A stretch of DNA of 58,493 nt. Origin: an uncultured Lentisphaeraceae bacterium (GTDB lineage Bacteria; Verrucomicrobiota; Kiritimatiellia; RFP12; UBA1067). The stretch lies in contig CAYMLQ010000003.1 in the NCBI GenBank assembly GCA_964390795.1, forward strand, positions 1-58,493. Reading direction: 5' to 3'. Below, in pieces: positions 1 to 58,493 of the stretch (within the stretch, counting starts at the first letter, position 1; each line of letters begins with the position of its first letter). Below the pieces are notes generated by a model. That model saw only the letters and a list, made by a program, of their open reading frames with translations, was not told where the DNA came from and did not search any database. A program made the position numbers and the translations under genes.

Positions 1-1
1 C

Positions 2-868
2 GGCTCGGGCAAGCAGGCCCGCGCCGTGATCGACGGGCTGGAGGCGGACGTGCTGACGCTGGCCTTGGCCTACGACATCGACGAGGTTTCGGCAAAGGGC
101 ACGCTGCTGGACGCGGACTGGCAGAAGAAACTGTCGCACAACAGCGCGCCCTACACGTCAACCATTGTCTTCCTAGTCCGCAAGGGCAACCCCAAAGGCA
201 TCAAGAACTGGGACGACCTGGTCAAGCAGGGGGTCGAGGTGATCACGCCGAACCCCAAGACCTCCGGGGGCGCGAGGTGGAACCACCTGGCGGCCTGGGG
301 GTTCGTGCTGGACCGCGAGCTGGGGGGCGACCTCGGCAAGCTGAACAAGACGGAGTTCGCGGCGCAGGTCGCGGCGGCGCAGGCCAAGGCGCGCGCGTTC
401 ATTGCGGATCTCTACAAGCACGTGCCTGTGCTTGACTCGGGGGCGCGCGGATCAACCACGACCTTCGTGCAGCGCGGCATCGGTGACGTGCTGCTGGCCT
501 GGGAGAACGAGGCGTTCCTCGCGGTCAACGAACTCGGGAAAGACCGGCTCGATATCGTGGTGCCTCCGATCAGCATTCTGGCTGAGCCGACGGTGGCGGT
601 GGTCGACAAGGTGGTTGACAGGCGCGGTTCGCGGGCCTTGGCCGAGGCGTACCTGAAACACCTATATAGCCCCGAAGGCCAAAAACTCGCGGCCAGGCAC
701 TACTACCGGCCGCGCATGCCTGAGCATGCGGATCCTGCGGATATCGCCCGCTTCCCGACGGTGAAGCTGATCACCATTGACGAGGTGTTCGGCGGCTGGC
801 AGAAGGCGCAGAAGGAGCACTTCGCCGACAGCGCCATCTTTGACCAGATCTATCTTCCGAGCAAGTGA
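2..868 (+). CDS. sbp: Sulfate ABC transporter substrate-binding protein (5' end truncated by the window)
   Basis: The frame is open from base 2 ([17 protein letters not shown]). It carries the Sbp/CysP motifs [28 protein letters not shown] and [25 protein letters not shown], and lies upstream of cysTWA. Confidence 0.95.
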
Positions 869-937
869 CAACAGGTCGCCAAGTTCTAGATGTGTTCTGA
901 CCTCGGGCTTGCCAGCGAGGTGACTGAAGGAGCGTTC

Positions 938-1765
938 ATGAAACTGAAAGAAAAAAGCGTGCTGCCTGGATTCGGATTGTCCCTCGGTTTCACCGTCTTC
1001 TACCTGTCGCTGATCGTGCTGGTGCCTTTGAGCGCGCTGGTATTCCGCAGCAGCGAACTCGGTTTCTCGGGGTTTATCGAAACCATCCTGCATCCGCGCG
1101 TGCTGGCTTCGTTCAAGGTGACCTTCCAGACGGCTTTTATCGCCGCCTTAGTCAATGTCGTTTTCGGCGTGACCGTGGCCTGGTTTCTGGTCCGCGGGCG
1201 CTTTCCTTTGAAGCGGGTAGTGGACGCGCTGGTCGATCTGCCCTTTGCGTTACCGACCGCGGTGAGCGGCATCGCGCTGACCGCGCTGTTCGCCCCGAAC
1301 GGCACGCTGGGCTCGGCGCTGGCCAAATTTGGAATTAAGGTGGCTTTCACAGCTACCGGCATCACGGTCGCGATGATCTTCATCGGTCTGCCTTTCGTGA
1401 TCCGCAGTGTGCAGCCCGCGTTGGCGGATCTGAGCAAAGAACTGGAGGAGGCCGCCCTAAGCTTGGGCGCCTCCAGGTTCCAGACCTTGTGGCGCGTGGT
1501 TCTGCCTCTGTTGGCGCCGCCTATCCTGAGCGGCTTCACACTGGCTTTTTCGCGGGCCTTGGGTGAGTACGGGTCAGTGGTTTTCATCGCGGGGAACATG
1601 CCGATGAAGACCGAGATCGCATCGCTGCTGATCATCACCAAACTGGAGCAGTTCGACTATGCGGGGGCCACGGCGATCGCCGTCGCGCTGCTGTCGCTCT
1701 CGCTGCTGGCGATCTTACTGGTCAACCTGCTCCAGACGCGGGCAACACGCTACTTAGGAAGCTGA
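938..1765 (+). CDS. cysT: Sulfate ABC transporter permease CysT (CysU)
   Basis: Motifs VLPGFGLSLG, DLPFALPTAVSG, an EAA loop and GEYGSVVFIAGN. The ATG at 938 has a GAAGGAG RBS and is preferred over 890. Confidence 0.95.
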   Translation: MKLKEKSVLPGFGLSLGFTVFYLSLIVLVPLSALVFRSSELGFSGFIETILHPRVLASFKVTFQTAFIAALVNVVFGVTVAWFLVRGRFPLKRVVDALVDLPFALPTAVSGIALTALFAPNGTLGSALAKFGIKVAFTATGITVAMIFIGLPFVIRSVQPALADLSKELEEAALSLGASRFQTLWRVVLPLLAPPILSGFTLAFSRALGEYGSVVFIAGNMPMKTEIASLLIITKLEQFDYAGATAIAVALLSLSLLAILLVNLLQTRATRYLGS

Positions 1766-1775
1766 GGCGGCCAAT

Positions 1776-2609
1776 ATGAAGAACAACCGTTCAAATCAAG
1801 AACTGGGCGTGTGGGGAAACCTCACGTTGTGCGCGGCGGCCTTGGCGATCATGGGGCTGCTCGTTGTGATGCCGCTGCTGGTCGTGCTGAAAGAGGCGTT
1901 CGCGGGCGGCGTGAAGCTGTGGCTGGCAAGCGTCAACGATCAAGACGCGCGGTCGGCGATCTGGCTGACCCTGGGCGTCGCGGCGGTGGTGGTGCCGCTG
2001 AACACCGTTTTCGGAGTGGCCGCGGCTTGGGCGCTCTCCAAATTCCGGTTCAAGGGGCGCAGCCTGCTGCTCTCGCTGGTGGATCTGCCCTTCGCGGTCT
2101 CGCCGGTGATTGCGGGACTGATCTTTATTTTGTTGTTCGGCCGTCACGGATGGCTGGGTACGTGGTTGACGGACCATCATATCCGGATCGTCTTTGCCGT
2201 GCCGGGCATCGTTTTGGCGACGCTCTTTGTGACCTTCCCGTTTGTGGCGCGCGAGCTGATTCCTCTGATGACGGAACAGGGGTCGGAAGAGGAGCAGGCT
2301 GCGCTGAGCCTCGGCGCGACTGGCTGGCAGATGTTTGTAAAAGTGACGCTTCCGAACATCAAGTGGGGGCTGCTGTACGGGGTCATCCTGTGCAACGCGC
2401 GAGCCATGGGCGAGTTCGGCGCGGTGTCTGTGGTCTCGGGCCACATCCGAGGCGAGACCAACACGCTGCCCCTGCACGTCGAGGTGTTGTATAACGAGTA
2501 CAGCTTCACAGCTTCCTTTGCCTGCGCCTCGATCCTGGCGGGGCTGGCGATCATGACGCTGATTCTGAAGACCATTGTGGAAGTGAAGGGCGAGCGCGAT
2601 GCCGCGTAA
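1776..2609 (+). CDS. cysW: Sulfate ABC transporter permease CysW
   Basis: Motifs DLPFAVSPVIAG, FVARELIPLM and ARAMGEFGAVSVVSGHIRGETNTLPLHVE. Confidence 0.95.
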   Translation: MKNNRSNQELGVWGNLTLCAAALAIMGLLVVMPLLVVLKEAFAGGVKLWLASVNDQDARSAIWLTLGVAAVVVPLNTVFGVAAAWALSKFRFKGRSLLLSLVDLPFAVSPVIAGLIFILLFGRHGWLGTWLTDHHIRIVFAVPGIVLATLFVTFPFVARELIPLMTEQGSEEEQAALSLGATGWQMFVKVTLPNIKWGLLYGVILCNARAMGEFGAVSVVSGHIRGETNTLPLHVEVLYNEYSFTASFACASILAGLAIMTLILKTIVEVKGERDAA

Positions 2610-2621
2610 CGGAGGTGTGTA

Positions 2622-3689
2622 ATGAGCATAACGATTCAAAACATCAGCAAGACCTTCGGGGCCTTTCAGGCGCTGAATAACGTCAGTCTGGAGGTTCCCT
2701 CGGGCGGGCTGACCGCGCTGCTGGGGCCGTCGGGATCAGGCAAGACGACGTTGCTGCGAATTGTGGCCGGACTTGAAAGTGCGGACGCGGACAAAGGTGG
2801 AAAAATCCTGTTCGATGGGCTTCCCGTGACGGACAATCCGGTCAACCGTCGCCAGGTGGGCTTCGTGTTTCAGCACTATGCCCTGTTTCGGCACATGACG
2901 GTTTTCGAGAACATCGCCTTCGGCTTACGGGTGAAGCCGCGCGGCGAACGGCTGTCTGGCGCCGAGATCAAAGCGCGCGTTTTCGAACTGCTGAAGCTGG
3001 TTCAGCTTGAGCAACTGGCGCAGCGTTTTCCGTCGCAGCTCTCTGGCGGGCAGCGGCAGCGCATCGCTTTGGCGCGTGCCTTGGCGATCCGGCCCAAAGT
3101 GCTCCTCTTGGACGAGCCGTTCGGCGCGCTGGACGCGCAGGTGCGCGCCGAATTACGCCGCTGGCTGCGGCATCTGCATGACACCATTCATGTGACCAGC
3201 ATCTTCGTGACGCACGACCAGGAGGAGGCGCTCGAGGTGGCCGACAGCATTGTCGTCATGAATAGGGGCGGCATCGAACAGGTGGGGGAGCCGAACGAGG
3301 TGTTCCAGCATCCCGCCACGGAGTTTGTGATGAAGTTTCTGGGCGATGTGAACGTCTTCCACGGCCGCATCCACAATGACACGCCGATTTTCACGGATGA
3401 GCTGAAAGACGAGCACGGCGTGCGTCTGCTCGTGCGTCCGCATGACTTGACCGTGCAGCTGCACCCCGGCACGGGAACCAGTCTGCCGGCAGAGGTCTAC
3501 CGCGTGCTTACGGCGGGTCCGCTGGTAAAGATTGAGCTGCTGAACGGCCAGAACAGTCTGGTGCAGGTTCATGTGCCGCATGACGTGTACCGGGCGGCGC
3601 CCGTGAAGCCGGGGCAGAAGGTCTACCTGGTGCCCAAAGAGTCGCGGCTGTACGGGAACGGCAACGAGCTGATCGAATATGTGATATAG
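2622..3689 (+). CDS. cysA: Sulfate ABC transporter ATP-binding protein CysA
   Basis: Walker [31 protein letters not shown] and a C-terminal TOBE-like region. GGAGG RBS. Confidence 0.95.
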
Positions 3690-3747
3690 AGAAGGCGTTT
3701 AGGCTGTAGGCTGTTAGGCTATAGGAAGAAAGAATTGGGGTGAAAGG

Positions 3748-4446
3748 ATGACGACGGAACAATTGAGAGAAGAACTTGAGGGCAAAGACGCGGAAAGGAT
3801 CATCCGTCGGGCGTTGGAGGCCTTTGGCGCGTCGCTGGTTTTCGCCACCTCGCTGGCGGCGGAGGATCAGGTGATCACCGATATCATCGCGCGCAACCGG
3901 TGGCCCATTCCGTTCGTCACGCTGGATACAGGAAGGCTTTTTCCAGAGACTTACGCGTTGCTGGCCGAGACGGAAAAGAGGTACGGGATCAAGATCAGGG
4001 CGTTCTTCCCGGACAGCGCCAAAGTTGAAGAGATGGTTGCCGAGAAGGGCGTCAACTTGTTCTACGACAGCAGCGAGAACCGCAGGCTCTGCTGCCGCGT
4101 GAGGAAGCTCGAGCCGTTGAAGCGGGCGCTGACGCCTTACCGCGCCTGGCTCTGCGGCCTGCGCCGCGAGCAGTCCGTCACGCGCGCCGCGCTCCATGTC
4201 GTCGAGGACGACGCGGCCAACGGCTTGACCAAGGTGAACCCGCTTGCGGCGTGGAGCGAGCAGGAGGTGTGGGGATATATTGCCGCACGCCATGTGCCCT
4301 ATAATCCCTTACACGACCAGGGTTTCCCCAGCATCGGCTGCGCGTGCTGCACACGCGCGGTCAAACGCACCGAGGACGTCCGTGCCGGTCGGTGGTGGTG
4401 GGAACAGCCGGAGCACAAAGAGTGCGGGCTGCATGAGGGGAGTTAG
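3748..4446 (+). CDS. cysH: APS/PAPS reductase, 4Fe-4S (APS reductase) type
   Basis: LDTGRLF, the CC pair in LCCRVRKLEPL, SIGCACC (CxxC), RAGRWWWE and KECGLH. Confidence 0.92.
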   Translation: MTTEQLREELEGKDAERIIRRALEAFGASLVFATSLAAEDQVITDIIARNRWPIPFVTLDTGRLFPETYALLAETEKRYGIKIRAFFPDSAKVEEMVAEKGVNLFYDSSENRRLCCRVRKLEPLKRALTPYRAWLCGLRREQSVTRAALHVVEDDAANGLTKVNPLAAWSEQEVWGYIAARHVPYNPLHDQGFPSIGCACCTRAVKRTEDVRAGRWWWEQPEHKECGLHEGS

Positions 4447-4475
4447 AAGTTAGGAGTTAGAAGTTAGGAGTTGAA
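4441..4475 (+). repeat. Heptamer tandem repeat (AGTTAGA/AGTTAGG) between cysH and cysD
   Basis: AGTTAGA AGTTAGG AGTTAGA AGTTAGG AGTTGAA. Confidence 0.9.
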
Positions 4476-4480
4476 ACACG

Positions 4481-5383
4481 ATGAGTACACTTTCGCAACT
4501 AAAACAGCTTGAAGCCGAAAGCATCCACATCTTCCGCGATGCCGTGAGCCAGGCGCAGAACCCCATCCTGCTTTACTCCATCGGCAAGGACTCGTCCGTG
4601 CTGGTGCGGTTGGCGCAGAAGGCCTTCTATCCCGGCCGTCTGCCATTTAAGCTGCTGCACATCGACTCCACCTGGAAGTTCCGCGAGATGATCGCGTTCC
4701 GTGACCGTTTCTGCACGGAGCAGGGGCTGGAACTGATTGTTCACTCGAACGAGCAGGGTAGGTCGGAGGGCGTGAACCCGTTCGACTACGGCAGCCGCAA
4801 GTATACCGACATCATGAAGACGCAGGCGCTCTTGCAGGCGCTGAAGGCCGGCAAGTACGATCTGGCCTTCGGCGGCGCGCGCCGCGACGAGGAAAAGTCG
4901 CGGGCGAAGGAGCGGGTCTTCTCGTTCCGCGACAAGCATCAGCAGTGGGATCCGAAAAACCAGCGGCCGGAACTGTGGAATATCTACAACGCCCGCGTCA
5001 ATCCCGACGAGAGCGTACGCATCTTTCCGCTTTCAAACTGGACCGAGACCGACATCTGGCAGTACATCCGGGTCGAGCGCATTCCGATCGTGCCCCTGTA
5101 CTTCGCCGCGCCGCGTCCGGTGGTGGAGCGCGACGGGCAATGGATTATGGTTGATGACGAGCGGATGCGATTGCATCCGGGGGAGCATCCCATTGAGAAG
5201 AGGGTCCGTTTTCGGACTTTGGGCTGCTATCCGCTGACCGGCGCGATCGAATCCAGTGCGATGACCGTTGAGGAGATCGTGGCTGAGACGTTGCAGGTGC
5301 GCGTGAGCGAGCGCTCGACGCGCGTGATCGACCACGACGGCGATTCCTCGATGGAGCAGAAGAAGCGCGAAGGCTACTTCTAG
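4481..5383 (+). CDS. cysD: Sulfate adenylyltransferase subunit 2
   Basis: YSIGKDS PP-loop, [26 protein letters not shown] and the C-terminal KKREGYF. Confidence 0.97.
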
Positions 5384-5416
5384 TTGGAAGTTAGGCGTTA
5401 GGATTTAGGAATTGGG
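5382..5416 (+). repeat. Degenerate heptamer tandem repeat between cysD and cysN
   Basis: AGTTGGA AGTTAGG CGTTAGG ATTTAGG AATTGGG. Confidence 0.85.
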
Positions 5417-5428
5417 AGGCGAGAGCGC

Positions 5429-7291
5429 ATGAACGATATTGGAAACTATTTGGACGAACACGAAAACAGGAATCTTTTACGGTTTATCACCTGCGGCTCG
5501 GTGGACGACGGCAAGTCCACGCTGATCGGGAGGCTGCTGTTTGACAGCAAGCTGATCTATGAGGACCAACTGAGCGCGCTGCAGAACGCGAGCGACAAGA
5601 ACGGCACGACCGGCGCGGGCGAGATCGACTACGCGCTTTTGCTGGACGGACTGAAGGCTGAACGCGAGCAGGGCATCACCATCGATGTGGCTTACCGGTA
5701 CTTCTCAACGCCGCAAAGGAAGTTCATCATCGCGGATACGCCGGGACACGAGCAGTACACGCGCAACATGGCCACAGGCGCTTCGACCGCGAACCTGGCG
5801 ATTATCCTGATCGACGCGCGGTACGGCGTGGTGACGCAGACCCGGCGGCACGCGTTCATCGCGTCTCTTCTTGGGATCAAGCACCTGCTGGTGGCGGTCA
5901 ACAAGATGGATATCGGCGGATACAGCGAAGAGACGTTCCTCACGATCCGGCAGGCCTTCAGCGACTTCGCCCAGAAACTCGACATCCCGGACATCCGGTT
6001 CGTTCCCATTTCCGCGCTGAAGGGGACGAACGTGGCTGGACGTTCGCCTGAGTTGACGCCTTGGTATGCGGGCCCGCCGCTGTTAGAACTGCTTGAGACG
6101 GTCGACATTTCTCAGGATATTAATGTGCGCGACTTCCGATTCCCGGTGCAGGTGGTGACCCGTCCGCATCTCAATTTCCGCGGCTTTGCGGGCACCGTGG
6201 CTTCCGGTGCGATCAGAACTGGCGACAAGATCCGCGCGTTGCCGTCAAACAAGGCCTCGGTCATCAAACGCATCGTGACTGCGGACGGTGATTTGGACGA
6301 GGCCACTGTCTCTCAGGCTGTCACGTTGGAGCTGGCGGACGAGGTTGACATCAGCAGTGGCGATATGATTGTACGCGACAACAACCTGCCGCGCATGAAA
6401 GACCGGTTTGAAGCGATTGTGATCTGGATGTCTGAGACGGCGTTGAAAGCGGGTGATACTTACCTCGTTCGCCACTGCGGACGTTTCGTGAAGGCCCGTG
6501 TCGAAGCGCTGCTTTACGCCATCGATGTCAATACGATGAGCCATGCCTCTGTGACCGAACTGCCGTTGAACGGCATTGGGCGGATCGTCGTCGAGACGAC
6601 CCAGCCGCTCTATTTGGATCCGTACTCGGAAAACCACACAACCGGCAGTCTGGTCTTCGTCGATCCGATCAGCAACGTTACGGCTGGTGCGGCGATGATC
6701 ACCGACAGCGTGTTCGTTGATGCGGGCACGCCGCGCGTCATCAGCGATGCGGCCACTTTGCTGCGCGATCATGTGGAGCGGCGCGAGTTCTATTGGGAGA
6801 CCGGCTTAGTTTCTCCCAAAGACCGGCTCATACGCAACCGGCATGTCGGCAAGACCGTGATCGTTACCGGCGCGTCCGTCCAAGCGGTGCAAGCCTTTGG
6901 CAAAGAGTTAGAGCTTCGCTTGTTCAAGCTGAACCTGAGCTGCTATTATCTCGGGTTCTCCAGCCTTTCGCGCGGTCTGGCTTCGGATGTGCAGGACAAC
7001 CGTTCAGAGCGAGATGCCCGAATTCAGCGGCTCGGCGAGCTGGCCCGCATTCTAACCGATGCGGGACTCATCTTCATCACCGCGTTGCCGGCCGCCGATG
7101 GCTATACGATTGAGAGGCTCAGGATGCTGAATCAGCCGAACGAATTGCTGGTGGTCGCGCACGGCGAAGGGGCTAGCGAGGGTGTTTCGCCCTCCATCAT
7201 GATCGGCGATACGGTGGCGATCGAACAGAATGTGGAAGCCGTGCTGGGATTGTTGGCTGATCAGCGCGTGATTCCCGATTACTGCATCTGA
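5429..7291 (+). CDS. cysN: Sulfate adenylyltransferase subunit 1 (GTPase) fused to a degenerate APS-kinase-like C-terminal domain
   Basis: CGSVDDGKSTLIGRLL, EREQGITIDVAYRYF, DTPGHEQYTRNM and NKMD. The last ~170 aa resemble CysC but lack the P-loop. Confidence 0.93.
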   Translation: MNDIGNYLDEHENRNLLRFITCGSVDDGKSTLIGRLLFDSKLIYEDQLSALQNASDKNGTTGAGEIDYALLLDGLKAEREQGITIDVAYRYFSTPQRKFIIADTPGHEQYTRNMATGASTANLAIILIDARYGVVTQTRRHAFIASLLGIKHLLVAVNKMDIGGYSEETFLTIRQAFSDFAQKLDIPDIRFVPISALKGTNVAGRSPELTPWYAGPPLLELLETVDISQDINVRDFRFPVQVVTRPHLNFRGFAGTVASGAIRTGDKIRALPSNKASVIKRIVTADGDLDEATVSQAVTLELADEVDISSGDMIVRDNNLPRMKDRFEAIVIWMSETALKAGDTYLVRHCGRFVKARVEALLYAIDVNTMSHASVTELPLNGIGRIVVETTQPLYLDPYSENHTTGSLVFVDPISNVTAGAAMITDSVFVDAGTPRVISDAATLLRDHVERREFYWETGLVSPKDRLIRNRHVGKTVIVTGASVQAVQAFGKELELRLFKLNLSCYYLGFSSLSRGLASDVQDNRSERDARIQRLGELARILTDAGLIFITALPAADGYTIERLRMLNQPNELLVVAHGEGASEGVSPSIMIGDTVAIEQNVEAVLGLLADQRVIPDYCI

Positions 7292-7302
7292 TAAGGAGAG
7301 CA

Positions 7303-8844
7303 ATGAAAGACAAGTACAGCGAATTGAGAGAGGCTTTTGAAGGATTGATTACGGGTGGCATGGCGCCCGAGGCGCTCAAGCCTGTCGCCGCTCAGTACGG
7401 CATTTATCAGCAGCGCAACGGCAATTTCATGTTGCGCATAAGGGTCAATGGGGGGGAGATCGCGTGTGAGAGACTCGCCGGAATTGCCGACCTCCTTGAC
7501 ACCACGGGCGGGTATGCGCATCTGACCTCAAGACAAGACATCCAGTTGCACGATATCCCCGCCGCACGCGTTGTCGCTGCTGTCTTGGCGAGTGACCGGA
7601 TGGGCCTGCCGTTCAAGGGTGGGGGAGGGAACACGTACCGCAATATTGTGGTGAGCGCAGACAGCGGGTTATCGGCGGATACCGCATTTGACGTGTATCC
7701 TTATGCCCATGCGCTGAACCGCGCGATGCAGGACTGCGAGATGGCCTTTGGCCTGCCGCGCAAGTTCAAGGCCGGTTTCTTTGCGAGCGACCGAGAGCGG
7801 TTACAGGCTGAGGTTCAGGATATGGGGTTTGTCGCGCAGATTCGCGAGGGGACGGAAGGGTTCACGGTCTATGGTGCCGGCGGCATGGGGCGCGAGAGTT
7901 CGGTTGGACTTGAACTCATCGGATTTCTGCCGGGCTCTCAGGTCATCCGCGCTACGGTGGCTTTATTGGAGTTGTTCCATAATCACGGTGACCGCGCCAA
8001 CCGGCATCAGGCGCGCCTTCGCCATCTGCTCAAACGGGTGGGGGCGGAGGCGTTCCAGCGACTTTATCTGGACTATTTCTCCCGGACGGAGGCGCCGCTT
8101 GTCGATGTGAATGATGCGCAGGGTCCTTACCCGGCGTTGATAGAGGGGCTTAAACGGGGGCGTGCGACGAGCCCGTCCGAGGATTTCGCTCGGTGGGCGC
8201 AGTTCGCGACGCGACCGACTCGCTTTGGCGGTGACGTCAGTTCGTCACGTCTCTTTGTTCCCTACGGCAATCTCGGGGCGGGACAGCTCCGCAAGATCGC
8301 CGCGCTGTCGGCCGAGTATGGGTCTCCGACCGTGCGTCTGCTGACCACGCAGGATATCCTGATCCCGTTAATCCACCGCTCGTCGCTGCCGGGTTTTTAC
8401 ACGCGGCTGCGGCGGGACTTGGCCGACGTCGATCTCACGTTCTCTTCGTACAAAGGGCATCTTGTGACCTGTGTGGGAGCGGCGGTCTGCAAGATCGGCA
8501 TGGCGGATGCGCCTGCGGTAGGGGACGGGATCGCGTCGGTGCTGGATCGCTATCTACCGCCTGACACGCCCGAGAAAATGAATCTTCTGAGAGTGATGAC
8601 GGACGATTTCCGCGTTTCGGGTTGTCCCAACGCCTGTTCGGGTCACCCGGCCGCGAAGATTGGCATTGAATGTTTCCTGCGGCGGGAGGGGGAAGAACTC
8701 AAGACGGTCGGTTTCGTGTGTACAGGAGCCGTGCTTGGGAGACTGGGCGAGTCACGGCTTTCGGAACGTGTGCCAGGCGGGCCTGTGCCGGTCGAACAAT
8801 TTGCCCAGAAAGTTCTGGAATTGGGATTGAGTCGCTTAACCTGA
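7303..8844 (+). CDS. Siroheme/4Fe-4S nitrite/sulfite reductase, likely the assimilatory sulfite reductase
   Basis: GIYQQR, FMLRIR, HLTSRQDIQLH, LPRKFK, the cluster-binding motifs CVGAAVC and SGCPNAC, and its position as last gene of the cys operon. Confidence 0.85.
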   Translation: MKDKYSELREAFEGLITGGMAPEALKPVAAQYGIYQQRNGNFMLRIRVNGGEIACERLAGIADLLDTTGGYAHLTSRQDIQLHDIPAARVVAAVLASDRMGLPFKGGGGNTYRNIVVSADSGLSADTAFDVYPYAHALNRAMQDCEMAFGLPRKFKAGFFASDRERLQAEVQDMGFVAQIREGTEGFTVYGAGGMGRESSVGLELIGFLPGSQVIRATVALLELFHNHGDRANRHQARLRHLLKRVGAEAFQRLYLDYFSRTEAPLVDVNDAQGPYPALIEGLKRGRATSPSEDFARWAQFATRPTRFGGDVSSSRLFVPYGNLGAGQLRKIAALSAEYGSPTVRLLTTQDILIPLIHRSSLPGFYTRLRRDLADVDLTFSSYKGHLVTCVGAAVCKIGMADAPAVGDGIASVLDRYLPPDTPEKMNLLRVMTDDFRVSGCPNACSGHPAAKIGIECFLRREGEELKTVGFVCTGAVLGRLGESRLSERVPGGPVPVEQFAQKVLELGLSRLT

Positions 8845-8898
8845 GCGTTTTGAAGGCGATCCGATGTACGTTAGGCGTCTCCCCCCTCCTTTTCAATT

Positions 8899-8926
8899 AC
8901 TTGACATAACATATATTATGCGACGT
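8899..8926 (-). other. dif: dif-like XerC/XerD recombination site
   Basis: The minus strand reads ACGTCGCATAA-TATATG-TTATGTCAAGT, an 11-6-11 layout close to E. coli dif (GGTGCGCATAA-TGTATA-TTATGTTAAAT). It sits in an AT-rich gap between convergent genes. Confidence 0.85.
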
Positions 8927-8970
8927 TGCAAATGTGACCCAAACTCTCCCTCTTCGCTGTTCGGGAAATC

Positions 8971-10713
8971 CTATTCTGCCGCACGATCCGCTGGCGCTGC
9001 GTGCCACACCGGTATCAGCAATACCCGTGCCTCGGTTTCACTTCCGGAACCGGCCAACCCCCACAGCACGCTCCAACGGTGCTGTTCGTCATCTCCCATT
9101 CCACGACGGAACCAGGAAGCCAGTAGCGGAATCCGCCAGTACGTGAAATCCGACCGCTTGTCGCCCACATGTCTCAACAGTCCGCACAACGTTCCATAAT
9201 AGTGCCTGTCAGGATTAGACTCGGCACGCAGAAGCAACCCGTCTGCGATCGTCATTCCAAAAAACTGACTTCCGCCGTCAACATCGAGCAGATGCCCGCC
9301 ACCTAGCTCAAGGCCGCTCGAATGTCCCTCAAAGGATGGGAAACGAATCGGCCACGGCAAATCCGAAAACCTGGAAGCGCACCAGGAGGGACGCTCGGCA
9401 TCCACTTGGCTCGCAACCCCAAGCGCTGCGCTCGCCTCACAGCTCGCCGCTCGACCCACGGCGGAGCCAGCCCATACGACCGCCACCAGACGGCTATTCT
9501 GCTGGACACACCACGGCGTATCGCCGTAGCCAGCTTTCAGGCGTTTCCTAACCTGCCGGCAAAAAGAACGAGCCATGTCGGGACGCTCCCAATAGCTCAG
9601 CCAAACGGTTTCTGATACCCCAATCCCGTCCTTGAGCAAATAGACCCGATCCCCCATCCACCCTTTCAGAAAACCGAACTCGCTGGCCAGAGCCATCGTG
9701 TCGCCACCCAACCATAAAGCCGTTCCAAGGGCTCCCAAGCTATTCGTCGAAACACCTGACGTCGCATAACAGAAAAGGCGACTGTCAGGCTCGATCACAG
9801 CGGGCTTGAACGAGCGCATATAGCGCCGCTCAGGATAGAGGATTTCAGCCGTCGTGCGCGGCAGGCGCCGGCGGTAGATGTCGTCGATCGCCTGCCAGCC
9901 AGCCTCGCGCCGGATGCGGTTCACAAACACCCCGCCGTCCAGATACGGCCGCAGCAGCGTACCGCTCAAAAAGGGCGGGCAATCCCCCATCTCCTCCGTC
10001 ATCTGGCCCGACAAATCGACAGCAGCCATGACCCGCACCGCCAGATTGCCCAACGGCGTTGCCGTGTTGACCGGAACCTCGGCAAATACACTGTCAAGGC
10101 CCACCAAGACGGCCGTTCCCTCGATAACGGAGGTCAGCGCCAGACTGCGGTCAAAACTGGAAAGTGACTCGGTGGTCAAGCGCTCCAAGCCAAATTGGCT
10201 GTCGTCCACCGCATGGCAGAACTCGTGCACGTACACGAAACGCTCCATGCCTGGGAGCGCAGCACTGTTGGTGCCCCCCCCACCACTGCCCTCAACATAC
10301 GCGACGCGCTTTTTCTCAGGATCATAGTAAGCGGCGATCTGCTCGCTCATAACCTTCAAATAGACGGATTTCAGATCGCCGTCAGGCTTCAGGATGCGAA
10401 ACTGCCTCAGCAGCGCCTCCGTTTCGGACAGAAAAACGCGGTTTTCCTCTTTATCCAGCTCGCATGTGAGCGTCTTCTGCAGCTGTTCGGACGTCTCGCG
10501 CTCAATAACCACTGCCTGTTTCAGCGGCAGGCCGCGCAGCTGTTCTGCCAAAGCCTGGTCGCGCTGGCACTGTACGTGCCGGTCAGCGCTGCGCGCGACC
10601 GGAATCGAACTGCAGCCGGACAACCCAACCGCTACCCCGGCACCCCCAAAGAAAACGCCTAAAAGACGCGCCATCACTCCGCAACGCATACGACCGCAAA
10701 AACTAATTTTCAT
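8971..10713 (-). CDS. Putative lipoprotein with a zinc-metallopeptidase (HEXXH) domain and an aromatic-rich C-terminal region
   Basis: Lipobox-like LSGC after a hydrophobic stretch, HEFCH followed by VIEGTA (gluzincin-like third ligand), and AYYDP. The ATG at 10713 has an AGGAAG RBS; 10752 is an alternative start. Confidence 0.65.
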   Translation of the reverse strand: MKISFCGRMRCGVMARLLGVFFGGAGVAVGLSGCSSIPVARSADRHVQCQRDQALAEQLRGLPLKQAVVIERETSEQLQKTLTCELDKEENRVFLSETEALLRQFRILKPDGDLKSVYLKVMSEQIAAYYDPEKKRVAYVEGSGGGGTNSAALPGMERFVYVHEFCHAVDDSQFGLERLTTESLSSFDRSLALTSVIEGTAVLVGLDSVFAEVPVNTATPLGNLAVRVMAAVDLSGQMTEEMGDCPPFLSGTLLRPYLDGGVFVNRIRREAGWQAIDDIYRRRLPRTTAEILYPERRYMRSFKPAVIEPDSRLFCYATSGVSTNSLGALGTALWLGGDTMALASEFGFLKGWMGDRVYLLKDGIGVSETVWLSYWERPDMARSFCRQVRKRLKAGYGDTPWCVQQNSRLVAVVWAGSAVGRAASCEASAALGVASQVDAERPSWCASRFSDLPWPIRFPSFEGHSSGLELGGGHLLDVDGGSQFFGMTIADGLLLRAESNPDRHYYGTLCGLLRHVGDKRSDFTYWRIPLLASWFRRGMGDDEQHRWSVLWGLAGSGSETEARVLLIPVWHAAPADRAAE

Positions 10714-10794
10714 TATACGCACTTCCTGCTTGTAACTTGTTCGGGAAATCATAAGAATTTAGCCAATAAACAGCAATGATAATCGTTTCTCATT

Positions 10795-11376
10795 ATGAAA
10801 CACGTGATGCCAGATGAAGCGACAAGCGATGCGGACTTGCTGCATGCCTTTTCAAAAGGCGATGCGGCCGCGCTGGACATGTTGGTGGGACGGTATAGGG
10901 TAGCGCTCTTTTCTTGGTTCGTGGGCATGACCGGTAACCGAGCGGACGCCGAAGACCTCTTTCAGGATCTTTGGTTCCGGGTGATCAGGCATGCTGACCG
11001 TTTCAACGATGTGTCTTTTAAGGCTTGGCTGTGGAAGATCGCTCGAAACCTCATCATCGATTTCCGGCGTAAAAAGAAACCCGATATCAGTTTGGATGCG
11101 GTCGAGAGCGAAGATGACCAGCCCCTGCTAGACCAACTGCGCGCTTCCGACAAAGGTCCTGCCGAACGGGTGGAGCGAGAAGACTTGGCAAAGCGCGTGT
11201 TGCGCGCCGTGGCCACGCTTCCCGAGGTGCAGCGTGATGTGTTTCTGATGCGTGTGCAAGGGGATCTGTCTTTTGGCGAGATCGCCTTGACGCTGAAGAT
11301 TCCCTTAAACACGGCTTTGGGGCGCATGCACGACGCGATGACAAAACTGAAGAGAATGCTTTCCGAGGAGATCTAA
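10795..11376 (+). CDS. ECF (sigma-70 group 4) RNA polymerase sigma factor
   Basis: Region 2 DAEDLFQDLW and SFKAWLWKIARNLIIDFRR; region 4 LPEVQRDVFLMR...LSFGEIALTLKIPLNT. Confidence 0.92.
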   Translation: MKHVMPDEATSDADLLHAFSKGDAAALDMLVGRYRVALFSWFVGMTGNRADAEDLFQDLWFRVIRHADRFNDVSFKAWLWKIARNLIIDFRRKKKPDISLDAVESEDDQPLLDQLRASDKGPAERVEREDLAKRVLRAVATLPEVQRDVFLMRVQGDLSFGEIALTLKIPLNTALGRMHDAMTKLKRMLSEEI

Positions 11377-11378
11377 CC

Positions 11379-11810
11379 ATGAAAAACCAGACCGAACACA
11401 TTGACCTGACAAGCCTCGAGCGAGACCTTGAGCGGATCGCACCGATCGTGCGTCAGGGTTTTCGTCAAATGGGCGGCCCCTCTGAAACAGTCTTGCAGGC
11501 CATTCACGACAAGGCTGCCGCACAGCTTTTCAAGCAGCGCAGATATCGCCTCCACCTCCCCCTCTTCCGGGCTCTGGCCGCTGCGGCCACGCTCGCGCTT
11601 CTCTTGGGAGGTGCCGTGCAGACCCACCTCTCCAGGCAGGCTGGCGCACACGCACTGACGGTCAGCCATGTGCTCCAAATCGGTTCGCCGCACGCCTCTG
11701 CCGGCCCCGTCGCCGGCACGACCGAGATCGCCGCCCGTCTGCTCGACATACAGGGACTGGACGACGAGGCTTTCTTCAGTCCCGAGGAAACGGAAGCGCT
11801 TTGGCTGTAG
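11379..11810 (+). CDS. Putative membrane-anchored anti-sigma factor
   Basis: Begins 2 bp after the ECF sigma gene and has one hydrophobic segment (ALAAAATLALLLGG). The function is inferred from context. Confidence 0.55.
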   Translation: MKNQTEHIDLTSLERDLERIAPIVRQGFRQMGGPSETVLQAIHDKAAAQLFKQRRYRLHLPLFRALAAAATLALLLGGAVQTHLSRQAGAHALTVSHVLQIGSPHASAGPVAGTTEIAARLLDIQGLDDEAFFSPEETEALWL

Positions 11811-12129
11811 CCCAGAGCTTTTCAATCGCATAATACGCGCGCGCTTCTGTTGAAAAGACATGCACCACGGCATGCACGTAGTCCACAACGACCCAGCCGC
11901 TGTCGGATTCACCAGACGTGCGGTAACTGGTAATGCCCAGCGCCTTTAAGTGGCTCTGGCTCTCGCTGATCAGCGCTTTCAGATGCGGCCCCGAAGTTCC
12001 CGTGGCGACCACATAGAAATCCGTCACTGTCGAAAGGCCGCGCACGTCAAAGATCCGTATGTCGTGGGCCTGTTTAGAGTCCAGGGCCTTGGCCGCCTCA
12101 ATCGCAATTTGTTCCGAGTTAATGTTCAT
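11776..12129 (-). CDS. rsfS: Ribosome silencing factor (Iojap/RsfS)
   Basis: KALDSKQAHDIRIFDV, TDFYVVATG, WVVVDY and VHVF...RAYYAIEKLW. It follows nadD with an ATGA overlap. Confidence 0.93.
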   Translation of the reverse strand: MNINSEQIAIEAAKALDSKQAHDIRIFDVRGLSTVTDFYVVATGTSGPHLKALISESQSHLKALGITSYRTSGESDSGWVVVDYVHAVVHVFSTEARAYYAIEKLWATAKALPFPRD

Positions 12130-12749
12130 TCCTCCTTTTTCTGCACGTACAAGCCGCGGATCCGGATATAGGTTTCCACCGCAGGGCATACAAGATAGCG
12201 GATCGACCTCCCTTCCGCAATTCTTCTCCTGATCTCAGAGGAAGAAATATCGCACAGGCGTCCGCGAATCACATTTGACAAGAGCCGATGTCGCACCTCC
12301 TCCGGGAACGCGAGCGCATCACCAGACACCGGCACATCGATTCCCGGCCGCTCTACGGAGATGACCTCGCACATCGTCAGCATCTCGCCGACCTGATGCC
12401 AATGGCTCAGCTCGCGCAGGGCGTCCATACCGATAATGAACGACAAGCGATCTCCCGGATACCGCTGCCTAAGCGCTCGAACGGTGTCGACCGCATAGGA
12501 GATTCCACCCCGCTCCAGTTCGACCGGGCAAGGTTCAAACAGGTTATCCCCTTCCACACTCAGCCGGACCATCTCCATTCGGTCACTGCCGGACGCCACG
12601 TCCAGTGCCCCACGCTTGAACGGGGAAACATGACTGGGCAGCAACAGCACGCGGTCGAGCCCGAACGCCTCCGCCACCGCCCGACCGGCGAGCAGATGTC
12701 CGAGATGGATCGGGTTGAAGGAGCCTCCGAGAATACCGATATGCCGCAT
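12126..12749 (-). CDS. nadD: Nicotinate-nucleotide adenylyltransferase
   Basis: GGSFNPIHLGH, SYAVDT, FIIGMD and ISSSEIR. The start is 12749 (ATG) or 12758 (GTG). Confidence 0.95.
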   Translation of the reverse strand: MRHIGILGGSFNPIHLGHLLAGRAVAEAFGLDRVLLLPSHVSPFKRGALDVASGSDRMEMVRLSVEGDNLFEPCPVELERGGISYAVDTVRALRQRYPGDRLSFIIGMDALRELSHWHQVGEMLTMCEVISVERPGIDVPVSGDALAFPEEVRHRLLSNVIRGRLCDISSSEIRRRIAEGRSIRYLVCPAVETYIRIRGLYVQKKEE

Positions 12750-12764
12750 GGTCTCCACTCCTGC

Positions 12765-13874
12765 TTATACGCCACTACCGACGGCCACACCGGTCTCGCC
12801 ATCGAAATAGAGCGCGTGCTCTAGGTCGAGCGGCAAAGACACGGCCGCTCCGGGCGTGAACACGCGGTCCGCGCCAACACGCGCGACAACGCGGGTTCCG
12901 CACCCGGCAACCACCTGGACGAACGTTTCCGAACCCATGGGCTCCACGACGTCCACCGTCCCACAGACCACCGCCCCGCCTGCCGCACAAACAGGGGAGC
13001 CGAGCGCCTCAGGTCTGAAGCCGACCACCATGTCGCGCTCCGCATATGCTTCCAGCGCGTGTGCGTCAGGCTCCGGCACCCGCAGGAGTCCAGATCCGTG
13101 CGAGAACTGGCATCCACCTGACGGAAGTCGCACCACTCTGCCACGCAGAAAATTCATCGGCGGGGTTCCGATAAAGCCGCCAACAAACATATTTGCCGGC
13201 CGCCGATATACGTCCAAAGGCGGAGCGGCCTGTTGAATTCTGCCCTGATGCATGACCACGATGCGGTCACCCATGGTCATGGCTTCCATCTGGTCGTGTG
13301 TCACATAGATCATCGTCGCACCCAACCTGCGGTGCAGGCGGCTGATCTCGCTGCGCATCTCCACGCGCATCTTGGCGTCCAGATTCGAGAGCGGCTCGTC
13401 GAACAGGAAAACCTTGGGCTTGCGCACGATCGCCCGTCCCACGGCCACGCGCTGGCGCTGACCCCCGGAAAGCTGCTTCGGCAAGCGCAGCAGCAGGTCG
13501 CCAAGCCCGAGGATGTCGGCCGCCACCCCCACCCGCTCCGCGATTTCTTTTGCTGCCACTTTGCGCAGCTTGAGTCCGAACGCCATGTTGTCGAACACCG
13601 TCATGTGCGGGTAGAGCGCGTAGTTCTGAAAGACCATGGCGATATCGCGATCCTTCGGCGCCACGGTGTTCACGCAGCGTCCATCGATATGGACGGTTCC
13701 GGACGTTATCTCCTCCAGCCCTGCGACCATACGCAGGGTCGTCGACTTGCCGCAGCCGGAGGGCCCCACAAGCACAAGGAACTCGCCGCTCCCGACCGTC
13801 AGGCTGAAATGGTCGACGGCAAGGGCTCCGCCCTCATACCGCTTGCAAACCTGCTTTAATACGACTTCAGCCAT
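12765..13874 (-). CDS. Carbohydrate ABC transporter ATP-binding protein (MalK/MsmK/UgpC family)
   Basis: [33 protein letters not shown] and the MalK-family FIGTPPMN. Confidence 0.92.
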
Positions 13875-13881
13875 AGCGCTC

Positions 13882-14178
13882 CTAAAGCAGCATCCGTACG
13901 CCGGGCACCTGTTTCACCGCCGCGTCAAACGCGTGCATCTCGTCGCGGCTCCGCATCGTCACCGAAACGCTGAACGCCTGATACCGGCCCGTCGCCGAGG
14001 CCTGCGAGGACGCCAGCGGCACGGTGACCCGATACACAGCGAGCAACGCCTTCAAGGCATCCTCGGCGGAGGACTGCGCTTCGACGATGATCCTGAAGTG
14101 GAACTCGGCCGGATAGGCCACCTCCTGCTGGGCCGACGCACGCACGCGGTCAAAGCGATCTTTCTCGACTAAACTCAT
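13882..14178 (-). CDS. DUF493/YbeD-like small ACT-fold protein
   Basis: 98 aa with [23 protein letters not shown] and a C-terminal VPGVRMLL, the YbeD pattern. Confidence 0.7.
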
Positions 14179-14274
14179 GAGCCTCAGTGTAACCTGTCCG
14201 GCCCTCGCCAACAAGCCTGCGCTCGCCGCAATCCAGCACTTGGGTGCGATAAAACTTTGTTGAATCCGCACCCG

Positions 14275-14302
14275 ATTTAGGAGTTAGGAGTTAGGAGTTG
14301 CA
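14275..14302 (+). repeat. Heptamer tandem repeat (AGTTAGG)
   Basis: ATTTAGG AGTTAGG AGTTAGG AGTTGCA. Confidence 0.85.
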
Positions 14303-14443
14303 ATACCTTGAAGATGAATAGCGTATACGATCCGTAAAACGGCAGGTTAGAGTGTCTGTAGGATGAGGACGCCATTTTTCCCCGTGCCAAGGCGCAAAGC
14401 CCGCTAAGTTTACAACTTCTGTCATCCGATTTCCAAACCGTCT

Positions 14444-14716
14444 TCATCTTCCAAACAAATCCGCATGTGTCCCCGTTCTTTCAAGCAAAAGGGTTTCGAT
14501 CCCCGGCGTATAAATAAGAATCCAGTCCGGTTCGACGTGGCAGTCGCGTGATGGAGCCCATGCGCCAATGAGCGGATGATCGCGGTATTGGGGGGAAAGA
14601 GGCTTTCCGTCTGCTAATAGACGGACAATAACTTGGAGCTTGAGCAAATCCTTGCCCCGCTTTCGCATTCGCTTCACATCGCGGTGAAACTGCTTGGTTT
14701 GCGAAACCTGTTTCAC
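14444..14716 (-). CDS. yafQ: Type II toxin, YafQ/RelE family mRNA interferase
   Basis: FHRDVKRMRKRG, YRDHPLIG, RDCHVEPDWILIY and RTGTHADLF. The GTG start overlaps the antitoxin TGA (GTGA). Confidence 0.9.
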   Translation of the reverse strand: MKQVSQTKQFHRDVKRMRKRGKDLLKLQVIVRLLADGKPLSPQYRDHPLIGAWAPSRDCHVEPDWILIYTPGIETLLLERTGTHADLFGR

Positions 14717-14970
14717 TTCTCCCAACTCTCGAAGAGGTCGTCAAGGGTGTCGAACGTTTCCACGTCTTCACCTCGGCGACTCTTAGCAAGAGTTGCCGCG
14801 GTTCTTTCATTAGGAATTGAAACGGCGAACGGAAGTCCGCGCCGGAGAGTGATTTGGCGATAGAAGATGCCGATCGCATCCGTCGGGCTGATTCCGAGGC
14901 TTTGAAGCACATCTTCAGCCTGAATCTTCACCTGTGGCTCGATTCGTGCGTGTATGACTGCTGTTTTCAT
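14713..14970 (-). CDS. dinJ: Type II antitoxin, RelB/DinJ family
   Basis: 85 aa, MKTAVIHARIEPQVK...LGISPTDAIGIFYRQI...GLPFAVSIPNERT...FDTLDDLF, directly upstream of the yafQ-like toxin. Confidence 0.9.
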   Translation of the reverse strand: MKTAVIHARIEPQVKIQAEDVLQSLGISPTDAIGIFYRQITLRRGLPFAVSIPNERTAATLAKSRRGEDVETFDTLDDLFESWEK

Positions 14971-14976
14971 GGGTTC

Positions 14977-15006
14977 ATTGTGACACAATCGCAACACGTG
15001 GGTCAA
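14977..15006 (-). promoter_or_regulatory. Putative toxin-antitoxin promoter with an overlapping palindromic operator
   Basis: Minus strand TTGACC-18 bp-CACAAT. The palindrome ATTGTG-A-CACAAT at 14977-14989 covers the -10 element, which is the usual geometry for autorepression. Confidence 0.6.
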
Positions 15007-15056
15007 GTCGTGTCTTGGTATTCTCTTTCCAGATTTCTCCCAGCAGCTATTTTTCG

Positions 15057-15121
15057 CACGCCAATACCCCAAGACGCCAAGGGGTCCAATAACCTTTGCG
15101 TCTTCGGGTCTTCTTGGCGTG
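15057..15121. repeat. Imperfect inverted repeat built from GCCAAG/GCAAAG-type units (REP-like)
   Basis: CACGCCAA...CCAAGACGCCAAGG pairs with CCTTTGCGTCTTCGGG...TTGGCGTG. A related half-unit, GCCAAGGCGCAAAG, lies at 14386-14399. Confidence 0.6.
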
Positions 15122-15551
15122 AACCAATCTACCCGGTGCCTAGCCGTCCGTCGTTCGGCTGTCTTAGACCTGGCAAAATACGATGCCGTAAGGAGTTCAC
15201 GCGCTACTTCCAGTGCGCGGGTTTCGCGATGTTGCTGACAGATAGGCGTCCAGACGCAATCCGCGGGTTCGGCGGACAAAACGATACTGAACATTAACGT
15301 ATGAAACAGTTGATCATAGCAAGGGTGTTTCATCACATTAAAGTTACGCGAATACGTAAACATCTGAAAATCAATGAGTGGCACGCTCGCCGACCAGTCG
15401 GCTGGCATGACGCGGCAAATTGTCGTGACGCGCGGGTTTGACGTTATGAACAGCCAAGCTGTACATAACGACCAGACGGTTTTTGTGGACACCCATATTT
15501 TACCCCCACTTCGCTCTTGCCCGCCGCGCCAATACACGGCATCATACTGGC

Positions 15552-16064
15552 ATGCGAAAGGTACACGTCATTTTGTCCGCTCTGGCAGCCATCCTCCTCA
15601 GCGGGTGCCAGAATCCGATGGAGAGCCCGTACATGACCGTAAAGGAGTCGGGGCTGAACTGGGTTGAGATCCGCCAATACACACTGGGCACCCATACGCA
15701 GCGCGTCCGCGTGCGCATCGACGGCAACGGAATCGTCACGGTGCGCGAAGGCACCAGCCCTCTCGTGGGCAATCCCTTTGCCAACGACATCAACAACGAA
15801 AATTGGGGCGACATCCGGGAAACCCGCTTGACCATCCCGCGCGAAGAGGCCGTTCTGCTCTTCCAGAAGTTAGTGGACTGCGGCCTGTTCGTGAAGCAGG
15901 AAAAGTCGAAGGAAGCGCCGGAAGACGTCTCGCTTTTCGTTTCAGCCAACATCCAAAACAAGACGGCGGGATCGAGCGACCCTGTGTCAGACCCGGATCT
16001 GATCGAGCACCTGAAAATGCAGGTGATGATGTTCTATCATCCGACACCCCACCGGAAACGCTGA
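15552..16064 (+). CDS. Hypothetical lipoprotein
   Basis: Signal peptide with lipobox MRKVHVILSALAAILLSG-C. No family recognised. Confidence 0.7.
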   Translation: MRKVHVILSALAAILLSGCQNPMESPYMTVKESGLNWVEIRQYTLGTHTQRVRVRIDGNGIVTVREGTSPLVGNPFANDINNENWGDIRETRLTIPREEAVLLFQKLVDCGLFVKQEKSKEAPEDVSLFVSANIQNKTAGSSDPVSDPDLIEHLKMQVMMFYHPTPHRKR

Positions 16065-16065
16065 T

Positions 16066-17760
16066 ATGAGAAGAGCTTCGCTTCTGCTTCGTGCACCCCG
16101 CCTTTTGCGCCTCGCCTGCGTGTTTGCGCTGAGTCTTGCCGCACAGCTCTCCCATGCCGAACGTCTGTTCATCGGCATTCTGGAGGCGGACAGCTACCAG
16201 TCCGTGATCTACGGCGCCTCCGCCTTCAGCCGGGTCGCAGACCTGCCCATCGCGTTGGAAATGATCAACGCCGAACTCTCCAAGAACCTCCTGCTGCCTT
16301 CGTTCGCCTGTGTCGCCTCGGGCGACCTCTTGCGCATTGTACAGACGGTCGATCCGGCGTTGCCCCGGAGCGAGGACAACCCGGCCAATGTGGCGCTCAT
16401 CCCGCTCTCCGGTGGCGCGGCAGGCGTTCACGACCTGTTCGCCGCAGCCTACACGGTGCGGCGTGAGAACGGACTTTACACCAGTTATGAAAAGCCGTCT
16501 GACACCAATCTCGCGCCGCGCGTCACCCTCGCCGTGTCAGGCCGGTTTCTGCTGACTTCGACCTCAAAAGAGGCGCTTGCCTGGGCCTGGGAGAACCGGT
16601 CCCGGCTGATCGACGCACCCTCCCAGAGCATACCGGGAACCTTGCGCATGCTGGTCAATCCGCAACGGTTCGCCGACCTGCTCGGCTCCAGAAGTGAGAA
16701 GGCCGCCTCGGTGTTCAACTTCGACAAACTGCTGCGCGACTTTGAAACCTGCCTGTTCTCGATCGGCTTGGACGGACAAGCCTTTTGCCTGACTGTGCGC
16801 GGAAAACCCAAAGCGGGCACGCCGCTCGCTTCGCTCGCATCCTCGCTTCGCTCGCCGCAGGGCCGACTCTGGAACGGTCTTCCGGACAACGCTTTTTTTT
16901 CAATGCTAACAGCCTGTGACAACCCGGAGCGGTGGGACACCTACCTCGGAGATACCCGCTTCAGACTCCTTCGGCCGATTGCCGACCTGGCCCCCAAAGA
17001 GGCGTTCAGCGGCGATCACCTGATATACCTTTCGTCCACAAAGGACCAGCAGGGGCTCTGTCTTGTGCAGATTGAGCCGGTCACGAACGCGGCGGCGGTG
17101 AGTGGCGCCATTCAAAAATTGGCGACCGTAAAGAAGAACGACGGTGTGTTTCTGACGCGCGAGCCGGCGCGTTCCTTCGGCCAGGTGCCGATCGAAGCGT
17201 ACTCCGTGGCCCTTCGCCCCCCCGAGGCGGCCGGCAGCGCTAAGCCGGAAGAGCCTTCCACGCTCTTCACGCTCATGTCCCTCTTTATCAAGCAGGCCTT
17301 TATTGAGACGGCGGTGAAGGACGGTCATCTCATCACGGTGCTGGGGCCCGCCCACTCGATCGAGAATGTGCTGGAGAATCTCACGTTCCCTGACAAGGTG
17401 CTGACGCTCAACCGCAAGATCGCCGGCCAAGACGCGGCGCTGAGCGAAACCCTGTGCCTGGGCTCGACGCTGCACATCGTCGGCCTGCTGCGCCACATCG
17501 TCAAGATCATGCCGGGAGTCAAGCCCGAACACCTGCGCTTGCTCCCAGCCGGAGGTGCAGGAGCGACCTTTGGCATGTGCCAAAGCGAAGACCATACGCT
17601 GACGGCCTCGCTCCGGTTTCAAGCGAGCGAAATCGCCGCGCTTCAGCGGATCAACCGCGACGGACGCGAGGTCTTGCAGGAGCTATTCTTCCAAATGTTC
17701 GCGAGTCAAATGCTGAATCTTCAGGCGCCTCGGGCCGTGACTAAGCCCGCTCCCCGCTAA
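16066..17760 (+). CDS. Hypothetical secreted protein (564 aa)
   Basis: N-terminal signal peptide ending SHA-E, 1 bp after the lipoprotein gene, with normal coding bias. No family recognised. Confidence 0.7.
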   Translation: MRRASLLLRAPRLLRLACVFALSLAAQLSHAERLFIGILEADSYQSVIYGASAFSRVADLPIALEMINAELSKNLLLPSFACVASGDLLRIVQTVDPALPRSEDNPANVALIPLSGGAAGVHDLFAAAYTVRRENGLYTSYEKPSDTNLAPRVTLAVSGRFLLTSTSKEALAWAWENRSRLIDAPSQSIPGTLRMLVNPQRFADLLGSRSEKAASVFNFDKLLRDFETCLFSIGLDGQAFCLTVRGKPKAGTPLASLASSLRSPQGRLWNGLPDNAFFSMLTACDNPERWDTYLGDTRFRLLRPIADLAPKEAFSGDHLIYLSSTKDQQGLCLVQIEPVTNAAAVSGAIQKLATVKKNDGVFLTREPARSFGQVPIEAYSVALRPPEAAGSAKPEEPSTLFTLMSLFIKQAFIETAVKDGHLITVLGPAHSIENVLENLTFPDKVLTLNRKIAGQDAALSETLCLGSTLHIVGLLRHIVKIMPGVKPEHLRLLPAGGAGATFGMCQSEDHTLTASLRFQASEIAALQRINRDGREVLQELFFQMFASQMLNLQAPRAVTKPAPR

Positions 17761-18827
17761 CTCATACCACTCGCCACGGACTCCATCGCGTCCGCGACGC
17801 GACTGGCCGCGTCCGATACCGATAGCGTCCTCAGAGCCTGCCTCATCCGCTCAAGGGCGAAAGGGTTGTTCTTCTTGTTCAGCACATACCGCATGAGGGA
17901 ACGTGCCGTCAGTTCGCTCTGCACGCCCTCGTCGGCACCGCCGCTGCGCACAAGGGCCGCCGCGTTTAAATGCTGGTGGTTGCGTACGGCCGTCGGCAGC
18001 GGAATCAGCAAGGCGGGCTTGCCCAACAGGCACAGCTCGAAACAAGTTGACGCCCCCGCACGGCAAATGACGAGATCGGCTGAGGCATACGCCCGCCCCA
18101 TTTCCTTGATGAACGCGCTCACCATGGCCGGCACGCCGGCGGCCTCATAGGCCTGCCGGACACGCGCCTCGTCCGCTGTGCCGCTTTGGTGAATAACGAA
18201 CACATCGTGAACCCCGGACTGTCGGAGCAGACAAAGGGCCTGCGAGACCAGTTGATTCACACGCCGGGCGCCTTGGCTGCCCCCCGTCACGAAAACCGTG
18301 AACGCGCCTTCCGGGATCTCGGCGAAGCGCGGCTGTCCCGCCAGATCGCCCCGCACGGGAAGTCCGGTTTTTCTCAGCGCGCGTCCGGAGAGCCACTTTG
18401 CGGTCTCGTCAAAACTCGTGGCGGTCAGCGCCGCAAACCGCGACAGGAAATCGACGGCCTTGCCAGGAACCGCGTTGGCCTCGTGCAGAATGACCGGCAC
18501 CTGCTGAAGCTTGGCGGCGATGACCGGCGGCATGCTTGCGTAGCTGCCCATGGCGAGCAGCGCGTGCGGGCGCCTGCGCTTCAGCGCAGCCAGGCACTTG
18601 AAGAACGAGCGCGCGGCGTGCGGCAGCGTGCGCAGCGAGAGCGCCCGAGCGCCCGTTGAAAAGACCGGGCCATCCCAGCTGCTCAGCGTGGCCGCTTCGA
18701 TGTCGCGACCTGAAAGCCAGACCTCGACGTCATGTCCGCGCCGCTTCAACTCGTGCGCCACCGCCAGACCGGGAAACACGTGCCCGCCGGTTCCCCCACA
18801 TGCCACGATAAATGATTTGGGCGTCAT
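17757..18827 (-). CDS. murG: Lipid II GlcNAc transferase MurG
   Basis: GGTGGHVFPG, HEANAVPG, GLPVR, GGSQGA, RAGAST and HQHLNA. Confidence 0.95.
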   Translation of the reverse strand: MTPKSFIVACGGTGGHVFPGLAVAHELKRRGHDVEVWLSGRDIEAATLSSWDGPVFSTGARALSLRTLPHAARSFFKCLAALKRRRPHALLAMGSYASMPPVIAAKLQQVPVILHEANAVPGKAVDFLSRFAALTATSFDETAKWLSGRALRKTGLPVRGDLAGQPRFAEIPEGAFTVFVTGGSQGARRVNQLVSQALCLLRQSGVHDVFVIHQSGTADEARVRQAYEAAGVPAMVSAFIKEMGRAYASADLVICRAGASTCFELCLLGKPALLIPLPTAVRNHQHLNAAALVRSGGADEGVQSELTARSLMRYVLNKKNNPFALERMRQALRTLSVSDAASRVADAMESVASGMS

Positions 18828-20452
18828 CCCGGCCCCCCCCTTCCACTCCGCCGCTGGCGGAATTCTCCGACGAGTTCGCTGAGCGTGCTCCGGCAGAACA
18901 ACAGCAGCAGCAGCCCGTACACCAGCACGCCTGCCGCGATGGCTCCCATCACGGACGTCAGCTCCACCAGCTTGTACATCCAGCCTGCGTCTGTGAGGAC
19001 TCGGCTGATACCCTTCTCTGCATAATACGAAGCCGCTCCCATGACCAGCGACAAGGCGATCAGCTTAAAAATTATCGGCATGACCGCGCCGAAGCGGGGC
19101 GCTCCAATCTTCTTGCGCAACACCCATGCGAGCAGCGTGCAGTTGAAGATGCTGCTCAGCACGGTCGCAACCGCAAGCCCCACGTGCTGCCATCCATCCG
19201 CCCACGTGAAAACGAACAGAAGGTTCAAACACAAGTTGAGCGCGACGCAGGCCACGCTGCACCGCAGCGGCGTGCGCATGTCCTTGAGCGCATAGAAAGC
19301 GGGCGTCAGCGCCTTATAGAAGCTGAAGACCAGCAGCCCCGGCGCATACCCCATCAGCGCGCGCGAAGAGTAGGTTGCCGACAGCGCGTCAAACTTCCCG
19401 GAGTGACACGTGTAAATCAGATTGATCACCGGCAGCGCAAGAACCGTCAGCCCCACGGACATCGGCGCCATGATCAGCGTGATGTTGCGAAGCGAGCGTT
19501 CCAGTGTCGTGCTCAGCCGCGCGTGGTCGCCATCGGCTGCATGCTTGGAAAAAGTCGGCAGCAGCACGGTCGCAAAAGCCGTTCCCACGAGCCCCATCGG
19601 CAGATAGGTCAGCCGCTCGGCGTACTCCATGGCGGATGGGCCCCAGGTGCCCGCGTACAGGGCGAGCAGCCCGTCAACGAAAAGGTTGATCTGCACAGCC
19701 CCCATCCCGACGGCCATGGGCATCGACAAGCGCAACACTTTGCTAACGCGGGTATCCTTCGTCCAGTCGAACGCGATTCTCAGCGGCACGCCTTGTTTTC
19801 GCAGCGCGGGCAGCAAGACCCCGACCTGGACGAAGCCGGCGGCCAGGGTCGACCAGGCGACCACCCCGATGCGCACATCCATATCCTCCGACACGAACGG
19901 ACAAATGCCCACCAGTGCGAGGATCCAGACCAGGTTCAGGAAGACCGGAACCAGCGCGGGCAGCGCAAACTGCCGCAGCGTGTTCAGGATGCCGATCATG
20001 AGCGCGGCCAGACAGATCAGGGGCGCGTAGAACAGCGTGATCCGCAGCAGCGGATAGACCGCCTCGGCGCGGGCGTTGTACGCCAGCAGATGCTGCAAGC
20101 CCAGCGAAAGCAAGATGCCCGCCGCTGTGATGACGCCCAGCACGGCCACCAGAAAACCGGCGATGCGGCTGGCCAGCCGGTTGGCCACGGCGGGCCCCTC
20201 TTTCGCGAGGGTCTCCGCGTACACCGGGATGAAAGCGGCGGATAAGGCGCCTTCGCCGAACAGGCGGCGGAACAGATTGGGGATGCGGAACGCCACATCG
20301 AAGGCCGACTTCTGCAGCGAGGTGCCAAAATAATACGCCATGAGCCATTCGCGCACCAAGCCCAGGATGCGGCTGACACCCGTCATGGAACCGACAACCG
20401 CGACCGAACGTAAAATGGGCTCGTGCCTCGCCTTCATGTCACTCGTTTGCAC
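18824..20452 (-). CDS. murJ: Lipid II flippase MurJ (MviN)
   Basis: SRILGLVRE, AFRIPNLFRRLFGEGALSAAFIPVY and many transmembrane segments. Confidence 0.95.
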   Translation of the reverse strand: MQTSDMKARHEPILRSVAVVGSMTGVSRILGLVREWLMAYYFGTSLQKSAFDVAFRIPNLFRRLFGEGALSAAFIPVYAETLAKEGPAVANRLASRIAGFLVAVLGVITAAGILLSLGLQHLLAYNARAEAVYPLLRITLFYAPLICLAALMIGILNTLRQFALPALVPVFLNLVWILALVGICPFVSEDMDVRIGVVAWSTLAAGFVQVGVLLPALRKQGVPLRIAFDWTKDTRVSKVLRLSMPMAVGMGAVQINLFVDGLLALYAGTWGPSAMEYAERLTYLPMGLVGTAFATVLLPTFSKHAADGDHARLSTTLERSLRNITLIMAPMSVGLTVLALPVINLIYTCHSGKFDALSATYSSRALMGYAPGLLVFSFYKALTPAFYALKDMRTPLRCSVACVALNLCLNLLFVFTWADGWQHVGLAVATVLSSIFNCTLLAWVLRKKIGAPRFGAVMPIIFKLIALSLVMGAASYYAEKGISRVLTDAGWMYKLVELTSVMGAIAAGVLVYGLLLLLFCRSTLSELVGEFRQRRSGRGGPG

Positions 20453-21638
20453 GCGTCACCCTCTTCGCTTGCCTGCGGAAACAGATGTGTTCAACCGCGT
20501 CGTGAAAATTCTCCGCGCCGCTCATCAGTTCGATGTCCACACGCAGGTAGTAGACCGGCACCGGCGTCGTATCGAGATGCGGAAACCGGACCGCATCCTT
20601 TTCCGTCGTCAGCAGCGCGTCCGCATGCAGGTCCGCGGCTTTGTTGACGGCGTCGATGATCTCTTGCGCGTCATACCGGTGATGATCCGCATACCGCTCG
20701 CAGTAGATCACCTTGGCGCCCATAGCCCGGAGCGAGTTCTCAAAACTCTGCGGCACCGCAATGCCCGAGAGCGAGGTCACCGTCCGGCCTTTGAGCCAAT
20801 CGAGCGGAACATGCTCGGCCGTGTAGACGTTCTGAAGGTAACGCGGCTTGTGGCAGCACTCGATGATTTCAGCGCTCGCGTTCAACGCGCGGATTCGGGC
20901 GCGGACCTCTTCCGAATGTCCGTCCGATTTGGTGATAAAAATGAAGTCGGCGCGTTTGAGATTCCGGATAGGCTCGCGCAGGACGCCGCGCGGCAGCATG
21001 TTCTCGTTGCCGAACGGGTTGGTCTTGTCGACCAGCACAATCTCCAGGCGATGGCGCAGCTTCAGGTACTGGAACCCGTCGTCCAGGATCAGCGTGTCGC
21101 AGCCGAAGCGCTTCACCGCATACCGGCCGCTCTTGACGCGGTTTTTGTCGACCAGCACCACCACGCCGGGCAGGTTGCTCGCCAGCATGTAGGGCTCGTC
21201 GCCGCCCATCTCGCTATCAAGCAGCAGCCGCTTGCCGTCGCTGACCACGCGCGGCGGCTCGATTTTCTCGCGGAACAGGCGCTGATGCCAAGGCAGCTCG
21301 CGCTTGCGGTAGCCGCGGCTCAGGATCGCGACTTTGCGCCCCGACTTCTGCAGCTCGCGCGCGAAAATCTCCACCACCGGCGTTTTACCGGTGCCGCCCG
21401 CCGTGATGTTGCCCACGCTGATCACCTGGCAGCCTAACGGGTAGCGCCTGAAGATCCCCAGCTCGTAAAAAAACAGGCGCGTCAGAACGACGCTTCTGAA
21501 AACCAGCGAAATCGCCTTGAGCGTCCCCAGCAGCAGGCGGATCGGCCACGGATGGCCTTTATCCGCGCCCGGCTGTTGAATGATGCGGATCAGATAGTGC
21601 TCGATCCGCTCGATTCGTTTGATTTTCGTTTTCCGCAT
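20439..21638 (-). CDS. lpxK: Tetraacyldisaccharide 4'-kinase
   Basis: [40 protein letters not shown] and TTEKDAVR. The ATG at 21638 is preferred over 21812. Confidence 0.95.
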
Positions 21639-21913
21639 GTGTACCGGTGCCCGTTTTCGAAGGCCTTTATGATACGGTATCGCCGCGCCGAAAACAATCA
21701 CGCACAGCGAAAGAACAGCAATTCTAAATTTGGCCTGAGACAGCCTGAAGGCTGCACTACAAACGCTCCTTTCCGGTAAGAAACCGTTCGTAGTACAGGC
21801 TTTAGCCTGCATTCCCGTGGCTCAGAAGTCAAATTTTGGTTGCTGGCGAAAGAAAGCAGCTTGCCGTGATCCCCCGCACGGCGCTACACTGTTCCATATA
21901 TCAAGGAGAGAGA

Positions 21914-22261
21914 ATGATCACTCGGAACGGATTGATGGAGGCGGAGAACCGCATCAACATGCGCGGCGGCGCTGGCGCAGTCAAGCTGGAGCACTGGTTC
22001 AAGCCCGAGAACTTCGGCGCCAAGATCCGCCTCTGCACGCGGATGACGCTCGAACCCGGCGCGTCGATCGGCCAGCATACGCACGAGGCCGAAGACGAAA
22101 TCTATCTCGTCCTCTCGGGCGCGGGGCAGATTCTGGAAAACGGCGAGTGGGTTCCGATCCGCACAGGCGACGCGATTCTCACCGGCAAGGGCGGCACGCA
22201 CGGCGTTGAGAACACGGGCTCCGAACCGCTTGTCATCGCCGCCGTGATCATCCAGTATTAG
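21914..22261 (+). CDS. Cupin-domain protein
   Basis: LEPGASIGQHTHEAEDEIY and HGVENTG cupin motifs. AAGGAG RBS. Confidence 0.88.
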   Translation: MITRNGLMEAENRINMRGGAGAVKLEHWFKPENFGAKIRLCTRMTLEPGASIGQHTHEAEDEIYLVLSGAGQILENGEWVPIRTGDAILTGKGGTHGVENTGSEPLVIAAVIIQY

Positions 22262-22274
22262 GAATCGTGCCCCT

Positions 22275-22316
22275 TCCCCCACTTTAGAACTTTCGAACTC
22301 CCCCACTTTAGAACTT
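22275..22316. repeat. 18-bp direct repeat with octamer periodicity between the cupin and Fe-ADH genes
   Basis: TCCCCCACTTTAGAACTT at 22275-22292 and 22299-22316. Confidence 0.85.
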
Positions 22317-22319
22317 CTT

Positions 22320-23450
22320 ATGACCCTTCTCCCCGACACCCTCCTGCTGCCGCAACAAACCGTAGCGAAGACCGGCGCCGTGCTGAACCTGACCCGCGAC
22401 GCGGCCGTCTTCGGTAAGGCCGGCCTGCTGGTCTACGGCGAGTCTCTGTCACGTTCGGGCAAACTCGGCGATATTCTCGATAGGTGCCCGGCCGAAATGG
22501 AGATGCGCACATGGCGGCACGACGGCGGCGAACCGACGGTAGGCGCGGTGGATGCGTTGCGCGCGGAGCTTCGGCGCAGCCGCCCGGACTGGGTGGCGGC
22601 TGTGGGCGGCGGCAGCGTGATCGATCTCGCCAAAGCGGCGGCCGGTCTGGCCGACGCGCCTGAAAGCGCCGCCTATTATCAGACGCGCAACCCGGAAATC
22701 CCCCCTGCCACGCTGCCGCTCATCGCCGCCCCCAGCACGGCCGGCACCGGTTCCGAAGCGACCGTCGTGGCCGTGCTGACCGACCCGGACCGCACCTTCA
22801 AGCAGTCGATCCGCCACGCCAGCTTCATGCCTAAGCGGGTGCTCCTCGACCCCGGCCTGCTCGTGGGCTGCCCGCCCGCCACCATCGCCGCGGCAGGGCT
22901 CGACGCCTTCATCCAGGCCTTTGAATCCTACACGAGCCGCTATGCCACGCCTGTAACGCGCGCGCTTGCGGAACTCGCGCTGGTGCGCATCGCGCGAGCC
23001 CTGCTTCCGCTGTATCAGGGCGACTCGGCTGCGGCAGCCGACATGCTGGAGGCCAGCTATCTGGCCGGCGTGGCCTTTTCCCATTCGCGGCTGGGCGTGA
23101 TCCACGGACTGGCGCATCCTCTGGGCGCGCGTTTCGGCGTCGCGCACGGGCTGGTCTGCGCCCTTTGCCTGCCTGCGGCGCTGGCCTTCAACCGGGGCGT
23201 CATCCAGCAAGATCTGGCCGCCCTCAAGGCGCGGTATGGGTTGGACGTCGAGGCTCAGGTCGCCACGTGGCTGGCGGCGATGAGCCTGGACAACCCGTTC
23301 GCAGGAAAAACCGTCTCAGACCCCGATGCGTTCATCCGCGAAACCCTGGCGTCGGGTTCGACTGACGCAAACCCACGCCCCGTTGCGGCCGACGACGTGT
23401 CTGCTCTTCTGTCGCTTATTCTCAGCAACAAAGCCCATCAACCGTTTTGA
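22320..23450 (+). CDS. Iron-containing (family III) alcohol dehydrogenase
   Basis: GGGSVIDLAK, PSTAGTGSEAT, HGLAH and HG. Confidence 0.9.
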   Translation: MTLLPDTLLLPQQTVAKTGAVLNLTRDAAVFGKAGLLVYGESLSRSGKLGDILDRCPAEMEMRTWRHDGGEPTVGAVDALRAELRRSRPDWVAAVGGGSVIDLAKAAAGLADAPESAAYYQTRNPEIPPATLPLIAAPSTAGTGSEATVVAVLTDPDRTFKQSIRHASFMPKRVLLDPGLLVGCPPATIAAAGLDAFIQAFESYTSRYATPVTRALAELALVRIARALLPLYQGDSAAAADMLEASYLAGVAFSHSRLGVIHGLAHPLGARFGVAHGLVCALCLPAALAFNRGVIQQDLAALKARYGLDVEAQVATWLAAMSLDNPFAGKTVSDPDAFIRETLASGSTDANPRPVAADDVSALLSLILSNKAHQPF

Positions 23451-23468
23451 CAAAAGGAACTGATATCC

Positions 23469-24812
23469 ATGAACACTGACACCCTCATCAACGCCCTCAG
23501 CGACTTCAACGAAGACAAGCGCCGCGCCGCGCTCAAGCAAGTGACCGCCACCACCCGTTTCCCCGAGCCGGGCAGCCTTTTCAACATGCACTGCCACTCG
23601 TTCTTCTCCTACAACGCCGACGGCTGGTCGCCCTCGCGCGTGGCCTACGAGTGCCGCAGCCGCGGCCTCTGCGCCGCCGCGCTGTGCGATTTCGACGTGC
23701 TCGACGGACTCGGCGAGTTCCTCGAGTCTGGCCGCCTGCTGGCCTTGCGCACCGCCGCGCACCTGGAGACGCGCGCCTATGTCCGCGAACAGTCCACCGT
23801 CGACATCAGCTCTCCCGGCGAGCCGGGCGTGGCGTACATCATGGGGTGCGGATTCACCGGCATTCCCGCTCCCGGAACCTCACAGGCCAACACGCTGGCC
23901 CAGCTCCGCCAAGGCGCGCAGAACCGCAACCTTGCCCTGATCGCGCGCGTCAACGCCACCCTGCCCGCCATCGCGATCGACTACTCCCGCGACGTGCTGC
24001 CGCTCACCCCCAAAGGCGTGGCCACCGAGCGCCACATCATCCGCGCCTACTGCACGCAGGCCCAGCGCGCGTTTGCCGACCCCGCGGCGCGCGCCGCGTT
24101 CTGGGCACCGCTGCTCAAGTGCGACGCCTCGGCGTATCCGGCCATCGAGGCCAACGTGCCGAAGATGGAGGATCTCGCGCGCAACGCCCTCGCCAAACGC
24201 GGCGGCATCGGCTATATCCAGCCCGATGACACGACGTTCCCTCTGGCTGACGATTTCACCCGCTGGGTGCGCGCCTGCCATGCCATCCCCACGATCGCCT
24301 GGCTCGATGGCACCAGCGGCGGAGAAGCCGACTGCAACCTCCTGCTGGATCTGATGACCGGCAAGGGGTGCGCCGCACTGAACATCATTCCCGACCGCAA
24401 CTGGAACCTGAAAGACCCGCAGGACGCCGCACGCAAACAGGCGAAACTGGACGAGGTGGTCAAAGGTTGTGTCAAGCGCGACCTGCCGATCAACATCGGC
24501 ACCGAGATGAACAAGGGCGGGCTGCCCTTCGTGGATGATATCGTGGGCACCGTGCTCAGCCGCTACGCGTCGGAGTTCACGCAAGGCATGCGCGTCATGG
24601 TCGGTCAAACGCTGCTCGGCATCTATGCCCATGCGCCGTATCTGGGCGAACGCGCGGAAGTTGAATTCACCGACCTCAAGAAACGCAACGCGTTCTTTGC
24701 GTCGGTCGGCGCCCTGCCCGCACTCAACGACGCCTTCGCGGACGCCCTCCTCTCCGCCGGGACCGACAAAGCTTTCGCCCTGCTCGCCGACGCGGCGAAG
24801 CGCGCGGGATGA
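23469..24812 (+). CDS. PHP-domain-like protein of unknown function
   Basis: NMHCHSFFS followed by ALCDFDVLDG, resembling the N-terminal PHP motifs. AAGGA RBS; third gene of the operon. Confidence 0.65.
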   Translation: MNTDTLINALSDFNEDKRRAALKQVTATTRFPEPGSLFNMHCHSFFSYNADGWSPSRVAYECRSRGLCAAALCDFDVLDGLGEFLESGRLLALRTAAHLETRAYVREQSTVDISSPGEPGVAYIMGCGFTGIPAPGTSQANTLAQLRQGAQNRNLALIARVNATLPAIAIDYSRDVLPLTPKGVATERHIIRAYCTQAQRAFADPAARAAFWAPLLKCDASAYPAIEANVPKMEDLARNALAKRGGIGYIQPDDTTFPLADDFTRWVRACHAIPTIAWLDGTSGGEADCNLLLDLMTGKGCAALNIIPDRNWNLKDPQDAARKQAKLDEVVKGCVKRDLPINIGTEMNKGGLPFVDDIVGTVLSRYASEFTQGMRVMVGQTLLGIYAHAPYLGERAEVEFTDLKKRNAFFASVGALPALNDAFADALLSAGTDKAFALLADAAKRAG

Positions 24813-24889
24813 CGAGAGCGGCGGTAACGGACATGTCCCGAAGGGCGCTACGATAAGCTGGGGTATGTGTCAGAAAAGTGACAGATTAA

Positions 24890-24967
24890 GGGAAAAGATA
24901 AAGGTGAAAGATGAGGGGTGCCTTGCCCATAATCGACCACCCTAATCTTTCACCCTAATCTCTCCCG
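24890..24967. repeat. Imperfect inverted repeat made of ~12-bp units
   Basis: Core GGTGAAAGAT (24903-24912) pairs with ATCTTTCACC (24945-24954), and the flanking units extend the pairing. Confidence 0.65.
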
Positions 24968-25172
24968 TCTCCACGATCAACCGCGTTCCATAGGTTTCAT
25001 CTCTCGTGTTTCCGCCCAAGTTCCTCGGCTGCACATAGCTCCTGTTTGGAGCGGTGACAAACGGTATTCCGTGCAGTTCATTCGTGACAGGCCCTAAGGC
25101 TTGTTGTACCGGCCGGCCCAAAAGCACCTGTCCCCGTCCACCCCCGTCCTTGCCATTCCGCACAGAAATGGG

Positions 25173-25202
25173 ACGGGCGAGTGACAGCAGTCACTCGCCC
25201 GT
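25173..25202 (-). terminator. Hairpin, likely terminator of the giant gene
   Basis: Perfect 13-bp stem ACGGGCGAGTGAC / GTCACTCGCCCGT with a 4-nt loop, 28 bp after the stop codon. The U-tract is weak. Confidence 0.65.
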
Positions 25203-25230
25203 GAGAGGTCCTGCCGGAGTACCGACGTGG

Positions 25231-28200
25231 CTACCTCAGACGGATCAGCGTGCCGTTCACGTAGATAAGCTTCACCGCTCCATTGACGTAGGACACATGC
25301 CAATGTGTGCTTGGCAGATTGTGGGTACTGAACGTGCCACTGATTGATCCGGTATAGGTCATAATGGTGTAGACCTTACGTGTGTCCAACTGCTCCAGGT
25401 TAGCGATCTGCAAGCTCAGCCCGCTCATGTTGAGGTTACCCTGAACCGCCAGACGATCACTGCTGCCGTTCGCACCCAAATCAACCAGCAGGGTGCCATT
25501 GGCGGTCGTTGAAGCGGCGACCGTCAGCGTGCCGATGACGTTCGTTCCGCCGGGGGCGATGACATCCGTCACGGCGAGTGTGCCGTTGCTCACTGTTCCC
25601 GAGCCGCTGATCTGCGCCACAGTCTGCGTCGTGCCGCCGAGGTTCAGCGTGGCGTTGGTGTCCACTTCAACCACCGAATTCGAGTCCAGCAGATCGGCTC
25701 GGCCAAGCGCCGACAGCGTCAGGAAGCTGCCGTCACCCGGATCCTGCAAGCGCTGGAAGTACGCCGCATTCCTCGTGTTGCGACCCAAACGGTCGACGCC
25801 GATGCCAGGATAGCTGGTGTTCGGCCCCACGCCGCCGGTGCCTTGGCCCAGACGGACCTCGAGCGCGTGCGGGCCAGGAGACATCGTGACGTTGGCGAGG
25901 ACGTTAGTACTGTGCACACCGTCGTTAATAATCGTCACACCGTCGATCTTCACCAGTCCGGAGTCGTCGAAGGCCTTGTTGAAGGTCCAGACCTCATTCG
26001 TGGCGGAGTTGTTCCAGATGTAGCCGGAGTAGATGTAGGTGCTGTTGTCGAGCCAGATGCCGCCCGAAGCCGCATTGCTGGCGAAGCTCAGGTAGGCGTT
26101 TGTGACAGACAACTTCACCTGCGACATGGGGTTGGGCGATGTCAGATCGAAGTTGGAGAGAGCGCTCCGACCCTCGTACAGGCCTGCACGTTGTGAACGC
26201 GAGACGGGCGCCAGAGTCAGCGTGCCTTCAGACACAACGAGCGGTTGCGCGGTCTCTTGCGCGGCCGACAGCGTGGCCGAGTCAGGCCCGATCTTGTTCA
26301 GCGATGCGTTGAACGTGCCGTTCGAAACGGAGCCGGAGAGAACCGTAACCGAGCCGTTGGTGATCGTGCTGACGAAGCCACCCAAGTCGTAGGTGCCGCC
26401 GTTCACGACCACGGCCGCGTTGGTCGGTATCGCGTTGGGGAGCCCGAGACGGAGCGTGCCGCTGTTGATGAGCGTCGTGCCGCCGTAGGTGTTCGTGCCC
26501 GCCAGCGTCAGCGTGCCGGAGCCCAGCTTGGTGAGTCCGCCAACGCTGGTGTTCAGCGCCAGTTGGCAGAACCCGACCGTTGCCGGCGTGGTCGCGCCGC
26601 CGCCGACCAAGGTGGCGACGGGTGCGTCGTACCACTGATAGCCTACGCCAGAGCTGGTGATCGTGATGCCGGTCACCTGGCCCTTGGTCGGGCTGCCGTC
26701 GTCCAAGTCTATGGTTGCGATCGCGGTTGCGCCCAAGCCGCTTCCACCGGTGATCTTGACGGCCGGAGCGCCGATGTAGTTCGTGCCGCCGGTCAACAGC
26801 GGGATGTAGGTCACGCCGTAGCCGGTCGGGGCCAAGAGCGACTGGCCGACCGTGACGGTCGCGTTCGACGAGTCGATCACCGCGCCGCCGGGGTAGACGG
26901 GGGCGGCGGTCAGGCCTTGCATGAACGCGTTCGTACTGCTGCCAGCCAGCAAGGTGCCTCCGTTGAAGCCGAACACCGTCGGAGTGCCGGTCACTTGAGC
27001 ATAGACTTTGTTCGCGCGAATCGTACCGCTGTTCAGGTTGACCGCAGCCAGGTAGCTGCCAGCGCTCCTGGCCATGTTGAGCATACGGCCGTTAGGCGTG
27101 GTGTCCAGCAACGCGCTCGAACCCAGCATGTTGATCACGCCGTGGTTGGCGGCGTTACCCGCGTAAGACAACGTGGTGTCGTTGGCTCCGGGGGGCGCAG
27201 TCACTGAGCCGCCGAACATGTTCAGGATGCTGATGCCGGTGCCCCAGTTGAAGATCAACCACCCGTTGGGGGTCTGAACCTTAACGGTGCCGTTGTACAG
27301 GTCGAAGACGCCGTTGCCGCCGCCGCCGCCGCCCAATCCCAGTTGGCCGGTGGTGAGGCTGCCATTGTTCATGCGGTAGTAGCCGTAACCGCCGCCCCCG
27401 TTGCCCAAGTTCAGCACTTCGGTGCTGCCAATCGTGGGGCCAACGGCAAGGATGCCGTTCTTCTGGATGAAAGCCCCGGAAGAGCCGTTGACATTGCCAA
27501 GCAACAGTTTGCCAAACGTCGCGTTGGTCGAGAGCGTCGCGACGCTGCGGTCACCGCTTGCCGAGGCGACAGTCACGACGTGCGTGGTGTTCGTGCCAAT
27601 GGTCGTTACACCGTCAATGATGAGTGACGTGTTCGTCGATCCGCCGCTCACCGTAATCAGGCCAGGAGCGTTGGTGCTCGATGACGGCAACACCAGCGTG
27701 CCGCCGTTGACGATGAGCGACCCCGTAAAGGTGTTGGTTCCGTTGAGCGTTAGCGTGTTATTGCCTCGCTTCGTCAGGGCGAGCGCCTTGGTCAGGTTAC
27801 CCAGATAGTCCACGTCGGCTGGCGTCGTGTCGATGCTCAGCACGGCTGTGTTGCTCGCGAACGTGCTCGTGTCATGCAGGCTCTTGATCTGATCCGCGTT
27901 CCAGCCCGTCACGCCGTCATCCGAACGGAGCGCCAGCGTCGCGGCGGGGGCGATCGTCACCTTGCCTGCATCGTACCCGGGCAGTGAACCTGGGGCACGG
28001 GCGAAGAGCGTGCCATTGCTGATGATCGTTTGGCCGCTGTAGGTGTTGTTGGTACTCATGAGCCACAGGGTGGACGGCGACGAGCCTGACCTGACCAGCG
28101 TGCCCGGTCCGGAAATGTCGCCGTTGATCGTCCAACTGACGTTGGCAGATCCGTTGTTGAGGTAGGACTTGCCGTTTAGGACCACCGGGCCGGCCCAGAT

Positions 28201-31200
28201 GTTCTGGTTTGTGGCGGGGACAGTTCCTGACCCTGTGAAGAGCGAGTTCTCGTTAAGCACAAGTGTCCACAAAGGCATGGAGCCAACAAAGTTCCAGAGG
28301 TCGAACGTGCCGCCGCTGTTGACCGTGTTCGTGTTGGCGGACGTTCCGTTGATCGTGGCTGCACTCTCGAAGCGCAACCGGCCCTGGTTGATCGCGATGT
28401 GACCCGCTCCCGGGTTTAGGAGCGTCGTGCCTCTAAGCGCGATCTCGTTCACATTGGTCTTCGAGAGTGTGTAGCCGTTCAGGTCAAGTGTCGGCGAACC
28501 GGTGAGCAAGTCCCAGCGCTGGTTTCCGCCAAAGGTCGTGTGGCCGGCAAGGGAAATCCGGCTCATCGCGCTGACCTGCGTCGTGGTCGAAACGTTGACG
28601 ATCGCACCCGCACCATCGTAACCGGCACCGCTGACGATAAAGAGCCGGGTGCTCAAATTTAACTGGTCCATCGCACGTGTGCCTCCGACGTCGGGCGTAC
28701 ACCCCAGATTGAGCGTGGCGCCCTCGGCGATGATAACACTTTCCGTTGAATTACCGAACGCGTTGTTCTGGTTAGGACGAACCATGCCCGCATTGATGTA
28801 GGTCGGCCCCGTGTAGGTGTTGGCACCAAGCAAGTGGAGCTGGTTCGTTCCGCTCTTGGCGAGCGAACCCGCACCGCCGATCACGTTGCTGAGGCGCTGC
28901 GCGAACGGGCCTCCAAACTCGAGCGTTCCCGCGTTGATCGTCACCGCGCCGGAGAAGGTGTTCGAACCGGCGAGCACGGCCGTGCCAGAACCGTATTTGC
29001 TGACCGTGGACGCAGTCGTGTTATTGGCGACGGCGGCATTGACGGTCAGCACCGCACCCGCATTGTTGTTCTCAAGTTTCAGGTTCCCGCCAGGGTTGAG
29101 CGGCGCGACATACCCGTTGCCCGGGTTTGCTCCAAGCGTCATCGACCCTTGGCCGGCGGCGATTGTCAGCGCGGACGCCAGCAGCGTCTTGTTGGTCGTG
29201 TAGCTGACCGTGTCGATGGTTGCAGCAACCGGCTGGCTTTGCTGCACCATGAAGATCCGGTTGGTCCAGATGCCTTCAAGGGTGATCGGGCCGGAGTCAC
29301 CGGGTTCGGTGATCTGGGCGAACGCGTTGGCGTTGTCGGGCACGACCGAGTTAGGAACGTTACCGCGGGCGGCCAGGTTGGTCACGACGTCGCTGCCCGA
29401 CGCCCCGAACGCGTAGACGCCCAGGGTACTGCTGTAGGCTGCGAGGTTTGTTCCGTTAACCGTTGCCCAGGCGCCGATGGGGCCGTTCGCCTGAGCCGTG
29501 ATGTAGATGCGGTTCTGGTCAGACTGTCCGAGTCCCGTACCCGTGAAGTCGAGCGTCGCGCCCGACGCGTAGGCGAGCGAGGCAATGGTCACGACCGAGG
29601 TCTGTCCGCCGTCGGCCAGCGAGGTGGCGAACGTGTTTGTCGAAGCCGTCACGGAGAGCGCGCCCATGCGCTCGCTGTAGTCTGCCGCGCCGCCCTCGTG
29701 AGCAAAGCGCAGTGTGCCGCCGGACAGCGTGATGCCGGTTAGGTCGCGCAGACGATCCGTCGCGTTGGTCAACTCGCTGTTACGAAGCTCCAAGACCGCG
29801 TTGCCTGAGAGCGTGAGGGCACTTGTTCCGGCAAGCGCTCCATTCGCTCCGGCCAAGACGAGGCTACCGCCGCTGATCGTTGTTGCGCCGCCAAAGGTAT
29901 TTGAACCGTACAGCGTCCACGTGCTGGCGTTGGCCTTGGTCAGCGAGAGCGTGTTCAGTCCGTTGCTGATCGGCCCCGTGACGACGTTACCCAAGCTAAG
30001 ACCGTCCAGCCAGAGGGTTTTTGCGGCCGACGACCTCAAGATAGCCGCAGTGCCGACTCGAATCGTAGCATTATTGGTTGGAACAAGGATCACGCTGCCG
30101 GCACTACCCGAACTGAGATTGATCGAAGGTATGTTCAGGGCCGGGACGCCATTCACAACGTTGGTAGCGGCCGACACGTTGATCGTGACGGAGCCCAAAT
30201 CGAAGTCACCGAGCGAATGGCTTACGGCATCCTCGCTGCCGCCATTGCCAAGCACGACGGTTGCGACGCTCAAGCTGTTCATGAGCACATAGTTCGTGAA
30301 CGCGTTGACGCCGTTGTGATCGAGGTACAGCGTTGCCACCGTGCCAGGGATGGTGATCGTACCTGTGCCCAGCGCATTCGGGTGCGTGGCAACCAAGGCC
30401 CCGCCGTTGAGCGTGGTGCCGCCAGAGTAAGTGTTGGCGTTTGAGAGCTTCCAGATTCCGGCGCCAGACTTCGCGACGGTGATCGCGTTCCCGTAGGGCG
30501 TGTTACCGATGACGCCCGAGAACTCACCTATACCGCTGGTCGAACCTTGGAACGTCAGCGACTTCGCCCCGATTCCTGAATGCATCAGGCCACCGGTCAA
30601 CGCGAGGAGGTTTGTGCCCGAGTGGTCGATGGTGCCGCCGCCCGTGGTGCCGGCCAGGTCGATCACGCGGTCTGAGGTCTCGCCCATTCCCGCGTAGACC
30701 AGCGTGCCGGGGGCTGTCGTGTAGCCGAGCTTGACGGTGCCCTGTGCGGCCGATGTCGGCGCGCCGAGCGGGCTAGCCCCGCCACCAACGCTGCCGAGGG
30801 TCGCGACTCTTAGCGCACCCGCCTTGACCGCAGTCGGGCCGAGGTAGGTGTTGGCTCCGGAGAGCGTCAGCGTGGTGGCACCCACCTTGCTGACCTCATA
30901 CGGGCCGTTCATTTCGCTGATCGGGCCGGAAATTTCGCTGTTTGAGGATTGCGAGCCAAAGAAAGCGTCACCCACGCCCGTGATGGGGCCGCAGAGAGCG
31001 ACGGGGCCAGCCCACAGGCCGGCGTCCAGTCGGAGCTGACCGTAGGACTCGCCGGTATCGCCGCCGTAGAGGTTGAGGGTCGCGTTGCGGGTGACGGAGG
31101 AGTTCGCCCACAGCGTGCCGTTGGTCAGGACATTGACCGTCGCCGCGGCGTTGTCGAGGCCCGTCATTTCGGCTCTGGAGGCTCCGGCAAAGGCGCCGAC

Positions 31201-34200
31201 GCCGATGTTCCACACGCCGACGAAGCCGGAGTAGTTGCCGGTCAGGTAGATACGCGCGCTTCCGGTTCCAAGGGAGACGTTGTTGGTTCCGGCGCCGCTC
31301 AGGCTGTTGTTGAGACCGGTGTAGTTCACGTCGCCGGTGCCGCCTGCGCCGGCATCCAGATTGAGTGTGCCGTTATTGGTGACTCCGCCCGTGCCGAGGC
31401 CGCCCGAGTTGGACACCTGGAGCACGCCGCCGACATTGATGAGGGTACCGCCGCTGTAGGTGTTGGCGTTGGCCAGCCTGAAGTTGGCGGCGCCGGACTT
31501 GACGAGCGCGTTGGTGCCCGCGATGGCGCCGGAGCCGGACAGTGTGTAGGCGAAGGTCGCGTTGTTCGCCGTGACGCCGGCCGGCGTGACGGTGGTAGTC
31601 AGCGTGACCGCATTGTTGAGGCTGACGTAGGTGTCATCAAAGACGACCGGATCGCCGACAGAGCCCGCCGTCTCCTGGTAGTAGGCCGAGGCAGCCGCGC
31701 TGTCCTTCCAAATCAGGTTAGCGCTGTCGTTGATGTTCCACGATCCGTTACCTGCGGCGCCGGTGCCCCACGTAAGGGCAGCAGCCGAGCCCGCGAGGTT
31801 CAGCATCAGCGTGTTCCCGACCCAAGACAGGGTGCTGCCGCTGTAGCCGCCGGCAAGGGTGAGTGCCGGTACGGCCGAAGGAGCGGTGCCGCCCACGGTC
31901 ATCAGCGGATAAGTGCCGTTCGCAACAGTGAGTCCGGTGAGAATGACCCTCACGCCCGGCGTCACGGTGAAGGCCGCATCGCCAGTTACCGCCAAAGGCG
32001 CGGTCGTGGCACTGGGCACCGCCGCGAAAGCGAACTCCAGGTCGGGCGCGCCGCCGCCGCTGAGGCCGGCGCTGGTGGTCAGGCCCGCAACGGCAGCCTG
32101 GGCGTCGGAGCCGGCGTAGCGGACGCCGAAGAGCGCGTTGGTTCCAGTGCCTACCGACTGTACCGTGACGGCGCTGTTGCTGCACGAGGCACCGGTGACG
32201 AGCACAAGGCGTCCGCCGTTCACAACAGTTGCGCCGCTATACGTGTTGGTGCCGGTCAGGGTCAGCGTGCCGGCGCCGCGCTTGGTCAGGCCGCCACTGG
32301 TGTTGGGCACCGTGCTGGCGCTGCCGCTCTGGGTCACTGTGCCGCCGCCGCCCGTGAAGGTGAGCGTGGGGGTGCCCATGTGGTAGTTCGCGCCCGGGCT
32401 GGTCAGCGTAACGCCCGTCAGGTTGCCGTTGCTGTCGATCGTGGCGACGGCGCTGGCGCCGTTGCCAAAACCGGCGATGTCGACGATCGGCGGCGCGATG
32501 AAGCCGGTGCCGCTGAAGGTCATGCCGGCGAGGCTGACGCCGTTGCCCCACGGGCTGTGCAGAGACTGTCCGATGGTGAGGGCGTACCCGCCGTCATCGA
32601 TGGTGGCACCGCCGGCGTAGATACGCGCGGCCGTCAAGCCGCTGATAAAGGCGGCGTTGTTCTTGTTGGCCTTCAGCGTGCCGCCGTTGAAGTTCAGGTA
32701 GCCAAAGGCTCCGGAATACTGGGTGACAGCTGGAACGGTGACGGTGCCGCCGTTTAGGTTGGCAATGCCGACGACGCCCGCCCCATTGCCGAAGCGGAGC
32801 GACATGCCTAGGTTCAGGACGTTCAACGCCGCGCTGCCGGAGACGTTCAGGATGCCGCTGGCGCTGTTGCCCACCCGGACATCACCGGCTCCGGCGGCCA
32901 TGGTCACGGTGCCGCCTGTCAAGGTGGCCACACACGTGTTCGCCACGGCATTCTGGTAGGAGCCGATTTCCAGAGTGTTCAAGTTCACGGTGACCGTGCC
33001 GCCGCTGACGAGCAACTCGCCGCGGTTATTTCCGGTAGCGCCCGACGCGCGGCCTATTGCTAAGTAACTGGCGGAGGTGACGCTGCCGCCGGTGACGTTC
33101 AGCGCACCGAAGCCGTTCTGGCCGTTGCCACCTGCACCGAGCCAGATGTCAGAGCCCGCATTCAGTACGCCAGCACTCAAGTTGATGACGCCGATGGCGC
33201 CACTTGTCGTGCCGACCTGCAAGGCGGGCTGCGAGTTCTTGGTCGCGTTCACCGTGCCGCCGGTGATGTTGACAACCGCTTTGCTGGACAAGGTGCCGAC
33301 GTTGAGCAGTCCCGCGTTGGCGGTGTTGCCCACGTTGAGTCCGGCGCCTGCGGGGATATCCACGATGCCGGAGGCGAACGTCGTCGCGCCGGTATAGGTG
33401 TTGGCGGTTGCGAGCGTCAGCCGGTTCGTGCCGAGCTTGCTGAACGTGCCTGCACCCGCAATGACGCCGCTACCTGCGAACGTGTAGGCATACAGGTTAT
33501 TGGTCATCACGACGCTCGATGGGCTGGGCGCACCAGACAACGTCACCGTTGAAGGCCCGGTGAGCGTTGAGTCGTCGAAGAGCACATTGTCGCCTGCTGC
33601 GCCCGAGCCGAAGGGTTCCTGATAGTAGGCGTAGGCCATCGCGGCACTGTTCGTCCACACCAGGTTGGCGCTGTTGTTGATGTCCCACGTGCCGCTGCTG
33701 GTCACGCCGGGGGTCCACTTCAGCGGAACGCCGGAAGCGAAGAGCCGCAGCATGAGGGTGTTGCCGTTCCAATACAAGAAACTGTTGGTGTAGCCGCCGA
33801 CCATGTTCAACGTCGGGACGACGGTAGGTGCCGAAACACCGACGACCATCAGCGGATAGGCGTTTGTCGGGACGGTCAGGTTACCCATGTAGACGTTGAC
33901 TACGGGGTTCGTGGCGAACGTGACCGTGTCGCGGACTCTGAGCGGTGCCACGGTGGTGCTGGGAAGTGCCGCAAAGGAGAAGTCCAGAGCCGGGCGGCTC
34001 GCCGCCGGCGCGAGGGAAACGGCGGTGACCAGATTCGAGCAGGTCCACTGCGTGTTCGCTGCAGAGTATAGGATATTCAAGGAGGCGGCGGCATCGGCGA
34101 CGTCGCTCGCCTGGACAGTCACGGTGCTGTTGCTGCAGGAGCCGCCAGTGACAGCCAGTATCCGGCCGTTATTGCTCGTAAGCGGGCCGCCCAGCAGGCT

Positions 34201-37200
34201 CACGCTGGCCAGCCTGAGCACGCCATTACCCTTCTTGGTCAGGGCGAAGTTGCCACCCACGGCTCCCAGCGTCAAGGTGCCTGCGGCGCTGCCGTTGTTG
34301 GCGACGTTGAAGACAGCCGGATCGGCGGTCAGGGTCGTCGCGCCATACGTGAGGCCGTAAGGCGTGTTGACGAGCGTGTTCGTGCCGGGCGCCATGCTAA
34401 GTGTGCTGGCGTTGATGCTCAGGGTGCCCAGGGTGTGCGTCACGCCGGGGCCGGGGGTCAGGCGTCCGGACTTGACCGTCATCGACGCCGAAACCGTAGC
34501 TGCGTTGTTGAACGTCAGCGCAGTGTCATTGCCGTAGTCGAGCGTGGTGCCCGCAGTGTTGAGGGTGATGGCACCCGTGCCGAGCACATTTGTTTTCGCT
34601 TGGGCAACCAGCGTGCCGCCGCTGAGTGTCGTAGTGCCGCCATAGGCGTTCGCGCCCGAGAGCACCAGCGTGCCGTTGCCGGCTTTGGTCAAGCCGTAAG
34701 TTTGACCCGATGTCTGGGTGATGATTCCGCCGATCGTGAACGTGTTCGCCCGGACGGTGAGGGTTCGGCTGGCAGGGAGGTTGACCGCGCCGGTGCCGAA
34801 GTTCAGGCTGTTCGCGCTGCCGGCATAGATAAAGTCGCCGTTCCAGTCTTGAGGGTTAGCGGTCAAGAGCGTGATATCCGAGCCACTGAGGTTGTCGAAG
34901 ATCGCGCCGCTGCCGATGTAGATACGGCCGATACCGATGGAGGACGCGGTGTTGTCTATGCCGCCGTTGTTGATGTTCATCTGGCCGGCGCCGTGGGTCG
35001 TGCCGCCTCGGTAGGTGTTCGCCGCGTTCAGGGTAATCGTGCCCGTGCCGTATTTCGAGAGCGAGCCGCCGCCGGTGATGAGGCTGTTCAAGGTCAGGGA
35101 AGCGCCGCTCTCAAACTGGAATCTGCCGCCGTTCACGAAGATGGGGTTGTTGTACGTGCCGTTGTTCAGCTGGGCATTGCCTGCTGTGCCGATGTACAGC
35201 GTACCGACCGGGTTGACAGTGATCGAAGCCGGGTTGTAGTTCAGCGCATTGTTGAGGTACGCCGACGTCCAGCCGGATTTGACGAGGGGCGCAGTACCCG
35301 AGATCGCAGCATTGATCGTGTAGTTGTTCGTATTGATATTGATATAGATGGCCGAGGGTGAGACACCTGCGCCGACGCTGGTGACGGTAGCGTTGGCGAG
35401 CAGCGAGTCGTCGAACGTGACGATGCTGCCTTCCGTGTAGCTTGCCGCTCCGCTGTTGTTCTTCCAGTTCAGGAATCCGCCGTCCCAGACCGACGACAGG
35501 TTGCCATTCCACGTCAGGCCGAAGCCGGTGGCGCTGGAGATGTGCAGGATCAGGCTGGTCGCCGTGAGTTCCAAAGTGGCGTTCGGCGTGCTGTTGAGCA
35601 CGACGAATGTGCCTGCGCCTGACCGGGAGGCGAAGTTCATCAGCGTGTAGTCGCCTGCGGGAGCGACGCCGCCGGGGAAAGAGAGCGCGATGGTGTTCAC
35701 GCCGTTCACCGTCAGAACGCCGGCGACGTCGATGGCATCAGAGGCGGACAACGTGGCGGGGATGTCGTAGTACAGCGTGGCGCCGTTCAGGGTCAGCGAG
35801 CTGCCGAGCGTGAGCGTGCCGATGCCGCCGGCGTCGGCCGGCAACAGGCAGCCGCCAGCGAGGACGGTGACGGGGCTCATGACGGCGCCGTTGCCGCCCA
35901 GCGTGGTACCGCTGCTGACGGTGACGGCGACCGTCCCCTTCAGCGAGCCCGGGCTGTTGACGAGCAGGATTCCGCTCCTCTCGTTCAAGAGCGTGGGCCC
36001 CGTGTAGGTGTTGGTGCCCGTGAGGATCTGCGTGCTGTTGCCGCTCTTGCTCAGGCTCAGAACACCCCGGCCGTTTTCGATGACGCCGGAGAAGGTCGCG
36101 ACCTTGGAACTTTCGTTACCGATCGTAAGCGTGGGAGAGACGCCCGTGCCGACGGTCACCCGGCCGCCGCCGACCAGCATGCCCATGGTGTCGGTACCCC
36201 TGATATCAAAGGTTCCGTTGTTTGTAATGCTCATGCTGTCGTGCAGACAGTTGGCCAAGACATTGATGAGCGTGGCGCCCGGCGCGATGGAGATGGGGAC
36301 GTCAGTGGTTCCAGAGTGGTTGAGCTCCATCGTTCCGGCATTGATGACGTACAAGCCGGTACCGGTCAAATTGGGGTCACCGTTGATCCGCAGCGTGCCT
36401 GCGCCTGTCTTGGTGAGGATGCCGGATCCAGCAGTGCTGCCGTTGGCACTCAAAATCAATATCGAGGATGGGCCGACGTCGATGACCGGGGAGCCCAGCA
36501 CGGCAGTGACGGCTCCGGCGTAGGTGTTGACGCCCGTCTGGCTGGACAGGGTGCCATACAACGTCAGTGCCTCTGCGGCTGTGGCGATGCTGCCGGCGAC
36601 TTCCAGAACGGCGCCGGTGTTGACCGTGGTGCCGGCCGCCGTTGCTCCGAGCGCGTTAGCGTGCTGCGCGACAAGCGTGCCTTCGTGGATCGTTGTGGCG
36701 CCGGAATAAGTGCTCGAATTCGGCAGGACGACCTTACCTGATCCGAATTTCTTGAGGACGACCACGCCGCCGATATCGGCGATCGGGGAGTTCAGGGTCA
36801 GGATGCCGCTCGTGCCGTCAACGTCGAGCAACAAACCTTCGGTGGCGACCAGCGGCGCAAGGAAACCGTCGCCAAACTTTTCGCCTACAGTCAAAGACCC
36901 CTGGCCGTCAGTGATGAACAGCCCGTGGGTCAGAAGAATCTTGTTGGCTGTTCCGTTAAGGGTTGAGATCACCGCATCGGTGCCCGTATTCTGCCGTATG
37001 CCGAAGATACGGTTGGTCAGGGTACTGTCGAGCGTGATCGGGCCGGCGACGCCGGGGCTGTTGATTCGCGCCACGATATTTGAATCGTTGGGAATGACCG
37101 AGTCAGGCCCGCGTGCCGCGAGGTCGTATGTGCTGGTGGTGGCGCAGACGCCGCGCGTGGTGCTGTAGAAAGCGAAGTTTGTGCCGTTTACCGTAGCCCA

Positions 37201-40200
37201 AGGGCCCAGGTTGCCTTCGGGTTGGCCGGGGATAAAGATAGCGTTGCGGTTGCTGTCGCCGAGTCCTTCGCCGACGAAGTTGATAAGCGAAACGCCGCTT
37301 CGTGCGATGGAGGCCAAGGTGACGACCGACGTGTAACCCACATTCGCCTGAGAGGTCACGAACTGGTTGGTACCACTTGTAATGGAGAGCGCGCCCAACG
37401 TTTCTCCGTAGCCCGTGGCGCCACCCGTGTGGGTGAAGTTGATCGTGCCGCCCGCCAAGGTAAGGGGTACCCCGTTACGCACGCGGTCGGTCCAGTTTGA
37501 TGCCGTGCTGTTGCGCAGCTCGAGCGTGCTGTCTCCTGAAAGCGTGATCGCGCTCGTGTTGCTGATGGAACCATTGGCTCCCGTAATGATGAACCGGCCG
37601 CGGGTGATCGCGGTCACGCCCGTATAGGCGTTGGGGCTCGCGAAAACAAGGGTTCCGTTGCCGGACTTCGTCACGCTGTAGGTGCCGCTTGCCGAACCGA
37701 GCGTCAGCGTGCCGTTGGCGGCTACGTCGAACGCGGGGTTGCCGAGCAGCGTCGTTGTCCCGAAGGTCAGTCCGAAGGGCGTTCCCGCTTTCACATTCGC
37801 GCCCGGAGCCACGCCGAGGTTGCTGGTGATCGCAAGCGGGCCCAAGATGTGCGTGATGCCGTCGCTGTTGGGGGTGGCCTTGTTGGAGAGAATGGTAGCG
37901 GCGCCGCCGACGCGCGTGGGATAGTTGGTGACGGACGTATCTGTCGCCAAGTCCAGTATGCCGCTGTTGAGGGTGAGCGCAAGCGTCGCGCCGCTTGTCC
38001 CCAAGGCGTACGGGTGGCCCAGTTTGAGCGTTCCGGCTGTGACTGTGTTGGTGCCAGCCGTGCGGGCGCTGGACGAGCCGAGGAACAGCGTGCCTGCGCC
38101 CTGCTTGTTGAGGTGGTAGTTGCCGCTGAGGGTGCCGAGGGTCAGGTAGCCGATGCCAATACCGTTGTTCGCGACGTCGAAGGTCGGTGTGTTACCGCTG
38201 ATCGTCGTGTTACCGAACCTCAGTCCGTAAGGCGTGCCGGGGATCACATTCAGGCCGGCCGACGCAGAAAGGGTCACGTTTCCAAGGGTCAACGTGCCCA
38301 GCGCGTTCGTTACGCCGGGGCCGTAGGTCAGGCGGCCTGACTTCACCCCCGTGCTGGCTGTCATCGAGGCGTTGTTTACGAATGTCAGCCCCGCGTCGTG
38401 ATCCAGTTCCATCGTGCCGCCGCTGAGCGTCAGGCCGCCGGTGCCCATCGCAGCCGGGCAGGCCCTGGCGTACAGCGTGCCACCGTTGACCGTCATGGTG
38501 CCGCTGAACGTGTTGGTGTTCGCCAAGGTCAAGGTGCCCGAGCCGGACTTGGTCAGCCCGCCGCTGCCCGAAATGATGCCGGACAGCGTCTGGGGCGGTG
38601 TGCTGCCATAATTGAATCCGCCGGCATTTACGATTAGATTGCCCGAGTAAACGCCGCCGTTGAGTTGGGCGTTTTGATTCAAGTACAACCAGCCGTTTGC
38701 GATCATCACCGAACTGGGGTTGTAGGACGAAATGCCCGTCAGATAGGTCGCGGCAAGGCCGAACTTATTGAGGGGGGCGGTTCCCTTGATGTTCGCGGCC
38801 ACGCTGTAGATGTTGACGGCGTTGTTGAACACCAGCGCGGAAGGGGTCACGTCGCCCAGGCTGGTGACGTTGAACGACGATGCCGCGTCGTTGAAGGCGA
38901 CCGCACTGCCGTCCGTGAACGTGGCGGGGCCGCTGCCCAGCAGCCAGTTGGCGTCGGAACCGTCCCAGGACGCCGACACGTTGCCGTTCCAGGTCAGGGA
39001 GGAGGTTCCGCTGCCGCTGACGCGGAGGAGAAGGTTTGTGTTGCTCAGCACGAGCGCGGCGTTCGGGTAGGCGCCCGCAAGCTGGAACGTGCCGGTGCCC
39101 GCCTTTGAAGCGAAGGTCATCAGCGTATAGTCGCCGGCCGCTGCCGCGCCAGCCGGGAACGAAAGCGAGACGACGTTGCTACCGTTGAGGGTCAGTGCGC
39201 CAGCCACCGTCACGCGGTCATAGTCTTCGGCGGGAGAAGCGGAGATATCGCAGAGCAGGGTGCTCGTCGTCAGCGCCAAGGTGCTGCCTAGCGTGAGGGT
39301 TCCGATGGTGTTAGAAACGCCGGGACTGAGGATGTTGTAGCCCGTCAGCGTGACTCCGCCTTGGATGGAGCCGTTTCCGCCGAGTATCGTTCCCGTATTG
39401 TTGACCGTCACGACGGTATTGCCCAGCGATCCGGGGCTGACGATGTAAAGTGCGCCGCATAATTCTACCGTGGTTGCGCCCGTGTACGTGTTCTTTCCAG
39501 AGAGTATCTGGACACCCGTTTGGGTTTTTTTCAGCGCCAGCGTACCTGCGCCGTTCGTGATCACGCCGGAGAAGGTTTCCGACATGTTGTTGTTGCCGAT
39601 GGTGAGCGTATTAGTGCCCGAGATGTCTCTGGTCACCAAACCCGCGCCTGCGAATCCGCCGATGTTGTTGTCGCCACGGAGCACACACGTGCCGCCCGCA
39701 TCAACCTGAAGTCGGCTGCTGGTGCTGTTGAGCGCGGATCCACAGGCATACAGCCAAGCTCCATTATTAACGACGACATTTGCATCCATCGTGCCGGCGA
39801 CGATATCCGCGATACCCTCGCGAACGGTCATTTGCCCGTTACCATTCGGATCTTTCAGTAATGCCAGACGTCCACCGCCGGTCTTAACAAAGGGACCATT
39901 CGCCTGGATACAACTGCTGCCGCTGTTGGCTAGGACTAGAGTCGATCCTGTTCCCACATCGATCCGGGAACCGGACGTCAGCGTGACCAAGCCATTGAAC
40001 GTGTTGCTGCCTGTCTGGCTGGAAAGCGTGCCGTTGAGAGCCAGCGCTTCGGCCAGTGTGTTGACGCCACCTGCCAGTTCCAGATTGCCGCCGGGGTTGA
40101 CCGTTGTGCCCACAGTGGTCAAGCCAAGACCGTACGCGTGCTGGACCTTCAGGATGCCAGCGTTCACGATGGTGGCACCGCTGTAGAGGTTTGAACCGGC

Positions 40201-43200
40201 GAAAGTGAGCGTGCCGTTTCCGTATTTGGTCAGGGCACCGTAACCCGAGATCATGCCGCTGAAGGTTTGCGCGGCTGAACTGGCGAAGGTGAACGTGCCA
40301 TTATTGAAGATGTCGCCGGCGTAGGCGCCGCTGTTCAACTGGCTTGCGCCACCGAACGTCAGCGTGCCGTTGTTCACGGCAATCAAGGCCGGGTTGTACG
40401 CGGTCATGCCCGAGAGGGTGATGCTGGCGGAGCCTTGCTTGGTCAGCGGGCCGGTTCCTTCAAGCTGGGCAGCGACGGTATAGTTGTTGGTGCTGTTGTT
40501 GAAAAGCAGGGTGGCGGGCGAGACCGCGCCGCTGCTGGAGACAACGGAGTTTGCTGCCGCGGTGTCGTCGAAGATCGTCGCCGCGCCGGCGGGATAGATC
40601 GCCTCAGCTCCCCCTACCAGCCAGTTCAGGTCCGAACCGTCCCAACTGCCCGAATAAGCGCCGTTCCACAGCGCGCCGGCAATGCCGGTGTCAGTGACCT
40701 TCAGTACGATGCTGTTTTCGCCCTGCTCCAGCGTGGCGTTCGGATAGGCGGTCAGTAGCGTGACGGAGGCGCCGGCGTTCGTGGTGATGCCCGCCACGCT
40801 GCTGAGCAGCGTATAGGTGCCTGCGGGAATGCCGTTCGTGGGGAAGTTGAGTGCGATGCGGTTCACGCCGGTCAGTACCACCTTCGAGCCTGCGCCCGTC
40901 AGCGCGATCAGGTCATTGACGCCGACGTCGGCGACGGTCGCGAGGTCGAAGGTCAGCACTGCACCGTTCAGGGTCAGGGCCGTCGCGGAGGCGCTGGCCA
41001 CTGTGAGGGTTCCGACCGCACCGAGTCCTCCGGGTGCCAGCAGGCTGTTCGTGGCTGCCGTTATCACGCCGTTCACCGTGCCGCTGCCGCCGAAGGTCGC
41101 TCCGGTGTTCACCGTGACCGCACTGCCGGACGCCAACGAACCGGGGCTGTTGACGATCAGCGCACCGCCGTTGACCGTGGTCGCGCCGCTGTAGGTGTTC
41201 GCGCCAGACAGGGCCAGCATGCCCGCACCGTTCTTGGTCAAGCTGTAGCCGCCGCTGATCGCGCCGCCCACGGACAGGGTGTTGGTCAGAACCGTGACGG
41301 TGCGATTCGCGTTCATCGAAGCCGCACCGGTTCCCAGATTCAGGCTCTTGCTGCCGATAAAGGTGAAGTCGCCGTTCAATGCCAGCGTGTTGTTCGAAGC
41401 CAAGGTGATGTCGGCGCCGCTGCTGTTATCGATGCTCGCGCTGCCGATGATGAACGTGCCTGTGCCGAGCGCGGAGGCGTTGTTGATGTTGAGTACGCCG
41501 CCGCTGAGGGTGGTGCCGCCGCTGTGGGTGTTGGCGCCCGAGAGCGTCTGTATGCCGGTGCTCGTCTTCGTGAGGGCAACCGTCGCCGCGCCCGCTCCGT
41601 TGCGGATCACGCCGGAGAAGTCGCCCGCCTGGCCGTTATTACCAATGGTCAGCGTGATGGCGCTCGCGCCGCTGTTGGTGACGAGTCCGATGCCGGACAA
41701 GCCGCCGATCGAGCCGTTGGCAGGGAAGTCGAGCGTGCCATTGGCTTGCACGAAGTAGCCGCCGAGGCAGTTCGCGGTAAATTGGCGCAGCGTGGCACCG
41801 GGGCTGATCAGCCACGGAGCATCTGTGCTGCCAGCGTGCTGAAGCTCGACCGTACCTTGGTCCACGACAAAGACAGATTTGTGATTCGGGTCACCAGTGA
41901 ACCTCAAGGTGCCTGCGCCGGTCTTGGTTACCGTGTTCGAGCCAAGGTCAGGCGTGCTCGCGCCCACGAAGAGCGTCGATCCCGCACCCACGTCGAGCAC
42001 CGCATTGTTGTACATGGAGATCACGCCGTTTACCGTGTTGGTCCCAGGGTTGCTACAGGACAGCTTGCCCCTCAACTCGATGGGTTCGGTGGCGTAGACG
42101 ATGCCCGTCGGCATGGCACCCAGCTCGAGGATGCCGCTGGAGGCAACAACCGTCCCCAAGCCTGAGGCTGAGGGGCCGAGCGCGCCGGCGCTGCCGATAC
42201 GCAATGTGCCGTTGGTAACGAGCGTGAGGCCGCTGAAAGTATTGGTGCCCGAAAGCGTGAGCGGCGCGCTGCCGCAAACCGTCAAGTTGCCACTGCCCGT
42301 AATGAGTCCGCTGTTCGTCTGGGCGACGGTGCTCGCATAGACCAGCTCGCCGTTATTGATGATGTTCGTTCCGAAGTTGCCGGCTCCCAGAACGCCCCCT
42401 TCTCCGATTCTCAGCAGGCCGGACGCGATCGTAACGGTGCTAACAAACGTGTTGTTACCCGTCAGGGTGACTTCGCCCGAGCCTAGCTTATAGACCATTC
42501 CCGCGCCGCCGATGGGCGCAGAGACGGTGAAGTTGCTCAGGCTGTTATTGAAGAGGGTCGAACTGGGGGTGACTGTGGCCGAACTGCTGACCGCGAACTG
42601 CGCGGCGGTGTCGTCGAAGGCAACCGGATCGCCGGGCGTGAAGGCGAGCGCCACGCCGTTGGTGCGCCAGTTCTGAGCGCCGTCGTCCCAGCTCGTCGAG
42701 GCATCGCCCTTCCACAGCAGGGATTTCGCGCCGCCGGGCGCGACGTCGAGGCGGACCATCGTTGCGTTGGTGAACAGGGAGACGTTGGGATAAGCGGGCG
42801 AGAGGACGAAGGAGCCCGTGCCGGTGCGGTAAGGGAACGTCATCAGCGTGTAGGAGCCCTCAGGCGCGGAGCCGTTGGGGAAGTTGAGCGAGATCGTGTT
42901 GACGCCGTTCAAGGTCACCGTGCTGGCGACGGTCACTTTGTCCGTCACGGAACTCAAACCGTCTGGCGCAGTGAGGTCGAAGTGAAGCGAGGCGGCCGTC
43001 AGCGACAGCGTGCTGTTCAGGCTCAGCGTGCCGGCCGTGTTGATGTCGCCCGGAGCCAGCGTGCCGCCCGAGGCGACGGTCACTGATCCGTTGAGCATGC
43101 CTGTGCCGCCCAGAACCGCCCCGATGTTGACTGTCGCTGCGCTGCCCGCGCCCAGCAGACCGCCGGGGGCGTTAACCAGCAGCTTGCCGCCGTTGACCGT

Positions 43201-44532
43201 CGTTGCGCCCGTATACGAATTGGTTCCCGAGAGAATCCACGTGCCGCTGCCGGCCTTGGTGATCGCCAACGAGTATACGCCGACGTTAGCGAGAGGCGCG
43301 CTGAACTCGCCGATGCCAGCCGTCGAGCCCTGCAGCGTCAGCGTCCTGCTTGCGCCAAGGATGTTCGGGGTTGCCGTGAAGGTCAGTTTGCCGCTCGCGC
43401 CGGACTGGTCGATCTTGGGGTCGCTGTTCACTACGATGATACGGTCACTGTTTTCGCCAATACCCGTGTAGACCAGCCGTCCATTGGCGGTGAAAATGAT
43501 GTTTGTGCCCTGGCCAAGGTTACTGGTCAGCGAGCCGCGGTTTCCGATTCGCGAAACGAATAGAGAGCTGATTGTGCCGAAGCTGACATGGCCCAGGAAG
43601 GTGTTGGTGCCGTTGAAGACATAATTGCCGGTGCCCAAGCCGGCAGAGGGCTGCCATATCTCAATGCCGCCTAAGCCGGTGATATTTGCGTTGACGGTAA
43701 GCGTGCGGCCCGGCGCCACATTCAGGTCTGTATAGTTAAAGAAACCGTTTAAAGCGGTATCGGTGGTGCCCAACTTCAGGCTCCCGGACCCGTTGATGGT
43801 GCAATCTTGGTAACAATTGAGCGCGTTTCCGCCCCCCGCGTTGAGATAGAGTTCTTTGTCGCCAATGTCGATGACGCTGCTGGGGCCGCCGTACATGTTG
43901 AGCTGCGTGAGGGTGTTCGAACCCGCAAGCGTGATGGTGCTCGTGTTGTAAGTGGTTAAGTACAAGGATGCTGCGCCACCAAGACGCAGACTGTTGAACT
44001 GAACCGGGCCGTTGCCGAGAACCGTCAGCGTCTTGTTTCCGGGGGCACCGCTGGTCTCGATCGGGCAACCGAAAACGTCGGCGAACAAGAGGGATCGTGC
44101 GGGATTGTCGTTGCGGAACGTGTACGGCTGGGTCGCCCGGTCGCCGCCGAGCTGAACGCCGCAGTTGAAGATCTGGCTGTTGCCGGCCGTAGAGGAGAGC
44201 GTGATTTCGCCGCTGTCGGCCAGCACAAGCGTCTGGCTGCCAGCCGCGCCTGTCCCGATCGTGTAGGCGGCAACACTGGGCGTGTCGAAGCGTACATTCC
44301 GGATATATTGGATGCCCGTCAGGTCGATATTCGTCTGGTCGTTGCCCGAGCCAGTGAAGAAGGCAGTCTCGCCAACTCCCGACGGATACGGGGACGCGCT
44401 CCAATTCGAGCTGTTCGTCCAGTAGACGCTTTGAGAGCCATTCCAGACACCGTTTGCGGCGTGCACTGTGCAGGCGGCAAAAAATACCACGGTGTTGACA
44501 ACAAGCAGAAACCGACGCCAGTTCATTTTCAT
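25231..44532 (-). CDS. Giant (6,433 aa) secreted adhesin-like protein with autotransporter-associated beta-strand (PATR) repeats and a PA14-like domain
   Basis: Signal peptide ending TVHA-A, many LTKxGxGTLxLxGxNTYxGxTxVxxGxL repeats, Gly/Thr/Asn-rich composition and a PA14-like segment near the C-terminus. The ATG at 44532 has an AGAGGT RBS. Confidence 0.9.
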   Translation of the reverse strand: MKMNWRRFLLVVNTVVFFAACTVHAANGVWNGSQSVYWTNSSNWSASPYPSGVGETAFFTGSGNDQTNIDLTGIQYIRNVRFDTPSVAAYTIGTGAAGSQTLVLADSGEITLSSTAGNSQIFNCGVQLGGDRATQPYTFRNDNPARSLLFADVFGCPIETSGAPGNKTLTVLGNGPVQFNSLRLGGAASLYLTTYNTSTITLAGSNTLTQLNMYGGPSSVIDIGDKELYLNAGGGNALNCYQDCTINGSGSLKLGTTDTALNGFFNYTDLNVAPGRTLTVNANITGLGGIEIWQPSAGLGTGNYVFNGTNTFLGHVSFGTISSLFVSRIGNRGSLTSNLGQGTNIIFTANGRLVYTGIGENSDRIIVVNSDPKIDQSGASGKLTFTATPNILGASRTLTLQGSTAGIGEFSAPLANVGVYSLAITKAGSGTWILSGTNSYTGATTVNGGKLLVNAPGGLLGAGSAATVNIGAVLGGTGMLNGSVTVASGGTLAPGDINTAGTLSLNSTLSLTAASLHFDLTAPDGLSSVTDKVTVASTVTLNGVNTISLNFPNGSAPEGSYTLMTFPYRTGTGSFVLSPAYPNVSLFTNATMVRLDVAPGGAKSLLWKGDASTSWDDGAQNWRTNGVALAFTPGDPVAFDDTAAQFAVSSSATVTPSSTLFNNSLSNFTVSAPIGGAGMVYKLGSGEVTLTGNNTFVSTVTIASGLLRIGEGGVLGAGNFGTNIINNGELVYASTVAQTNSGLITGSGNLTVCGSAPLTLSGTNTFSGLTLVTNGTLRIGSAGALGPSASGLGTVVASSGILELGAMPTGIVYATEPIELRGKLSCSNPGTNTVNGVISMYNNAVLDVGAGSTLFVGASTPDLGSNTVTKTGAGTLRFTGDPNHKSVFVVDQGTVELQHAGSTDAPWLISPGATLRQFTANCLGGYFVQANGTLDFPANGSIGGLSGIGLVTNSGASAITLTIGNNGQAGDFSGVIRNGAGAATVALTKTSTGIQTLSGANTHSGGTTLSGGVLNINNASALGTGTFIIGSASIDNSSGADITLASNNTLALNGDFTFIGSKSLNLGTGAASMNANRTVTVLTNTLSVGGAISGGYSLTKNGAGMLALSGANTYSGATTVNGGALIVNSPGSLASGSAVTVNTGATFGGSGTVNGVITAATNSLLAPGGLGAVGTLTVASASATALTLNGAVLTFDLATVADVGVNDLIALTGAGSKVVLTGVNRIALNFPTNGIPAGTYTLLSSVAGITTNAGASVTLLTAYPNATLEQGENSIVLKVTDTGIAGALWNGAYSGSWDGSDLNWLVGGAEAIYPAGAATIFDDTAAANSVVSSSGAVSPATLLFNNSTNNYTVAAQLEGTGPLTKQGSASITLSGMTAYNPALIAVNNGTLTFGGASQLNSGAYAGDIFNNGTFTFASSAAQTFSGMISGYGALTKYGNGTLTFAGSNLYSGATIVNAGILKVQHAYGLGLTTVGTTVNPGGNLELAGGVNTLAEALALNGTLSSQTGSNTFNGLVTLTSGSRIDVGTGSTLVLANSGSSCIQANGPFVKTGGGRLALLKDPNGNGQMTVREGIADIVAGTMDANVVVNNGAWLYACGSALNSTSSRLQVDAGGTCVLRGDNNIGGFAGAGLVTRDISGTNTLTIGNNNMSETFSGVITNGAGTLALKKTQTGVQILSGKNTYTGATTVELCGALYIVSPGSLGNTVVTVNNTGTILGGNGSIQGGVTLTGYNILSPGVSNTIGTLTLGSTLALTTSTLLCDISASPAEDYDRVTVAGALTLNGSNVVSLSFPAGAAAAGDYTLMTFASKAGTGTFQLAGAYPNAALVLSNTNLLLRVSGSGTSSLTWNGNVSASWDGSDANWLLGSGPATFTDGSAVAFNDAASSFNVTSLGDVTPSALVFNNAVNIYSVAANIKGTAPLNKFGLAATYLTGISSYNPSSVMIANGWLYLNQNAQLNGGVYSGNLIVNAGGFNYGSTPPQTLSGIISGSGGLTKSGSGTLTLANTNTFSGTMTVNGGTLYARACPAAMGTGGLTLSGGTMELDHDAGLTFVNNASMTASTGVKSGRLTYGPGVTNALGTLTLGNVTLSASAGLNVIPGTPYGLRFGNTTISGNTPTFDVANNGIGIGYLTLGTLSGNYHLNKQGAGTLFLGSSSARTAGTNTVTAGTLKLGHPYALGTSGATLALTLNSGILDLATDTSVTNYPTRVGGAATILSNKATPNSDGITHILGPLAITSNLGVAPGANVKAGTPFGLTFGTTTLLGNPAFDVAANGTLTLGSASGTYSVTKSGNGTLVFASPNAYTGVTAITRGRFIITGANGSISNTSAITLSGDSTLELRNSTASNWTDRVRNGVPLTLAGGTINFTHTGGATGYGETLGALSITSGTNQFVTSQANVGYTSVVTLASIARSGVSLINFVGEGLGDSNRNAIFIPGQPEGNLGPWATVNGTNFAFYSTTRGVCATTSTYDLAARGPDSVIPNDSNIVARINSPGVAGPITLDSTLTNRIFGIRQNTGTDAVISTLNGTANKILLTHGLFITDGQGSLTVGEKFGDGFLAPLVATEGLLLDVDGTSGILTLNSPIADIGGVVVLKKFGSGKVVLPNSSTYSGATTIHEGTLVAQHANALGATAAGTTVNTGAVLEVAGSIATAAEALTLYGTLSSQTGVNTYAGAVTAVLGSPVIDVGPSSILILSANGSTAGSGILTKTGAGTLRINGDPNLTGTGLYVINAGTMELNHSGTTDVPISIAPGATLINVLANCLHDSMSITNNGTFDIRGTDTMGMLVGGGRVTVGTGVSPTLTIGNESSKVATFSGVIENGRGVLSLSKSGNSTQILTGTNTYTGPTLLNERSGILLVNSPGSLKGTVAVTVSSGTTLGGNGAVMSPVTVLAGGCLLPADAGGIGTLTLGSSLTLNGATLYYDIPATLSASDAIDVAGVLTVNGVNTIALSFPGGVAPAGDYTLMNFASRSGAGTFVVLNSTPNATLELTATSLILHISSATGFGLTWNGNLSSVWDGGFLNWKNNSGAASYTEGSIVTFDDSLLANATVTSVGAGVSPSAIYININTNNYTINAAISGTAPLVKSGWTSAYLNNALNYNPASITVNPVGTLYIGTAGNAQLNNGTYNNPIFVNGGRFQFESGASLTLNSLITGGGSLSKYGTGTITLNAANTYRGGTTHGAGQMNINNGGIDNTASSIGIGRIYIGSGAIFDNLSGSDITLLTANPQDWNGDFIYAGSANSLNFGTGAVNLPASRTLTVRANTFTIGGIITQTSGQTYGLTKAGNGTLVLSGANAYGGTTTLSGGTLVAQAKTNVLGTGAITLNTAGTTLDYGNDTALTFNNAATVSASMTVKSGRLTPGPGVTHTLGTLSINASTLSMAPGTNTLVNTPYGLTYGATTLTADPAVFNVANNGSAAGTLTLGAVGGNFALTKKGNGVLRLASVSLLGGPLTSNNGRILAVTGGSCSNSTVTVQASDVADAAASLNILYSAANTQWTCSNLVTAVSLAPAASRPALDFSFAALPSTTVAPLRVRDTVTFATNPVVNVYMGNLTVPTNAYPLMVVGVSAPTVVPTLNMVGGYTNSFLYWNGNTLMLRLFASGVPLKWTPGVTSSGTWDINNSANLVWTNSAAMAYAYYQEPFGSGAAGDNVLFDDSTLTGPSTVTLSGAPSPSSVVMTNNLYAYTFAGSGVIAGAGTFSKLGTNRLTLATANTYTGATTFASGIVDIPAGAGLNVGNTANAGLLNVGTLSSKAVVNITGGTVNATKNSQPALQVGTTSGAIGVINLSAGVLNAGSDIWLGAGGNGQNGFGALNVTGGSVTSASYLAIGRASGATGNNRGELLVSGGTVTVNLNTLEIGSYQNAVANTCVATLTGGTVTMAAGAGDVRVGNSASGILNVSGSAALNVLNLGMSLRFGNGAGVVGIANLNGGTVTVPAVTQYSGAFGYLNFNGGTLKANKNNAAFISGLTAARIYAGGATIDDGGYALTIGQSLHSPWGNGVSLAGMTFSGTGFIAPPIVDIAGFGNGASAVATIDSNGNLTGVTLTSPGANYHMGTPTLTFTGGGGTVTQSGSASTVPNTSGGLTKRGAGTLTLTGTNTYSGATVVNGGRLVLVTGASCSNSAVTVQSVGTGTNALFGVRYAGSDAQAAVAGLTTSAGLSGGGAPDLEFAFAAVPSATTAPLAVTGDAAFTVTPGVRVILTGLTVANGTYPLMTVGGTAPSAVPALTLAGGYSGSTLSWVGNTLMLNLAGSAAALTWGTGAAGNGSWNINDSANLIWKDSAAASAYYQETAGSVGDPVVFDDTYVSLNNAVTLTTTVTPAGVTANNATFAYTLSGSGAIAGTNALVKSGAANFRLANANTYSGGTLINVGGVLQVSNSGGLGTGGVTNNGTLNLDAGAGGTGDVNYTGLNNSLSGAGTNNVSLGTGSARIYLTGNYSGFVGVWNIGVGAFAGASRAEMTGLDNAAATVNVLTNGTLWANSSVTRNATLNLYGGDTGESYGQLRLDAGLWAGPVALCGPITGVGDAFFGSQSSNSEISGPISEMNGPYEVSKVGATTLTLSGANTYLGPTAVKAGALRVATLGSVGGGASPLGAPTSAAQGTVKLGYTTAPGTLVYAGMGETSDRVIDLAGTTGGGTIDHSGTNLLALTGGLMHSGIGAKSLTFQGSTSGIGEFSGVIGNTPYGNAITVAKSGAGIWKLSNANTYSGGTTLNGGALVATHPNALGTGTITIPGTVATLYLDHNGVNAFTNYVLMNSLSVATVVLGNGGSEDAVSHSLGDFDLGSVTINVSAATNVVNGVPALNIPSINLSSGSAGSVILVPTNNATIRVGTAAILRSSAAKTLWLDGLSLGNVVTGPISNGLNTLSLTKANASTWTLYGSNTFGGATTISGGSLVLAGANGALAGTSALTLSGNAVLELRNSELTNATDRLRDLTGITLSGGTLRFAHEGGAADYSERMGALSVTASTNTFATSLADGGQTSVVTIASLAYASGATLDFTGTGLGQSDQNRIYITAQANGPIGAWATVNGTNLAAYSSTLGVYAFGASGSDVVTNLAARGNVPNSVVPDNANAFAQITEPGDSGPITLEGIWTNRIFMVQQSQPVAATIDTVSYTTNKTLLASALTIAAGQGSMTLGANPGNGYVAPLNPGGNLKLENNNAGAVLTVNAAVANNTTASTVSKYGSGTAVLAGSNTFSGAVTINAGTLEFGGPFAQRLSNVIGGAGSLAKSGTNQLHLLGANTYTGPTYINAGMVRPNQNNAFGNSTESVIIAEGATLNLGCTPDVGGTRAMDQLNLSTRLFIVSGAGYDGAGAIVNVSTTTQVSAMSRISLAGHTTFGGNQRWDLLTGSPTLDLNGYTLSKTNVNEIALRGTTLLNPGAGHIAINQGRLRFESAATINGTSANTNTVNSGGTFDLWNFVGSMPLWTLVLNENSLFTGSGTVPATNQNIWAGPVVLNGKSYLNNGSANVSWTINGDISGPGTLVRSGSSPSTLWLMSTNNTYSGQTIISNGTLFARAPGSLPGYDAGKVTIAPAATLALRSDDGVTGWNADQIKSLHDTSTFASNTAVLSIDTTPADVDYLGNLTKALALTKRGNNTLTLNGTNTFTGSLIVNGGTLVLPSSSTNAPGLITVSGGSTNTSLIIDGVTTIGTNTTHVVTVASASGDRSVATLSTNATFGKLLLGNVNGSSGAFIQKNGILAVGPTIGSTEVLNLGNGGGGYGYYRMNNGSLTTGQLGLGGGGGGNGVFDLYNGTVKVQTPNGWLIFNWGTGISILNMFGGSVTAPPGANDTTLSYAGNAANHGVINMLGSSALLDTTPNGRMLNMARSAGSYLAAVNLNSGTIRANKVYAQVTGTPTVFGFNGGTLLAGSSTNAFMQGLTAAPVYPGGAVIDSSNATVTVGQSLLAPTGYGVTYIPLLTGGTNYIGAPAVKITGGSGLGATAIATIDLDDGSPTKGQVTGITITSSGVGYQWYDAPVATLVGGGATTPATVGFCQLALNTSVGGLTKLGSGTLTLAGTNTYGGTTLINSGTLRLGLPNAIPTNAAVVVNGGTYDLGGFVSTITNGSVTVLSGSVSNGTFNASLNKIGPDSATLSAAQETAQPLVVSEGTLTLAPVSRSQRAGLYEGRSALSNFDLTSPNPMSQVKLSVTNAYLSFASNAASGGIWLDNSTYIYSGYIWNNSATNEVWTFNKAFDDSGLVKIDGVTIINDGVHSTNVLANVTMSPGPHALEVRLGQGTGGVGPNTSYPGIGVDRLGRNTRNAAYFQRLQDPGDGSFLTLSALGRADLLDSNSVVEVDTNATLNLGGTTQTVAQISGSGTVSNGTLAVTDVIAPGGTNVIGTLTVAASTTANGTLLVDLGANGSSDRLAVQGNLNMSGLSLQIANLEQLDTRKVYTIMTYTGSISGTFSTHNLPSTHWHVSYVNGAVKLIYVNGTLIRLR

Positions 44533-44594
44533 AACAACCAACCTCTTACTATTAATAGCCACGACCTGCACGCTTCCCAATTGAAGATGGTGAC

Positions 44595-44623
44595 AGAATA
44601 ATCATGAGATTCTTGGATGTCAA
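44595..44623 (-). promoter_or_regulatory. Sigma-70-type promoter of the giant gene
   Basis: Minus strand TTGACA (44623-44618), 17-bp spacer, TATTCT (44600-44595). Confidence 0.65.
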
Positions 44624-44636
44624 CGATATTTGTCGG

Positions 44637-44660
44637 CGATTTATAAACGATTTATAAACG
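44637..44660. promoter_or_regulatory. 11-bp tandem direct repeat (CGATTTATAAA x2), candidate transcription factor site
   Basis: Exact AT-rich duplication just upstream of the -35 element. Confidence 0.5.
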
Positions 44661-44780
44661 CGGGCGCATCCCTTTTTTCATTGACTTGTCGGGCAGTATC
44701 TTGCGCTGGGCGCGTCCGGAGGCCGCGCGCCACCCCTGAAAGACTCGCCGCGCAGGGTAGCCCGCGACCGGGCGCGGAAG

Positions 44781-45704
44781 TCAGTGAAACGGGAGTGCGC
44801 CCGTTTTGAGGGGTATAGGGCCGTTCTGACGATGCACCTTTACACCGTAGTAAACAGCCGGGACAGGCAAAACCACGTCCAGGGGCGACTCACGGCTTTC
44901 GGCGATGCGGCGTTCCAGCAGCACACGGTCCGCCGTGTTGAAGGCGAACATGCCGAAGTGGTGCGGGATCAGGCGCGGAATGCCGGCGTCTAAACAGAGC
45001 GTACAGGCCTCATCGAAATCCATATTGCCGGGAACGCCGCGGCTGGCCAGATACGCGCTACGCCCGTTGACCGGCAGCAGCGCCAGTGAGGCGCCCGCCG
45101 CACGCAGCTTTGCCGCCAGCCCCTCATACGCAACCCCGTCGCCGCCGTGATAAACCGTCTGCGCGCCGAACCTGAAAAGATAACCGAGGAAGTGATGCTC
45201 GCCCCGCTCGTTCTGCTTGAACGTCTCGTGCGCGGCGGCCAGCGCTGTGATGCCCGCATCGCCGCCCAAACCCAGCGACTCGCCGGCGTTGAGCAGCGTC
45301 ATCCGCTGTTCGGGCACCCCGGCCTTGAGAGCAGCCTCGCGTTCGGCGCGCGGCACCGCGAACCGGCAGTGCGGGTTGTTCTCAGCCAGCACACCCAGCG
45401 ACCCCGGATCCATGTGGTCGCTGTGGCGGTGCGTGCAGAACACCCAGTCCAGCCCCCGGACCGCTTCTGCCGCAAGCGGCGGCGGCATCAGGCGCTGGTG
45501 CGGAAACTCCTGCCCCGCATACTTCACCGCCAGATAGTCCGAAAGATAAGGATCAACCATGATCCTCAGCTTCTCATAACGCAACAGGAAGCCGGCCTGC
45601 CCCAGCCAGGCCAGGCCCAGCACGCGCGGCGGCAGTTCTGCGGCGAGCAGCGCGGACGCTCCGCCCGCGTGTCGCTCCAACGGCCCGTGTGCGAGTTCAG
45701 TCAT
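44781..45704 (-). CDS. Metallo-beta-lactamase-fold hydrolase (UlaG-like lactonase family)
   Basis: WLGQAGF, VDPYLSD, THRHSDHMD, YHGGD, LLPVNG and IPHHFGMF. The start is 45704 or 45713. Confidence 0.88.
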   Translation of the reverse strand: MTELAHGPLERHAGGASALLAAELPPRVLGLAWLGQAGFLLRYEKLRIMVDPYLSDYLAVKYAGQEFPHQRLMPPPLAAEAVRGLDWVFCTHRHSDHMDPGSLGVLAENNPHCRFAVPRAEREAALKAGVPEQRMTLLNAGESLGLGGDAGITALAAAHETFKQNERGEHHFLGYLFRFGAQTVYHGGDGVAYEGLAAKLRAAGASLALLPVNGRSAYLASRGVPGNMDFDEACTLCLDAGIPRLIPHHFGMFAFNTADRVLLERRIAESRESPLDVVLPVPAVYYGVKVHRQNGPIPLKTGALPFH

Positions 45705-45709
45705 TGCCC

Positions 45710-48625
45710 TCACTTGCCTTGTTTCGCGGCAAGCGCCTTGAGCGTGGCCAGATCCTCTGCTGCAAAGCGCTCACGCTTGGCCTGATATTTTGCGAACTTC
45801 GCACGCTCTTCATCGTTCCACGCGCCTGCCTCGGCGTAATCGCCGCAGAACGGCACGCCCAGGTCAACCCACGCGGCGAGCACGGCGACCTCTTCCGGCT
45901 TGATCGTCTTGCAGTGACCATCGTCCAATTTCTTAAAGAGCGAGCTGGTGTTCGCCCCTGCGGAATAAGGCTTCTGAAGGGGCGGCGCGGAGGCGGCCGA
46001 CACCCAGTTGAGTAAAGGTTTGGTCGGGTCTCCGCGCCACCGCGACGCGTCGTCCTTGCCATCTGGGCGCGCGTGCGTCAGCGCCAGGTACGACCGCGTC
46101 CAGTTGCGCTTGGCGCCGGGATCGAGAACGCAGGCGCCGGTCAAATCCGGCTTCTTGCCGTCTTTGCCGTCGTGGCACGAGACGCAGTGCTTGTCCAGCA
46201 CCGGCTGCACCTCTTTGGCGAAGCTGAACCCGCGCCGCGGCCCGCGGATTGGCGCGAGCGTCTGCGCGCCCGCAGCCAGCGCTTTGGTCGGACGGGCCGA
46301 CGCGAGCGGCACGCTGTTCTTCGACTCGTGACAGCCGACACAGGAGGCGTTCTCGCCGGGCTGGAGCGTGGTCCAGCTCCGCATGGTTTGCACTGTGCGC
46401 CCTTTGGCGTCCAGCAGCATGAAGTAGACCGGCCGGCGTGCCTCGGTCGTGAAGAACACCGAACCGTCCTCGTGTACCGTGGCGTCGCCCACCAGAATCT
46501 TCGGATCCCACGCGCCGTTTCCTATAGAGACCGGCGTGCTGATCATCGCGCCTCCGCCCGGGCCGCCGTTGCCGTTATTGCCGATGCCCGCAGTCCGGAA
46601 GTCGAGCTCGACCACGCGCAGCGTTTTGACCGTTCCGCGCGGCACCCCCGCCATGGCCTCGCCCACATACACGTCCTGCACGTAGAACGTTCCGTCAGGC
46701 TGGCCGTAGCGAACCGCCTGCGGGCGGCGCGGCGGGCGTACGCGCGGCCGCAGCGGCACGGCGCGGCCGCAGGCGATACCCAGGCGCGACGACAGCAGCT
46801 CGCGCCGGCCGTCGATGTCCATCCAGTAGACGCCGAAGCCGGTCATGCGGTTCTCGTCGCGCTTCGCGAACCTGCGGTTCCAGCCGATCGGGTTGTAGGT
46901 GACCAGCAGTGACTTCCCATCCAGCGGATACGGATAGGCGAAGAGATCCTTCTCCTGCCCGTACGCGTCGACCACCACCGGCTTGGTCTCGCGCACCGGC
47001 GCTACTCGCGTGACGCCCTCCGCCTCCTGCCGCCCTTTCGACGGCTCGATCAGAATCAGCTCGCCCGGCTGCCGCGAGTGGTGGCCCGTGGCGATGGCGA
47101 AGATATTGCCGCTGCCCGGGATGCCGCGCGCATGGATGATCGTGGTCGGGAACCACGAGTTTTCGCCGTACACCGCGGTCTGCGCCACGCCGTCCGGCCA
47201 CATCTGGAAGAGCGGTTGCGGGTACATCTGCGAGCGGTCGTTGTACTCCCAGCGGGTGTACAGGATGCGGCCGTCCCAGGTGATCGACGGATAGTTCAAG
47301 TGCACCTGGTCGAAGGACAGACGCAACATGCTCTTCCCGTCTTTGTCACAGCGGTAGAGGTTGCTCACCTCCGTCCACCAGCAGTCCACAATCTGCATGC
47401 AGCGAGTGGAGTTGAAAAGGATGTCCCCATCCGGCAGGTAACAGCCCTCGTAATCGGCAGCGCCCAGCCCTTCTGTCAGTTGGCGGATCGCATGCGTCCC
47501 CGCGTCCATCTCATACAGGTGGTAATCGTCCTCCCGATCCGATTTCTTCCACGAGAACAGGATCTTCTTGCCGTCAAAGTCGACGTCCACATCGCGGATG
47601 ACCCCCTCCGGGCTGTCGATCAGCACGGTCTCTTTCCAGAGCCCGTCCGGCTGAGCCTCGGCCAGGCAGAGCTTCGCGCCCGCCCGGAAGTTCCGCTCGG
47701 CCTGCGCGTCGGAGAGCGCCTCCGTGTATGCGTAATGCGAGCCGCCCATCACGAAGTGACGCGCATACACCAGCTGCGGCGTCTCTGCTGTCGCGCGGGC
47801 CACGCGTTGGGCGCGGCGTGCGGCGCACACCTTGCGATAGAAGGCCAGCACCGTGGCGTCATCGCCAGCAGGCACGCGCGCCGTCTTCCACGCGCCGCCC
47901 ACCGCAGCGGACGTCTCGGCCAGCGCCTTTTCGGCGGCCTTGCGCAGGTTCGCGGAACACGTGCCGCTGGCGAACAGCTCGATGCCGTAGGGCGCGTCCA
48001 AATCCTGGCGCAGCCAGTCGGCAAGCACCTCGTCGGCGTGTTCCAGCGCGCTCCACAATGTCAGCGCCGTCGCTTTCTCCGCATCATTCAGCGGACGTCC
48101 GACAACCTTCTCAACAAACGCCACTGCTCCCGGCAGCACCTGCAGCGATGTGTCGAACGAGAGTTCCAGATCGATCCCCTGCCCGCCCGACGTCTGCCTG
48201 CAATGCGCAGCCAGCACGTTCTTGCCGCTCTTGAGCGTGGCGAGCGCGGCGGGCGCGATCGCGAAGTCGCGGTAGGCGGTGATATAGCCCTCCGCCTTGC
48301 AGGCCTCGACGCCGTTGAGGTAGACCACGACATCCTCGTCATGGATCATGCGCACGACCGGCTTGATATTCGGCGGCACGCTCACGTCAAGGATGCGGCG
48401 CAACCAGATTTCGGGCGTGGCCCACTTGGTCCGGATCTCCATGCCCGGCGCGCCCGTTCCGAAGGCCGGCGTGCCGCTCTTCCATCCCGACGCGTCAAAC
48501 TCGGGCTTGTACCACGCGTCTGCCGGCTTCTCCGTCGTATACGACCAGACATTCTCCCCCTTGCCGAACGCTGTGCCGCACACGGCCAGTACCGACAGAA
48601 TCAAGCTCATCCTGAGTCGCTTCAT
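45710..48625 (-). CDS. Secreted hydrazine-synthase-alpha (HzsA)-related protein with an N-terminal galactose-binding-like domain and two CxxCH heme motifs
   Basis: Signal peptide; WKSGTPAFG...IWLRR...HDED...LNG domain; beta-propeller motifs (YLPDGDILFNSTR, DGRILYTRWEY); the HzsA middle-domain pattern LLDAKGRTVQTMRSW..LQPGE..SCVGCHE; a second motif CVSCH. Confidence 0.8.
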   Translation of the reverse strand: MKRLRMSLILSVLAVCGTAFGKGENVWSYTTEKPADAWYKPEFDASGWKSGTPAFGTGAPGMEIRTKWATPEIWLRRILDVSVPPNIKPVVRMIHDEDVVVYLNGVEACKAEGYITAYRDFAIAPAALATLKSGKNVLAAHCRQTSGGQGIDLELSFDTSLQVLPGAVAFVEKVVGRPLNDAEKATALTLWSALEHADEVLADWLRQDLDAPYGIELFASGTCSANLRKAAEKALAETSAAVGGAWKTARVPAGDDATVLAFYRKVCAARRAQRVARATAETPQLVYARHFVMGGSHYAYTEALSDAQAERNFRAGAKLCLAEAQPDGLWKETVLIDSPEGVIRDVDVDFDGKKILFSWKKSDREDDYHLYEMDAGTHAIRQLTEGLGAADYEGCYLPDGDILFNSTRCMQIVDCWWTEVSNLYRCDKDGKSMLRLSFDQVHLNYPSITWDGRILYTRWEYNDRSQMYPQPLFQMWPDGVAQTAVYGENSWFPTTIIHARGIPGSGNIFAIATGHHSRQPGELILIEPSKGRQEAEGVTRVAPVRETKPVVVDAYGQEKDLFAYPYPLDGKSLLVTYNPIGWNRRFAKRDENRMTGFGVYWMDIDGRRELLSSRLGIACGRAVPLRPRVRPPRRPQAVRYGQPDGTFYVQDVYVGEAMAGVPRGTVKTLRVVELDFRTAGIGNNGNGGPGGGAMISTPVSIGNGAWDPKILVGDATVHEDGSVFFTTEARRPVYFMLLDAKGRTVQTMRSWTTLQPGENASCVGCHESKNSVPLASARPTKALAAGAQTLAPIRGPRRGFSFAKEVQPVLDKHCVSCHDGKDGKKPDLTGACVLDPGAKRNWTRSYLALTHARPDGKDDASRWRGDPTKPLLNWVSAASAPPLQKPYSAGANTSSLFKKLDDGHCKTIKPEEVAVLAAWVDLGVPFCGDYAEAGAWNDEERAKFAKYQAKRERFAAEDLATLKALAAKQGK

Positions 48626-48642
48626 GCATCCCCTCCCCCAAA

Positions 48643-49581
48643 TTAACTCTTCCTCAGCTCCGCCAGCAGATTGTCCACCGCCATCTCTACGGAACGGTCC
48701 ACGCTCTCGGAGGTAAACGAGCCGATGTGGGCCGACGCGATCACCTGGCTGGTGCGTGCCAGCGGGTCGTCGGCCGCAGGCGGCTCGGTCTTGAACACGT
48801 CGGTCGCCAGCCCGGCCACCTGGCCGCTGGCCAGCGCGGCCGCCATCGCAACGGGGTCGATCAGCTCCGCGCGGGCCGTATTGATCACGTACACGCCGCG
48901 TCTCATCCGAGCGATCGCGGCGGCATCGAGCAGCGGCTTGCCGTCAGGCAGGGGCGGGCAGTGCAGCGTCACGATGTCGCTCGCCGTCAGCACCTCCTCG
49001 CACGTCGCGTAGCGGAACGCGGGGGACGGCGCGAAGTCCGCGCAGGGATAGAGGTCAAAGGCCAGCACGCGCATCTCCAGCGCGGTGGCGAAGGTCGCCA
49101 CCAGGCGACCGATCGCGCCGCAGCCGACGATGCCCAGCGTCTTGCCAGCCAGCTCGAAGCCCTTGCGCCGCTCCCAGCCGCCCGCCTTGATCGACGCGTC
49201 TGTATAGGTGATCCAGCGCGCGAGGGCGAACAGGTGCGCCAGCGTCAGCTCGGCCACGCCGCGGGAGTTCGCGCCGGGCGTCTTGCAGACCGCGATGCCG
49301 CGCGCCGCCGCAGCCGCGAGATCCACGTTGTTCACGCCCACGCCGTTGCGGCTGATCACCCGCAGCTCCGGCGCCGCCGCCAGAATGCCCGCATCAACCG
49401 TCTCGACGCCCGCCAGATAGCCGACACAGCCCGGCAGCAGCGCGAGCAGCTCCTCGCGCGTCGGCTGCTTGCCGCGCGTCGGGAAGACCACCTCGAAGCC
49501 CGCGTCCGTGAGCCGCTGTAACGCGGGATGCCCGTCGGACGAGACCGAACGCGGCGTCACCAAGATCCTGTTGCTCTTCAT
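48643..49581 (-). CDS. D-2-hydroxyacid dehydrogenase (phosphoglycerate dehydrogenase-like, no ACT domain)
   Basis: ISRNGVGVNNVD, GIVGCGAIG, INTAR, DVFKTEP and AHIG. ATGA overlap with the upstream gene. Confidence 0.88.
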   Translation of the reverse strand: MKSNRILVTPRSVSSDGHPALQRLTDAGFEVVFPTRGKQPTREELLALLPGCVGYLAGVETVDAGILAAAPELRVISRNGVGVNNVDLAAAAARGIAVCKTPGANSRGVAELTLAHLFALARWITYTDASIKAGGWERRKGFELAGKTLGIVGCGAIGRLVATFATALEMRVLAFDLYPCADFAPSPAFRYATCEEVLTASDIVTLHCPPLPDGKPLLDAAAIARMRRGVYVINTARAELIDPVAMAAALASGQVAGLATDVFKTEPPAADDPLARTSQVIASAHIGSFTSESVDRSVEMAVDNLLAELRKS

Positions 49582-50174
49582 ACGACGATCACCGCCTTCC
49601 CCTGACACTCCACGATACGCTTCGGGAACCCCTCGACCTCGATGTCCCCGTAATTGTGCCCCGCGTCGGCCGGGTAGACGCAGAACGAAATGAGCGGTTC
49701 GCAGCCGGTGTTGACCGAGCGGTGCGCCCAGTGCGGCGGCACGTAAACCATGCGGTTCCGGTACATGGTCTCGGCCTCGCAAAAGCCCGCCGCAGTCTTC
49801 ATCAGCATGTACCCCTGGCCGCGCAGGCAGAGATAGGTCTCGGCGGTGCCGCTGACCGTATGGTAGTGCCCCTTAGTGAAGAAATACTCGTCGCCGACCT
49901 TGCCCGGATAGAGCTTGCTGATACAGAGCAACAGATGCCCGTACGCCTCCGGAATCACCTTCTCAAATACTTCGTAGTGTACCGGATCGCCGTCGCGGAT
50001 CAGCGCGTCCAGCGCGGCCGCGTCTCGGTAATACCCTTTCATCGCCGACGCGCGGCGCGCCAAGACGCGGTCCGGCTCCGCCATCGTGCCTTCGACCAGA
50101 TCGATATCGATGCCCCAAGGCATCATCAGTTCCTGGGGCTGACCGCCCCCTGCCGTTGCTGCCACCGTCATCAC
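49578..50174 (-). CDS. Cupin-type (archaeal-like) glucose-6-phosphate isomerase family protein
   Basis: PGKVGDEYFFTKGHYH, ETYLCLRGQG, VYVPPHWAHRSVNTG and YPADAGHNY, which match cupin PGIs. Confidence 0.88.
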   Translation of the reverse strand: MMTVAATAGGGQPQELMMPWGIDIDLVEGTMAEPDRVLARRASAMKGYYRDAAALDALIRDGDPVHYEVFEKVIPEAYGHLLLCISKLYPGKVGDEYFFTKGHYHTVSGTAETYLCLRGQGYMLMKTAAGFCEAETMYRNRMVYVPPHWAHRSVNTGCEPLISFCVYPADAGHNYGDIEVEGFPKRIVECQGKAVIVV

Positions 50175-51160
50175 CGTGCCTCCTTCGCAAGTCGTGATAG
50201 CGTTTCAAAAACCGGACCGCTCGTCGGGATGTCCGCATGGAACACCTCGGCGATCACGCGGGTCCACCCGTGGATAAAATAGATCCAGCCGTCCTCGACC
50301 GTCAGGCCGCGCGCGACCTTCTGCGCGTTCGCCTGGTGCAAAAACTCCAGACTGCCGCGATAATTAAATTCCCATGCTAACCCAGACTCAGGGAAAACGC
50401 AACGGTCGGTAAGCGGCGAGCCCGGCGCATCCTTGCCCAGCCCAGTCGCGTTCATCACCAGCGAGTGGGGCTTGAGCGCCGCCATGAGCGCATCGTTCGT
50501 CTCCGCCTGCGGCGCCAGCACGTACTCCACCGGCACGCGGCAGCCCATCTTGTGGTGAATCTCGCGGATCTCATCGAGGCGGCCCTGGCTGCGGTTCGAG
50601 ACCACGATGCGTGAAGGTACGTTGGCGCCGCGCGCGGCCTCCATCAGGTAGCAGGTGATGGCGATCGACGAGCCTCCCGCGCCGATAGAGAAGACTTCCG
50701 CGCCGGTCTTCAGCCAGTGGTCTGCAGGCAGGAAAGCCTCCAGCGCAAGCCCGCTCGTGATCGGGTCTTTGGCGTGTCCGCAGAGCAGCCCGTCGCGCTT
50801 GGAGATGCTGCTGATCTCCCCCATCAGTTCCGCATAGGGATCCAAATAGCCGAACAGGTCACGGCAGGCTTTGAGCAGGTCCAGCTTGTGCGTGGTCACC
50901 AGCGCGCCCAGCGAGAGCGGGTCGCTCTGGATAAACGTCACGATGTTGCGGTACACGGCCGGGTCATCGTGCCACTTGCAGTCGATCCCCTGGATCGCGA
51001 CGTCGCCGAATCCCAGATACTCCGCCCACTTGGGAAAGACCTTCATGATCGACGATTGCCCGGTGGTCATGCCGATGAAATAGATCGTCGGCTTGACCGC
51101 CTGCGGAAACGCCGTGGTTGCCGTCGCTTGAAGTGCCTGCGCCATACCCTGTTTCTCCAC
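50171..51160 (-). CDS. Shikimate-dehydrogenase-like (AroE fold) NAD(P) oxidoreductase, substrate unknown
   Basis: GALVTTHK, IGAGGS, VSNRS, NATGLG, WEFNY and VEDGW. The layout is AroE-like but the substrate motifs differ. The start is 51160 (GTG) or 51145 (ATG). Confidence 0.75.
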   Translation of the reverse strand: MEKQGMAQALQATATTAFPQAVKPTIYFIGMTTGQSSIMKVFPKWAEYLGFGDVAIQGIDCKWHDDPAVYRNIVTFIQSDPLSLGALVTTHKLDLLKACRDLFGYLDPYAELMGEISSISKRDGLLCGHAKDPITSGLALEAFLPADHWLKTGAEVFSIGAGGSSIAITCYLMEAARGANVPSRIVVSNRSQGRLDEIREIHHKMGCRVPVEYVLAPQAETNDALMAALKPHSLVMNATGLGKDAPGSPLTDRCVFPESGLAWEFNYRGSLEFLHQANAQKVARGLTVEDGWIYFIHGWTRVIAEVFHADIPTSGPVFETLSRLAKEAR

Positions 51161-51195
51161 CTGTTCCGCGTGCTGTTACACCTGAAAAGGCTGGT

Positions 51196-51224
51196 ATCAT
51201 ACAAATGTCCGTACAATCTGTCAA
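51196..51224 (-). promoter_or_regulatory. Sigma-70-type promoter of the aroE-like operon
   Basis: Minus strand TTGACA (51224-51219), 17-bp spacer, TATGAT (51201-51196). Confidence 0.72.
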
Positions 51225-51353
51225 TCGACAAAAATCACGAGAAGTCTCAAGAATAGCGTTTTGTTTCCACATGCAAGAACGATAGGTTTGTACCTGGTGA
51301 TGACCATCGGCAACTGGGTCAACAACGGCCAACCTTGGGCGACCGCCGGGTTG

Positions 51354-51482
51354 AGCGGCAAATCCTTGAACGTGAACGGCGCGTAAAAAAGAGATAACGC
51401 GAATATCCAGATCTGGACTTACAGCGGAGGCCGGCCCGAAGAGACGTGGATCATTACGCCGACCGATAGCGGCTTCTCTCGG
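51354..51482 (+). pseudogene. Ricin-B lectin (beta-trefoil) gene fragment
   Basis: Translates as SGKSLNVNGA*KRDNANIQIWTYSGGRPEETWIITPTDSGFSR, with a QxW motif and an in-frame TAA at 51384-51386. Confidence 0.6.
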
Positions 51483-51786
51483 GTGCCGGCCCGGTTCGAC
51501 GGCGGCTTTGAATTCGGGTCATACCCTCACCAATAGCGTGAGCGACGCACGCGTGGCTGCACTCGCACGCTATGGAAACAACGGGGGCCTCGCGGGCACT
51601 AACAACCCGGGCGGGGACAGCTCGGTCGGCCCCTGAAAGTAAGGCCGTGTGCAAGTATATCAAGGGCGATCGCCTGCTTGAGGCTATTTTCGGAGTGGCA
51701 CGCCAGCCGTATAGCCACCGTGTTAATGCTCGATTGACAGCGGGCACGATCAATATTTTGCCCGTCCCTACAATTGAGGCTTGTCC

Positions 51787-52095
51787 CAAGGCAAGCGCAT
51801 CTTAATTTTCAGGTCTGAGATTACGGGCTGGGGCGGTCACTCCCGAGGCATCCGCGGGCGCCTGCGCGACAGGGTCGGGTGTCAGCGAGTCGGGTACGCC
51901 CCGAGAGAGGCGTCCGGGGCGTGGACAGGCGCAAAGCGGCGGCGGGTGGCGTGCGTCCGTGCCCGGCTAAAACGAGGAGAGCAGCTCGACGAGGAAGCTT
52001 CGTCTGAGCTCGGCGCGCATGCGCTTGCTGCGCAAGCTGCCTTTCGCCTTGCTGGAGCGCAGGATGTTGAGGCAGATCTTGCGCAGCGCGCCGAG
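51787..52095 (-). mobile_element. ISAs1-family insertion sequence remnant (transposase C-terminus and one terminal inverted repeat)
   Basis: 52095-51967 encodes LGALRKICLNILRSSKAKGSLRSKRMRAELRRSFLVELLSSF*, an ISAs1 C-terminal pattern. CAAGGCAAGCGCATC at 51787 resembles ISAs1 ends. Confidence 0.7.
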
Positions 52096-52198
52096 TGACA
52101 GTACACCGTTGCGTCGTTGGGATTATTGTGGTATTACACATGACGGACGAGTTCATCGAGCGAAGGTTCCGTCCTGCCAGCATAAAGGAGAGCCTCAC

Positions 52199-55100
52199 AT
52201 GTTCATACCTGCTTGCGAACAGCGCTTAGCGCGTTTCCTAATCATCACTATGCTCTCGTATGCCGGCTGGCTGCCGGTGGGAGCCCAGAGCCCGGCTGCA
52301 GACAGTTTCGACCCGGGACCCAACGGTTCAGTTTATGCGCTGGCCGTGCAGCCTGACGGCCGCATGCTGGTTGGCGGAAATTTCACTTGGGCAGGCGGCA
52401 CCACGCGCGGCCGGGTGGCGCGCTTCGACCCCGATGGCGAACTGGACAGCAGCTTCAGCGCGGATGTCAATGGTGGGTACGCGTCGGTGCTCGCCGTGGC
52501 TGTGCAAGCCGACGGCGGCACTCTGGTGGGCGGCACGTTCACCTCGCTGGGCGGTGCAAGCCACATCAACCTGGGGCGCGTTGCGGCAAACGGGATCGTG
52601 GACGACAGCTTCACTGCAAACGTGAACGGACAGGTGAGCGCTTTGGCCGTGCAGGCCGATGGAAAGATCCTGGTGGGCGGCGGGTTCAGCACGCTCGGAG
52701 GCGAGGCGCACAACAATCTGGGGCGGCTGAACTCGGACGGAACCGTTGACTCCGCCTTCAACCCGTACGTGAGTGGAGGGACGGTTGACACGCTGGCGGT
52801 ACAGCCCGACGGGAAAATTCTGGTAGGCGGCTGGTTCTCGGTGCTGGGCGATTCAGGCCACAGCTATCTGGGACGGCTGAACGCTGACGGGTCGCTGGAC
52901 GCCGGATTCACGGCCTACGCCAATTATGCGGTTGAGTCGCTCGCCGTTCAGGCGGACGGGAAAATTCTGGTGGGCGGCAGGTTCAATGCGCTGGGCGGAG
53001 CGACGCGGAACAACCTGGGCCGGCTGGAGAGCGATGGCACGCTGGATTCCAGTTTCAATCCTGCTCCCAACGGTATCGTTTACTCTCTGGCCCTGCAGGC
53101 GGACGGCAGGATCGTCGCGGGCGGCATGTTTTCATCGCTGGGCGGCCAATCGTGTCCTCGCGTCGGACGCCTGGACGCCAACGGGGTGCTGGATGTCACC
53201 TTCACTGCGGGTGTGGACGTGTACGACTACGCGCTGGCCTTGCAGTCGGACGGCAAGCTGCTGGTCGGCGGAGCGTTCAACCTGCTGGGCGGCCTGTCGC
53301 GCATGAACCTGGGGCGGTTGGAGAGCGCGGGGGCGGCCACAAACGTGCTGAGCGCCGACGCCACATCCATCACCTGGGAGCGAGGCGGCACCGCTCCGGA
53401 GGTCTGGCGTACCACGTTTGAAAGCTCAACCAACGGAACCGAGTGGACGCTGCTGGGCGCAGGCGCACGCGTTCCAGGCGGCTGGCACTTGGACGGACTG
53501 ACCGGTCTGGGCCTCATCCGTGCGCGAGGTTACACGACCGGTGGCATGTACAACAGCTCGGGCGGCATCGTGGAGAGCCTGATTGGACGGCCGGTCATCA
53601 CCCTCCATCCCGCCAGCAGCTCACGTGACGCGGGCGCGGCGGCTGAATTCACCGTGGAGGCTGTTGGCTCGCAACCCTTCAGCTACCAGTGGCGGTTCGG
53701 AGGTGAGAACCTGACCGACGCCGACGGCATAGACGGTGCGACTACTTCGACGCTGAGCGTGACTGGCGTTTGGGGAGCGCAAGCCGGCGGATACGCTGTT
53801 ATCGTCAGCAATGCCTGGGGCTGCGTGACCAGTCTGGTGGCCACGTTGACAGTGGCCGACCCGTACATAGACAGCGACCCGCAAAGTCGGATCGGCCAAA
53901 AGGACGGAGCCTGCACGTTCAGCGTGTCGGCAGTGGGGACGGCGCTGAGTTACCTGTGGCGCAAGGACGGGGTGATCCTGGAGGGGGCGACCGACGCCGC
54001 GCTGACCCTGAACAGCGTTCAAGCTGATGACGCGGGCACCTACGACGTGATCGTCTCCGGCACGTATGGCAGCGTAACCAGCGCCGTGGCCGTGCTTACA
54101 GTCAACCTCGCGGTCCGTGATCCGGCCCTCAGCCCCTTCAACAGCGGCCACGTGAATGCCTTGGCCATGCAGCCAGACGGCAAGCTCTTGATCGGCGGTT
54201 CGTGGCTGTGGCCGTTGGATGGCGCCCAGAATGGTAGCGCTCGGAGCCTCGTACGGCTCAACGCGTCCGGCATGTTGGACACCGGTTTTAGCCCGGTCCT
54301 GGATAGCATGTCCGCCGTATATGCTCTCGCGGTGCAGCCGGACGGCAAGATTCTGCTTGGCGGCTGGTTCTCGACCGTCGACGGCTCTCCTCGCCAAAAC
54401 ATCGCGAGGCTCAACGCGGACGGCACACTGGATCACGATTTTGCACCTGACTCAGACGGATCAGTCTATGCGCTGGCCGTGCTGGCTGACGGCGGAATCC
54501 TTGTCGGCGGCGCTTTCGGATCGCTCGGAGGCGCCTCGTGCGCGAATGTGGGCAAGCTCGATGCGTTCGGAGTTACGGATACCGCCTTCGTCGGCAGCGC
54601 GGACAGCGTGGTTCAGACGCTGGCGGTGCAGACGGACGGCAAGATCCTCTTGGGCGGTGCCTTCAACACTCTAGACAGCCAAAGCCGCGCCTGCCTGGGC
54701 CGCCTGAATGCGGACGGCTCGCTCGACGCAGGGTTCGCGCCGAACGCAAGTTCAACCGTCTATTCGAGCGTGGTTGCGGCACTCGCTGTGCAGGCGGATG
54801 GCCGCATCCTGGTCGGAGGCACGTTCAACACTCTGGACGGTGTGAGCCGCAGCTATCTGGGGCGGCTCGACGCTTCTGGCACCGTGGACCCTGCCTTCGC
54901 TCCGGAGCCGGATGGCGACATCCGTTCGCTGGTGCTACAGGCGAACGGCGGAATTCTGATAGGCGGAAATTTCACGTTGATCGGCGGCGCAGCGCACGCG
55001 GGCCTGGCGCGGCTCGACGCGGACGGCAATCCGGATGCCTTCTTCAACCCGAGCGTGCCCTCCGGCCTTCAGGCGCTCGCGGTTCAGTCCGACGGCGACA

Positions 55101-57745
55101 TTGTGGTGGGCGGCTCCATTTGGACGCTGAACGAAGAAGACCAGGTCGGCGTGGGATGCCTGAAAAATGCGGATGCCACCGGCGAAACACTGAGCTTCAG
55201 CGCGGGAACCATCACCTGGCTGAGAACCGGCGGGTTGCCGGAAGTGTGGCGAACCACCTTCGAAAGCACAACCAACAGCGGCGCACTCTGGAACCCGCTG
55301 GGTGAGGGCGAGCGCACTGCCGGCGGCTGGAAGCTGGACGGCGTTCCGGCGATCCTCGGAACCGTGCGCGCACGCGGGTTCACGGCCGGAGGTTCCTATG
55401 ACGGATCGGGCGGTATCATTGAAAGCGGAATGGGCGCACCGCTCATCACAGGCGCTCCAACAAGCTCCACAAACGTGGCCGGTTCGGCTGTGGCGTTCAG
55501 CGCATGGGTCATCGGCTCCGCACCGCTCAGCTACCAGTGGCGCAAAAACGGCGTGAACATTGCCGATGGCGGCAACCTCGCAGGCTCAGCCTCAGCGACG
55601 CTGAGACTGAGCGGTGTTTTGGGCGCTGATGCTGGCGACTACGATCTGCTCGTGTCGAACGCCGACGGCTGTGTAACCAGCGTCGTGGCGACGCTCACCG
55701 TGTTCGACCCGGTCATCCTCGATCCTCCGTTCACCCAGACAGGCGAGTTGGGAGGAGACGCCCTGTTCGGCGTGGTCGCGGCAGGTACGGAGCTGCACTA
55801 TCAATGGCAGAGAAACGGAGCGTCACTGACGGGTGCGACGAGTGACGTGCTGACGGTGACCGGCATCCAGGTTTCCGACGTCGGCTTTTACAGCGTCGTT
55901 GTCAGCGGCGCCTACGGCTGCGTCACGAGCGCAGTCGTCGCGCTTGAGGTGAACCTGGTGCAGGCCGATCCCGGTTTTCTGCCGGAACCGGACGGCCAAG
56001 TAGTCGCTATGGCCACGCAGCCCGATGGCAAGATCCTTTTCGGCGGCGATTTCTCGCATCTGGGAACGGCTCCGTGCGCCCATTTGGCCCGGTTTAACTC
56101 GGACGGCACGCCGGACAACACTTTCAGTACGGGGGCGGACGCGGGTATCTGGGCACTGGCGGTTCAGCCCGATGGCGGCCTCTTGGCGGGCGGCTGGTTC
56201 TCGTCGCTGGGCGGAGGCACGCGCAACTTCATTGGCCGACTAGACGCGCAAGGCACCTTGGACACCGGTTTCAACCCGGGCGCGAATAACGGCGTCTGCG
56301 CGCTGGCTGTTCAGCCTGACGGCGGCATCTTGGTCGGCGGCTGGTTCTCGTCGCTGGGCGGATCCACCTGCAACTACTTGGGCCGTCTCAGCGCGGCGGG
56401 CGCACTGGACACCGGCTTCAATCCCGATCCGGACGGCGTCGTCTATTCGCTGCTGCTTCAGGAGGACGGCGGCATTCTGGTTGGCGGCGCCTTCGGCACG
56501 CTGGGAGGCTCGACGCACAGCCATCTGGGCAGACTTAGCGTGGATGGAAACGTGGACGACACCTTCAACCCAGAACTTGACGGGCCGGTCTATGCGCTGG
56601 CCGTTCAGGCTGACGGTAAGATTCTGGTGGGTGGTTCCTTCGCGACGGCGAACGGCGAAGCACGCAACTGCATCGCAAGGCTGAACGCGGACGGCTCGCT
56701 GGACGGAAGCTTCAGCCTCGGCTTACAAGGCTATCAGGTGAACACGCTGGTTCTGCAGGCGAACGGCACGATCGTGATGGGCGGCGCGTTCTGGGAACTG
56801 GACGGACACACGCGATCCAATTTGGCAAGGTTGAAGGCCGACGGAACGCTGGATCCCGGTTTCACTCTAGGTGCAGACAACGAGGTGAAAGCGCTGTGCG
56901 TTCAGGCGGACGGCGGCGTTCTGGTCGGAGGCTTATTTGGAACGCTTGTCGGGGAGTCACGGTCGCTCTTGGCACGACTGCTCGCCTCGGAACCTGCGAC
57001 GGACTCTCTGAGCTATGAAGCGACGACAACCACCTGGCTGCGCGGCGGTGCGGCGCCTGAGGTGTGCAGAACCACATTCGAGTATACCACCAACGGCGTC
57101 GACTGGGTGCCGATGGGCGCCGGCTCCCGTATCGCGGGCGGCTGGCAACTGAGCGGCGTGTCTGCTGCGTCCATGCCTGTGCAGGCGCGGCAGGCCTCCA
57201 GCAAGATGACGACGTCCTCCTCTGGAGGCTCGGCCGTCACCGGCACCCTGATCCGCGCCCGCGGCTATGTGTCCTGCGGCACGTGGAACGGCTCTGGCGG
57301 CATCGTAGAGTCGACGCTGCTCGTTTCGACCCCGACCAAAGACGCGGACGGCGACGGCATTCCCGATTGGTGGACCCTCCTGTACTTTGGTCACCCGACC
57401 GGGCAGGAAGCAGATCTCTCGCGGGCCACGGACGATGCCGTCGGCACCGGGCAGAGCAACCACTTCAAGTACGTAGCCGGGCTTGATCCGACCAACTCCG
57501 CGTCCGTGTTCCGCTTGGATCTTAGGACTGTTCCGGGTCAAGCGAGCCAGAGGAAGCTCATCTTCAGCCCGCGCTGGGGCGATCGCTTCTACACGCCGCA
57601 AATGACCACCAACCTGGTCGCCGACGGCTCGTGGACGAATTTAACCTCCTCCATCACCGACGACAACAGCAGCGAACGCACGGTGATCGACGTGAACGCC
57701 GAAGGGCGGTGCCGTTTCTACCGCATCCTGATCACTCTGCCTTAG
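52199..57745 (+). CDS. Large secreted Delta-60-repeat / immunoglobulin-domain protein (1,848 aa)
   Basis: Signal peptide; three blocks of ALAVQxDGKILVGGxF...RLNxDGxLDxxF repeats; Ig I-set motifs (YQW, DAGxY); C-terminal DADGDGIPDWW...FYRI domain. AAAGGAG RBS before the ATG at 52199. Confidence 0.9.
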   Translation: MFIPACEQRLARFLIITMLSYAGWLPVGAQSPAADSFDPGPNGSVYALAVQPDGRMLVGGNFTWAGGTTRGRVARFDPDGELDSSFSADVNGGYASVLAVAVQADGGTLVGGTFTSLGGASHINLGRVAANGIVDDSFTANVNGQVSALAVQADGKILVGGGFSTLGGEAHNNLGRLNSDGTVDSAFNPYVSGGTVDTLAVQPDGKILVGGWFSVLGDSGHSYLGRLNADGSLDAGFTAYANYAVESLAVQADGKILVGGRFNALGGATRNNLGRLESDGTLDSSFNPAPNGIVYSLALQADGRIVAGGMFSSLGGQSCPRVGRLDANGVLDVTFTAGVDVYDYALALQSDGKLLVGGAFNLLGGLSRMNLGRLESAGAATNVLSADATSITWERGGTAPEVWRTTFESSTNGTEWTLLGAGARVPGGWHLDGLTGLGLIRARGYTTGGMYNSSGGIVESLIGRPVITLHPASSSRDAGAAAEFTVEAVGSQPFSYQWRFGGENLTDADGIDGATTSTLSVTGVWGAQAGGYAVIVSNAWGCVTSLVATLTVADPYIDSDPQSRIGQKDGACTFSVSAVGTALSYLWRKDGVILEGATDAALTLNSVQADDAGTYDVIVSGTYGSVTSAVAVLTVNLAVRDPALSPFNSGHVNALAMQPDGKLLIGGSWLWPLDGAQNGSARSLVRLNASGMLDTGFSPVLDSMSAVYALAVQPDGKILLGGWFSTVDGSPRQNIARLNADGTLDHDFAPDSDGSVYALAVLADGGILVGGAFGSLGGASCANVGKLDAFGVTDTAFVGSADSVVQTLAVQTDGKILLGGAFNTLDSQSRACLGRLNADGSLDAGFAPNASSTVYSSVVAALAVQADGRILVGGTFNTLDGVSRSYLGRLDASGTVDPAFAPEPDGDIRSLVLQANGGILIGGNFTLIGGAAHAGLARLDADGNPDAFFNPSVPSGLQALAVQSDGDIVVGGSIWTLNEEDQVGVGCLKNADATGETLSFSAGTITWLRTGGLPEVWRTTFESTTNSGALWNPLGEGERTAGGWKLDGVPAILGTVRARGFTAGGSYDGSGGIIESGMGAPLITGAPTSSTNVAGSAVAFSAWVIGSAPLSYQWRKNGVNIADGGNLAGSASATLRLSGVLGADAGDYDLLVSNADGCVTSVVATLTVFDPVILDPPFTQTGELGGDALFGVVAAGTELHYQWQRNGASLTGATSDVLTVTGIQVSDVGFYSVVVSGAYGCVTSAVVALEVNLVQADPGFLPEPDGQVVAMATQPDGKILFGGDFSHLGTAPCAHLARFNSDGTPDNTFSTGADAGIWALAVQPDGGLLAGGWFSSLGGGTRNFIGRLDAQGTLDTGFNPGANNGVCALAVQPDGGILVGGWFSSLGGSTCNYLGRLSAAGALDTGFNPDPDGVVYSLLLQEDGGILVGGAFGTLGGSTHSHLGRLSVDGNVDDTFNPELDGPVYALAVQADGKILVGGSFATANGEARNCIARLNADGSLDGSFSLGLQGYQVNTLVLQANGTIVMGGAFWELDGHTRSNLARLKADGTLDPGFTLGADNEVKALCVQADGGVLVGGLFGTLVGESRSLLARLLASEPATDSLSYEATTTTWLRGGAAPEVCRTTFEYTTNGVDWVPMGAGSRIAGGWQLSGVSAASMPVQARQASSKMTTSSSGGSAVTGTLIRARGYVSCGTWNGSGGIVESTLLVSTPTKDADGDGIPDWWTLLYFGHPTGQEADLSRATDDAVGTGQSNHFKYVAGLDPTNSASVFRLDLRTVPGQASQRKLIFSPRWGDRFYTPQMTTNLVADGSWTNLTSSITDDNSSERTVIDVNAEGRCRFYRILITLP

Positions 57746-57754
57746 TCGTTGTAT

Positions 57755-58195
57755 TTATCCCTGCCGCGCCAGTGCGTCCGCCGCCGCCACACACACGAAG
57801 CCCGACGTGTCGGCCGCGAGCATCGCCAGCACCGGTTCTGGCGATGCGGCGTGTTTGCCGAGGATTGCTAACCCGATCGCTGCCCACCACCGGACCGGCA
57901 TGGACTCGTCCCCCGCGGCCTTCATCAGAGCCGGCAGATTCGCCGCGTCCTTCGCGGAGGCCAGCAGGGCCGTGTCCAGCACGCGTTTGACCGGCTACGC
58001 GCTCTCGCGCCGGGACGCCTCATAGCCCTCTTCCTCGCACCATTCTGGCAGCAGCCCGTTGTCGCGGTTCTCAAGCATCTGCGCGGCCAGCGCCTGACGC
58101 AAGGCCGCAAGCCGCTCCGCCTGTTCCGCAAGATTGGCGACGTTGTCAGGATCTGCCTTGAGCTCGTACAGCTCTTCGGATGGCATGTTTCCCCA
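57755..58195 (-). pseudogene. Sulfatase C-terminal fragment with HEAT repeats
   Basis: PSEELYELKADPDNVANLA...RDNGLLPE (sulfatase C-terminus), an in-frame TAG at 57997-57995, then in the same frame DESMPVRWWAAIGL...VAAADAL (HEAT-like). The catalytic N-terminus is absent. Confidence 0.72.
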
Positions 58196-58200
58196 AGACA

Positions 58201-58493
58201 TCGCTGTCGCGGGCGAAGGTGGTACTCGACGATAAGGAGCGCGCTGAACTGGAGCGCGTTTACGCCTCGCCGGCCTACGCCAAGGACAAGGAGAAGGCTC
58301 GGGCGCTTCTTCTTGCGACGGAGGGCATCTACAGCTATGAGATGCTGGCGGGCATCGTGCGGCGTTCTCGCGCAACGGTGGTCAACTGGTTCAGGGACTT
58401 CTGCGTGAAGTGGTGTAACGCCCACAGCGAGATGGCGAGGCAAACGCCGTGCTACACCGTTGGAGGGGCGGTCTACAAGACAGGCGTGTTCGG
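58201..58493 (+). mobile_element. IS630-like transposase N-terminal helix-turn-helix fragment (open to the window end)
   Basis: Translates as VVLDDKERAELERVY...KARALLLATEGIYSYEMLAGIVRRSRATVVNWFRDF and abuts the truncated sulfatase. No DDE domain is visible. Confidence 0.55.

What the first reader, a model, noticed from the sequence alone, without database searches (positions are those of the whole stretch)
3672..7291. CysA and CysN both end in a cysteine-synthase-docking-like tail (EYVI, DYCI): a possible sulfate-assimilation metabolon
Seen: CysA ends ...ELIEYVI* and CysN ends ...VIPDYCI*, so two unrelated proteins in one operon share [D/E]-Y-x-I-COOH. Established: serine acetyltransferases dock into the CysK (OASS-A) active site through a C-terminal Ile peptide (Arabidopsis SAT DYVI, M. 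tuberculosis CysE DFSI), and CymR and a CdiA toxin use the same trick. Inference: CysK binds both the sulfate-import ATPase and ATP sulfurylase, and O-acetylserine displaces them, giving post-translational coupling of uptake and activation to cysteine demand. Neither cysK nor cysE is in the window.
Basis: partly seen in the sequence, partly recalled or inferred. Interest (0 to 1): 0.75.

Follow-up and report, generated by a model that had tools for sequence, protein, structure and literature searches.

The report
Cysteine-synthase-docking tails on CysA and CysN
Two unrelated proteins of one sulfate-assimilation operon end in the same strongly conserved tail, which matches the peptide that serine acetyltransferase inserts into cysteine synthase, so cysteine synthase may directly gate sulfate uptake and activation in these bacteria.

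Summary
CysA (2622-3689) ends EYVI and CysN (5429-7291) ends DYCI. They are the only 2 of 284 six-frame ORFs of 60 aa or more in the window with a [DEN][YFW]xI end. Background in 80 unrelated loci is 4 of 1850 ORFs, and 3 of those 4 are CysA or CysN.

The finding's own refutation test failed to refute it. 118 of 120 CysN relatives (56-100% identical) end [DE][YF]xI. Of 121 CysA relatives, 99 end [DEN][YFW]xI and 107 end in Ile. The CysA tail also occurs in Planctomycetes (117 of 120), Neisseria gonorrhoeae and a Bacillota megaplasmid. It is absent from E. coli and five other named bacteria.

The near-invariant positions, Ile -1 and Tyr -3, are the published affinity determinants for CysK-binding peptides. 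The CysA tail is predicted to be flexible.

A conserved docking motif of the CysK-binding type is well supported. Binding itself, and the presence of cysK in this genome, are untested. Because a docked tail blocks the CysK active site, regulation is more likely than a channelling metabolon. I found no paper describing these tails.

The parts
26..868 (+). Sulfate-binding periplasmic protein (sbp/cysP). Its 5' end may lie upstream, since a longer open frame runs to base 2.
   Evidence: Pfam SBP_bac_11, E 7e-29. First gene of the operon.
890..1765 (+). cysT, sulfate ABC permease
   Evidence: Pfam BPD_transp_1.
1776..2609 (+). cysW, sulfate ABC permease
   Evidence: Pfam BPD_transp_1.
2622..3689 (+). 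cysA, sulfate ABC transporter ATPase: ABC domain, TOBE-like regulatory domain and C-terminal extension
   Evidence: TIGR00968 380.5 bits (cutoff 342.75). Pfam ABC_tran and TOBE_3. Translation.
3642..3686 (+). CysA residues 341-355: flexible linker plus the terminal motif E-Y-V-I (codons at 3675-3686, stop at 3687-3689)
   Evidence: AlphaFold2 block pLDDT is 64 for residues 341-350 and 43 for 351-355, against 89-94 for the TOBE domain before it. Right-anchored entropy is 0 bits at -1 and 0.57 at -3, against 2.1-3.4 at -5 to -10. DNA.
3748..4446 (+). cysH, thioredoxin-dependent APS reductase type
   Evidence: TIGR02055 266.6 bits (cutoff 235.3). Translation.
4481..5383 (+). cysD, ATP sulfurylase small subunit. 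It ends ...KREGYF and has no tail.
   Evidence: TIGR02039 484.9 bits (cutoff 396.6). Translation.
5429..7291 (+). cysN, ATP sulfurylase GTPase subunit fused to an APS-kinase-like domain
   Evidence: NF003478 656.8 bits (cutoff 590). The bifunctional CysN/CysC model NF004035 scores 709.7, below its cutoff of 715. Translation.
6746..7261 (+). Degenerate (pseudo) APS-kinase domain of CysN, residues about 440-611
   Evidence: In the alignment to Arabidopsis APS kinase 3uie, the P-loop GLSGSGKS is replaced by GASVQAVQ and LDGDN by LGFSS. The Pfam APS_kinase match covers only profile positions 2-81 of 152, E 2.6e-7.
7268..7288 (+). CysN terminal heptad V-I-P-D-Y-C-I (residues 614-620). The motif D-Y-C-I is at 7277-7288 and the stop at 7289-7291.
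   Evidence: It follows the last predicted helix, 598-611. Among 119 relatives ending in Ile: Ile -1 in 119, Cys -2 in 111, Tyr -3 in 118, Asp or Glu -4 in 119, Pro -5 in 118, Ile -6 in 118. DNA.
7303..8844 (+). Sulfite reductase of the NirA/ferredoxin type, last gene of the operon. It has no tail.
   Evidence: Pfam NIR_SIR and NIR_SIR_ferr. Translation.

Best explanation
The last four to seven residues of CysA and of CysN are a short C-terminal docking motif, [D/E]-Y-x-I-COOH, on a flexible linker. Two unrelated proteins of the sulfate-assimilation operon have acquired it.

The most likely receptor is the active site of a CysK-type O-acetylserine sulfhydrylase. That site is known to accept tails of this kind from serine acetyltransferase, CymR and a CdiA toxin.

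Inferred mechanism: when O-acetylserine is scarce (sulfur replete), CysK holds the tails. This restrains sulfate import through the C-terminal regulatory domain of CysA, and sulfate activation through the dead-kinase domain of CysN. CysK is itself blocked while bound. When sulfur runs short, O-acetylserine accumulates, competes the tails out of the active site and frees both enzymes.

What is shown: the motif, its conservation, its restriction to these two proteins, and its match to known binding determinants. What is inferred: the identity of the receptor, the direction of the effect (inhibition or activation), and release by O-acetylserine.
For: 1. Specificity. Only CysA and CysN carry the motif among 284 window ORFs. 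Background is 4 of 1850 ORFs in 80 loci, and 3 of those 4 are CysA or CysN.

2. Conservation with variable linkers. 118 of 120 CysN relatives down to 56% identity end [DE][YF]xI, and the two exceptions are shorter proteins of 532 and 594 aa. For CysA, 99 of 121 relatives end [DEN][YFW]xI and 107 of 121 end in Ile. In a Planctomycete CysA clade with a linker about 10 residues shorter, 117 of 120 carry the motif.

3. Breadth and repeated gain or loss. 19 of 150 representatives at 50% clustering carry the motif, or 8 of the 30 that are full length. On a FastTree tree built without the last 20 residues, the label needs at least 12 changes, 6 of them forced by starred branches. Named carriers are N. 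gonorrhoeae (EYSI), Niallia taxi (DYSI), Gemmata, Frigoriglobus and Isosphaera.

4. Co-occurrence. That each pair shares a contig is inferred from the equal lengths.

5. Match to binding data. The terminal Ile is the essential anchor (passages, PMC9547175). The free peptide DYVI, the exact ending of many CysA relatives, inhibits L. major and A. thaliana cysteine synthases competitively with O-acetylserine, with Ki 4 uM and IC50 7-8 uM, against about 1500 uM for GSGI (passages and Table 2, PMC3388911). A Tyr at -3 gives KD 0.22 uM on S. typhimurium CysK, against 11.8 uM for the native tail (passage and Table 3, PMC9547175).

6. Accessibility. The CysA tail has pLDDT 64 falling to 43 after a confident TOBE domain. 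The CysN tail follows the last helix.

7. Precedent for the logic. Arabidopsis OASTL-A binds the STAS domain of the sulfate transporter SULTR1;2 and lowers uptake (passage, PMC4212615).

8. A few CysA relatives end GDGI, GSGI or GEGI, which is the other known class of SAT tail.
Against: No cysK, cysM or cysE lies in the window. Whether this genome has a CysK-type enzyme could not be checked.

No cysK or cysM homologue lies within 10 kb of cysN in any of the 80 loci, so gene neighbourhood gives no support.

A suitable tail is not sufficient for binding. N. gonorrhoeae CysE ends DFMI, yet no cysteine synthase complex formed in vitro (passages, bioRxiv 10.1101/2025.03.26.645513).

In CysN, conservation extends over seven residues, including a Pro at -5 and a Cys at -2 (111 of 119). 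No CysK-binding data that I saw require these. The model gives this tail moderate confidence (block pLDDT 72) with a short helical turn, so it could pack onto its own domain.

The tails are missing from CysA of E. coli, Acinetobacter, Ralstonia, Sinorhizobium, Azospirillum and Pseudoalteromonas. They are also missing from 76 of the 78 CysN proteins with a readable end in the broad locus sample. The mechanism is therefore lineage-specific.

All the evidence is comparative. No binding was measured.
Confidence: 0.55

Rival explanations
1. The tails are a shared docking or recognition motif, but the receptor is not CysK. It could be a CysM or CysK-paralogue acting purely as a sensor. It could be an adaptor or protease that reads hydrophobic C-termini as a degron and turns over the sulfate-assimilation machinery together. 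It could also be another subunit of the pathway.
For: The conservation, specificity and flexibility data show a functional C-terminal motif, but they do not identify the receptor. The extra conserved Pro, Ile and Cys in the CysN heptad exceed what I saw reported for CysK peptides. No cysK was found beside these genes.
Against: The motif matches the CysK-binding consensus at exactly the positions that matter, Ile -1 and aromatic -3. It sits on proteins of the pathway that feeds CysK. CysA tails also sample the second known SAT tail class, G[DSE]GI. CysM binds such peptides only at millimolar KD.
Confidence: 0.2
2. The tails act within their own complexes. The CysA tail would fold back onto the TOBE domain or the partner CysA subunit, for example with its carboxylate as a pseudo-ligand of the anion site. 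The CysN tail would pack onto the dead-kinase domain or CysD. On this view the resemblance to SAT tails is convergent chemistry without a shared receptor.
For: TOBE domains and APS-kinase folds both bind anions (recalled general knowledge). The CysN tail has moderate model confidence with a short helical turn. Each tail is attached to a regulatory-type domain.
Against: Two unrelated domains would have to have evolved the same four-residue ending independently in the same operon. The CysA tail is predicted disordered, not packed. The linker varies in length by about 10 residues between clades while the terminus is fixed, which is unusual for an intramolecular latch.
Confidence: 0.15
3. The tails have no function. 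The shared ending is a chance resemblance kept by descent.
For: Closely related sequences share endings by descent. Part of the counts comes from near relatives.
Against: The motif is kept down to 56-60% identity while adjacent linker positions reach 2-3.4 bits of entropy. It appears in several separate CysA lineages. It is about a thousand-fold rarer in other proteins.
Confidence: 0.03

Closest known systems
Cysteine synthase complex: the C-terminal tail of serine acetyltransferase (CysE/SAT) inserted into the CysK/OASTL active site
   Same: A flexible C-terminal peptide ending in Ile-COOH, preceded by an aromatic and an acidic residue. Plant SAT ends DYVI, S. aureus CysE DYII, N. gonorrhoeae CysE DFMI and M. 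tuberculosis CysE DFSI. Many CysA relatives end in exactly DYVI.
   Different: The carriers are not acetyltransferases. They are an ABC-transporter ATPase and the GTPase subunit of ATP sulfurylase, two steps upstream of CysK. Binding is not demonstrated here.
CymR-CysK (Bacillus, Staphylococcus) and CdiA-CT(UPEC536)-CysK
   Same: These are unrelated proteins that have acquired a C-terminal Ile tail to engage CysK. They show that the docking site is reused by non-SAT clients (passages).
   Different: Those clients are a transcription factor and a toxin. Here the candidate clients are enzymes and transporters of sulfate assimilation itself.
Arabidopsis SULTR1;2 STAS domain binding OASTL-A (Shibagaki and Grossman 2010, seen only as cited in PMC4212615 and PMC12501120)
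   Same: A cysteine synthase binds the cytoplasmic regulatory domain of a sulfate transporter and lowers uptake. The proposed regulatory logic is the same.
   Different: The transporter family (SLC26/SulP against ABC) and the interacting domain (STAS against TOBE plus tail) are different. I saw no statement that the plant interaction uses a C-terminal Ile tail.
Regulation of ABC importers through C-terminal domains of the ATPase: MalK with EIIA-Glc, MetN and ModC trans-inhibition
   Same: The tail hangs from the TOBE-like regulatory domain of CysA, the position where other importers receive inhibitory signals. MalK, MetN and ModC-type structures are among the sequence relatives of CysA.
   Different: Those systems sense a protein or the transported ligand through the folded domain. 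Here a terminal peptide would recruit a downstream enzyme.

Membership tests
CysK-docking client proteins (SAT-type C-terminal tail) | Terminal residue is Ile with a free carboxylate | tested here: met
   CysA ends ...YVI* and CysN ends ...YCI*. Ile is the last residue in 107 of 121 CysA relatives and 119 of 120 CysN relatives.
CysK-docking client proteins (SAT-type C-terminal tail) | Preceding residues of the kind that give micromolar or better affinity: aromatic at -3 and acidic nearby | tested here: met
   Among relatives ending in Ile, Tyr is at -3 in 98 of 107 CysA and 118 of 119 CysN. D, E or N is at -4 in 99 of 107 CysA, and D or E in 119 of 119 CysN. Published values: DYVI Ki 4 uM, MNYDI KD 0.22 uM.
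CysK-docking client proteins (SAT-type C-terminal tail) | The tail is unstructured and solvent-exposed | tested here: inconclusive
   Met for CysA, with pLDDT 64 falling to 43 after residue 340. Unclear for CysN, with block pLDDT 72 and a short helical turn after the last helix. These are models only.
CysK-docking client proteins (SAT-type C-terminal tail) | Physical binding to CysK that needs the terminal Ile and is reversed by O-acetylserine | not testable with these tools
   This needs purified proteins or peptides. See Tried and rejected for the co-folding attempt, which gave no verdict.
CysK-docking client proteins (SAT-type C-terminal tail) | A CysK-type O-acetylserine sulfhydrylase is encoded in the same genome | not tested
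   None lies in the 58-kb window or within 10 kb of cysN in the 80 loci. The rest of the genome was not available. For one other tail-bearing species, N. gonorrhoeae, a paper describes an active CysK.
CysA, sulfate ABC transporter ATP-binding protein | Score above the curated cutoff of the sulfate-specific ATPase model, and position in a cysTWA operon | tested here: met
   TIGR00968 380.5 bits against a cutoff of 342.75. The gene follows sbp, cysT and cysW.
CysN, sulfate adenylyltransferase large subunit | Score above the curated cutoff, and position next to cysD | tested here: met
   NF003478 656.8 bits against 590, and TIGR02034 592.9 against 336.1. cysD lies immediately upstream.
Bifunctional CysN/CysC (with active APS kinase) | Intact Walker A P-loop and DGD motif in the kinase domain | tested here: not met
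   GLSGSGKS is replaced by GASVQAVQ and DGD by GFS in the alignment to 3uie. NF004035 scores 709.7, below its cutoff of 715. No relative in the set matched G.SG[SAGT]GK[ST] (0 of 120). That pattern is strict: it also missed 26 long CysN proteins of other phyla.

The most novel reading that the evidence does not exclude
CysK is a post-translational master switch of sulfate assimilation in several bacterial phyla. It would work through a portable four-residue tail gained repeatedly by CysA, and in Kiritimatiellia and Victivallales also by a dead-kinase domain of CysN.

The CysK dimer would clamp the two regulatory domains of the CysA dimer and shut import whenever O-acetylserine is low. This would be a bacterial counterpart, arrived at independently, of the plant SULTR1;2-OASTL interaction.

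The nearly invariant Cys next to the terminal Ile of CysN would add a redox or persulfide input.
Probability: 0.3. Interest if true: 0.85.

Novelty: new variant of a known kind. Interest (0 to 1): 0.72.

Why it matters
Control of bacterial sulfate assimilation is taught mainly as transcriptional (CysB or CymR with O-acetylserine derivatives) plus feedback inhibition of CysE. A direct protein link from the last enzyme, CysK, back to the first two steps, import and activation, would add a fast post-translational layer. It would also explain why CysK binds client tails so readily.

It would give a bacterial parallel to the plant transporter-OASTL interaction. The idea is cheap to test, because peptides and a PLP-fluorescence assay suffice. 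The CysA tail occurs in culturable bacteria (Gemmata, Niallia, Neisseria).

It also flags the dead APS-kinase domain of CysN as a probable regulatory module.

Tried and rejected
Co-folding. The verdict was 'no answer': score 0.28 against a mark of 0.32, and the controls were not run.

Cluster look-up. The listing of cluster members was called to name the organisms of ten tail-bearing representatives.

cysK near cysN. phmmer with E. coli CysK and CysM found no hit among the ORFs of 80 aa or more from the 80 loci, so no native CysK could be obtained.

Only L001, L002 and L027 are Kiritimatiellia relatives. L001 CysN is masked at its end and L027 runs off the contig.

P-loop pattern. It was meant to test whether tail presence tracks kinase decay across phyla, but it was too strict to be useful.

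Papers not held: Campanini 2015 (PMC4506874) and Francois 2006 (PMC1785398). The structural contacts of DYVI in the plant enzyme therefore rest on what PMC3388911 says about them.

Rejected idea: that the tails mark a substrate-channelling metabolon. A docked tail is competitive with O-acetylserine.

Not checked: the closed metagenome and viral contig collections, and supplements of any paper.

Full report
WHAT IS THERE. The left end of the window holds one sulfate-assimilation operon on the + strand:
- sbp (26-868)
- cysT (890-1765)
- cysW (1776-2609)
- cysA (2622-3689)
- cysH of the APS-reductase type (3748-4446)
- cysD (4481-5383)
- cysN (5429-7291)
- a NirA-type sulfite reductase (7303-8844)

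CysA ends ...[10 protein letters not shown] and CysN ends ...QRVIPDYCI. The DNA shows clean stop codons at 3687-3689 and 7289-7291. Names attached to close homologues place the organism in the Kiritimatiellia.

No cysK, cysM or cysE is present among the 27 larger window ORFs scanned against Pfam.

The part of CysN that carries the tail is not an active APS kinase. Aligned to Arabidopsis APS kinase (3uie), the P-loop GLSGSGKS reads GASVQAVQ and the DGD motif reads GFS. The bifunctional CysN/CysC model falls just below its cutoff, at 709.7 against 715. This fits a pathway that reduces APS directly: the CysH score on TIGR02055 is above its cutoff.

IS IT MORE THAN CHANCE. In the window, 2 of 284 six-frame ORFs of 60 aa or more end [DEN][YFW]xI, and they are CysA and CysN. 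In 80 loci from other genomes, 4 of 1850 complete ORFs of 150 aa or more end [DE][YF]xI. Three of those four are CysA or CysN homologues.

CONSERVATION. This was the finding's own refutation test.

For CysN, the set is the query plus 119 hits at 56-96% identity. 118 of the 120 end [DE][YF]xI. The two exceptions are shorter proteins, of 532 and 594 aa. Among the 119 ending in Ile, the counts are Ile -1 119, Cys -2 111, Tyr -3 118, Asp or Glu -4 119, Pro -5 118 and Ile -6 118. Positions -8 to -10 reach 2.2-2.7 bits of entropy.

For CysA, the set is the query plus 120 hits at 60-97% identity. 83 of 121 end [DE][YF]xI, 99 end [DEN][YFW]xI and 107 end in Ile. Entropy is 0 bits at -1 and 0.57 at -3, against 2.1-3.4 at -5 to -10.

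That each pair shares a contig is my inference from the equal lengths.

HOW FAR DOES IT REACH. The CysN tail is confined to the window's wider clade. The names seen on carriers are Kiritimatiellia, Lentisphaerota and Victivallales.

In a broad sample of 80 CysN loci from many phyla, only L002 (Kiritimatiellales, IEYFI) and L045 (Brevundimonas, EDFSI) have such an end. One locus is masked and one runs off its contig.

The CysA tail is much wider but patchy:
- 19 of 150 representatives at 50% clustering carry it. Many of the other 131 are fragments, and among the 30 that are full length, 8 carry it.
- 117 of 120 members of a Planctomycete clade carry it on a shorter linker. That clade includes Gemmata obscuriglobus, Frigoriglobus tundricola and Isosphaera.
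- N. gonorrhoeae CysA ends NELIEYSI and Niallia taxi CysA ends PDDYSI.
- It is absent from E. coli, Acinetobacter, Ralstonia, Sinorhizobium, Azospirillum and Pseudoalteromonas. Salinivibrio ends VYDI.

I built a FastTree tree of 90 CysA rows with the last 20 residues removed. The rows were every third hit, every twelfth, the 30 full-length representatives and nine named species, so 120 of the 150 representatives were left out as partial. On that tree the tail label needs at least 12 changes, 6 of them forced by starred branches, against a shuffled mean of 29.6. The tail therefore sits in several separate lineages. The tree cannot tell gains from losses.

A few CysA relatives end GDGI, GSGI or GEGI. 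These are the endings of E. coli-type and Leishmania SATs.

STRUCTURE. In the AlphaFold2 model of CysA (38-row alignment, mean pLDDT 81.5), the TOBE domain is confident up to about residue 340. The last 15 residues then drop to 64 and 43. In CysN (20 rows, mean pLDDT 70) the last helix is 598-611 and the nine-residue tail follows it, with block pLDDT 72. That result is less clear.

WHAT IT MOST LIKELY IS. It is a short C-terminal docking motif. Its fixed positions are those that published work identifies as decisive for peptides binding CysK-type enzymes:
- The terminal Ile is the anchor (passages of PMC9547175).
- DYVI alone is a competitive inhibitor, with Ki 4 uM, of cysteine synthases from two distant organisms, about 200 times better than GSGI (abstract, passages and Table 2 of PMC3388911).
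- A Tyr at -3 improves binding to S. typhimurium CysK about 50-fold, while CysM binds such peptides only at millimolar KD (passage and Table 3 of PMC9547175).

Non-SAT clients of this site are known, namely CymR and CdiA-CT (passages). A plant sulfate transporter is known to bind OASTL with reduced uptake (passage of PMC4212615).

I therefore favour docking of both tails into CysK, relieved by O-acetylserine, at confidence 0.55. The direction of the effect on transport and on ATP sulfurylase is inferred, not shown. Because the tail blocks the active site, I read the arrangement as regulation, not as a channelling metabolon.

WHAT WEIGHS AGAINST. No CysK is in hand for this genome, and none lies near cysN in the 80 loci. 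A DFMI tail on N. gonorrhoeae CysE did not give a complex in vitro (passages of bioRxiv 10.1101/2025.03.26.645513), so the motif alone does not guarantee binding. The seven-residue conservation in CysN, with Pro and Cys, goes beyond the CysK data that I saw. Many well-studied bacteria lack the tails. The rival explanations are a different common receptor or degron (0.2), an intramolecular latch (0.15) and no function (0.03).

NOVELTY. Eight full-text searches found nothing that describes a CysK-type tail on CysA or CysN, or a CysK interaction with either. The N. gonorrhoeae CysK preprint mentions cysA only as a transporter gene.

The library lacks most subscription journals, and the 2015 moonlighting review was not held, so earlier mention cannot be excluded. 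On this basis it is a new variant of a known kind: a known docking site with new, pathway-internal clients.

Noticed in passing
window 6746-7261 (CysN residues about 440-611): The APS-kinase-like domain fused to CysN has lost its P-loop and DGD motif, and is probably a regulatory pseudo-kinase. It is paired with an APS-reductase-type CysH, so no PAPS is needed.
   Followed up: partly
window 7283-7285 (Cys619 of CysN): The residue next to the terminal Ile is Cys in 111 of 119 CysN relatives. In CysA the same position is V, A, T or S. It may be a redox or persulfide-sensitive position.
   Followed up: no
loci L020, L037, L040, L056, L061, L065, L076: CysN/CysC-type proteins of Bacteroidota and Chlorobium end in a different shared tail, roughly [IF][YF]P[LA] followed by 0-4 residues. 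This may be another conserved C-terminal motif on the same domain.
   Followed up: no
L045 (9971-11884), L046 and L067: Brevundimonas CysNC ends EDFSI, the same last four residues as the M. tuberculosis CysE peptide named. Two Thalassospira CysNC proteins end AWYPDI and AWYPEI. These may be independent Ile tails on CysNC in Alphaproteobacteria.
   Followed up: no
proteins P0112, P0120, P0121 (CysA homologues): These CysA relatives end GDGI, GSGI and GEGI. That is the enterobacterial and Leishmania type of SAT tail, as opposed to the DYxI type.
   Followed up: no
window 25231-44580 (-): A single open reading frame of 6449 aa. I did not examine it.
   Followed up: no
window 52019-57745 (+) and 45710-48625 (-): A 1908-aa protein made of DUF5122 beta-propeller and Ig repeats, and a 971-aa protein with a hydrazine-synthase-alpha middle domain.
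   Followed up: no
window 12765-13874 (-): A second ABC ATPase with MalK-type OB and TOBE domains. It does not end in Ile, so the tail is not a general feature of TOBE-type ATPases in this genome.
   Followed up: partly

Follow-up and report, generated by a model that had tools for sequence, protein, structure and literature searches.

A giant PATR protein without a barrel

How a giant passenger-like protein that carries no autotransporter barrel might leave the cell, and whether the short strand at its very C-terminus could act as a signal for this, is the question raised by this locus. In the window, by which we mean the whole 58,493-nt stretch of DNA that was analysed, a minus-strand frame at 25231..44580 reads 6449 aa from a TTG and is the sole long frame in this part of it. 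From the ATG at 44532, the gene (25231..44532, minus strand) encodes 6,433 aa, to which the in-frame TTG at 44580 would add 16. The protein begins MKMNWRR, and its first residues, MKMNWRRFLLVVNTVVFFAACTVHA (44458..44532, minus strand), form a putative Sec-type signal peptide, with a cleavage site judged by eye and similar N-termini in the relatives. It ends in ...GAVKLIYVNGTLIRLR, followed by a TAG stop codon read at 25231..25233; the candidate tag, GTLIRLR, occupies 25234..25254 on the same strand, as judged from the codons and from its recurrence in relatives. Reading of the ORF and its codons confirmed what an earlier note on this DNA had described, namely a 6,433-aa passenger-like protein ending in GTLIRLR. 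Gly, Thr, Ala, Leu, Ser and Asn are abundant in the protein.

PATR was the only Pfam family found in the giant, in 24 stretches when the protein was scanned as four pieces, and TIGR02601 was the only NCBIfam model above cut-off, with partial, sub-threshold matches to models of autotransporter proteins. Barrel-less PATR-rich giant proteins are common in PVC and related phyla. The N-terminal 1434 aa matched PATR alone in Pfam, with no TPS domain, and the RTX family was absent from the Pfam matches of the giant. For the last 199 aa, no NCBIfam model matched at E ≤ 1, and the best Pfam model in a search to E ≤ 10 reached an E-value of 0.54, which we do not regard as meaningful.

The absence of a barrel had been set beforehand as a check on the earlier description, and it held: nothing barrel-like was found downstream, and PF03797 is absent from the giant. 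Between the stop codon and a convergent gene lie 418 nt. Open minus-strand stretches in this gap reach 82 and 50 aa at the longest, which excludes a hidden or frameshifted barrel after the stop. Pfam annotation of 34 window ORFs returned genes for sulfate assimilation, MurG, MurJ, LpxK and other housekeeping functions, and no TpsB, POTRA, ShlB-type, Omp85, HlyD, TolC or secretin protein or component of type I or type II secretion. The window has two ABC ATPases, both with importer-type TOBE domains. The statement that no TpsB or type I secretion genes are adjacent was thus borne out among the 34 ORFs scanned.

An autotransporter-like core followed by a hairpin and a tail

The C-terminal end of the giant can be divided into three parts, all on the minus strand. 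A terminal module core of beta-helix rungs (25330..25632, aa 6301-6401), similar to the C-terminal end of autotransporter passengers, is followed by a conserved two-strand hairpin, NLP..W.V.Y..G.V.L.Y (25255..25326), and then by the tail. In an AlphaFold2 model of the last 200 aa, built on a 45-sequence alignment, the region is predicted to be a beta-helix (mean pLDDT 85.8, pTM 0.81), with the hairpin strands at residues 178-183 and 186-191. Residues 192-200, including the tail, were assigned to no strand by DSSP; the last ten residues average a pLDDT of 83, and the tail may therefore pack against the domain. The Gly of the tail is one of two invariant columns in the alignment.

When the model was compared with the PDB by Foldseek, it matched IgA1 protease (E 4.4e-4), Ssp, pertactin, Ag43 and a C-terminal fragment of IcsA with its autochaperone region. 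Likewise, a profile of the module matched residues 480-590 of the 618-residue Ssp passenger chain (8e7f_A) with an E-value of 3.4e-6, and three true autotransporters among our matches carry the module 145-195 aa before a PF03797 barrel. On the basis of these predicted folds, profile matches and positions, we take the module core to be homologous to the passenger end of type V proteins, with the barrel apparently replaced by the hairpin and the 7-aa tail.

The giant contains four internal paralogues of its own last ~130 aa, with cores on the minus strand at 42808..43116 (aa 473-575), 40891..41109 (aa 1142-1214, a partial match), 39085..39390 (aa 1715-1816) and 35617..35907 (aa 2876-2972). About 30 residues beyond each internal copy sits an "N-cap" motif, W.G..W..NW, which also opens the mature protein. 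The first is found at 44401..44445, and the other four, each after an internal module, at 42667-42714, 40621-40668, 38944-38991 and 35464-35511 (minus strand; aa 30, 607, 1289, 1848 and 3008, respectively). Because the internal modules each precede a motif that also opens the mature protein, the giant looks like five passenger units joined head to tail, of which the last alone appears to have kept the hairpin and tail. Indeed, the hairpin has no counterpart after the internal copies, and a 32-aa hairpin-plus-tail profile searched against the giant recognised the true C-terminus alone (E 1.6e-15), the next best match being at 0.0014. The internal copies do close with a similar strand (e.g., NATMVRLD vs the terminal NGTLIRLR), without the hairpin and without the Gly, and the tail could therefore derive from an ordinary structural strand. 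No solved structure matched the 269 aa that precede the module; our impression is that this region may be lectin-like.

The tail is conserved and locked to the C-terminus

With the last 130 aa as query, a word-indexed search of longer proteins retrieved 89 proteins at E ≤ 1e-3, and HMMER run over every cluster representative retrieved 604 at E ≤ 1e-3, 227 of them at E ≤ 1e-10. Position statistics were collected from 229 retrieved proteins aligned by BLAST. The end of the module coincides exactly with the C-terminus in 196 of these and lies at most 3 residues from it in 208. Among the remaining 21, 12 have a tail end with Gly at -7, three are classical autotransporters, and the rest have an internal module or look truncated. 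Counted over the 208, Gly is found at -7 in 200 and Thr at -6 in 155; hydrophobic residues nearly always fill positions -5, -4 and -2, position -3 is variable, and the last residue is most often R (92), followed by L (30), K (20) and M (17). Over 230 matches, the final residue is R in 104, L in 31 and K in 21, and aromatic in 24 (F 14, W 2, Y 8). These counts support a conserved tail motif, G-T-h-h-x-h-[R/K/L/M] with h for a hydrophobic residue, that on sequence comparison is locked to the C-terminus. The earlier note had proposed a G-T-hydrophobic-x-hydrophobic-R strand; its conserved C-terminal character stands, whereas the final R is found in only 92 of 208.

Among 53 distinct tail ends, the Gly at -7 is encoded by four different codons, the Thr at -6 by three, and all three stop codons are used. 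Since both codons and stop codons vary in this way, conservation acts at the protein level and the end is genuine. A leader was recognised by a heuristic in 94 of 122 long tail-bearing matches, and most of the rest are 5'-truncated calls. Far from being confined to the giant, the tail is shared by many signal-peptide proteins of Kiritimatiellia-type bacteria. Besides PATR, the passenger domains of tail carriers include Laminin_G_3, DUF642, glucuronyl esterase, F5/8 type C, CBM96 and DUF1349. The nearest Atlas clusters are labelled "hypothetical protein", with no name, and come from Kiritimatiellota and Verrucomicrobiota. Neither the tail nor the hairpin is covered by a model in Pfam or NCBIfam. 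The giant itself has every part of what we propose as a Kiritimatiellia C-terminal element: the core, the hairpin W.V.Y..G.V.L.Y, G at -7, hydrophobic residues at -5, -4 and -2, and the stop.

Distribution among PVC genomes

A genome scan found 57 loci in 27 assemblies, with up to 11 loci per assembly and a best match that is 72% identical. Of these 27, the 23 assemblies that carry a name are all from PVC bacteria, mostly Kiritimatiellia; by title, 13 are Kiritimatiellia or Kiritimatiellae, 4 "Lentisphaeraceae", 1 Lentisphaerae and 5 "Verrucomicrobia bacterium". Similar tails had been mentioned for Kiritimatiellia proteins in the earlier note, and we indeed find them on many exported proteins of Kiritimatiellia type. 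On one contig, five consecutive genes bear the tail (overlapping loci L007 and L008). The loci and the window together hold 64 module-bearing ORFs, all with real stop codons, and the core lies 29-68 aa from the protein end in 63 of them.

When ORFs of at least 150 aa from the 57 loci and the window were clustered, no recurrent envelope gene was found beside the tail genes, and of the 123 module-less ORFs with a leader, 107 were annotated with Pfam and none matched Omp85, TonB receptors, secretins or another family of the outer membrane. The window and the 57 related loci thus yielded no candidate receptor. Many exported enzymes encoded in the same loci are without the tail.

The tail also occurs on proteins without the module

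Most tails sit on the module, as in 50 of 58 regular-expression matches. To these must be added a small number of proteins that end in the tail with no module before it. The strict motif GT[LVMIF][ILVMF].[LVIF][RK] ends 4 of 510 module-less ORFs of at least 300 aa, compared with 0.002 expected from the internal frequency of the motif. A 9-position scoring matrix, applied at ≥ 8 bits to 954 module-less ORFs of at least 200 aa, found 6 matches against an expectation of 0.12; windows offset by 1-8 residues gave 0 matches, and none of 500 column-permuted matrices reached 6 (mean 0.24, maximum 5). We conclude that the tail recurs beyond chance, because it is found at the exact C-terminus of relatives as well as of unrelated proteins, far above expectation.

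The carriers are diverse. In L001 the carrier is a Big_5/Ig_3 protein whose tail follows the final Ig strand; in L032 it is a 451-aa protein without a recognised family, and in L038 a DUF642-like one. Locus L043 holds two, a leader-bearing protein of 126 aa and a metallophosphoesterase, and L016 has a PATR protein that ends in AATVIMLR. Two further proteins counted among the six "module-less" carriers (L049 and L057) show a diverged module by eye and therefore cannot be counted as independent; truly unrelated contexts are few, 4-5 in ~0.8 Mb. Profile comparison detected no module in the L001, L032 and L038 proteins or in the phosphoesterase, and in the L032 protein the sole aligned piece is the 9-residue tail. 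The phosphoesterase is instructive: of 120 homologues listed, 115 stop near residue 320, where the enzyme itself ends, and five have a 55-70-aa extension with LDTR[YFW] repeats and the end [IV]GT..[LF].R. The single source-named homologue among these five is from Kiritimatiellae. A region search with the extension, consisting of linker and tail, returned the query itself alone.

In several module-less carriers, we noticed by eye a W-x-h-x-h ... G-x-h-x-h pattern before the tail, so that the unit that transfers may measure ~25-30 aa instead of 7; the profile of 32 aa did not detect this pattern in the module-less carriers. By these comparisons the tail is separable from the module. The proposal that the short tail is a stand-alone signal accordingly survives in part, in that it is separable from the upstream domain, whereas in most proteins it closes a larger conserved element made up of the autotransporter-like core, ~100 aa long, and the two-strand hairpin.

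Comparison with known secretion and sorting systems

The closest resemblance is to type Va autotransporters, with which the giant shares PATR repeats, a predicted beta-helix and a module like the ends of Ssp, IgA1 protease, pertactin, Ag43 and IcsA. It differs in having neither the 12-strand PF03797 barrel nor room for one, and ends ~32 aa past the core by way of the hairpin and the 7-aa tail. Two-partner secretion (TpsA/TpsB) differs in that the giant has no TPS domain and the 34 window ORFs scanned include no TpsB gene, and type I RTX adhesins in that the giant is without RTX repeats and without an adjacent ABC/HlyD/TolC set.

The core motif of the beta-signal read by Omp85 proteins is G-x-x-h-x-h. 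The tail minus its last residue has this same form, G-x-x-h-x-h, and, like the beta-signal read by Omp85/BamA, lies at the extreme C-terminus as a short amphipathic strand after a Gly. For outer-membrane proteins, the published C-terminal signature is a Phe or Trp in last position with hydrophobic residues at 3, 5, 7 and 9 (PMC1634882). Set against this published signature, the giant ends in R instead. With hydrophobic residues at 2, 4 and 5 from the end, the tail seems one off in its hydrophobic register and would fit 3/5/7/9 only if the last residue is ignored, and its carrier is a soluble passenger rather than a barrel.

With PEP-CTERM/exosortase, LPXTG/sortase and GlyGly-CTERM/rhombosortase, the tail has in common that it is lineage-restricted, has many paralogous carriers per genome, and is placed at the very end of Sec-exported proteins of varied architecture. 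These sorting signals are tripartite, whereas the tail has 7-9 residues, no transmembrane helix and no basic cluster. The earlier note had held that the protein has no PEP-CTERM or LPXTG-type transmembrane anchor, and indeed the tail is matched by no NCBIfam or Pfam model: the NCBIfam sorting models gave nothing at E ≤ 1-10, and there were 0 PEP-CTERM-like tails in the loci. The C-terminal domain (CTD) of type IX substrates is likewise a ~100-aa domain at the extreme C-terminus of many secreted proteins with varied passengers. It differs in that the predicted fold in the giant is a beta-helix and not an Ig-like sandwich, no CTD model was matched, the host is a PVC bacterium and not one of the Bacteroidota, and the tail here is also a unit without the domain. 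We rate the tail as a candidate C-terminal sorting-type signal, matched by no Pfam or NCBIfam model. A full-text literature search, covering mostly titles and the starts of abstracts, found no description of this tail; giant proteins of Omnitrophota have been reported to bear PATR repeats, and the available part of that report mentions no such tail (bioRxiv 10.64898/2026.06.07.730766, 2026).

Possible roles of the tail

Our best reading is that the tail is a tag specific to Kiritimatiellia-type PVC bacteria that usually closes a ~130-aa C-terminal element and also stands alone on unrelated exported proteins. That it serves as a modular C-terminal tag read in trans, for export or for retention at the surface, is a proposition to which we give about an even chance; the trans-acting machine that would read it is inferred. 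In such a scheme, Sec would first carry the protein over the inner membrane. The free C-terminal strand would then dock by beta-strand addition onto a shared envelope partner, which would either export the protein through the outer membrane or retain it on the surface of the cell. Where the cargo is a beta-helix protein, its autotransporter-like core might fold first and help to pull or stabilise the long passenger, a role like that of the autochaperone region in type V secretion. The cultured Kiritimatiella glycovorans is reported to have an outer membrane and Sec, Tat and type II systems (PMC5148204), and a type II route with the tail as retention signal is for this reason equally open.

The same report of Sec, Tat and type II systems in K. 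glycovorans (PMC5148204) would also suit a purely structural tail, one that merely closes the beta-helix end domain, as its last strand or cap, and is kept for folding, with export governed elsewhere, for example by type II. The large share of regular-expression matches that lie on the module, the similar closing strand of the internal copies, the homology of the core to autotransporter passenger ends and the pLDDT of ~83 in the tail region are all consistent with this. Against it, DSSP leaves the tail unpaired, the four internal copies do without hairpin and tail, enrichment is seen at the exact C-terminus only, and the module-less contexts are an Ig domain, a DUF642-like domain and a phosphoesterase linker. 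We consider a purely structural role rather unlikely.

A more specific mechanism, which strikes us as improbable, would be type V-like secretion "in trans", in which the beta-signal-like strand engages a separate barrel of the Omp85 family or another kind, and passengers are threaded C-terminus first and displayed at the surface. One short tag would then stand in for the covalent barrel of autotransporters, for cargo ranging from a 6,433-aa beta-helix to small enzymes.

We see a smaller chance that the tail is a donor strand for self-association, through which carriers would strand-exchange into fibres or a lattice on the surface. In its favour, the monomer model leaves the terminal strand unpaired, and many paralogues occur per genome, with tandem arrays; the unrelated folds among the carriers, however, share no common acceptor site.

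It is very unlikely, in our view, that the tail is meant not for export but for a protein of the periplasm that binds C-termini, for example a PDZ protease or a quality-control factor. Such a reader would explain why the C-terminus must be free and always equally far from the invariant Gly. A variable, often charged last residue like that of the 230 matches (R 104, L 31, K 21) is, however, ill-suited to classical PDZ binding, and the cargo is adhesin-like or carbohydrate-active. A precedent is DegS, which is described as another reader of the signature at the C-terminus of outer-membrane proteins (PMC1634882).

Finally, the idea that the giant is a broken or split classical autotransporter, with its barrel lost, frameshifted or next door, could draw on the PATR repeats, the autotransporter-like passenger end and the three matches with the module 145-195 aa before PF03797, and is close to refuted by the 418 nt to the convergent gene with no long open frame, by the recurrence of this end, with all three stop codons in use, in 63 of the 64 module-bearing ORFs, and by the lack of a barrel gene among the window ORFs scanned.

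If the tail is indeed a tag read in trans, then a short, position-locked, lineage-specific mark on hundreds of exported adhesin-like or carbohydrate-active proteins would define a candidate substrate set. The tag would permit phylogenetic profiling for the missing machine, and a reporter-fusion test is feasible in cultured Kiritimatiellales. Should an outer-membrane barrel prove to read it, type V secretion and beta-signal logic would extend to soluble cargo.

Surroundings of the gene

Rfam and tRNA scans of the window came back empty. A scan for consensus terminators past the stop codon of the giant called nothing, despite a perfect 13-bp inverted repeat with a 4-nt loop (25173..25202, minus strand) that lies 29 nt past the stop and resembles a terminator hairpin without a T-run. 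The GC content is even between the giant gene and its surroundings.

Tail-bearing genes and proteins in other contexts

Five large genes bearing the C-terminal tail motif lie consecutively on one contig (overlapping related loci L007 and L008), and all five of their products terminate in GT[LI]MLLK. One gene is truncated at the locus start while the remaining four encode proteins of 2706-2923 aa, and the array looks like the result of a recent tandem expansion. In the representative library we also found a protein, P0091, of exactly 6,433 aa, the same length as the giant protein of the window, with an N-terminus of the same kind and the module at its C-terminus. P0091 is not the giant itself, as the two share 46% identity over the matched stretches and differ by an early indel.

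Outside the module family, the tail is connected to a metallophosphoesterase (L043:10919-12097) by a linker in which an LDTR[YFW]-type repeat occurs two or three times, and the same linker makes up the bulk of a 126-aa protein from this locus (L043:9136-9516); the observation also covers proteins P0232-P0236. An FGE-sulfatase-like gene comes after each of the two L043 genes. Judged by eye, the first LDTR[YFW]-type repeat is similar to P-[DS]-x-R-W-H, with which the module hairpin begins. Lastly, a GH39-family protein (L006:3478-4875) ends in ...YADGVIRLATDGSAVLLVRF, which from its sequence looks like a variant of the hairpin plus tail with one additional residue and Phe in last position; it was not among the proteins counted with the tail motif.

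Surroundings of the giant gene

Upstream of the giant gene, and on the same strand, lies a gene for an HzsA-related protein of 971 aa (window 45710-48625, minus strand), with an HZS_alpha middle domain and a weak cytochrome c match; an MBL-fold gene (window 44781-45713, minus strand) is located between the two. Of the 57 related loci, 11 contain HzsA-related homologues, which share the strand of the tail-bearing gene in every case and lie immediately beside it in some (L037, L046, L051). Because the HzsA-related family is spread broadly across Planctomycetota and Verrucomicrobiota, this linkage may only mirror polysaccharide-use clusters. In the 3' direction, the AT-richer gap separating the giant gene from a convergent gene holds an imperfect inverted repeat of 27 nt, 81% complementary (window 24891-24966), which contains recurring GATTAGGGTG-like words.

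Other genes in the window

A 1,908-aa protein (window 52019-57745, plus strand) combines Ig domains with 16 DUF5122 beta-propeller stretches. It lacks the tail, its C-terminus reading ...RFYRILITLP, and has no obvious leader at its N-terminus as judged by eye. Finally, the genes for an ECF-type sigma factor (window 10795-11376, plus strand) and a leader-bearing protein of 593 aa that belongs to no known family (window 8971-10752, minus strand) are divergent (window 8971-11376), and their products may form a sigma/anti-sigma pair.

Follow-up and report, generated by a model that had tools for sequence, protein, structure and literature searches.

Gene context links a predicted exported HzsA-like diheme protein to phosphorylated-sugar metabolism

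HzsA is a subunit of the anammox hydrazine synthase. We describe a 971-aa relative of HzsA, predicted to be exported, that is encoded in a predicted operon with candidate enzymes of phosphorylated-sugar metabolism. Comparison of related loci makes a functional link between the HzsA-like gene and this metabolism well supported. The reading we prefer, held with a little less than even confidence, is that the five genes form one operon of a PVC-group bacterium, probably a member of the Kiritimatiellota, and represent locally a gene set that is conserved but freely rearranged, in which an exported HzsA-like redox step would feed enzymes acting on phosphorylated sugars. The window denotes throughout the whole 58-kb stretch of DNA that was analysed.

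Results

Organization of the predicted operon

Five genes lie on the minus strand in the order AroE-like dehydrogenase, cupin, D-2-hydroxyacid dehydrogenase (HADH), HzsA-like protein and MBL-fold hydrolase. Their features are as follows.

51224..51196, minus strand: sigma-70-type promoter-like site, TTGACA-17-TATGAT (11/12 consensus match)
50171..51160, minus strand: AroE-like NAD(P) dehydrogenase, 329 aa (divergent shikimate-dehydrogenase-like family, no Pfam model)
49578..50174, minus strand: cupin-type phosphosugar (phosphoglucose) isomerase, 198 aa (PF06560)
48643..49581, minus strand: D-isomer 2-hydroxyacid dehydrogenase (HADH), 312 aa from ATG (PF02826 and PF00389)
45710..48625, minus strand: HzsA-like diheme c-type cytochrome/beta-propeller protein, 971 aa (PF18582)
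48563..48625, minus strand: putative signal peptide of the HzsA-like protein, residues 1–21, MKRLRMSLILSVLAVCGTAFG (sequence read by eye; low-pLDDT N-terminal helix in the model)
48131..48562, minus strand: N-terminal beta-sandwich of the same protein, residues 22–165, GH2_N-type/galactose-binding-like (profile and Foldseek)
46646..47779, minus strand: TolB/PD40-like beta-propeller, residues 283–660 (Foldseek, Atlas, conservation)
46328..46342, minus strand: heme-c motif 1, CVGCH, residues 762–766 (aligned to HzsA C583/C586/H587, heme alpha-I)
46172..46186, minus strand: heme-c motif 2, CVSCH, residues 814–818 (aligned to the HzsA heme alpha-II motif)
44781..45713, minus strand: MBL-fold hydrolase, 310 aa, HxHxDH motif THRHSDH (PF12706, 71 bits)

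The genes are tightly coupled. The AroE-like and cupin genes share a GTGA overlap and the cupin and HADH genes an ATGA overlap, a 17-nt spacer with GGGGGAGGGG stands directly before the 971-aa gene, and the HzsA-like and MBL genes meet in a GTGA overlap or, alternatively, MBL begins at an ATG 9 nt further on. The true MBL start may indeed be downstream, since relatives align to just ~88–90% of the protein. The mechanical open reading frame of HADH extends to 49782. The promoter-like site is ~36 nt upstream of the start of the AroE-like gene, the first of the five. A scan of positions 44300–52200 returned 4 promoter-like sites against 1.2±1.1 in shuffles, with no minus-strand site inside the operon, and 4 terminator-like sites against 6.0 expected, every one within coding sequence. 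The overlaps, the spacer and the one promoter-like site uphold the layout given by the initial annotation, five tightly coupled genes behind one promoter. On the basis of consensus match and gene spacing, a single transcript from this promoter-like site is a candidate reading.

Cytoplasmic enzymes

The 198-aa cupin is a member of the cupin-type phosphoglucose isomerase (PGI) family (PF06560, 87 bits, cut-off 20.7) and matches archaeal cupin PGIs over residues 18–196 (PDB 1j3p, E=3.3e-48); its substrate is predicted from this homology. HADH is a PGDH-like member of the D-2-hydroxyacid dehydrogenase superfamily. It scores above the cut-offs of PF02826 (166 bits) and PF00389 (93 bits) and below that of the PGDH model TIGR01327 (240 bits, cut-off 454), and its closest PDB entries are short 3-phosphoglycerate dehydrogenases (1wwk, E=2.6e-53). 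The AroE-like protein matches no Pfam model even at E<=10, Shikimate_dh_N and Shikimate_DH included. It matches NCBIfam shikimate dehydrogenase at E=9.6e-11, with a best score of 41 bits against cut-offs of 200–432, PDB entries at E about 2e-3, and Atlas clusters labelled 'putative shikimate dehydrogenase' at scores of 0.98–0.99. Relatives are 66–77% identical across several phyla; conserved to this degree, and beside PGI-like and PGDH-like genes, the AroE-like gene could be read as housekeeping. All three identities are those assigned initially, and we keep them, the AroE-type match as one below cut-off.

The last gene product is a member of the MBL superfamily and, at that level, a candidate cytoplasmic phospho-sugar lactonase. 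Its earlier designation as a UlaG-like MBL hydrolase holds for the fold; the UlaG label is weak, with 36.4 bits against a cut-off of 306 for the UlaG family NF008688 (L-ascorbate-6-phosphate lactonase) and PDB matches to 3bv6 at E=4e-6 and to UlaG at E=8e-4. Many of its relatives carry the name UlaG in one source.

A recurrent cassette at related loci

Linkage was surveyed at the 80 best related loci by counting, within 10 kb, the genes of a nine-member cassette: xylulokinase-type FGGY kinase, Zn-ADH, exported SGL/NHL propeller, DUF6905, AroE-like, cupin, HADH, MBL and PTE. At least one of them is present at 20 of the 80 loci (Zn-ADH 16, FGGY kinase 15, SGL/NHL 12, cupin 7, HADH 7, AroE-like 6, DUF6905 6, MBL 4, PTE 3). 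The linked loci represent five named phyla, show no fewer than eight arrangements of the genes and are dispersed over the tree of HzsA-like proteins (12 changes). In L004 and L060 alike, eight genes in a row run in one direction and cover every enzyme type of the window; the HzsA-like gene closes one end of the row in one locus and the other end in the other. At six planctomycetal loci SGL–kinase–ADH genes point away from the HzsA-like gene. HzsA-like relatives thus recur beside one set of carbohydrate-type genes, and the condition named initially as a refutation, orthologues without linkage to carbohydrate genes, does not hold. The linkage is not universal: 41 of the 80 loci have at least 8 kb of flank and no cassette gene. 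Neighbours in the cassette-free group are mixed, with many housekeeping genes and with carbohydrate-type families at roughly 16–18 of 48 loci. The five-gene view was right about the gene layout but missed the larger conserved set, whose xylulokinase-type kinase, Zn-ADH, SGL/NHL propeller and DUF6905 are absent from the window and found elsewhere.

It is conceivable, though we think it highly improbable, that the adjacency is meaningless and that AroE-like, PGI-like and PGDH-like housekeeping enzymes (aromatic amino acids, glycolysis, serine) happen to neighbour an exported protein to which they have no relation. Annotation pipelines give the strongly conserved AroE-like family the name shikimate dehydrogenase, HADH is closest to phosphoglycerate dehydrogenases and the cupin is closest to true PGIs. 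However, the trio recurs by HzsA-like genes together with the kinase, Zn-ADH and a lactonase-type gene in varied orders and phyla, whereas 12 of 14 unrelated control proteins from the window match none of the 80 loci (the other two, ABC ATPases, match 5 and 7). The stop/start overlaps in the window and the failure of the AroE-like protein to reach any shikimate-dehydrogenase cut-off or to match Pfam also speak against a chance arrangement. Together, the recurrent linkage and the controls argue for a functional link to phosphorylated-sugar metabolism.

The make-up of the cassette is also in keeping with phosphorylated intermediates. Cassette kinases exceed the XylB cut-off of 380 with scores of 404 and 386, HADH is PGDH-like and the cupin PGI-like. 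In L001, L003 and L060 a PTE-family protein takes the place of MBL; it is closest to NCBIfam 'phospho-furanose lactonase' (173 against a cut-off of 630) and to PDB 3msr and 3pnz. The substrates of 3msr/3ovg and 3pnz we take to be those of phosphorylated sugar-lactone hydrolases. Since MBL is replaced at the same position by such a PTE in other genomes, the lactonase step suggested earlier for this operon gains support. The predicted compartments fit as well: by eye, signal peptides are present in 7 of 7 inspected SGL-like proteins and in the HzsA-like proteins, and in none of the MBL or PTE proteins, placing the former outside and the latter in the cytoplasm.

Domains of the HzsA-like protein

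The HzsA-like protein is predicted to be exported from a signal peptide read by eye. PF18582, the HZS_alpha middle domain, matches residues 664–767 with 102.5 bits (cut-off 26.6). The model of the N-terminal domain (pLDDT 89) has the sandwich fold of GH2-type sugar-binding domains, and sugar binding is predicted for it. Its profile matches the GH78 rhamnosidase 3w5m at E=9.6e-10 and GH2 BgaA at E=1.8e-4, the Foldseek top matches listed are all GH2 glycosidases (E=8e-6 to 4e-4, TMq 0.4–0.61), and no Pfam model matches, PF02837 included. For the propeller, TolB is the best Foldseek match after HzsA (~1e-11) and Atlas returns PD40/TolB clusters; these folds were the only ones found, with no likeness to PQQ sugar dehydrogenases. 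In genuine long frames of the window, CXXCH occurs only as the CVGCH and CVSCH of this protein. The secreted 971-aa protein with galactose-binding-like domain, propeller, CVGCH and CVSCH described initially is borne out, with the N-terminal domain now placed as GH2-type and the propeller as TolB-like.

The protein belongs to a family without a name that comprises 7076 clusters at 50% identity. Lectin-type domains are frequently fused to its members, 12 of 42 representatives having F5/8-C, DUF7402, NPCBM, LamG or GH2_N-type domains, and the N-terminal domain of the 971-aa protein is mobile within the family. CBM35 and PA14 are also present. Across 103 family sequences both CXXCH motifs are invariant (103/103), His904 is kept in at least 90%, and the propeller has many invariant polar residues, for example R408, D439, R458, Y461, D463 and D478.

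Propeller folds serve several lyase and hydrolase families. An unlikely alternative to a redox step is a non-redox carbohydrate hydrolase or lyase with its active site in the conserved polar pocket of the propeller. Its hemes would then have a structural or regulatory role or be a relic, and the cytoplasmic enzymes would process an ordinary released sugar. This would suit the concentration of invariant polar residues in the propeller (most of those in the family), the lectin-type accessory domains, as in glycosidases, and the glycosidases, sulfatases and esterases that adjoin some relatives. The invariant CXXCH pair and the retention of His904 are, however, hard to square with idle hemes. There is no significant match to a glycosidase or lyase catalytic domain (PL22 oligogalacturonate lyase, E=0.31; none among the Foldseek top hits), and the genes that recur alongside encode dehydrogenases and lactonase-type enzymes, in line with a redox route.

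The same hemes could instead belong to a periplasmic electron-transfer or peroxide cytochrome that does not act on sugar and is co-expressed for redox balance or peroxide removal. This we consider quite unlikely. The second of the two c hemes is probably bis-His, as is the electron-transfer heme alpha-II of HzsA, and a conserved Met748, where HzsA has Ala, could be the sixth ligand of heme 1. Genes for glutathione-peroxidase/SOUL fusions adjoin the HzsA-like gene in L007 and L010, and many relatives stand alone. Yet a simple carrier has no need of sugar-binding modules fused to it, or of a propeller of 380 residues in which polar positions are invariant, and no conserved redox partner is found nearby.

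Relation to anammox HzsA

The sole solved relative of the 971-aa protein is HzsA (phmmer E=1.9e-10; profile E=1.7e-19). Its model (pLDDT 94) matches 5c2v_A in Foldseek at E=4.5e-30 with a TM score of 0.63 (normalised by target) over 804 columns at 16% identity. With Kuenenia stuttgartiensis HzsA (5C2V) it shares the propeller, the middle domain with the first CXXCH and the C-terminal domain with the second. In the sequence alignment C762/C765/H766 and C814/C817/H818 fall at the alpha-I and alpha-II positions, and at this level H904 aligns with His772, the distal ligand of the bis-His heme alpha-II (chain index 745, posterior about 0.7; the 5C2V chain index plus 27 gives the residue number of the HzsA paper).

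The two proteins differ at heme alpha-I. The iron of this heme is ligated in HzsA by Tyr591, at +4 from the motif histidine, according to the available text of PMC12758564. No tyrosine occurs within ten residues after H766 of the 971-aa protein, where ESKNSVPLAS places N770 at +4, so the Tyr591 ligand is missing. The family consensus around motif 1 is CVGCHExKNxxP. Of the likeness to the HzsA structure, therefore, the fold, the heme motifs and the His772 match stand and the Tyr591 ligand does not. The Zn site of HzsA comprises His587 and Cys303; the propeller sequence alignment to HzsA is without significance, and the propeller motifs of the 971-aa protein are specific to its own family, unlike those of HzsA. 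Only the 971-aa protein has the N-terminal GH2-type sandwich and a helical linker, and its genes of context encode sugar-phosphate enzymes, whereas those of HzsA are anammox genes.

Whole-length homology to HzsA might be taken to mean nitrogen chemistry (hydroxylamine, NO, ammonia or an amino group), for instance on amino sugars or in reactive-nitrogen detoxification. The family has been proposed to act on 'alternative substrates' (PMC10732223, available text), and a few relatives are fused to (P0127) or stand beside (L065) HzsBC-like proteins. We judge this highly improbable. As claimed initially, hzsB and hzsC are absent from the window (best tblastn E=0.28), and an HzsBC-like gene is present at 1 of the 80 related loci, L065, a count that also bears against the cytochrome alternative. 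Against the hydrazine synthase alpha equivalog NF052339, whose cut-off is 800 bits, the protein reaches 50.3, nitrogen-cycle genes are absent among the recurrent neighbours, and the Tyr591 ligand is missing, as it is from other homologues in the available text of PMC12758564.

Discussion

Proposed pathway

We return to the preferred reading, an exported redox step that feeds phosphorylated-sugar enzymes. Every chemical step, the step order and the substrate of the following pathway are as we infer them. Outside the cytoplasm, the 971-aa protein would bind a sugar or glycan end through its GH2-type sandwich and the strongly conserved polar pocket of the propeller, and act on it by redox chemistry, an oxidation being the likeliest case, with electrons passed on by the two c-type hemes; many relatives would also employ an exported SGL/NHL propeller at this step. 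That the heme protein oxidises sugar is a proposal drawn from the parallel with the periplasmic gluconate shunt of Pseudomonas. A small product would then be imported, the candidate importers in relatives being DUF6905 membrane proteins or other transporters, phosphorylated by the xylulokinase-type FGGY kinase and handled by Zn-ADH, both encoded outside this window. In the cytoplasm, the cupin isomerase may interconvert ketose-P and aldose-P, the AroE-like dehydrogenase may make a phospho-lactone that MBL (PTE in other genomes) would open, and the PGDH-like dehydrogenase would work at C2 of the resulting phospho-aldonate. The sources available describe Kiritimatiellia in culture as fermentative or as obligate anaerobes, and the genes near the operon include none for an electron acceptor or a partner cytochrome; oxidation would thus need some further acceptor.

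Implications

Carriers of such genes belong to the Planctomycetota, Verrucomicrobiota, Kiritimatiellota and Lentisphaerota, groups known for degrading polysaccharides. A wider proposal, which we offer tentatively and regard as rather unlikely in full, is that HZS_alpha proteins standing alone in PVC bacteria form a large, undescribed class of exported enzymes that act on carbohydrates by redox chemistry and oxidise sugars or glycan ends through a heme-c-wired propeller, often with lectin modules, that a dedicated phospho-lactone pathway takes their product, and that anammox HzsA evolved from such a sugar enzyme. On the origin of hydrazine synthase, the available text of PMC12758564 concludes only descent from existing periplasmic heme proteins. 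For non-anammox HZS_alpha proteins, which number thousands of sequence clusters, the sugar-phosphate link is the first concrete functional context. Were the redox reading true, it would mean a new kind of auxiliary-activity enzyme in glycan degradation and a new cytoplasmic route via phosphorylated lactones, and it would hint at what the HzsA ancestor did.

Comparison with known systems

HZS_alpha cytochromes outside anammox have been described before. Hagglund et al. 2025 (PMC12758564) centred on homologues with fused beta-gamma neighbours, in clades I–IV, and Dalcin Martins et al. 2023 (PMC10732223) reported 'hzs-like' genes. Judged from the available text of both papers, key HzsA active-site residues are not conserved in these homologues, as in the 971-aa protein. 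The latter differs from them in having no beta-gamma partner, and it seems to keep both hemes and the distal histidine, whereas clades II and III are without heme alpha-II and clade I without His772 (PMC12758564). 'Sugar' and 'carbohydrate' have no occurrences in this connection in the available text of PMC12758564 and PMC10732223, whose supplementary tables might list members of the family. In the literature we found no paper that links HzsA-like proteins to a sugar-phosphate cassette. For the lactonase-type enzymes, UlaG (MBL fold) and the PTE phospho-furanose lactonases are the nearest families to MBL and PTE, both matches being far below cut-offs.

PQQ-dependent six-bladed sugar dehydrogenases, namely bacterial sGDH/YliI and fungal AA12 pyranose dehydrogenase, combine with a cytochrome and with a carbohydrate-binding module. 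The idea of a sugar-binding module, a six-bladed propeller and a cytochrome domain is shared with the 971-aa protein, but no likeness in sequence or fold was detected, and the hemes of the 971-aa protein are c-type and covalent.

KguD of Pseudomonas is of the D-2-hydroxyacid dehydrogenase family. The cassette differs from the shunt in which KguD acts in that no homology of the 971-aa protein to Gcd or Gad was found, the cassette kinase is of the FGGY/XylB type, and isomerase, AroE-like and lactonase steps are additional. In the available texts on the Pseudomonas gluconate/2-ketogluconate shunt (PMC11678583; 10.1101/2023.05.16.541031), periplasmic dehydrogenases are followed by a transporter, a kinase and a reductase. 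The logic of that system (Gcd, Gad with a cytochrome c subunit, KguT, KguK and KguD) would be the same as that proposed here: oxidation outside by a dehydrogenase linked to a propeller or a cytochrome, import, phosphorylation and a dehydrogenase of the phosphorylated keto- or hydroxy-acid.

Organization of the operon

The five minus-strand genes at 44781-51160 have the anatomy of one operon, and their sequence predicts that they are co-transcribed.

51224..51196, minus strand: promoter-like site, TTGACA-17-TATGAT, 11/12 (consensus scan), ~36 nt before the first start
50171-51160, minus strand: AroE-like protein, 329 aa (ORF call)
49578-50174, minus strand: cupin isomerase, 198 aa (ORF call)
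48643-49581, minus strand: D-2-hydroxyacid dehydrogenase (HADH), 312 aa (ORF counted from the ATG overlapping the preceding stop)
45710-48625, minus strand: HzsA-like protein, 971 aa (ORF call)
44781-45713, minus strand: MBL hydrolase, 310 aa (ORF call)

The AroE-like and cupin genes are joined by a GTGA overlap and the cupin and HADH genes by an ATGA overlap. A 17-nt spacer containing GGGGGAGGGG separates HADH from the HzsA-like gene, which meets the MBL gene in a second GTGA overlap or, alternatively, at an ATG 9 nt later. The consensus scan of 44300-52200 returned four promoter-like sites (1.2±1.1 in shuffles), none on the minus strand within the five-gene block. The initial annotation of five coupled genes behind a single promoter agrees with both the junctions and the upstream site. 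Terminator-like sites in the operon region numbered four, versus 6.0 expected, and all lay inside coding sequence. An Rfam search upstream of and inside the operon gave no match at E≤1, and searches around it found neither tandem repeats nor tRNA genes.

The cupin protein is a full-length relative of cupin-type phosphoglucose isomerases (PF06560, 87 bits; archaeal cPGI structures, E=3.3e-48). In HADH both D-2-hydroxyacid dehydrogenase domains are present; its closest matches are short 3-phosphoglycerate dehydrogenases (E=2.6e-53), but it scores below the PGDH equivalog cut-off (240 versus 454). The AroE-like protein shows weak similarity to shikimate dehydrogenases (41 bits, with a PDB match at E about 2e-3) and matches zero Pfam models even at E≤10; Atlas clusters label it 'putative shikimate dehydrogenase'. 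Sequence identity to its relatives, which come from Planctomycetota, Nitrospiraceae, Hydrogenedentes and other groups, is 66-77%. The last protein is an MBL-fold hydrolase (motif THRHSDH) with UlaG among its nearest characterised relatives, yet it scores 36 bits against the UlaG cut-off of 306; many of its relatives are named UlaG by one source. Read by eye, none of the four carries a signal peptide. Among the 120 relatives listed for each of the AroE-like and MBL proteins, 13 'longest contig' lengths coincide, a mere hint, given little weight, that the two genes may often lie on one contig.

The 971-residue protein is a homologue of HzsA

The fourth gene product is a homologue of HzsA and not an HzsA. 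It begins with a Sec-type signal peptide (by eye; a low-confidence helix in the model) and matches PF18582 at 102.5 bits, with heme motifs CVGCH at 762-766 and CVSCH at 814-818. Kuenenia HzsA is its sole solved relative by sequence (phmmer E=1.9e-10; E=1.7e-19 with a profile of 42 relatives). The comparison of a structure model with HzsA that had been proposed likewise pointed to HzsA as a relative: with an AlphaFold model built on 103 relatives (pLDDT 94, pTM 0.89), Foldseek ranked HzsA first (E=4.5e-30, 804 columns, TM 0.63 by target, 16% identity), followed by TolB propellers at about 1e-11.

The phmmer alignment, in which HzsA chain index plus 27 gives the residue numbers used in section 8 of PMC12758564, places CVGCH on C583/C586/H587 of heme αI and CVSCH on heme αII; the residue opposite the distal ligand His772 is H904 (posterior about 0.7). 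Neither heme motif varies across 103 sequences, nor do many polar propeller residues, and the family-conserved Met748 occupies an Ala position of HzsA. Heme αI of HzsA is made special by its Tyr591 ligand, as described in that section. This ligand is absent here, since the residues after H766 (ESKNSVPLAS) include no Tyr. Moreover, the protein scores 50 on the NCBIfam hydrazine-synthase-alpha model, for which the cut-off is 800, and the window holds no HzsB/C-like gene (best E=0.28), confirming the absence of hzsB and hzsC noted at first. For these three reasons it is classed as a homologue.

A PQQ-type dehydrogenase likeness of the propeller was considered and rejected: after HzsA, the Foldseek matches are TolB, S9 peptidase and LRP propellers, Atlas returned PD40/TolB clusters only, and neither source revealed a recognisable cofactor site. 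A PL22 oligogalacturonate lyase lead was not significant (E=0.31) and disappeared in the profile search.

Residues 22-165 precede the HzsA-like part and gave no match in a Pfam search. A profile of 18 copies of this domain matched GH78 rhamnosidase 3w5m (E=9.6e-10) and GH2 BgaA (E=1.8e-4), and a separate model (pLDDT 89) had only GH2 glycosidases among the top matches listed (E=8e-6 to 4e-4). Profile and model matches together identify this domain, annotated originally as galactose-binding-like, as a GH2_N-type 'sugar-binding' sandwich; sugar binding is putative. The domain is mobile: some relatives carry it at the N-terminus, others (loci L047, L061, L063, L075 and L077 of the 80 best related loci) as an insertion behind the first heme domain.

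A broad family with varied appended domains

In a 90%-clustered collection, 2761 proteins matched at E≤0.001 among 8000 candidates scored. Among the matches listed, PF18582 was present in 120/120, names were 'hypothetical protein' or a Pfam domain name only, source records were Kiritimatiellia, Puniceicoccales, Verrucomicrobiota and Planctomycetota, and the closest relatives were 92%, 78% and 79% identical to the 971-residue protein. A 50%-clustered library held 7076 representatives at E≤0.001 (1438 at E≤1e-30), spanning about 470 to over 2100 aa. All 42 top representatives scanned contain HZS_alpha, and 12 of these 42 carry F5/8 type C, DUF7402, NPCBM, LamG_3 or GH2_N-type domains; CBM35, PA14 and Ig-like domains also occur in the family. 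In one family representative, P0127, the HzsA-like part is fused to an HzsBC-like propeller and a di-heme peroxidase part (CCP_MauG and cytochrome c domains). The window's protein belongs to a stand-alone, lectin-decorated HZS_alpha branch embedded in a conserved sugar-phosphate gene set.

At locus L065, a gene for a 643-aa HzsBC-like cytochrome/propeller protein (12507-14438) starts 5 nt past the HzsA-like gene. Some loci have two HzsA-like genes (L002, at 9944-12943 and 16582-19413; L005; L040), the second copy in L002 and L005 being a very long-branched paralogue (FastTree end branches 1.6-1.8).

HzsA-like genes are linked to a sugar-phosphate cassette

A neighbourhood scan with one genome per species gave at least 601 pattern matches, of which at least 588 were confirmed. 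The best 80 of these loci, taken with up to 10 kb of flank on each side, comprise 36 Planctomycetota, 16 Verrucomicrobiota, 13 Kiritimatiellota, 5 Lentisphaerota, 2 Chloroflexota, 1 Sumerlaeota and 7 without a phylum name. The window's four neighbour genes recur in 10 of them (E≤1e-5), and clustering of all flanking ORFs revealed further recurrent partners. The initial annotation had left neighbourhood conservation to be checked, with orthologues unlinked to carbohydrate genes as the adverse outcome; linkage was found, at least one of nine cassette genes being present in 20 of the best 80 loci.

Cassette genes in the best 80 loci (tblastn, E≤1e-8, at least half of the query covered)
Zn-ADH: 16/80
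FGGY (xylulokinase-type) kinase: 15/80
SGL/NHL propeller: 12/80
Cupin isomerase: 7/80
HADH: 7/80
AroE-like: 6/80
DUF6905: 6/80
MBL: 4/80
PTE: 3/80

Of 14 unrelated window proteins used as controls, 12 matched none of the 80 loci, and two ABC ATPases matched 5 and 7. Among the loci with 8 kb or more of flank, 41 lack all nine cassette genes; 10 loci have less than 4 kb. The window itself contains no homologue of FGGY kinase, Zn-ADH, PTE, SGL or DUF6905 at E≤1e-3. Counts rest on tblastn and ORF listing because the in-house ORF caller gave antisense artefacts ('c16' and 'c17', minus-strand ORFs over L004).

Gene orders at cassette-linked loci
L060 (also L003, L001): DUF6905, FGGY, Zn-ADH, PTE, AroE-like, cupin, HADH, HzsA-like; eight consecutive co-directional ORFs
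L004 (Lentisphaeraceae): HzsA-like, SGL, Zn-ADH, FGGY, AroE-like, cupin, HADH, MBL; consecutive
Akkermansiaceae-type loci: HzsA-like, SGL, two DUF6905, FGGY, Zn-ADH
L007, L009: HzsA-like, FGGY, Zn-ADH
Six planctomycetal loci: SGL, kinase and ADH, divergent from the HzsA-like gene
Sedimentisphaerales: MBL, HzsA-like, AroE-like, cupin

The L007 genes are also preceded by a GntR-type gene and followed by one for a DeoC-type aldolase, and in L023 and L029 an AroE-like/cupin/HADH(/MBL) block lies 7-9 kb off. MBL and PTE never occur together in these loci and take the same cassette position. SGL co-occurs with MBL (L004, L029) and hence represents a separate function.

Such linkage could be inherited synteny. 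On a FastTree of 70 HzsA-like family members no shorter than 600 aa (6 below that length were excluded), cassette-linked genes are scattered and do not form one clade: they require 12 changes, whereas shuffles averaged 16.2 and came out this low in 5 of 500 cases. Linkage spans many gene orders, phyla and clades, which argues for functional coupling rather than inherited synteny.

At cassette-free loci, 128 ORFs were picked within two genes of the HzsA-like gene and 117, from 48 loci, were scanned. Many are housekeeping genes, for example UvrC, histidinol dehydrogenase, ThiC and PdxJ. Roughly 16-18 of the 48 loci have carbohydrate-type neighbours such as GH20, GH127, GH106, GH43, GH42, sulfatase, FGE-sulfatase, esterase, GFO/IDH/MocA, xylose-isomerase-like TIM, ThuA, SGL or PfkB; an HzsBC-like cytochrome adjoins the HzsA-like gene at one, L065. 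With neighbours so mixed, many family members stand alone. A SOUL heme-binding/glutathione peroxidase fusion lies near the HzsA-like gene in L007 (15855-16946) and L010 (3410-4549) and may hint at peroxide or heme handling.

Partner proteins of the cassette

The FGGY kinase exceeds the XylB (xylulokinase) equivalog cut-off (404 and 386 versus 380), and the closest match of the Zn-ADH is E. coli RspB. For the PTE protein, the nearest NCBIfam model is 'phospho-furanose lactonase' (173 versus a cut-off of 630) and the nearest PDB entries are 3msr/3ovg (E=1e-37) and 3pnz (E=5e-32), which we take to be phosphorylated sugar-lactone hydrolases. The nearest relatives of the cytoplasmic enzymes all handle phosphorylated sugars, lactones or hydroxy-acids. 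SGL/NHL proteins match NHL propellers, and gluconolactonase weakly, with signal or lipoprotein-type peptides in 7/7 examined; DUF6905 proteins are small, hydrophobic membrane proteins, frequently in tandem. Judged by these homologies and signal peptides, the system combines two exported proteins (HzsA-like and SGL/NHL) with a membrane component and a set of cytoplasmic enzymes.

In L030 (13676-14534) and L031 (4662-5551), a tandem pair of small hydrophobic genes separates the exported SGL/NHL gene from the kinase gene. Both genes match DUF6905 in L031, only the second in L030, where the first has no Pfam match; the pairs may form a two-part transporter.

Surroundings of the operon

25231-44580, minus strand: 6449-aa ORF directly downstream of the operon; PATR (autotransporter-associated repeat) is the sole Pfam family found
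44623..44595, minus strand: promoter-like site preceding this PATR-repeat gene (consensus scan)
52019-57745, plus strand: 1908-aa protein, divergent from the operon, with DUF5122 beta-propeller repeats (16 stretches) and Ig-like domains

The larger ORF has 16 PATR stretches over the two pieces scanned. With these ORFs on either side, the operon is flanked by two giant, presumably surface proteins. Within the 860-nt gap upstream of the operon, a plus-strand frame at 51303-51530 reads MTIGNWVNNGQPWATAG...NVNGA and, past a stop, ...IQIWTYSGGRPEETWIITPTDSGF...; this resembles the remnant of a decayed gene, and its QxW-type motifs suggest a putative ricin-type lectin. The 11-nt word TCGATTGACAG occurs inverted at both intergenic ends (51218-51228 and 51730-51740) within a 22-nt inverted repeat (77% complementary), and a second pair is nested with it (51169-51188 and 51806-51825). 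One copy runs into the -35 hexamer of the operon's promoter-like site; the repeat may serve as a shared operator or mark the two ends of an insertion that has decayed.

Elsewhere in the window, a complete-looking sulfate assimilation block (2-8844, plus strand) encodes a sulfate-binding protein, two permeases, an ABC ATPase, two PAPS-reductase-family proteins (CysH/CysD-like), CysN with an APS-kinase part, and sulfite reductase. A 274-aa ORF (14713-15537, minus strand) matches RelB antitoxin over its C-terminal 70 residues; its long N-terminal part may reflect an over-extended ORF.

Proposed function

With fairly high confidence, the HzsA-like gene is tied functionally to sugar-phosphate metabolism. 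That its product oxidises a sugar we propose tentatively, at somewhat less than even chances. The heme-wired propeller would perform redox chemistry outside the cytoplasm on a sugar or the end of a glycan; the product would then be imported, phosphorylated and passed through a short phospho-lactone route, for which the window's operon would supply the isomerase, two dehydrogenases and lactonase. Of the undescribed sugar pathway around a heme-c enzyme first suggested, linkage to sugar-phosphate genes stands as an observation, and we infer its chemistry, step order and substrate.

One weak point of this reading is the electron acceptor, the hosts' cultured relatives being described in abstracts as fermentative anaerobes. 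Further weak points are a propeller without a recognisable cofactor site, the strong conservation of the AroE-like enzyme, and the many HzsA-like relatives unlinked to the cassette (the 41 well-flanked loci mentioned above).

PMC12758564 treats distant HzsA homologues, mostly those adjoining fused beta-gamma homologues, and reports more than 600 Foldseek hits named just 'HZS_alpha domain-containing' or 'cytochrome c domain-containing', none with a tested function; a search of that text found no mention of sugars. PMC10732223 suggests that enzymes resembling hydrazine synthase make up a wider family with alternative substrates. The papers found on HZS_alpha/HzsA-like proteins make no link to sugars or carbohydrate genes, and a search for DUF6905 found 0 papers. 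The nearest functional parallel to the proposed system, described in PMC11678583 and 10.1101/2023.05.16.541031, is the periplasmic gluconate/2-ketogluconate shunt of Pseudomonas (KguT, KguK, KguD).
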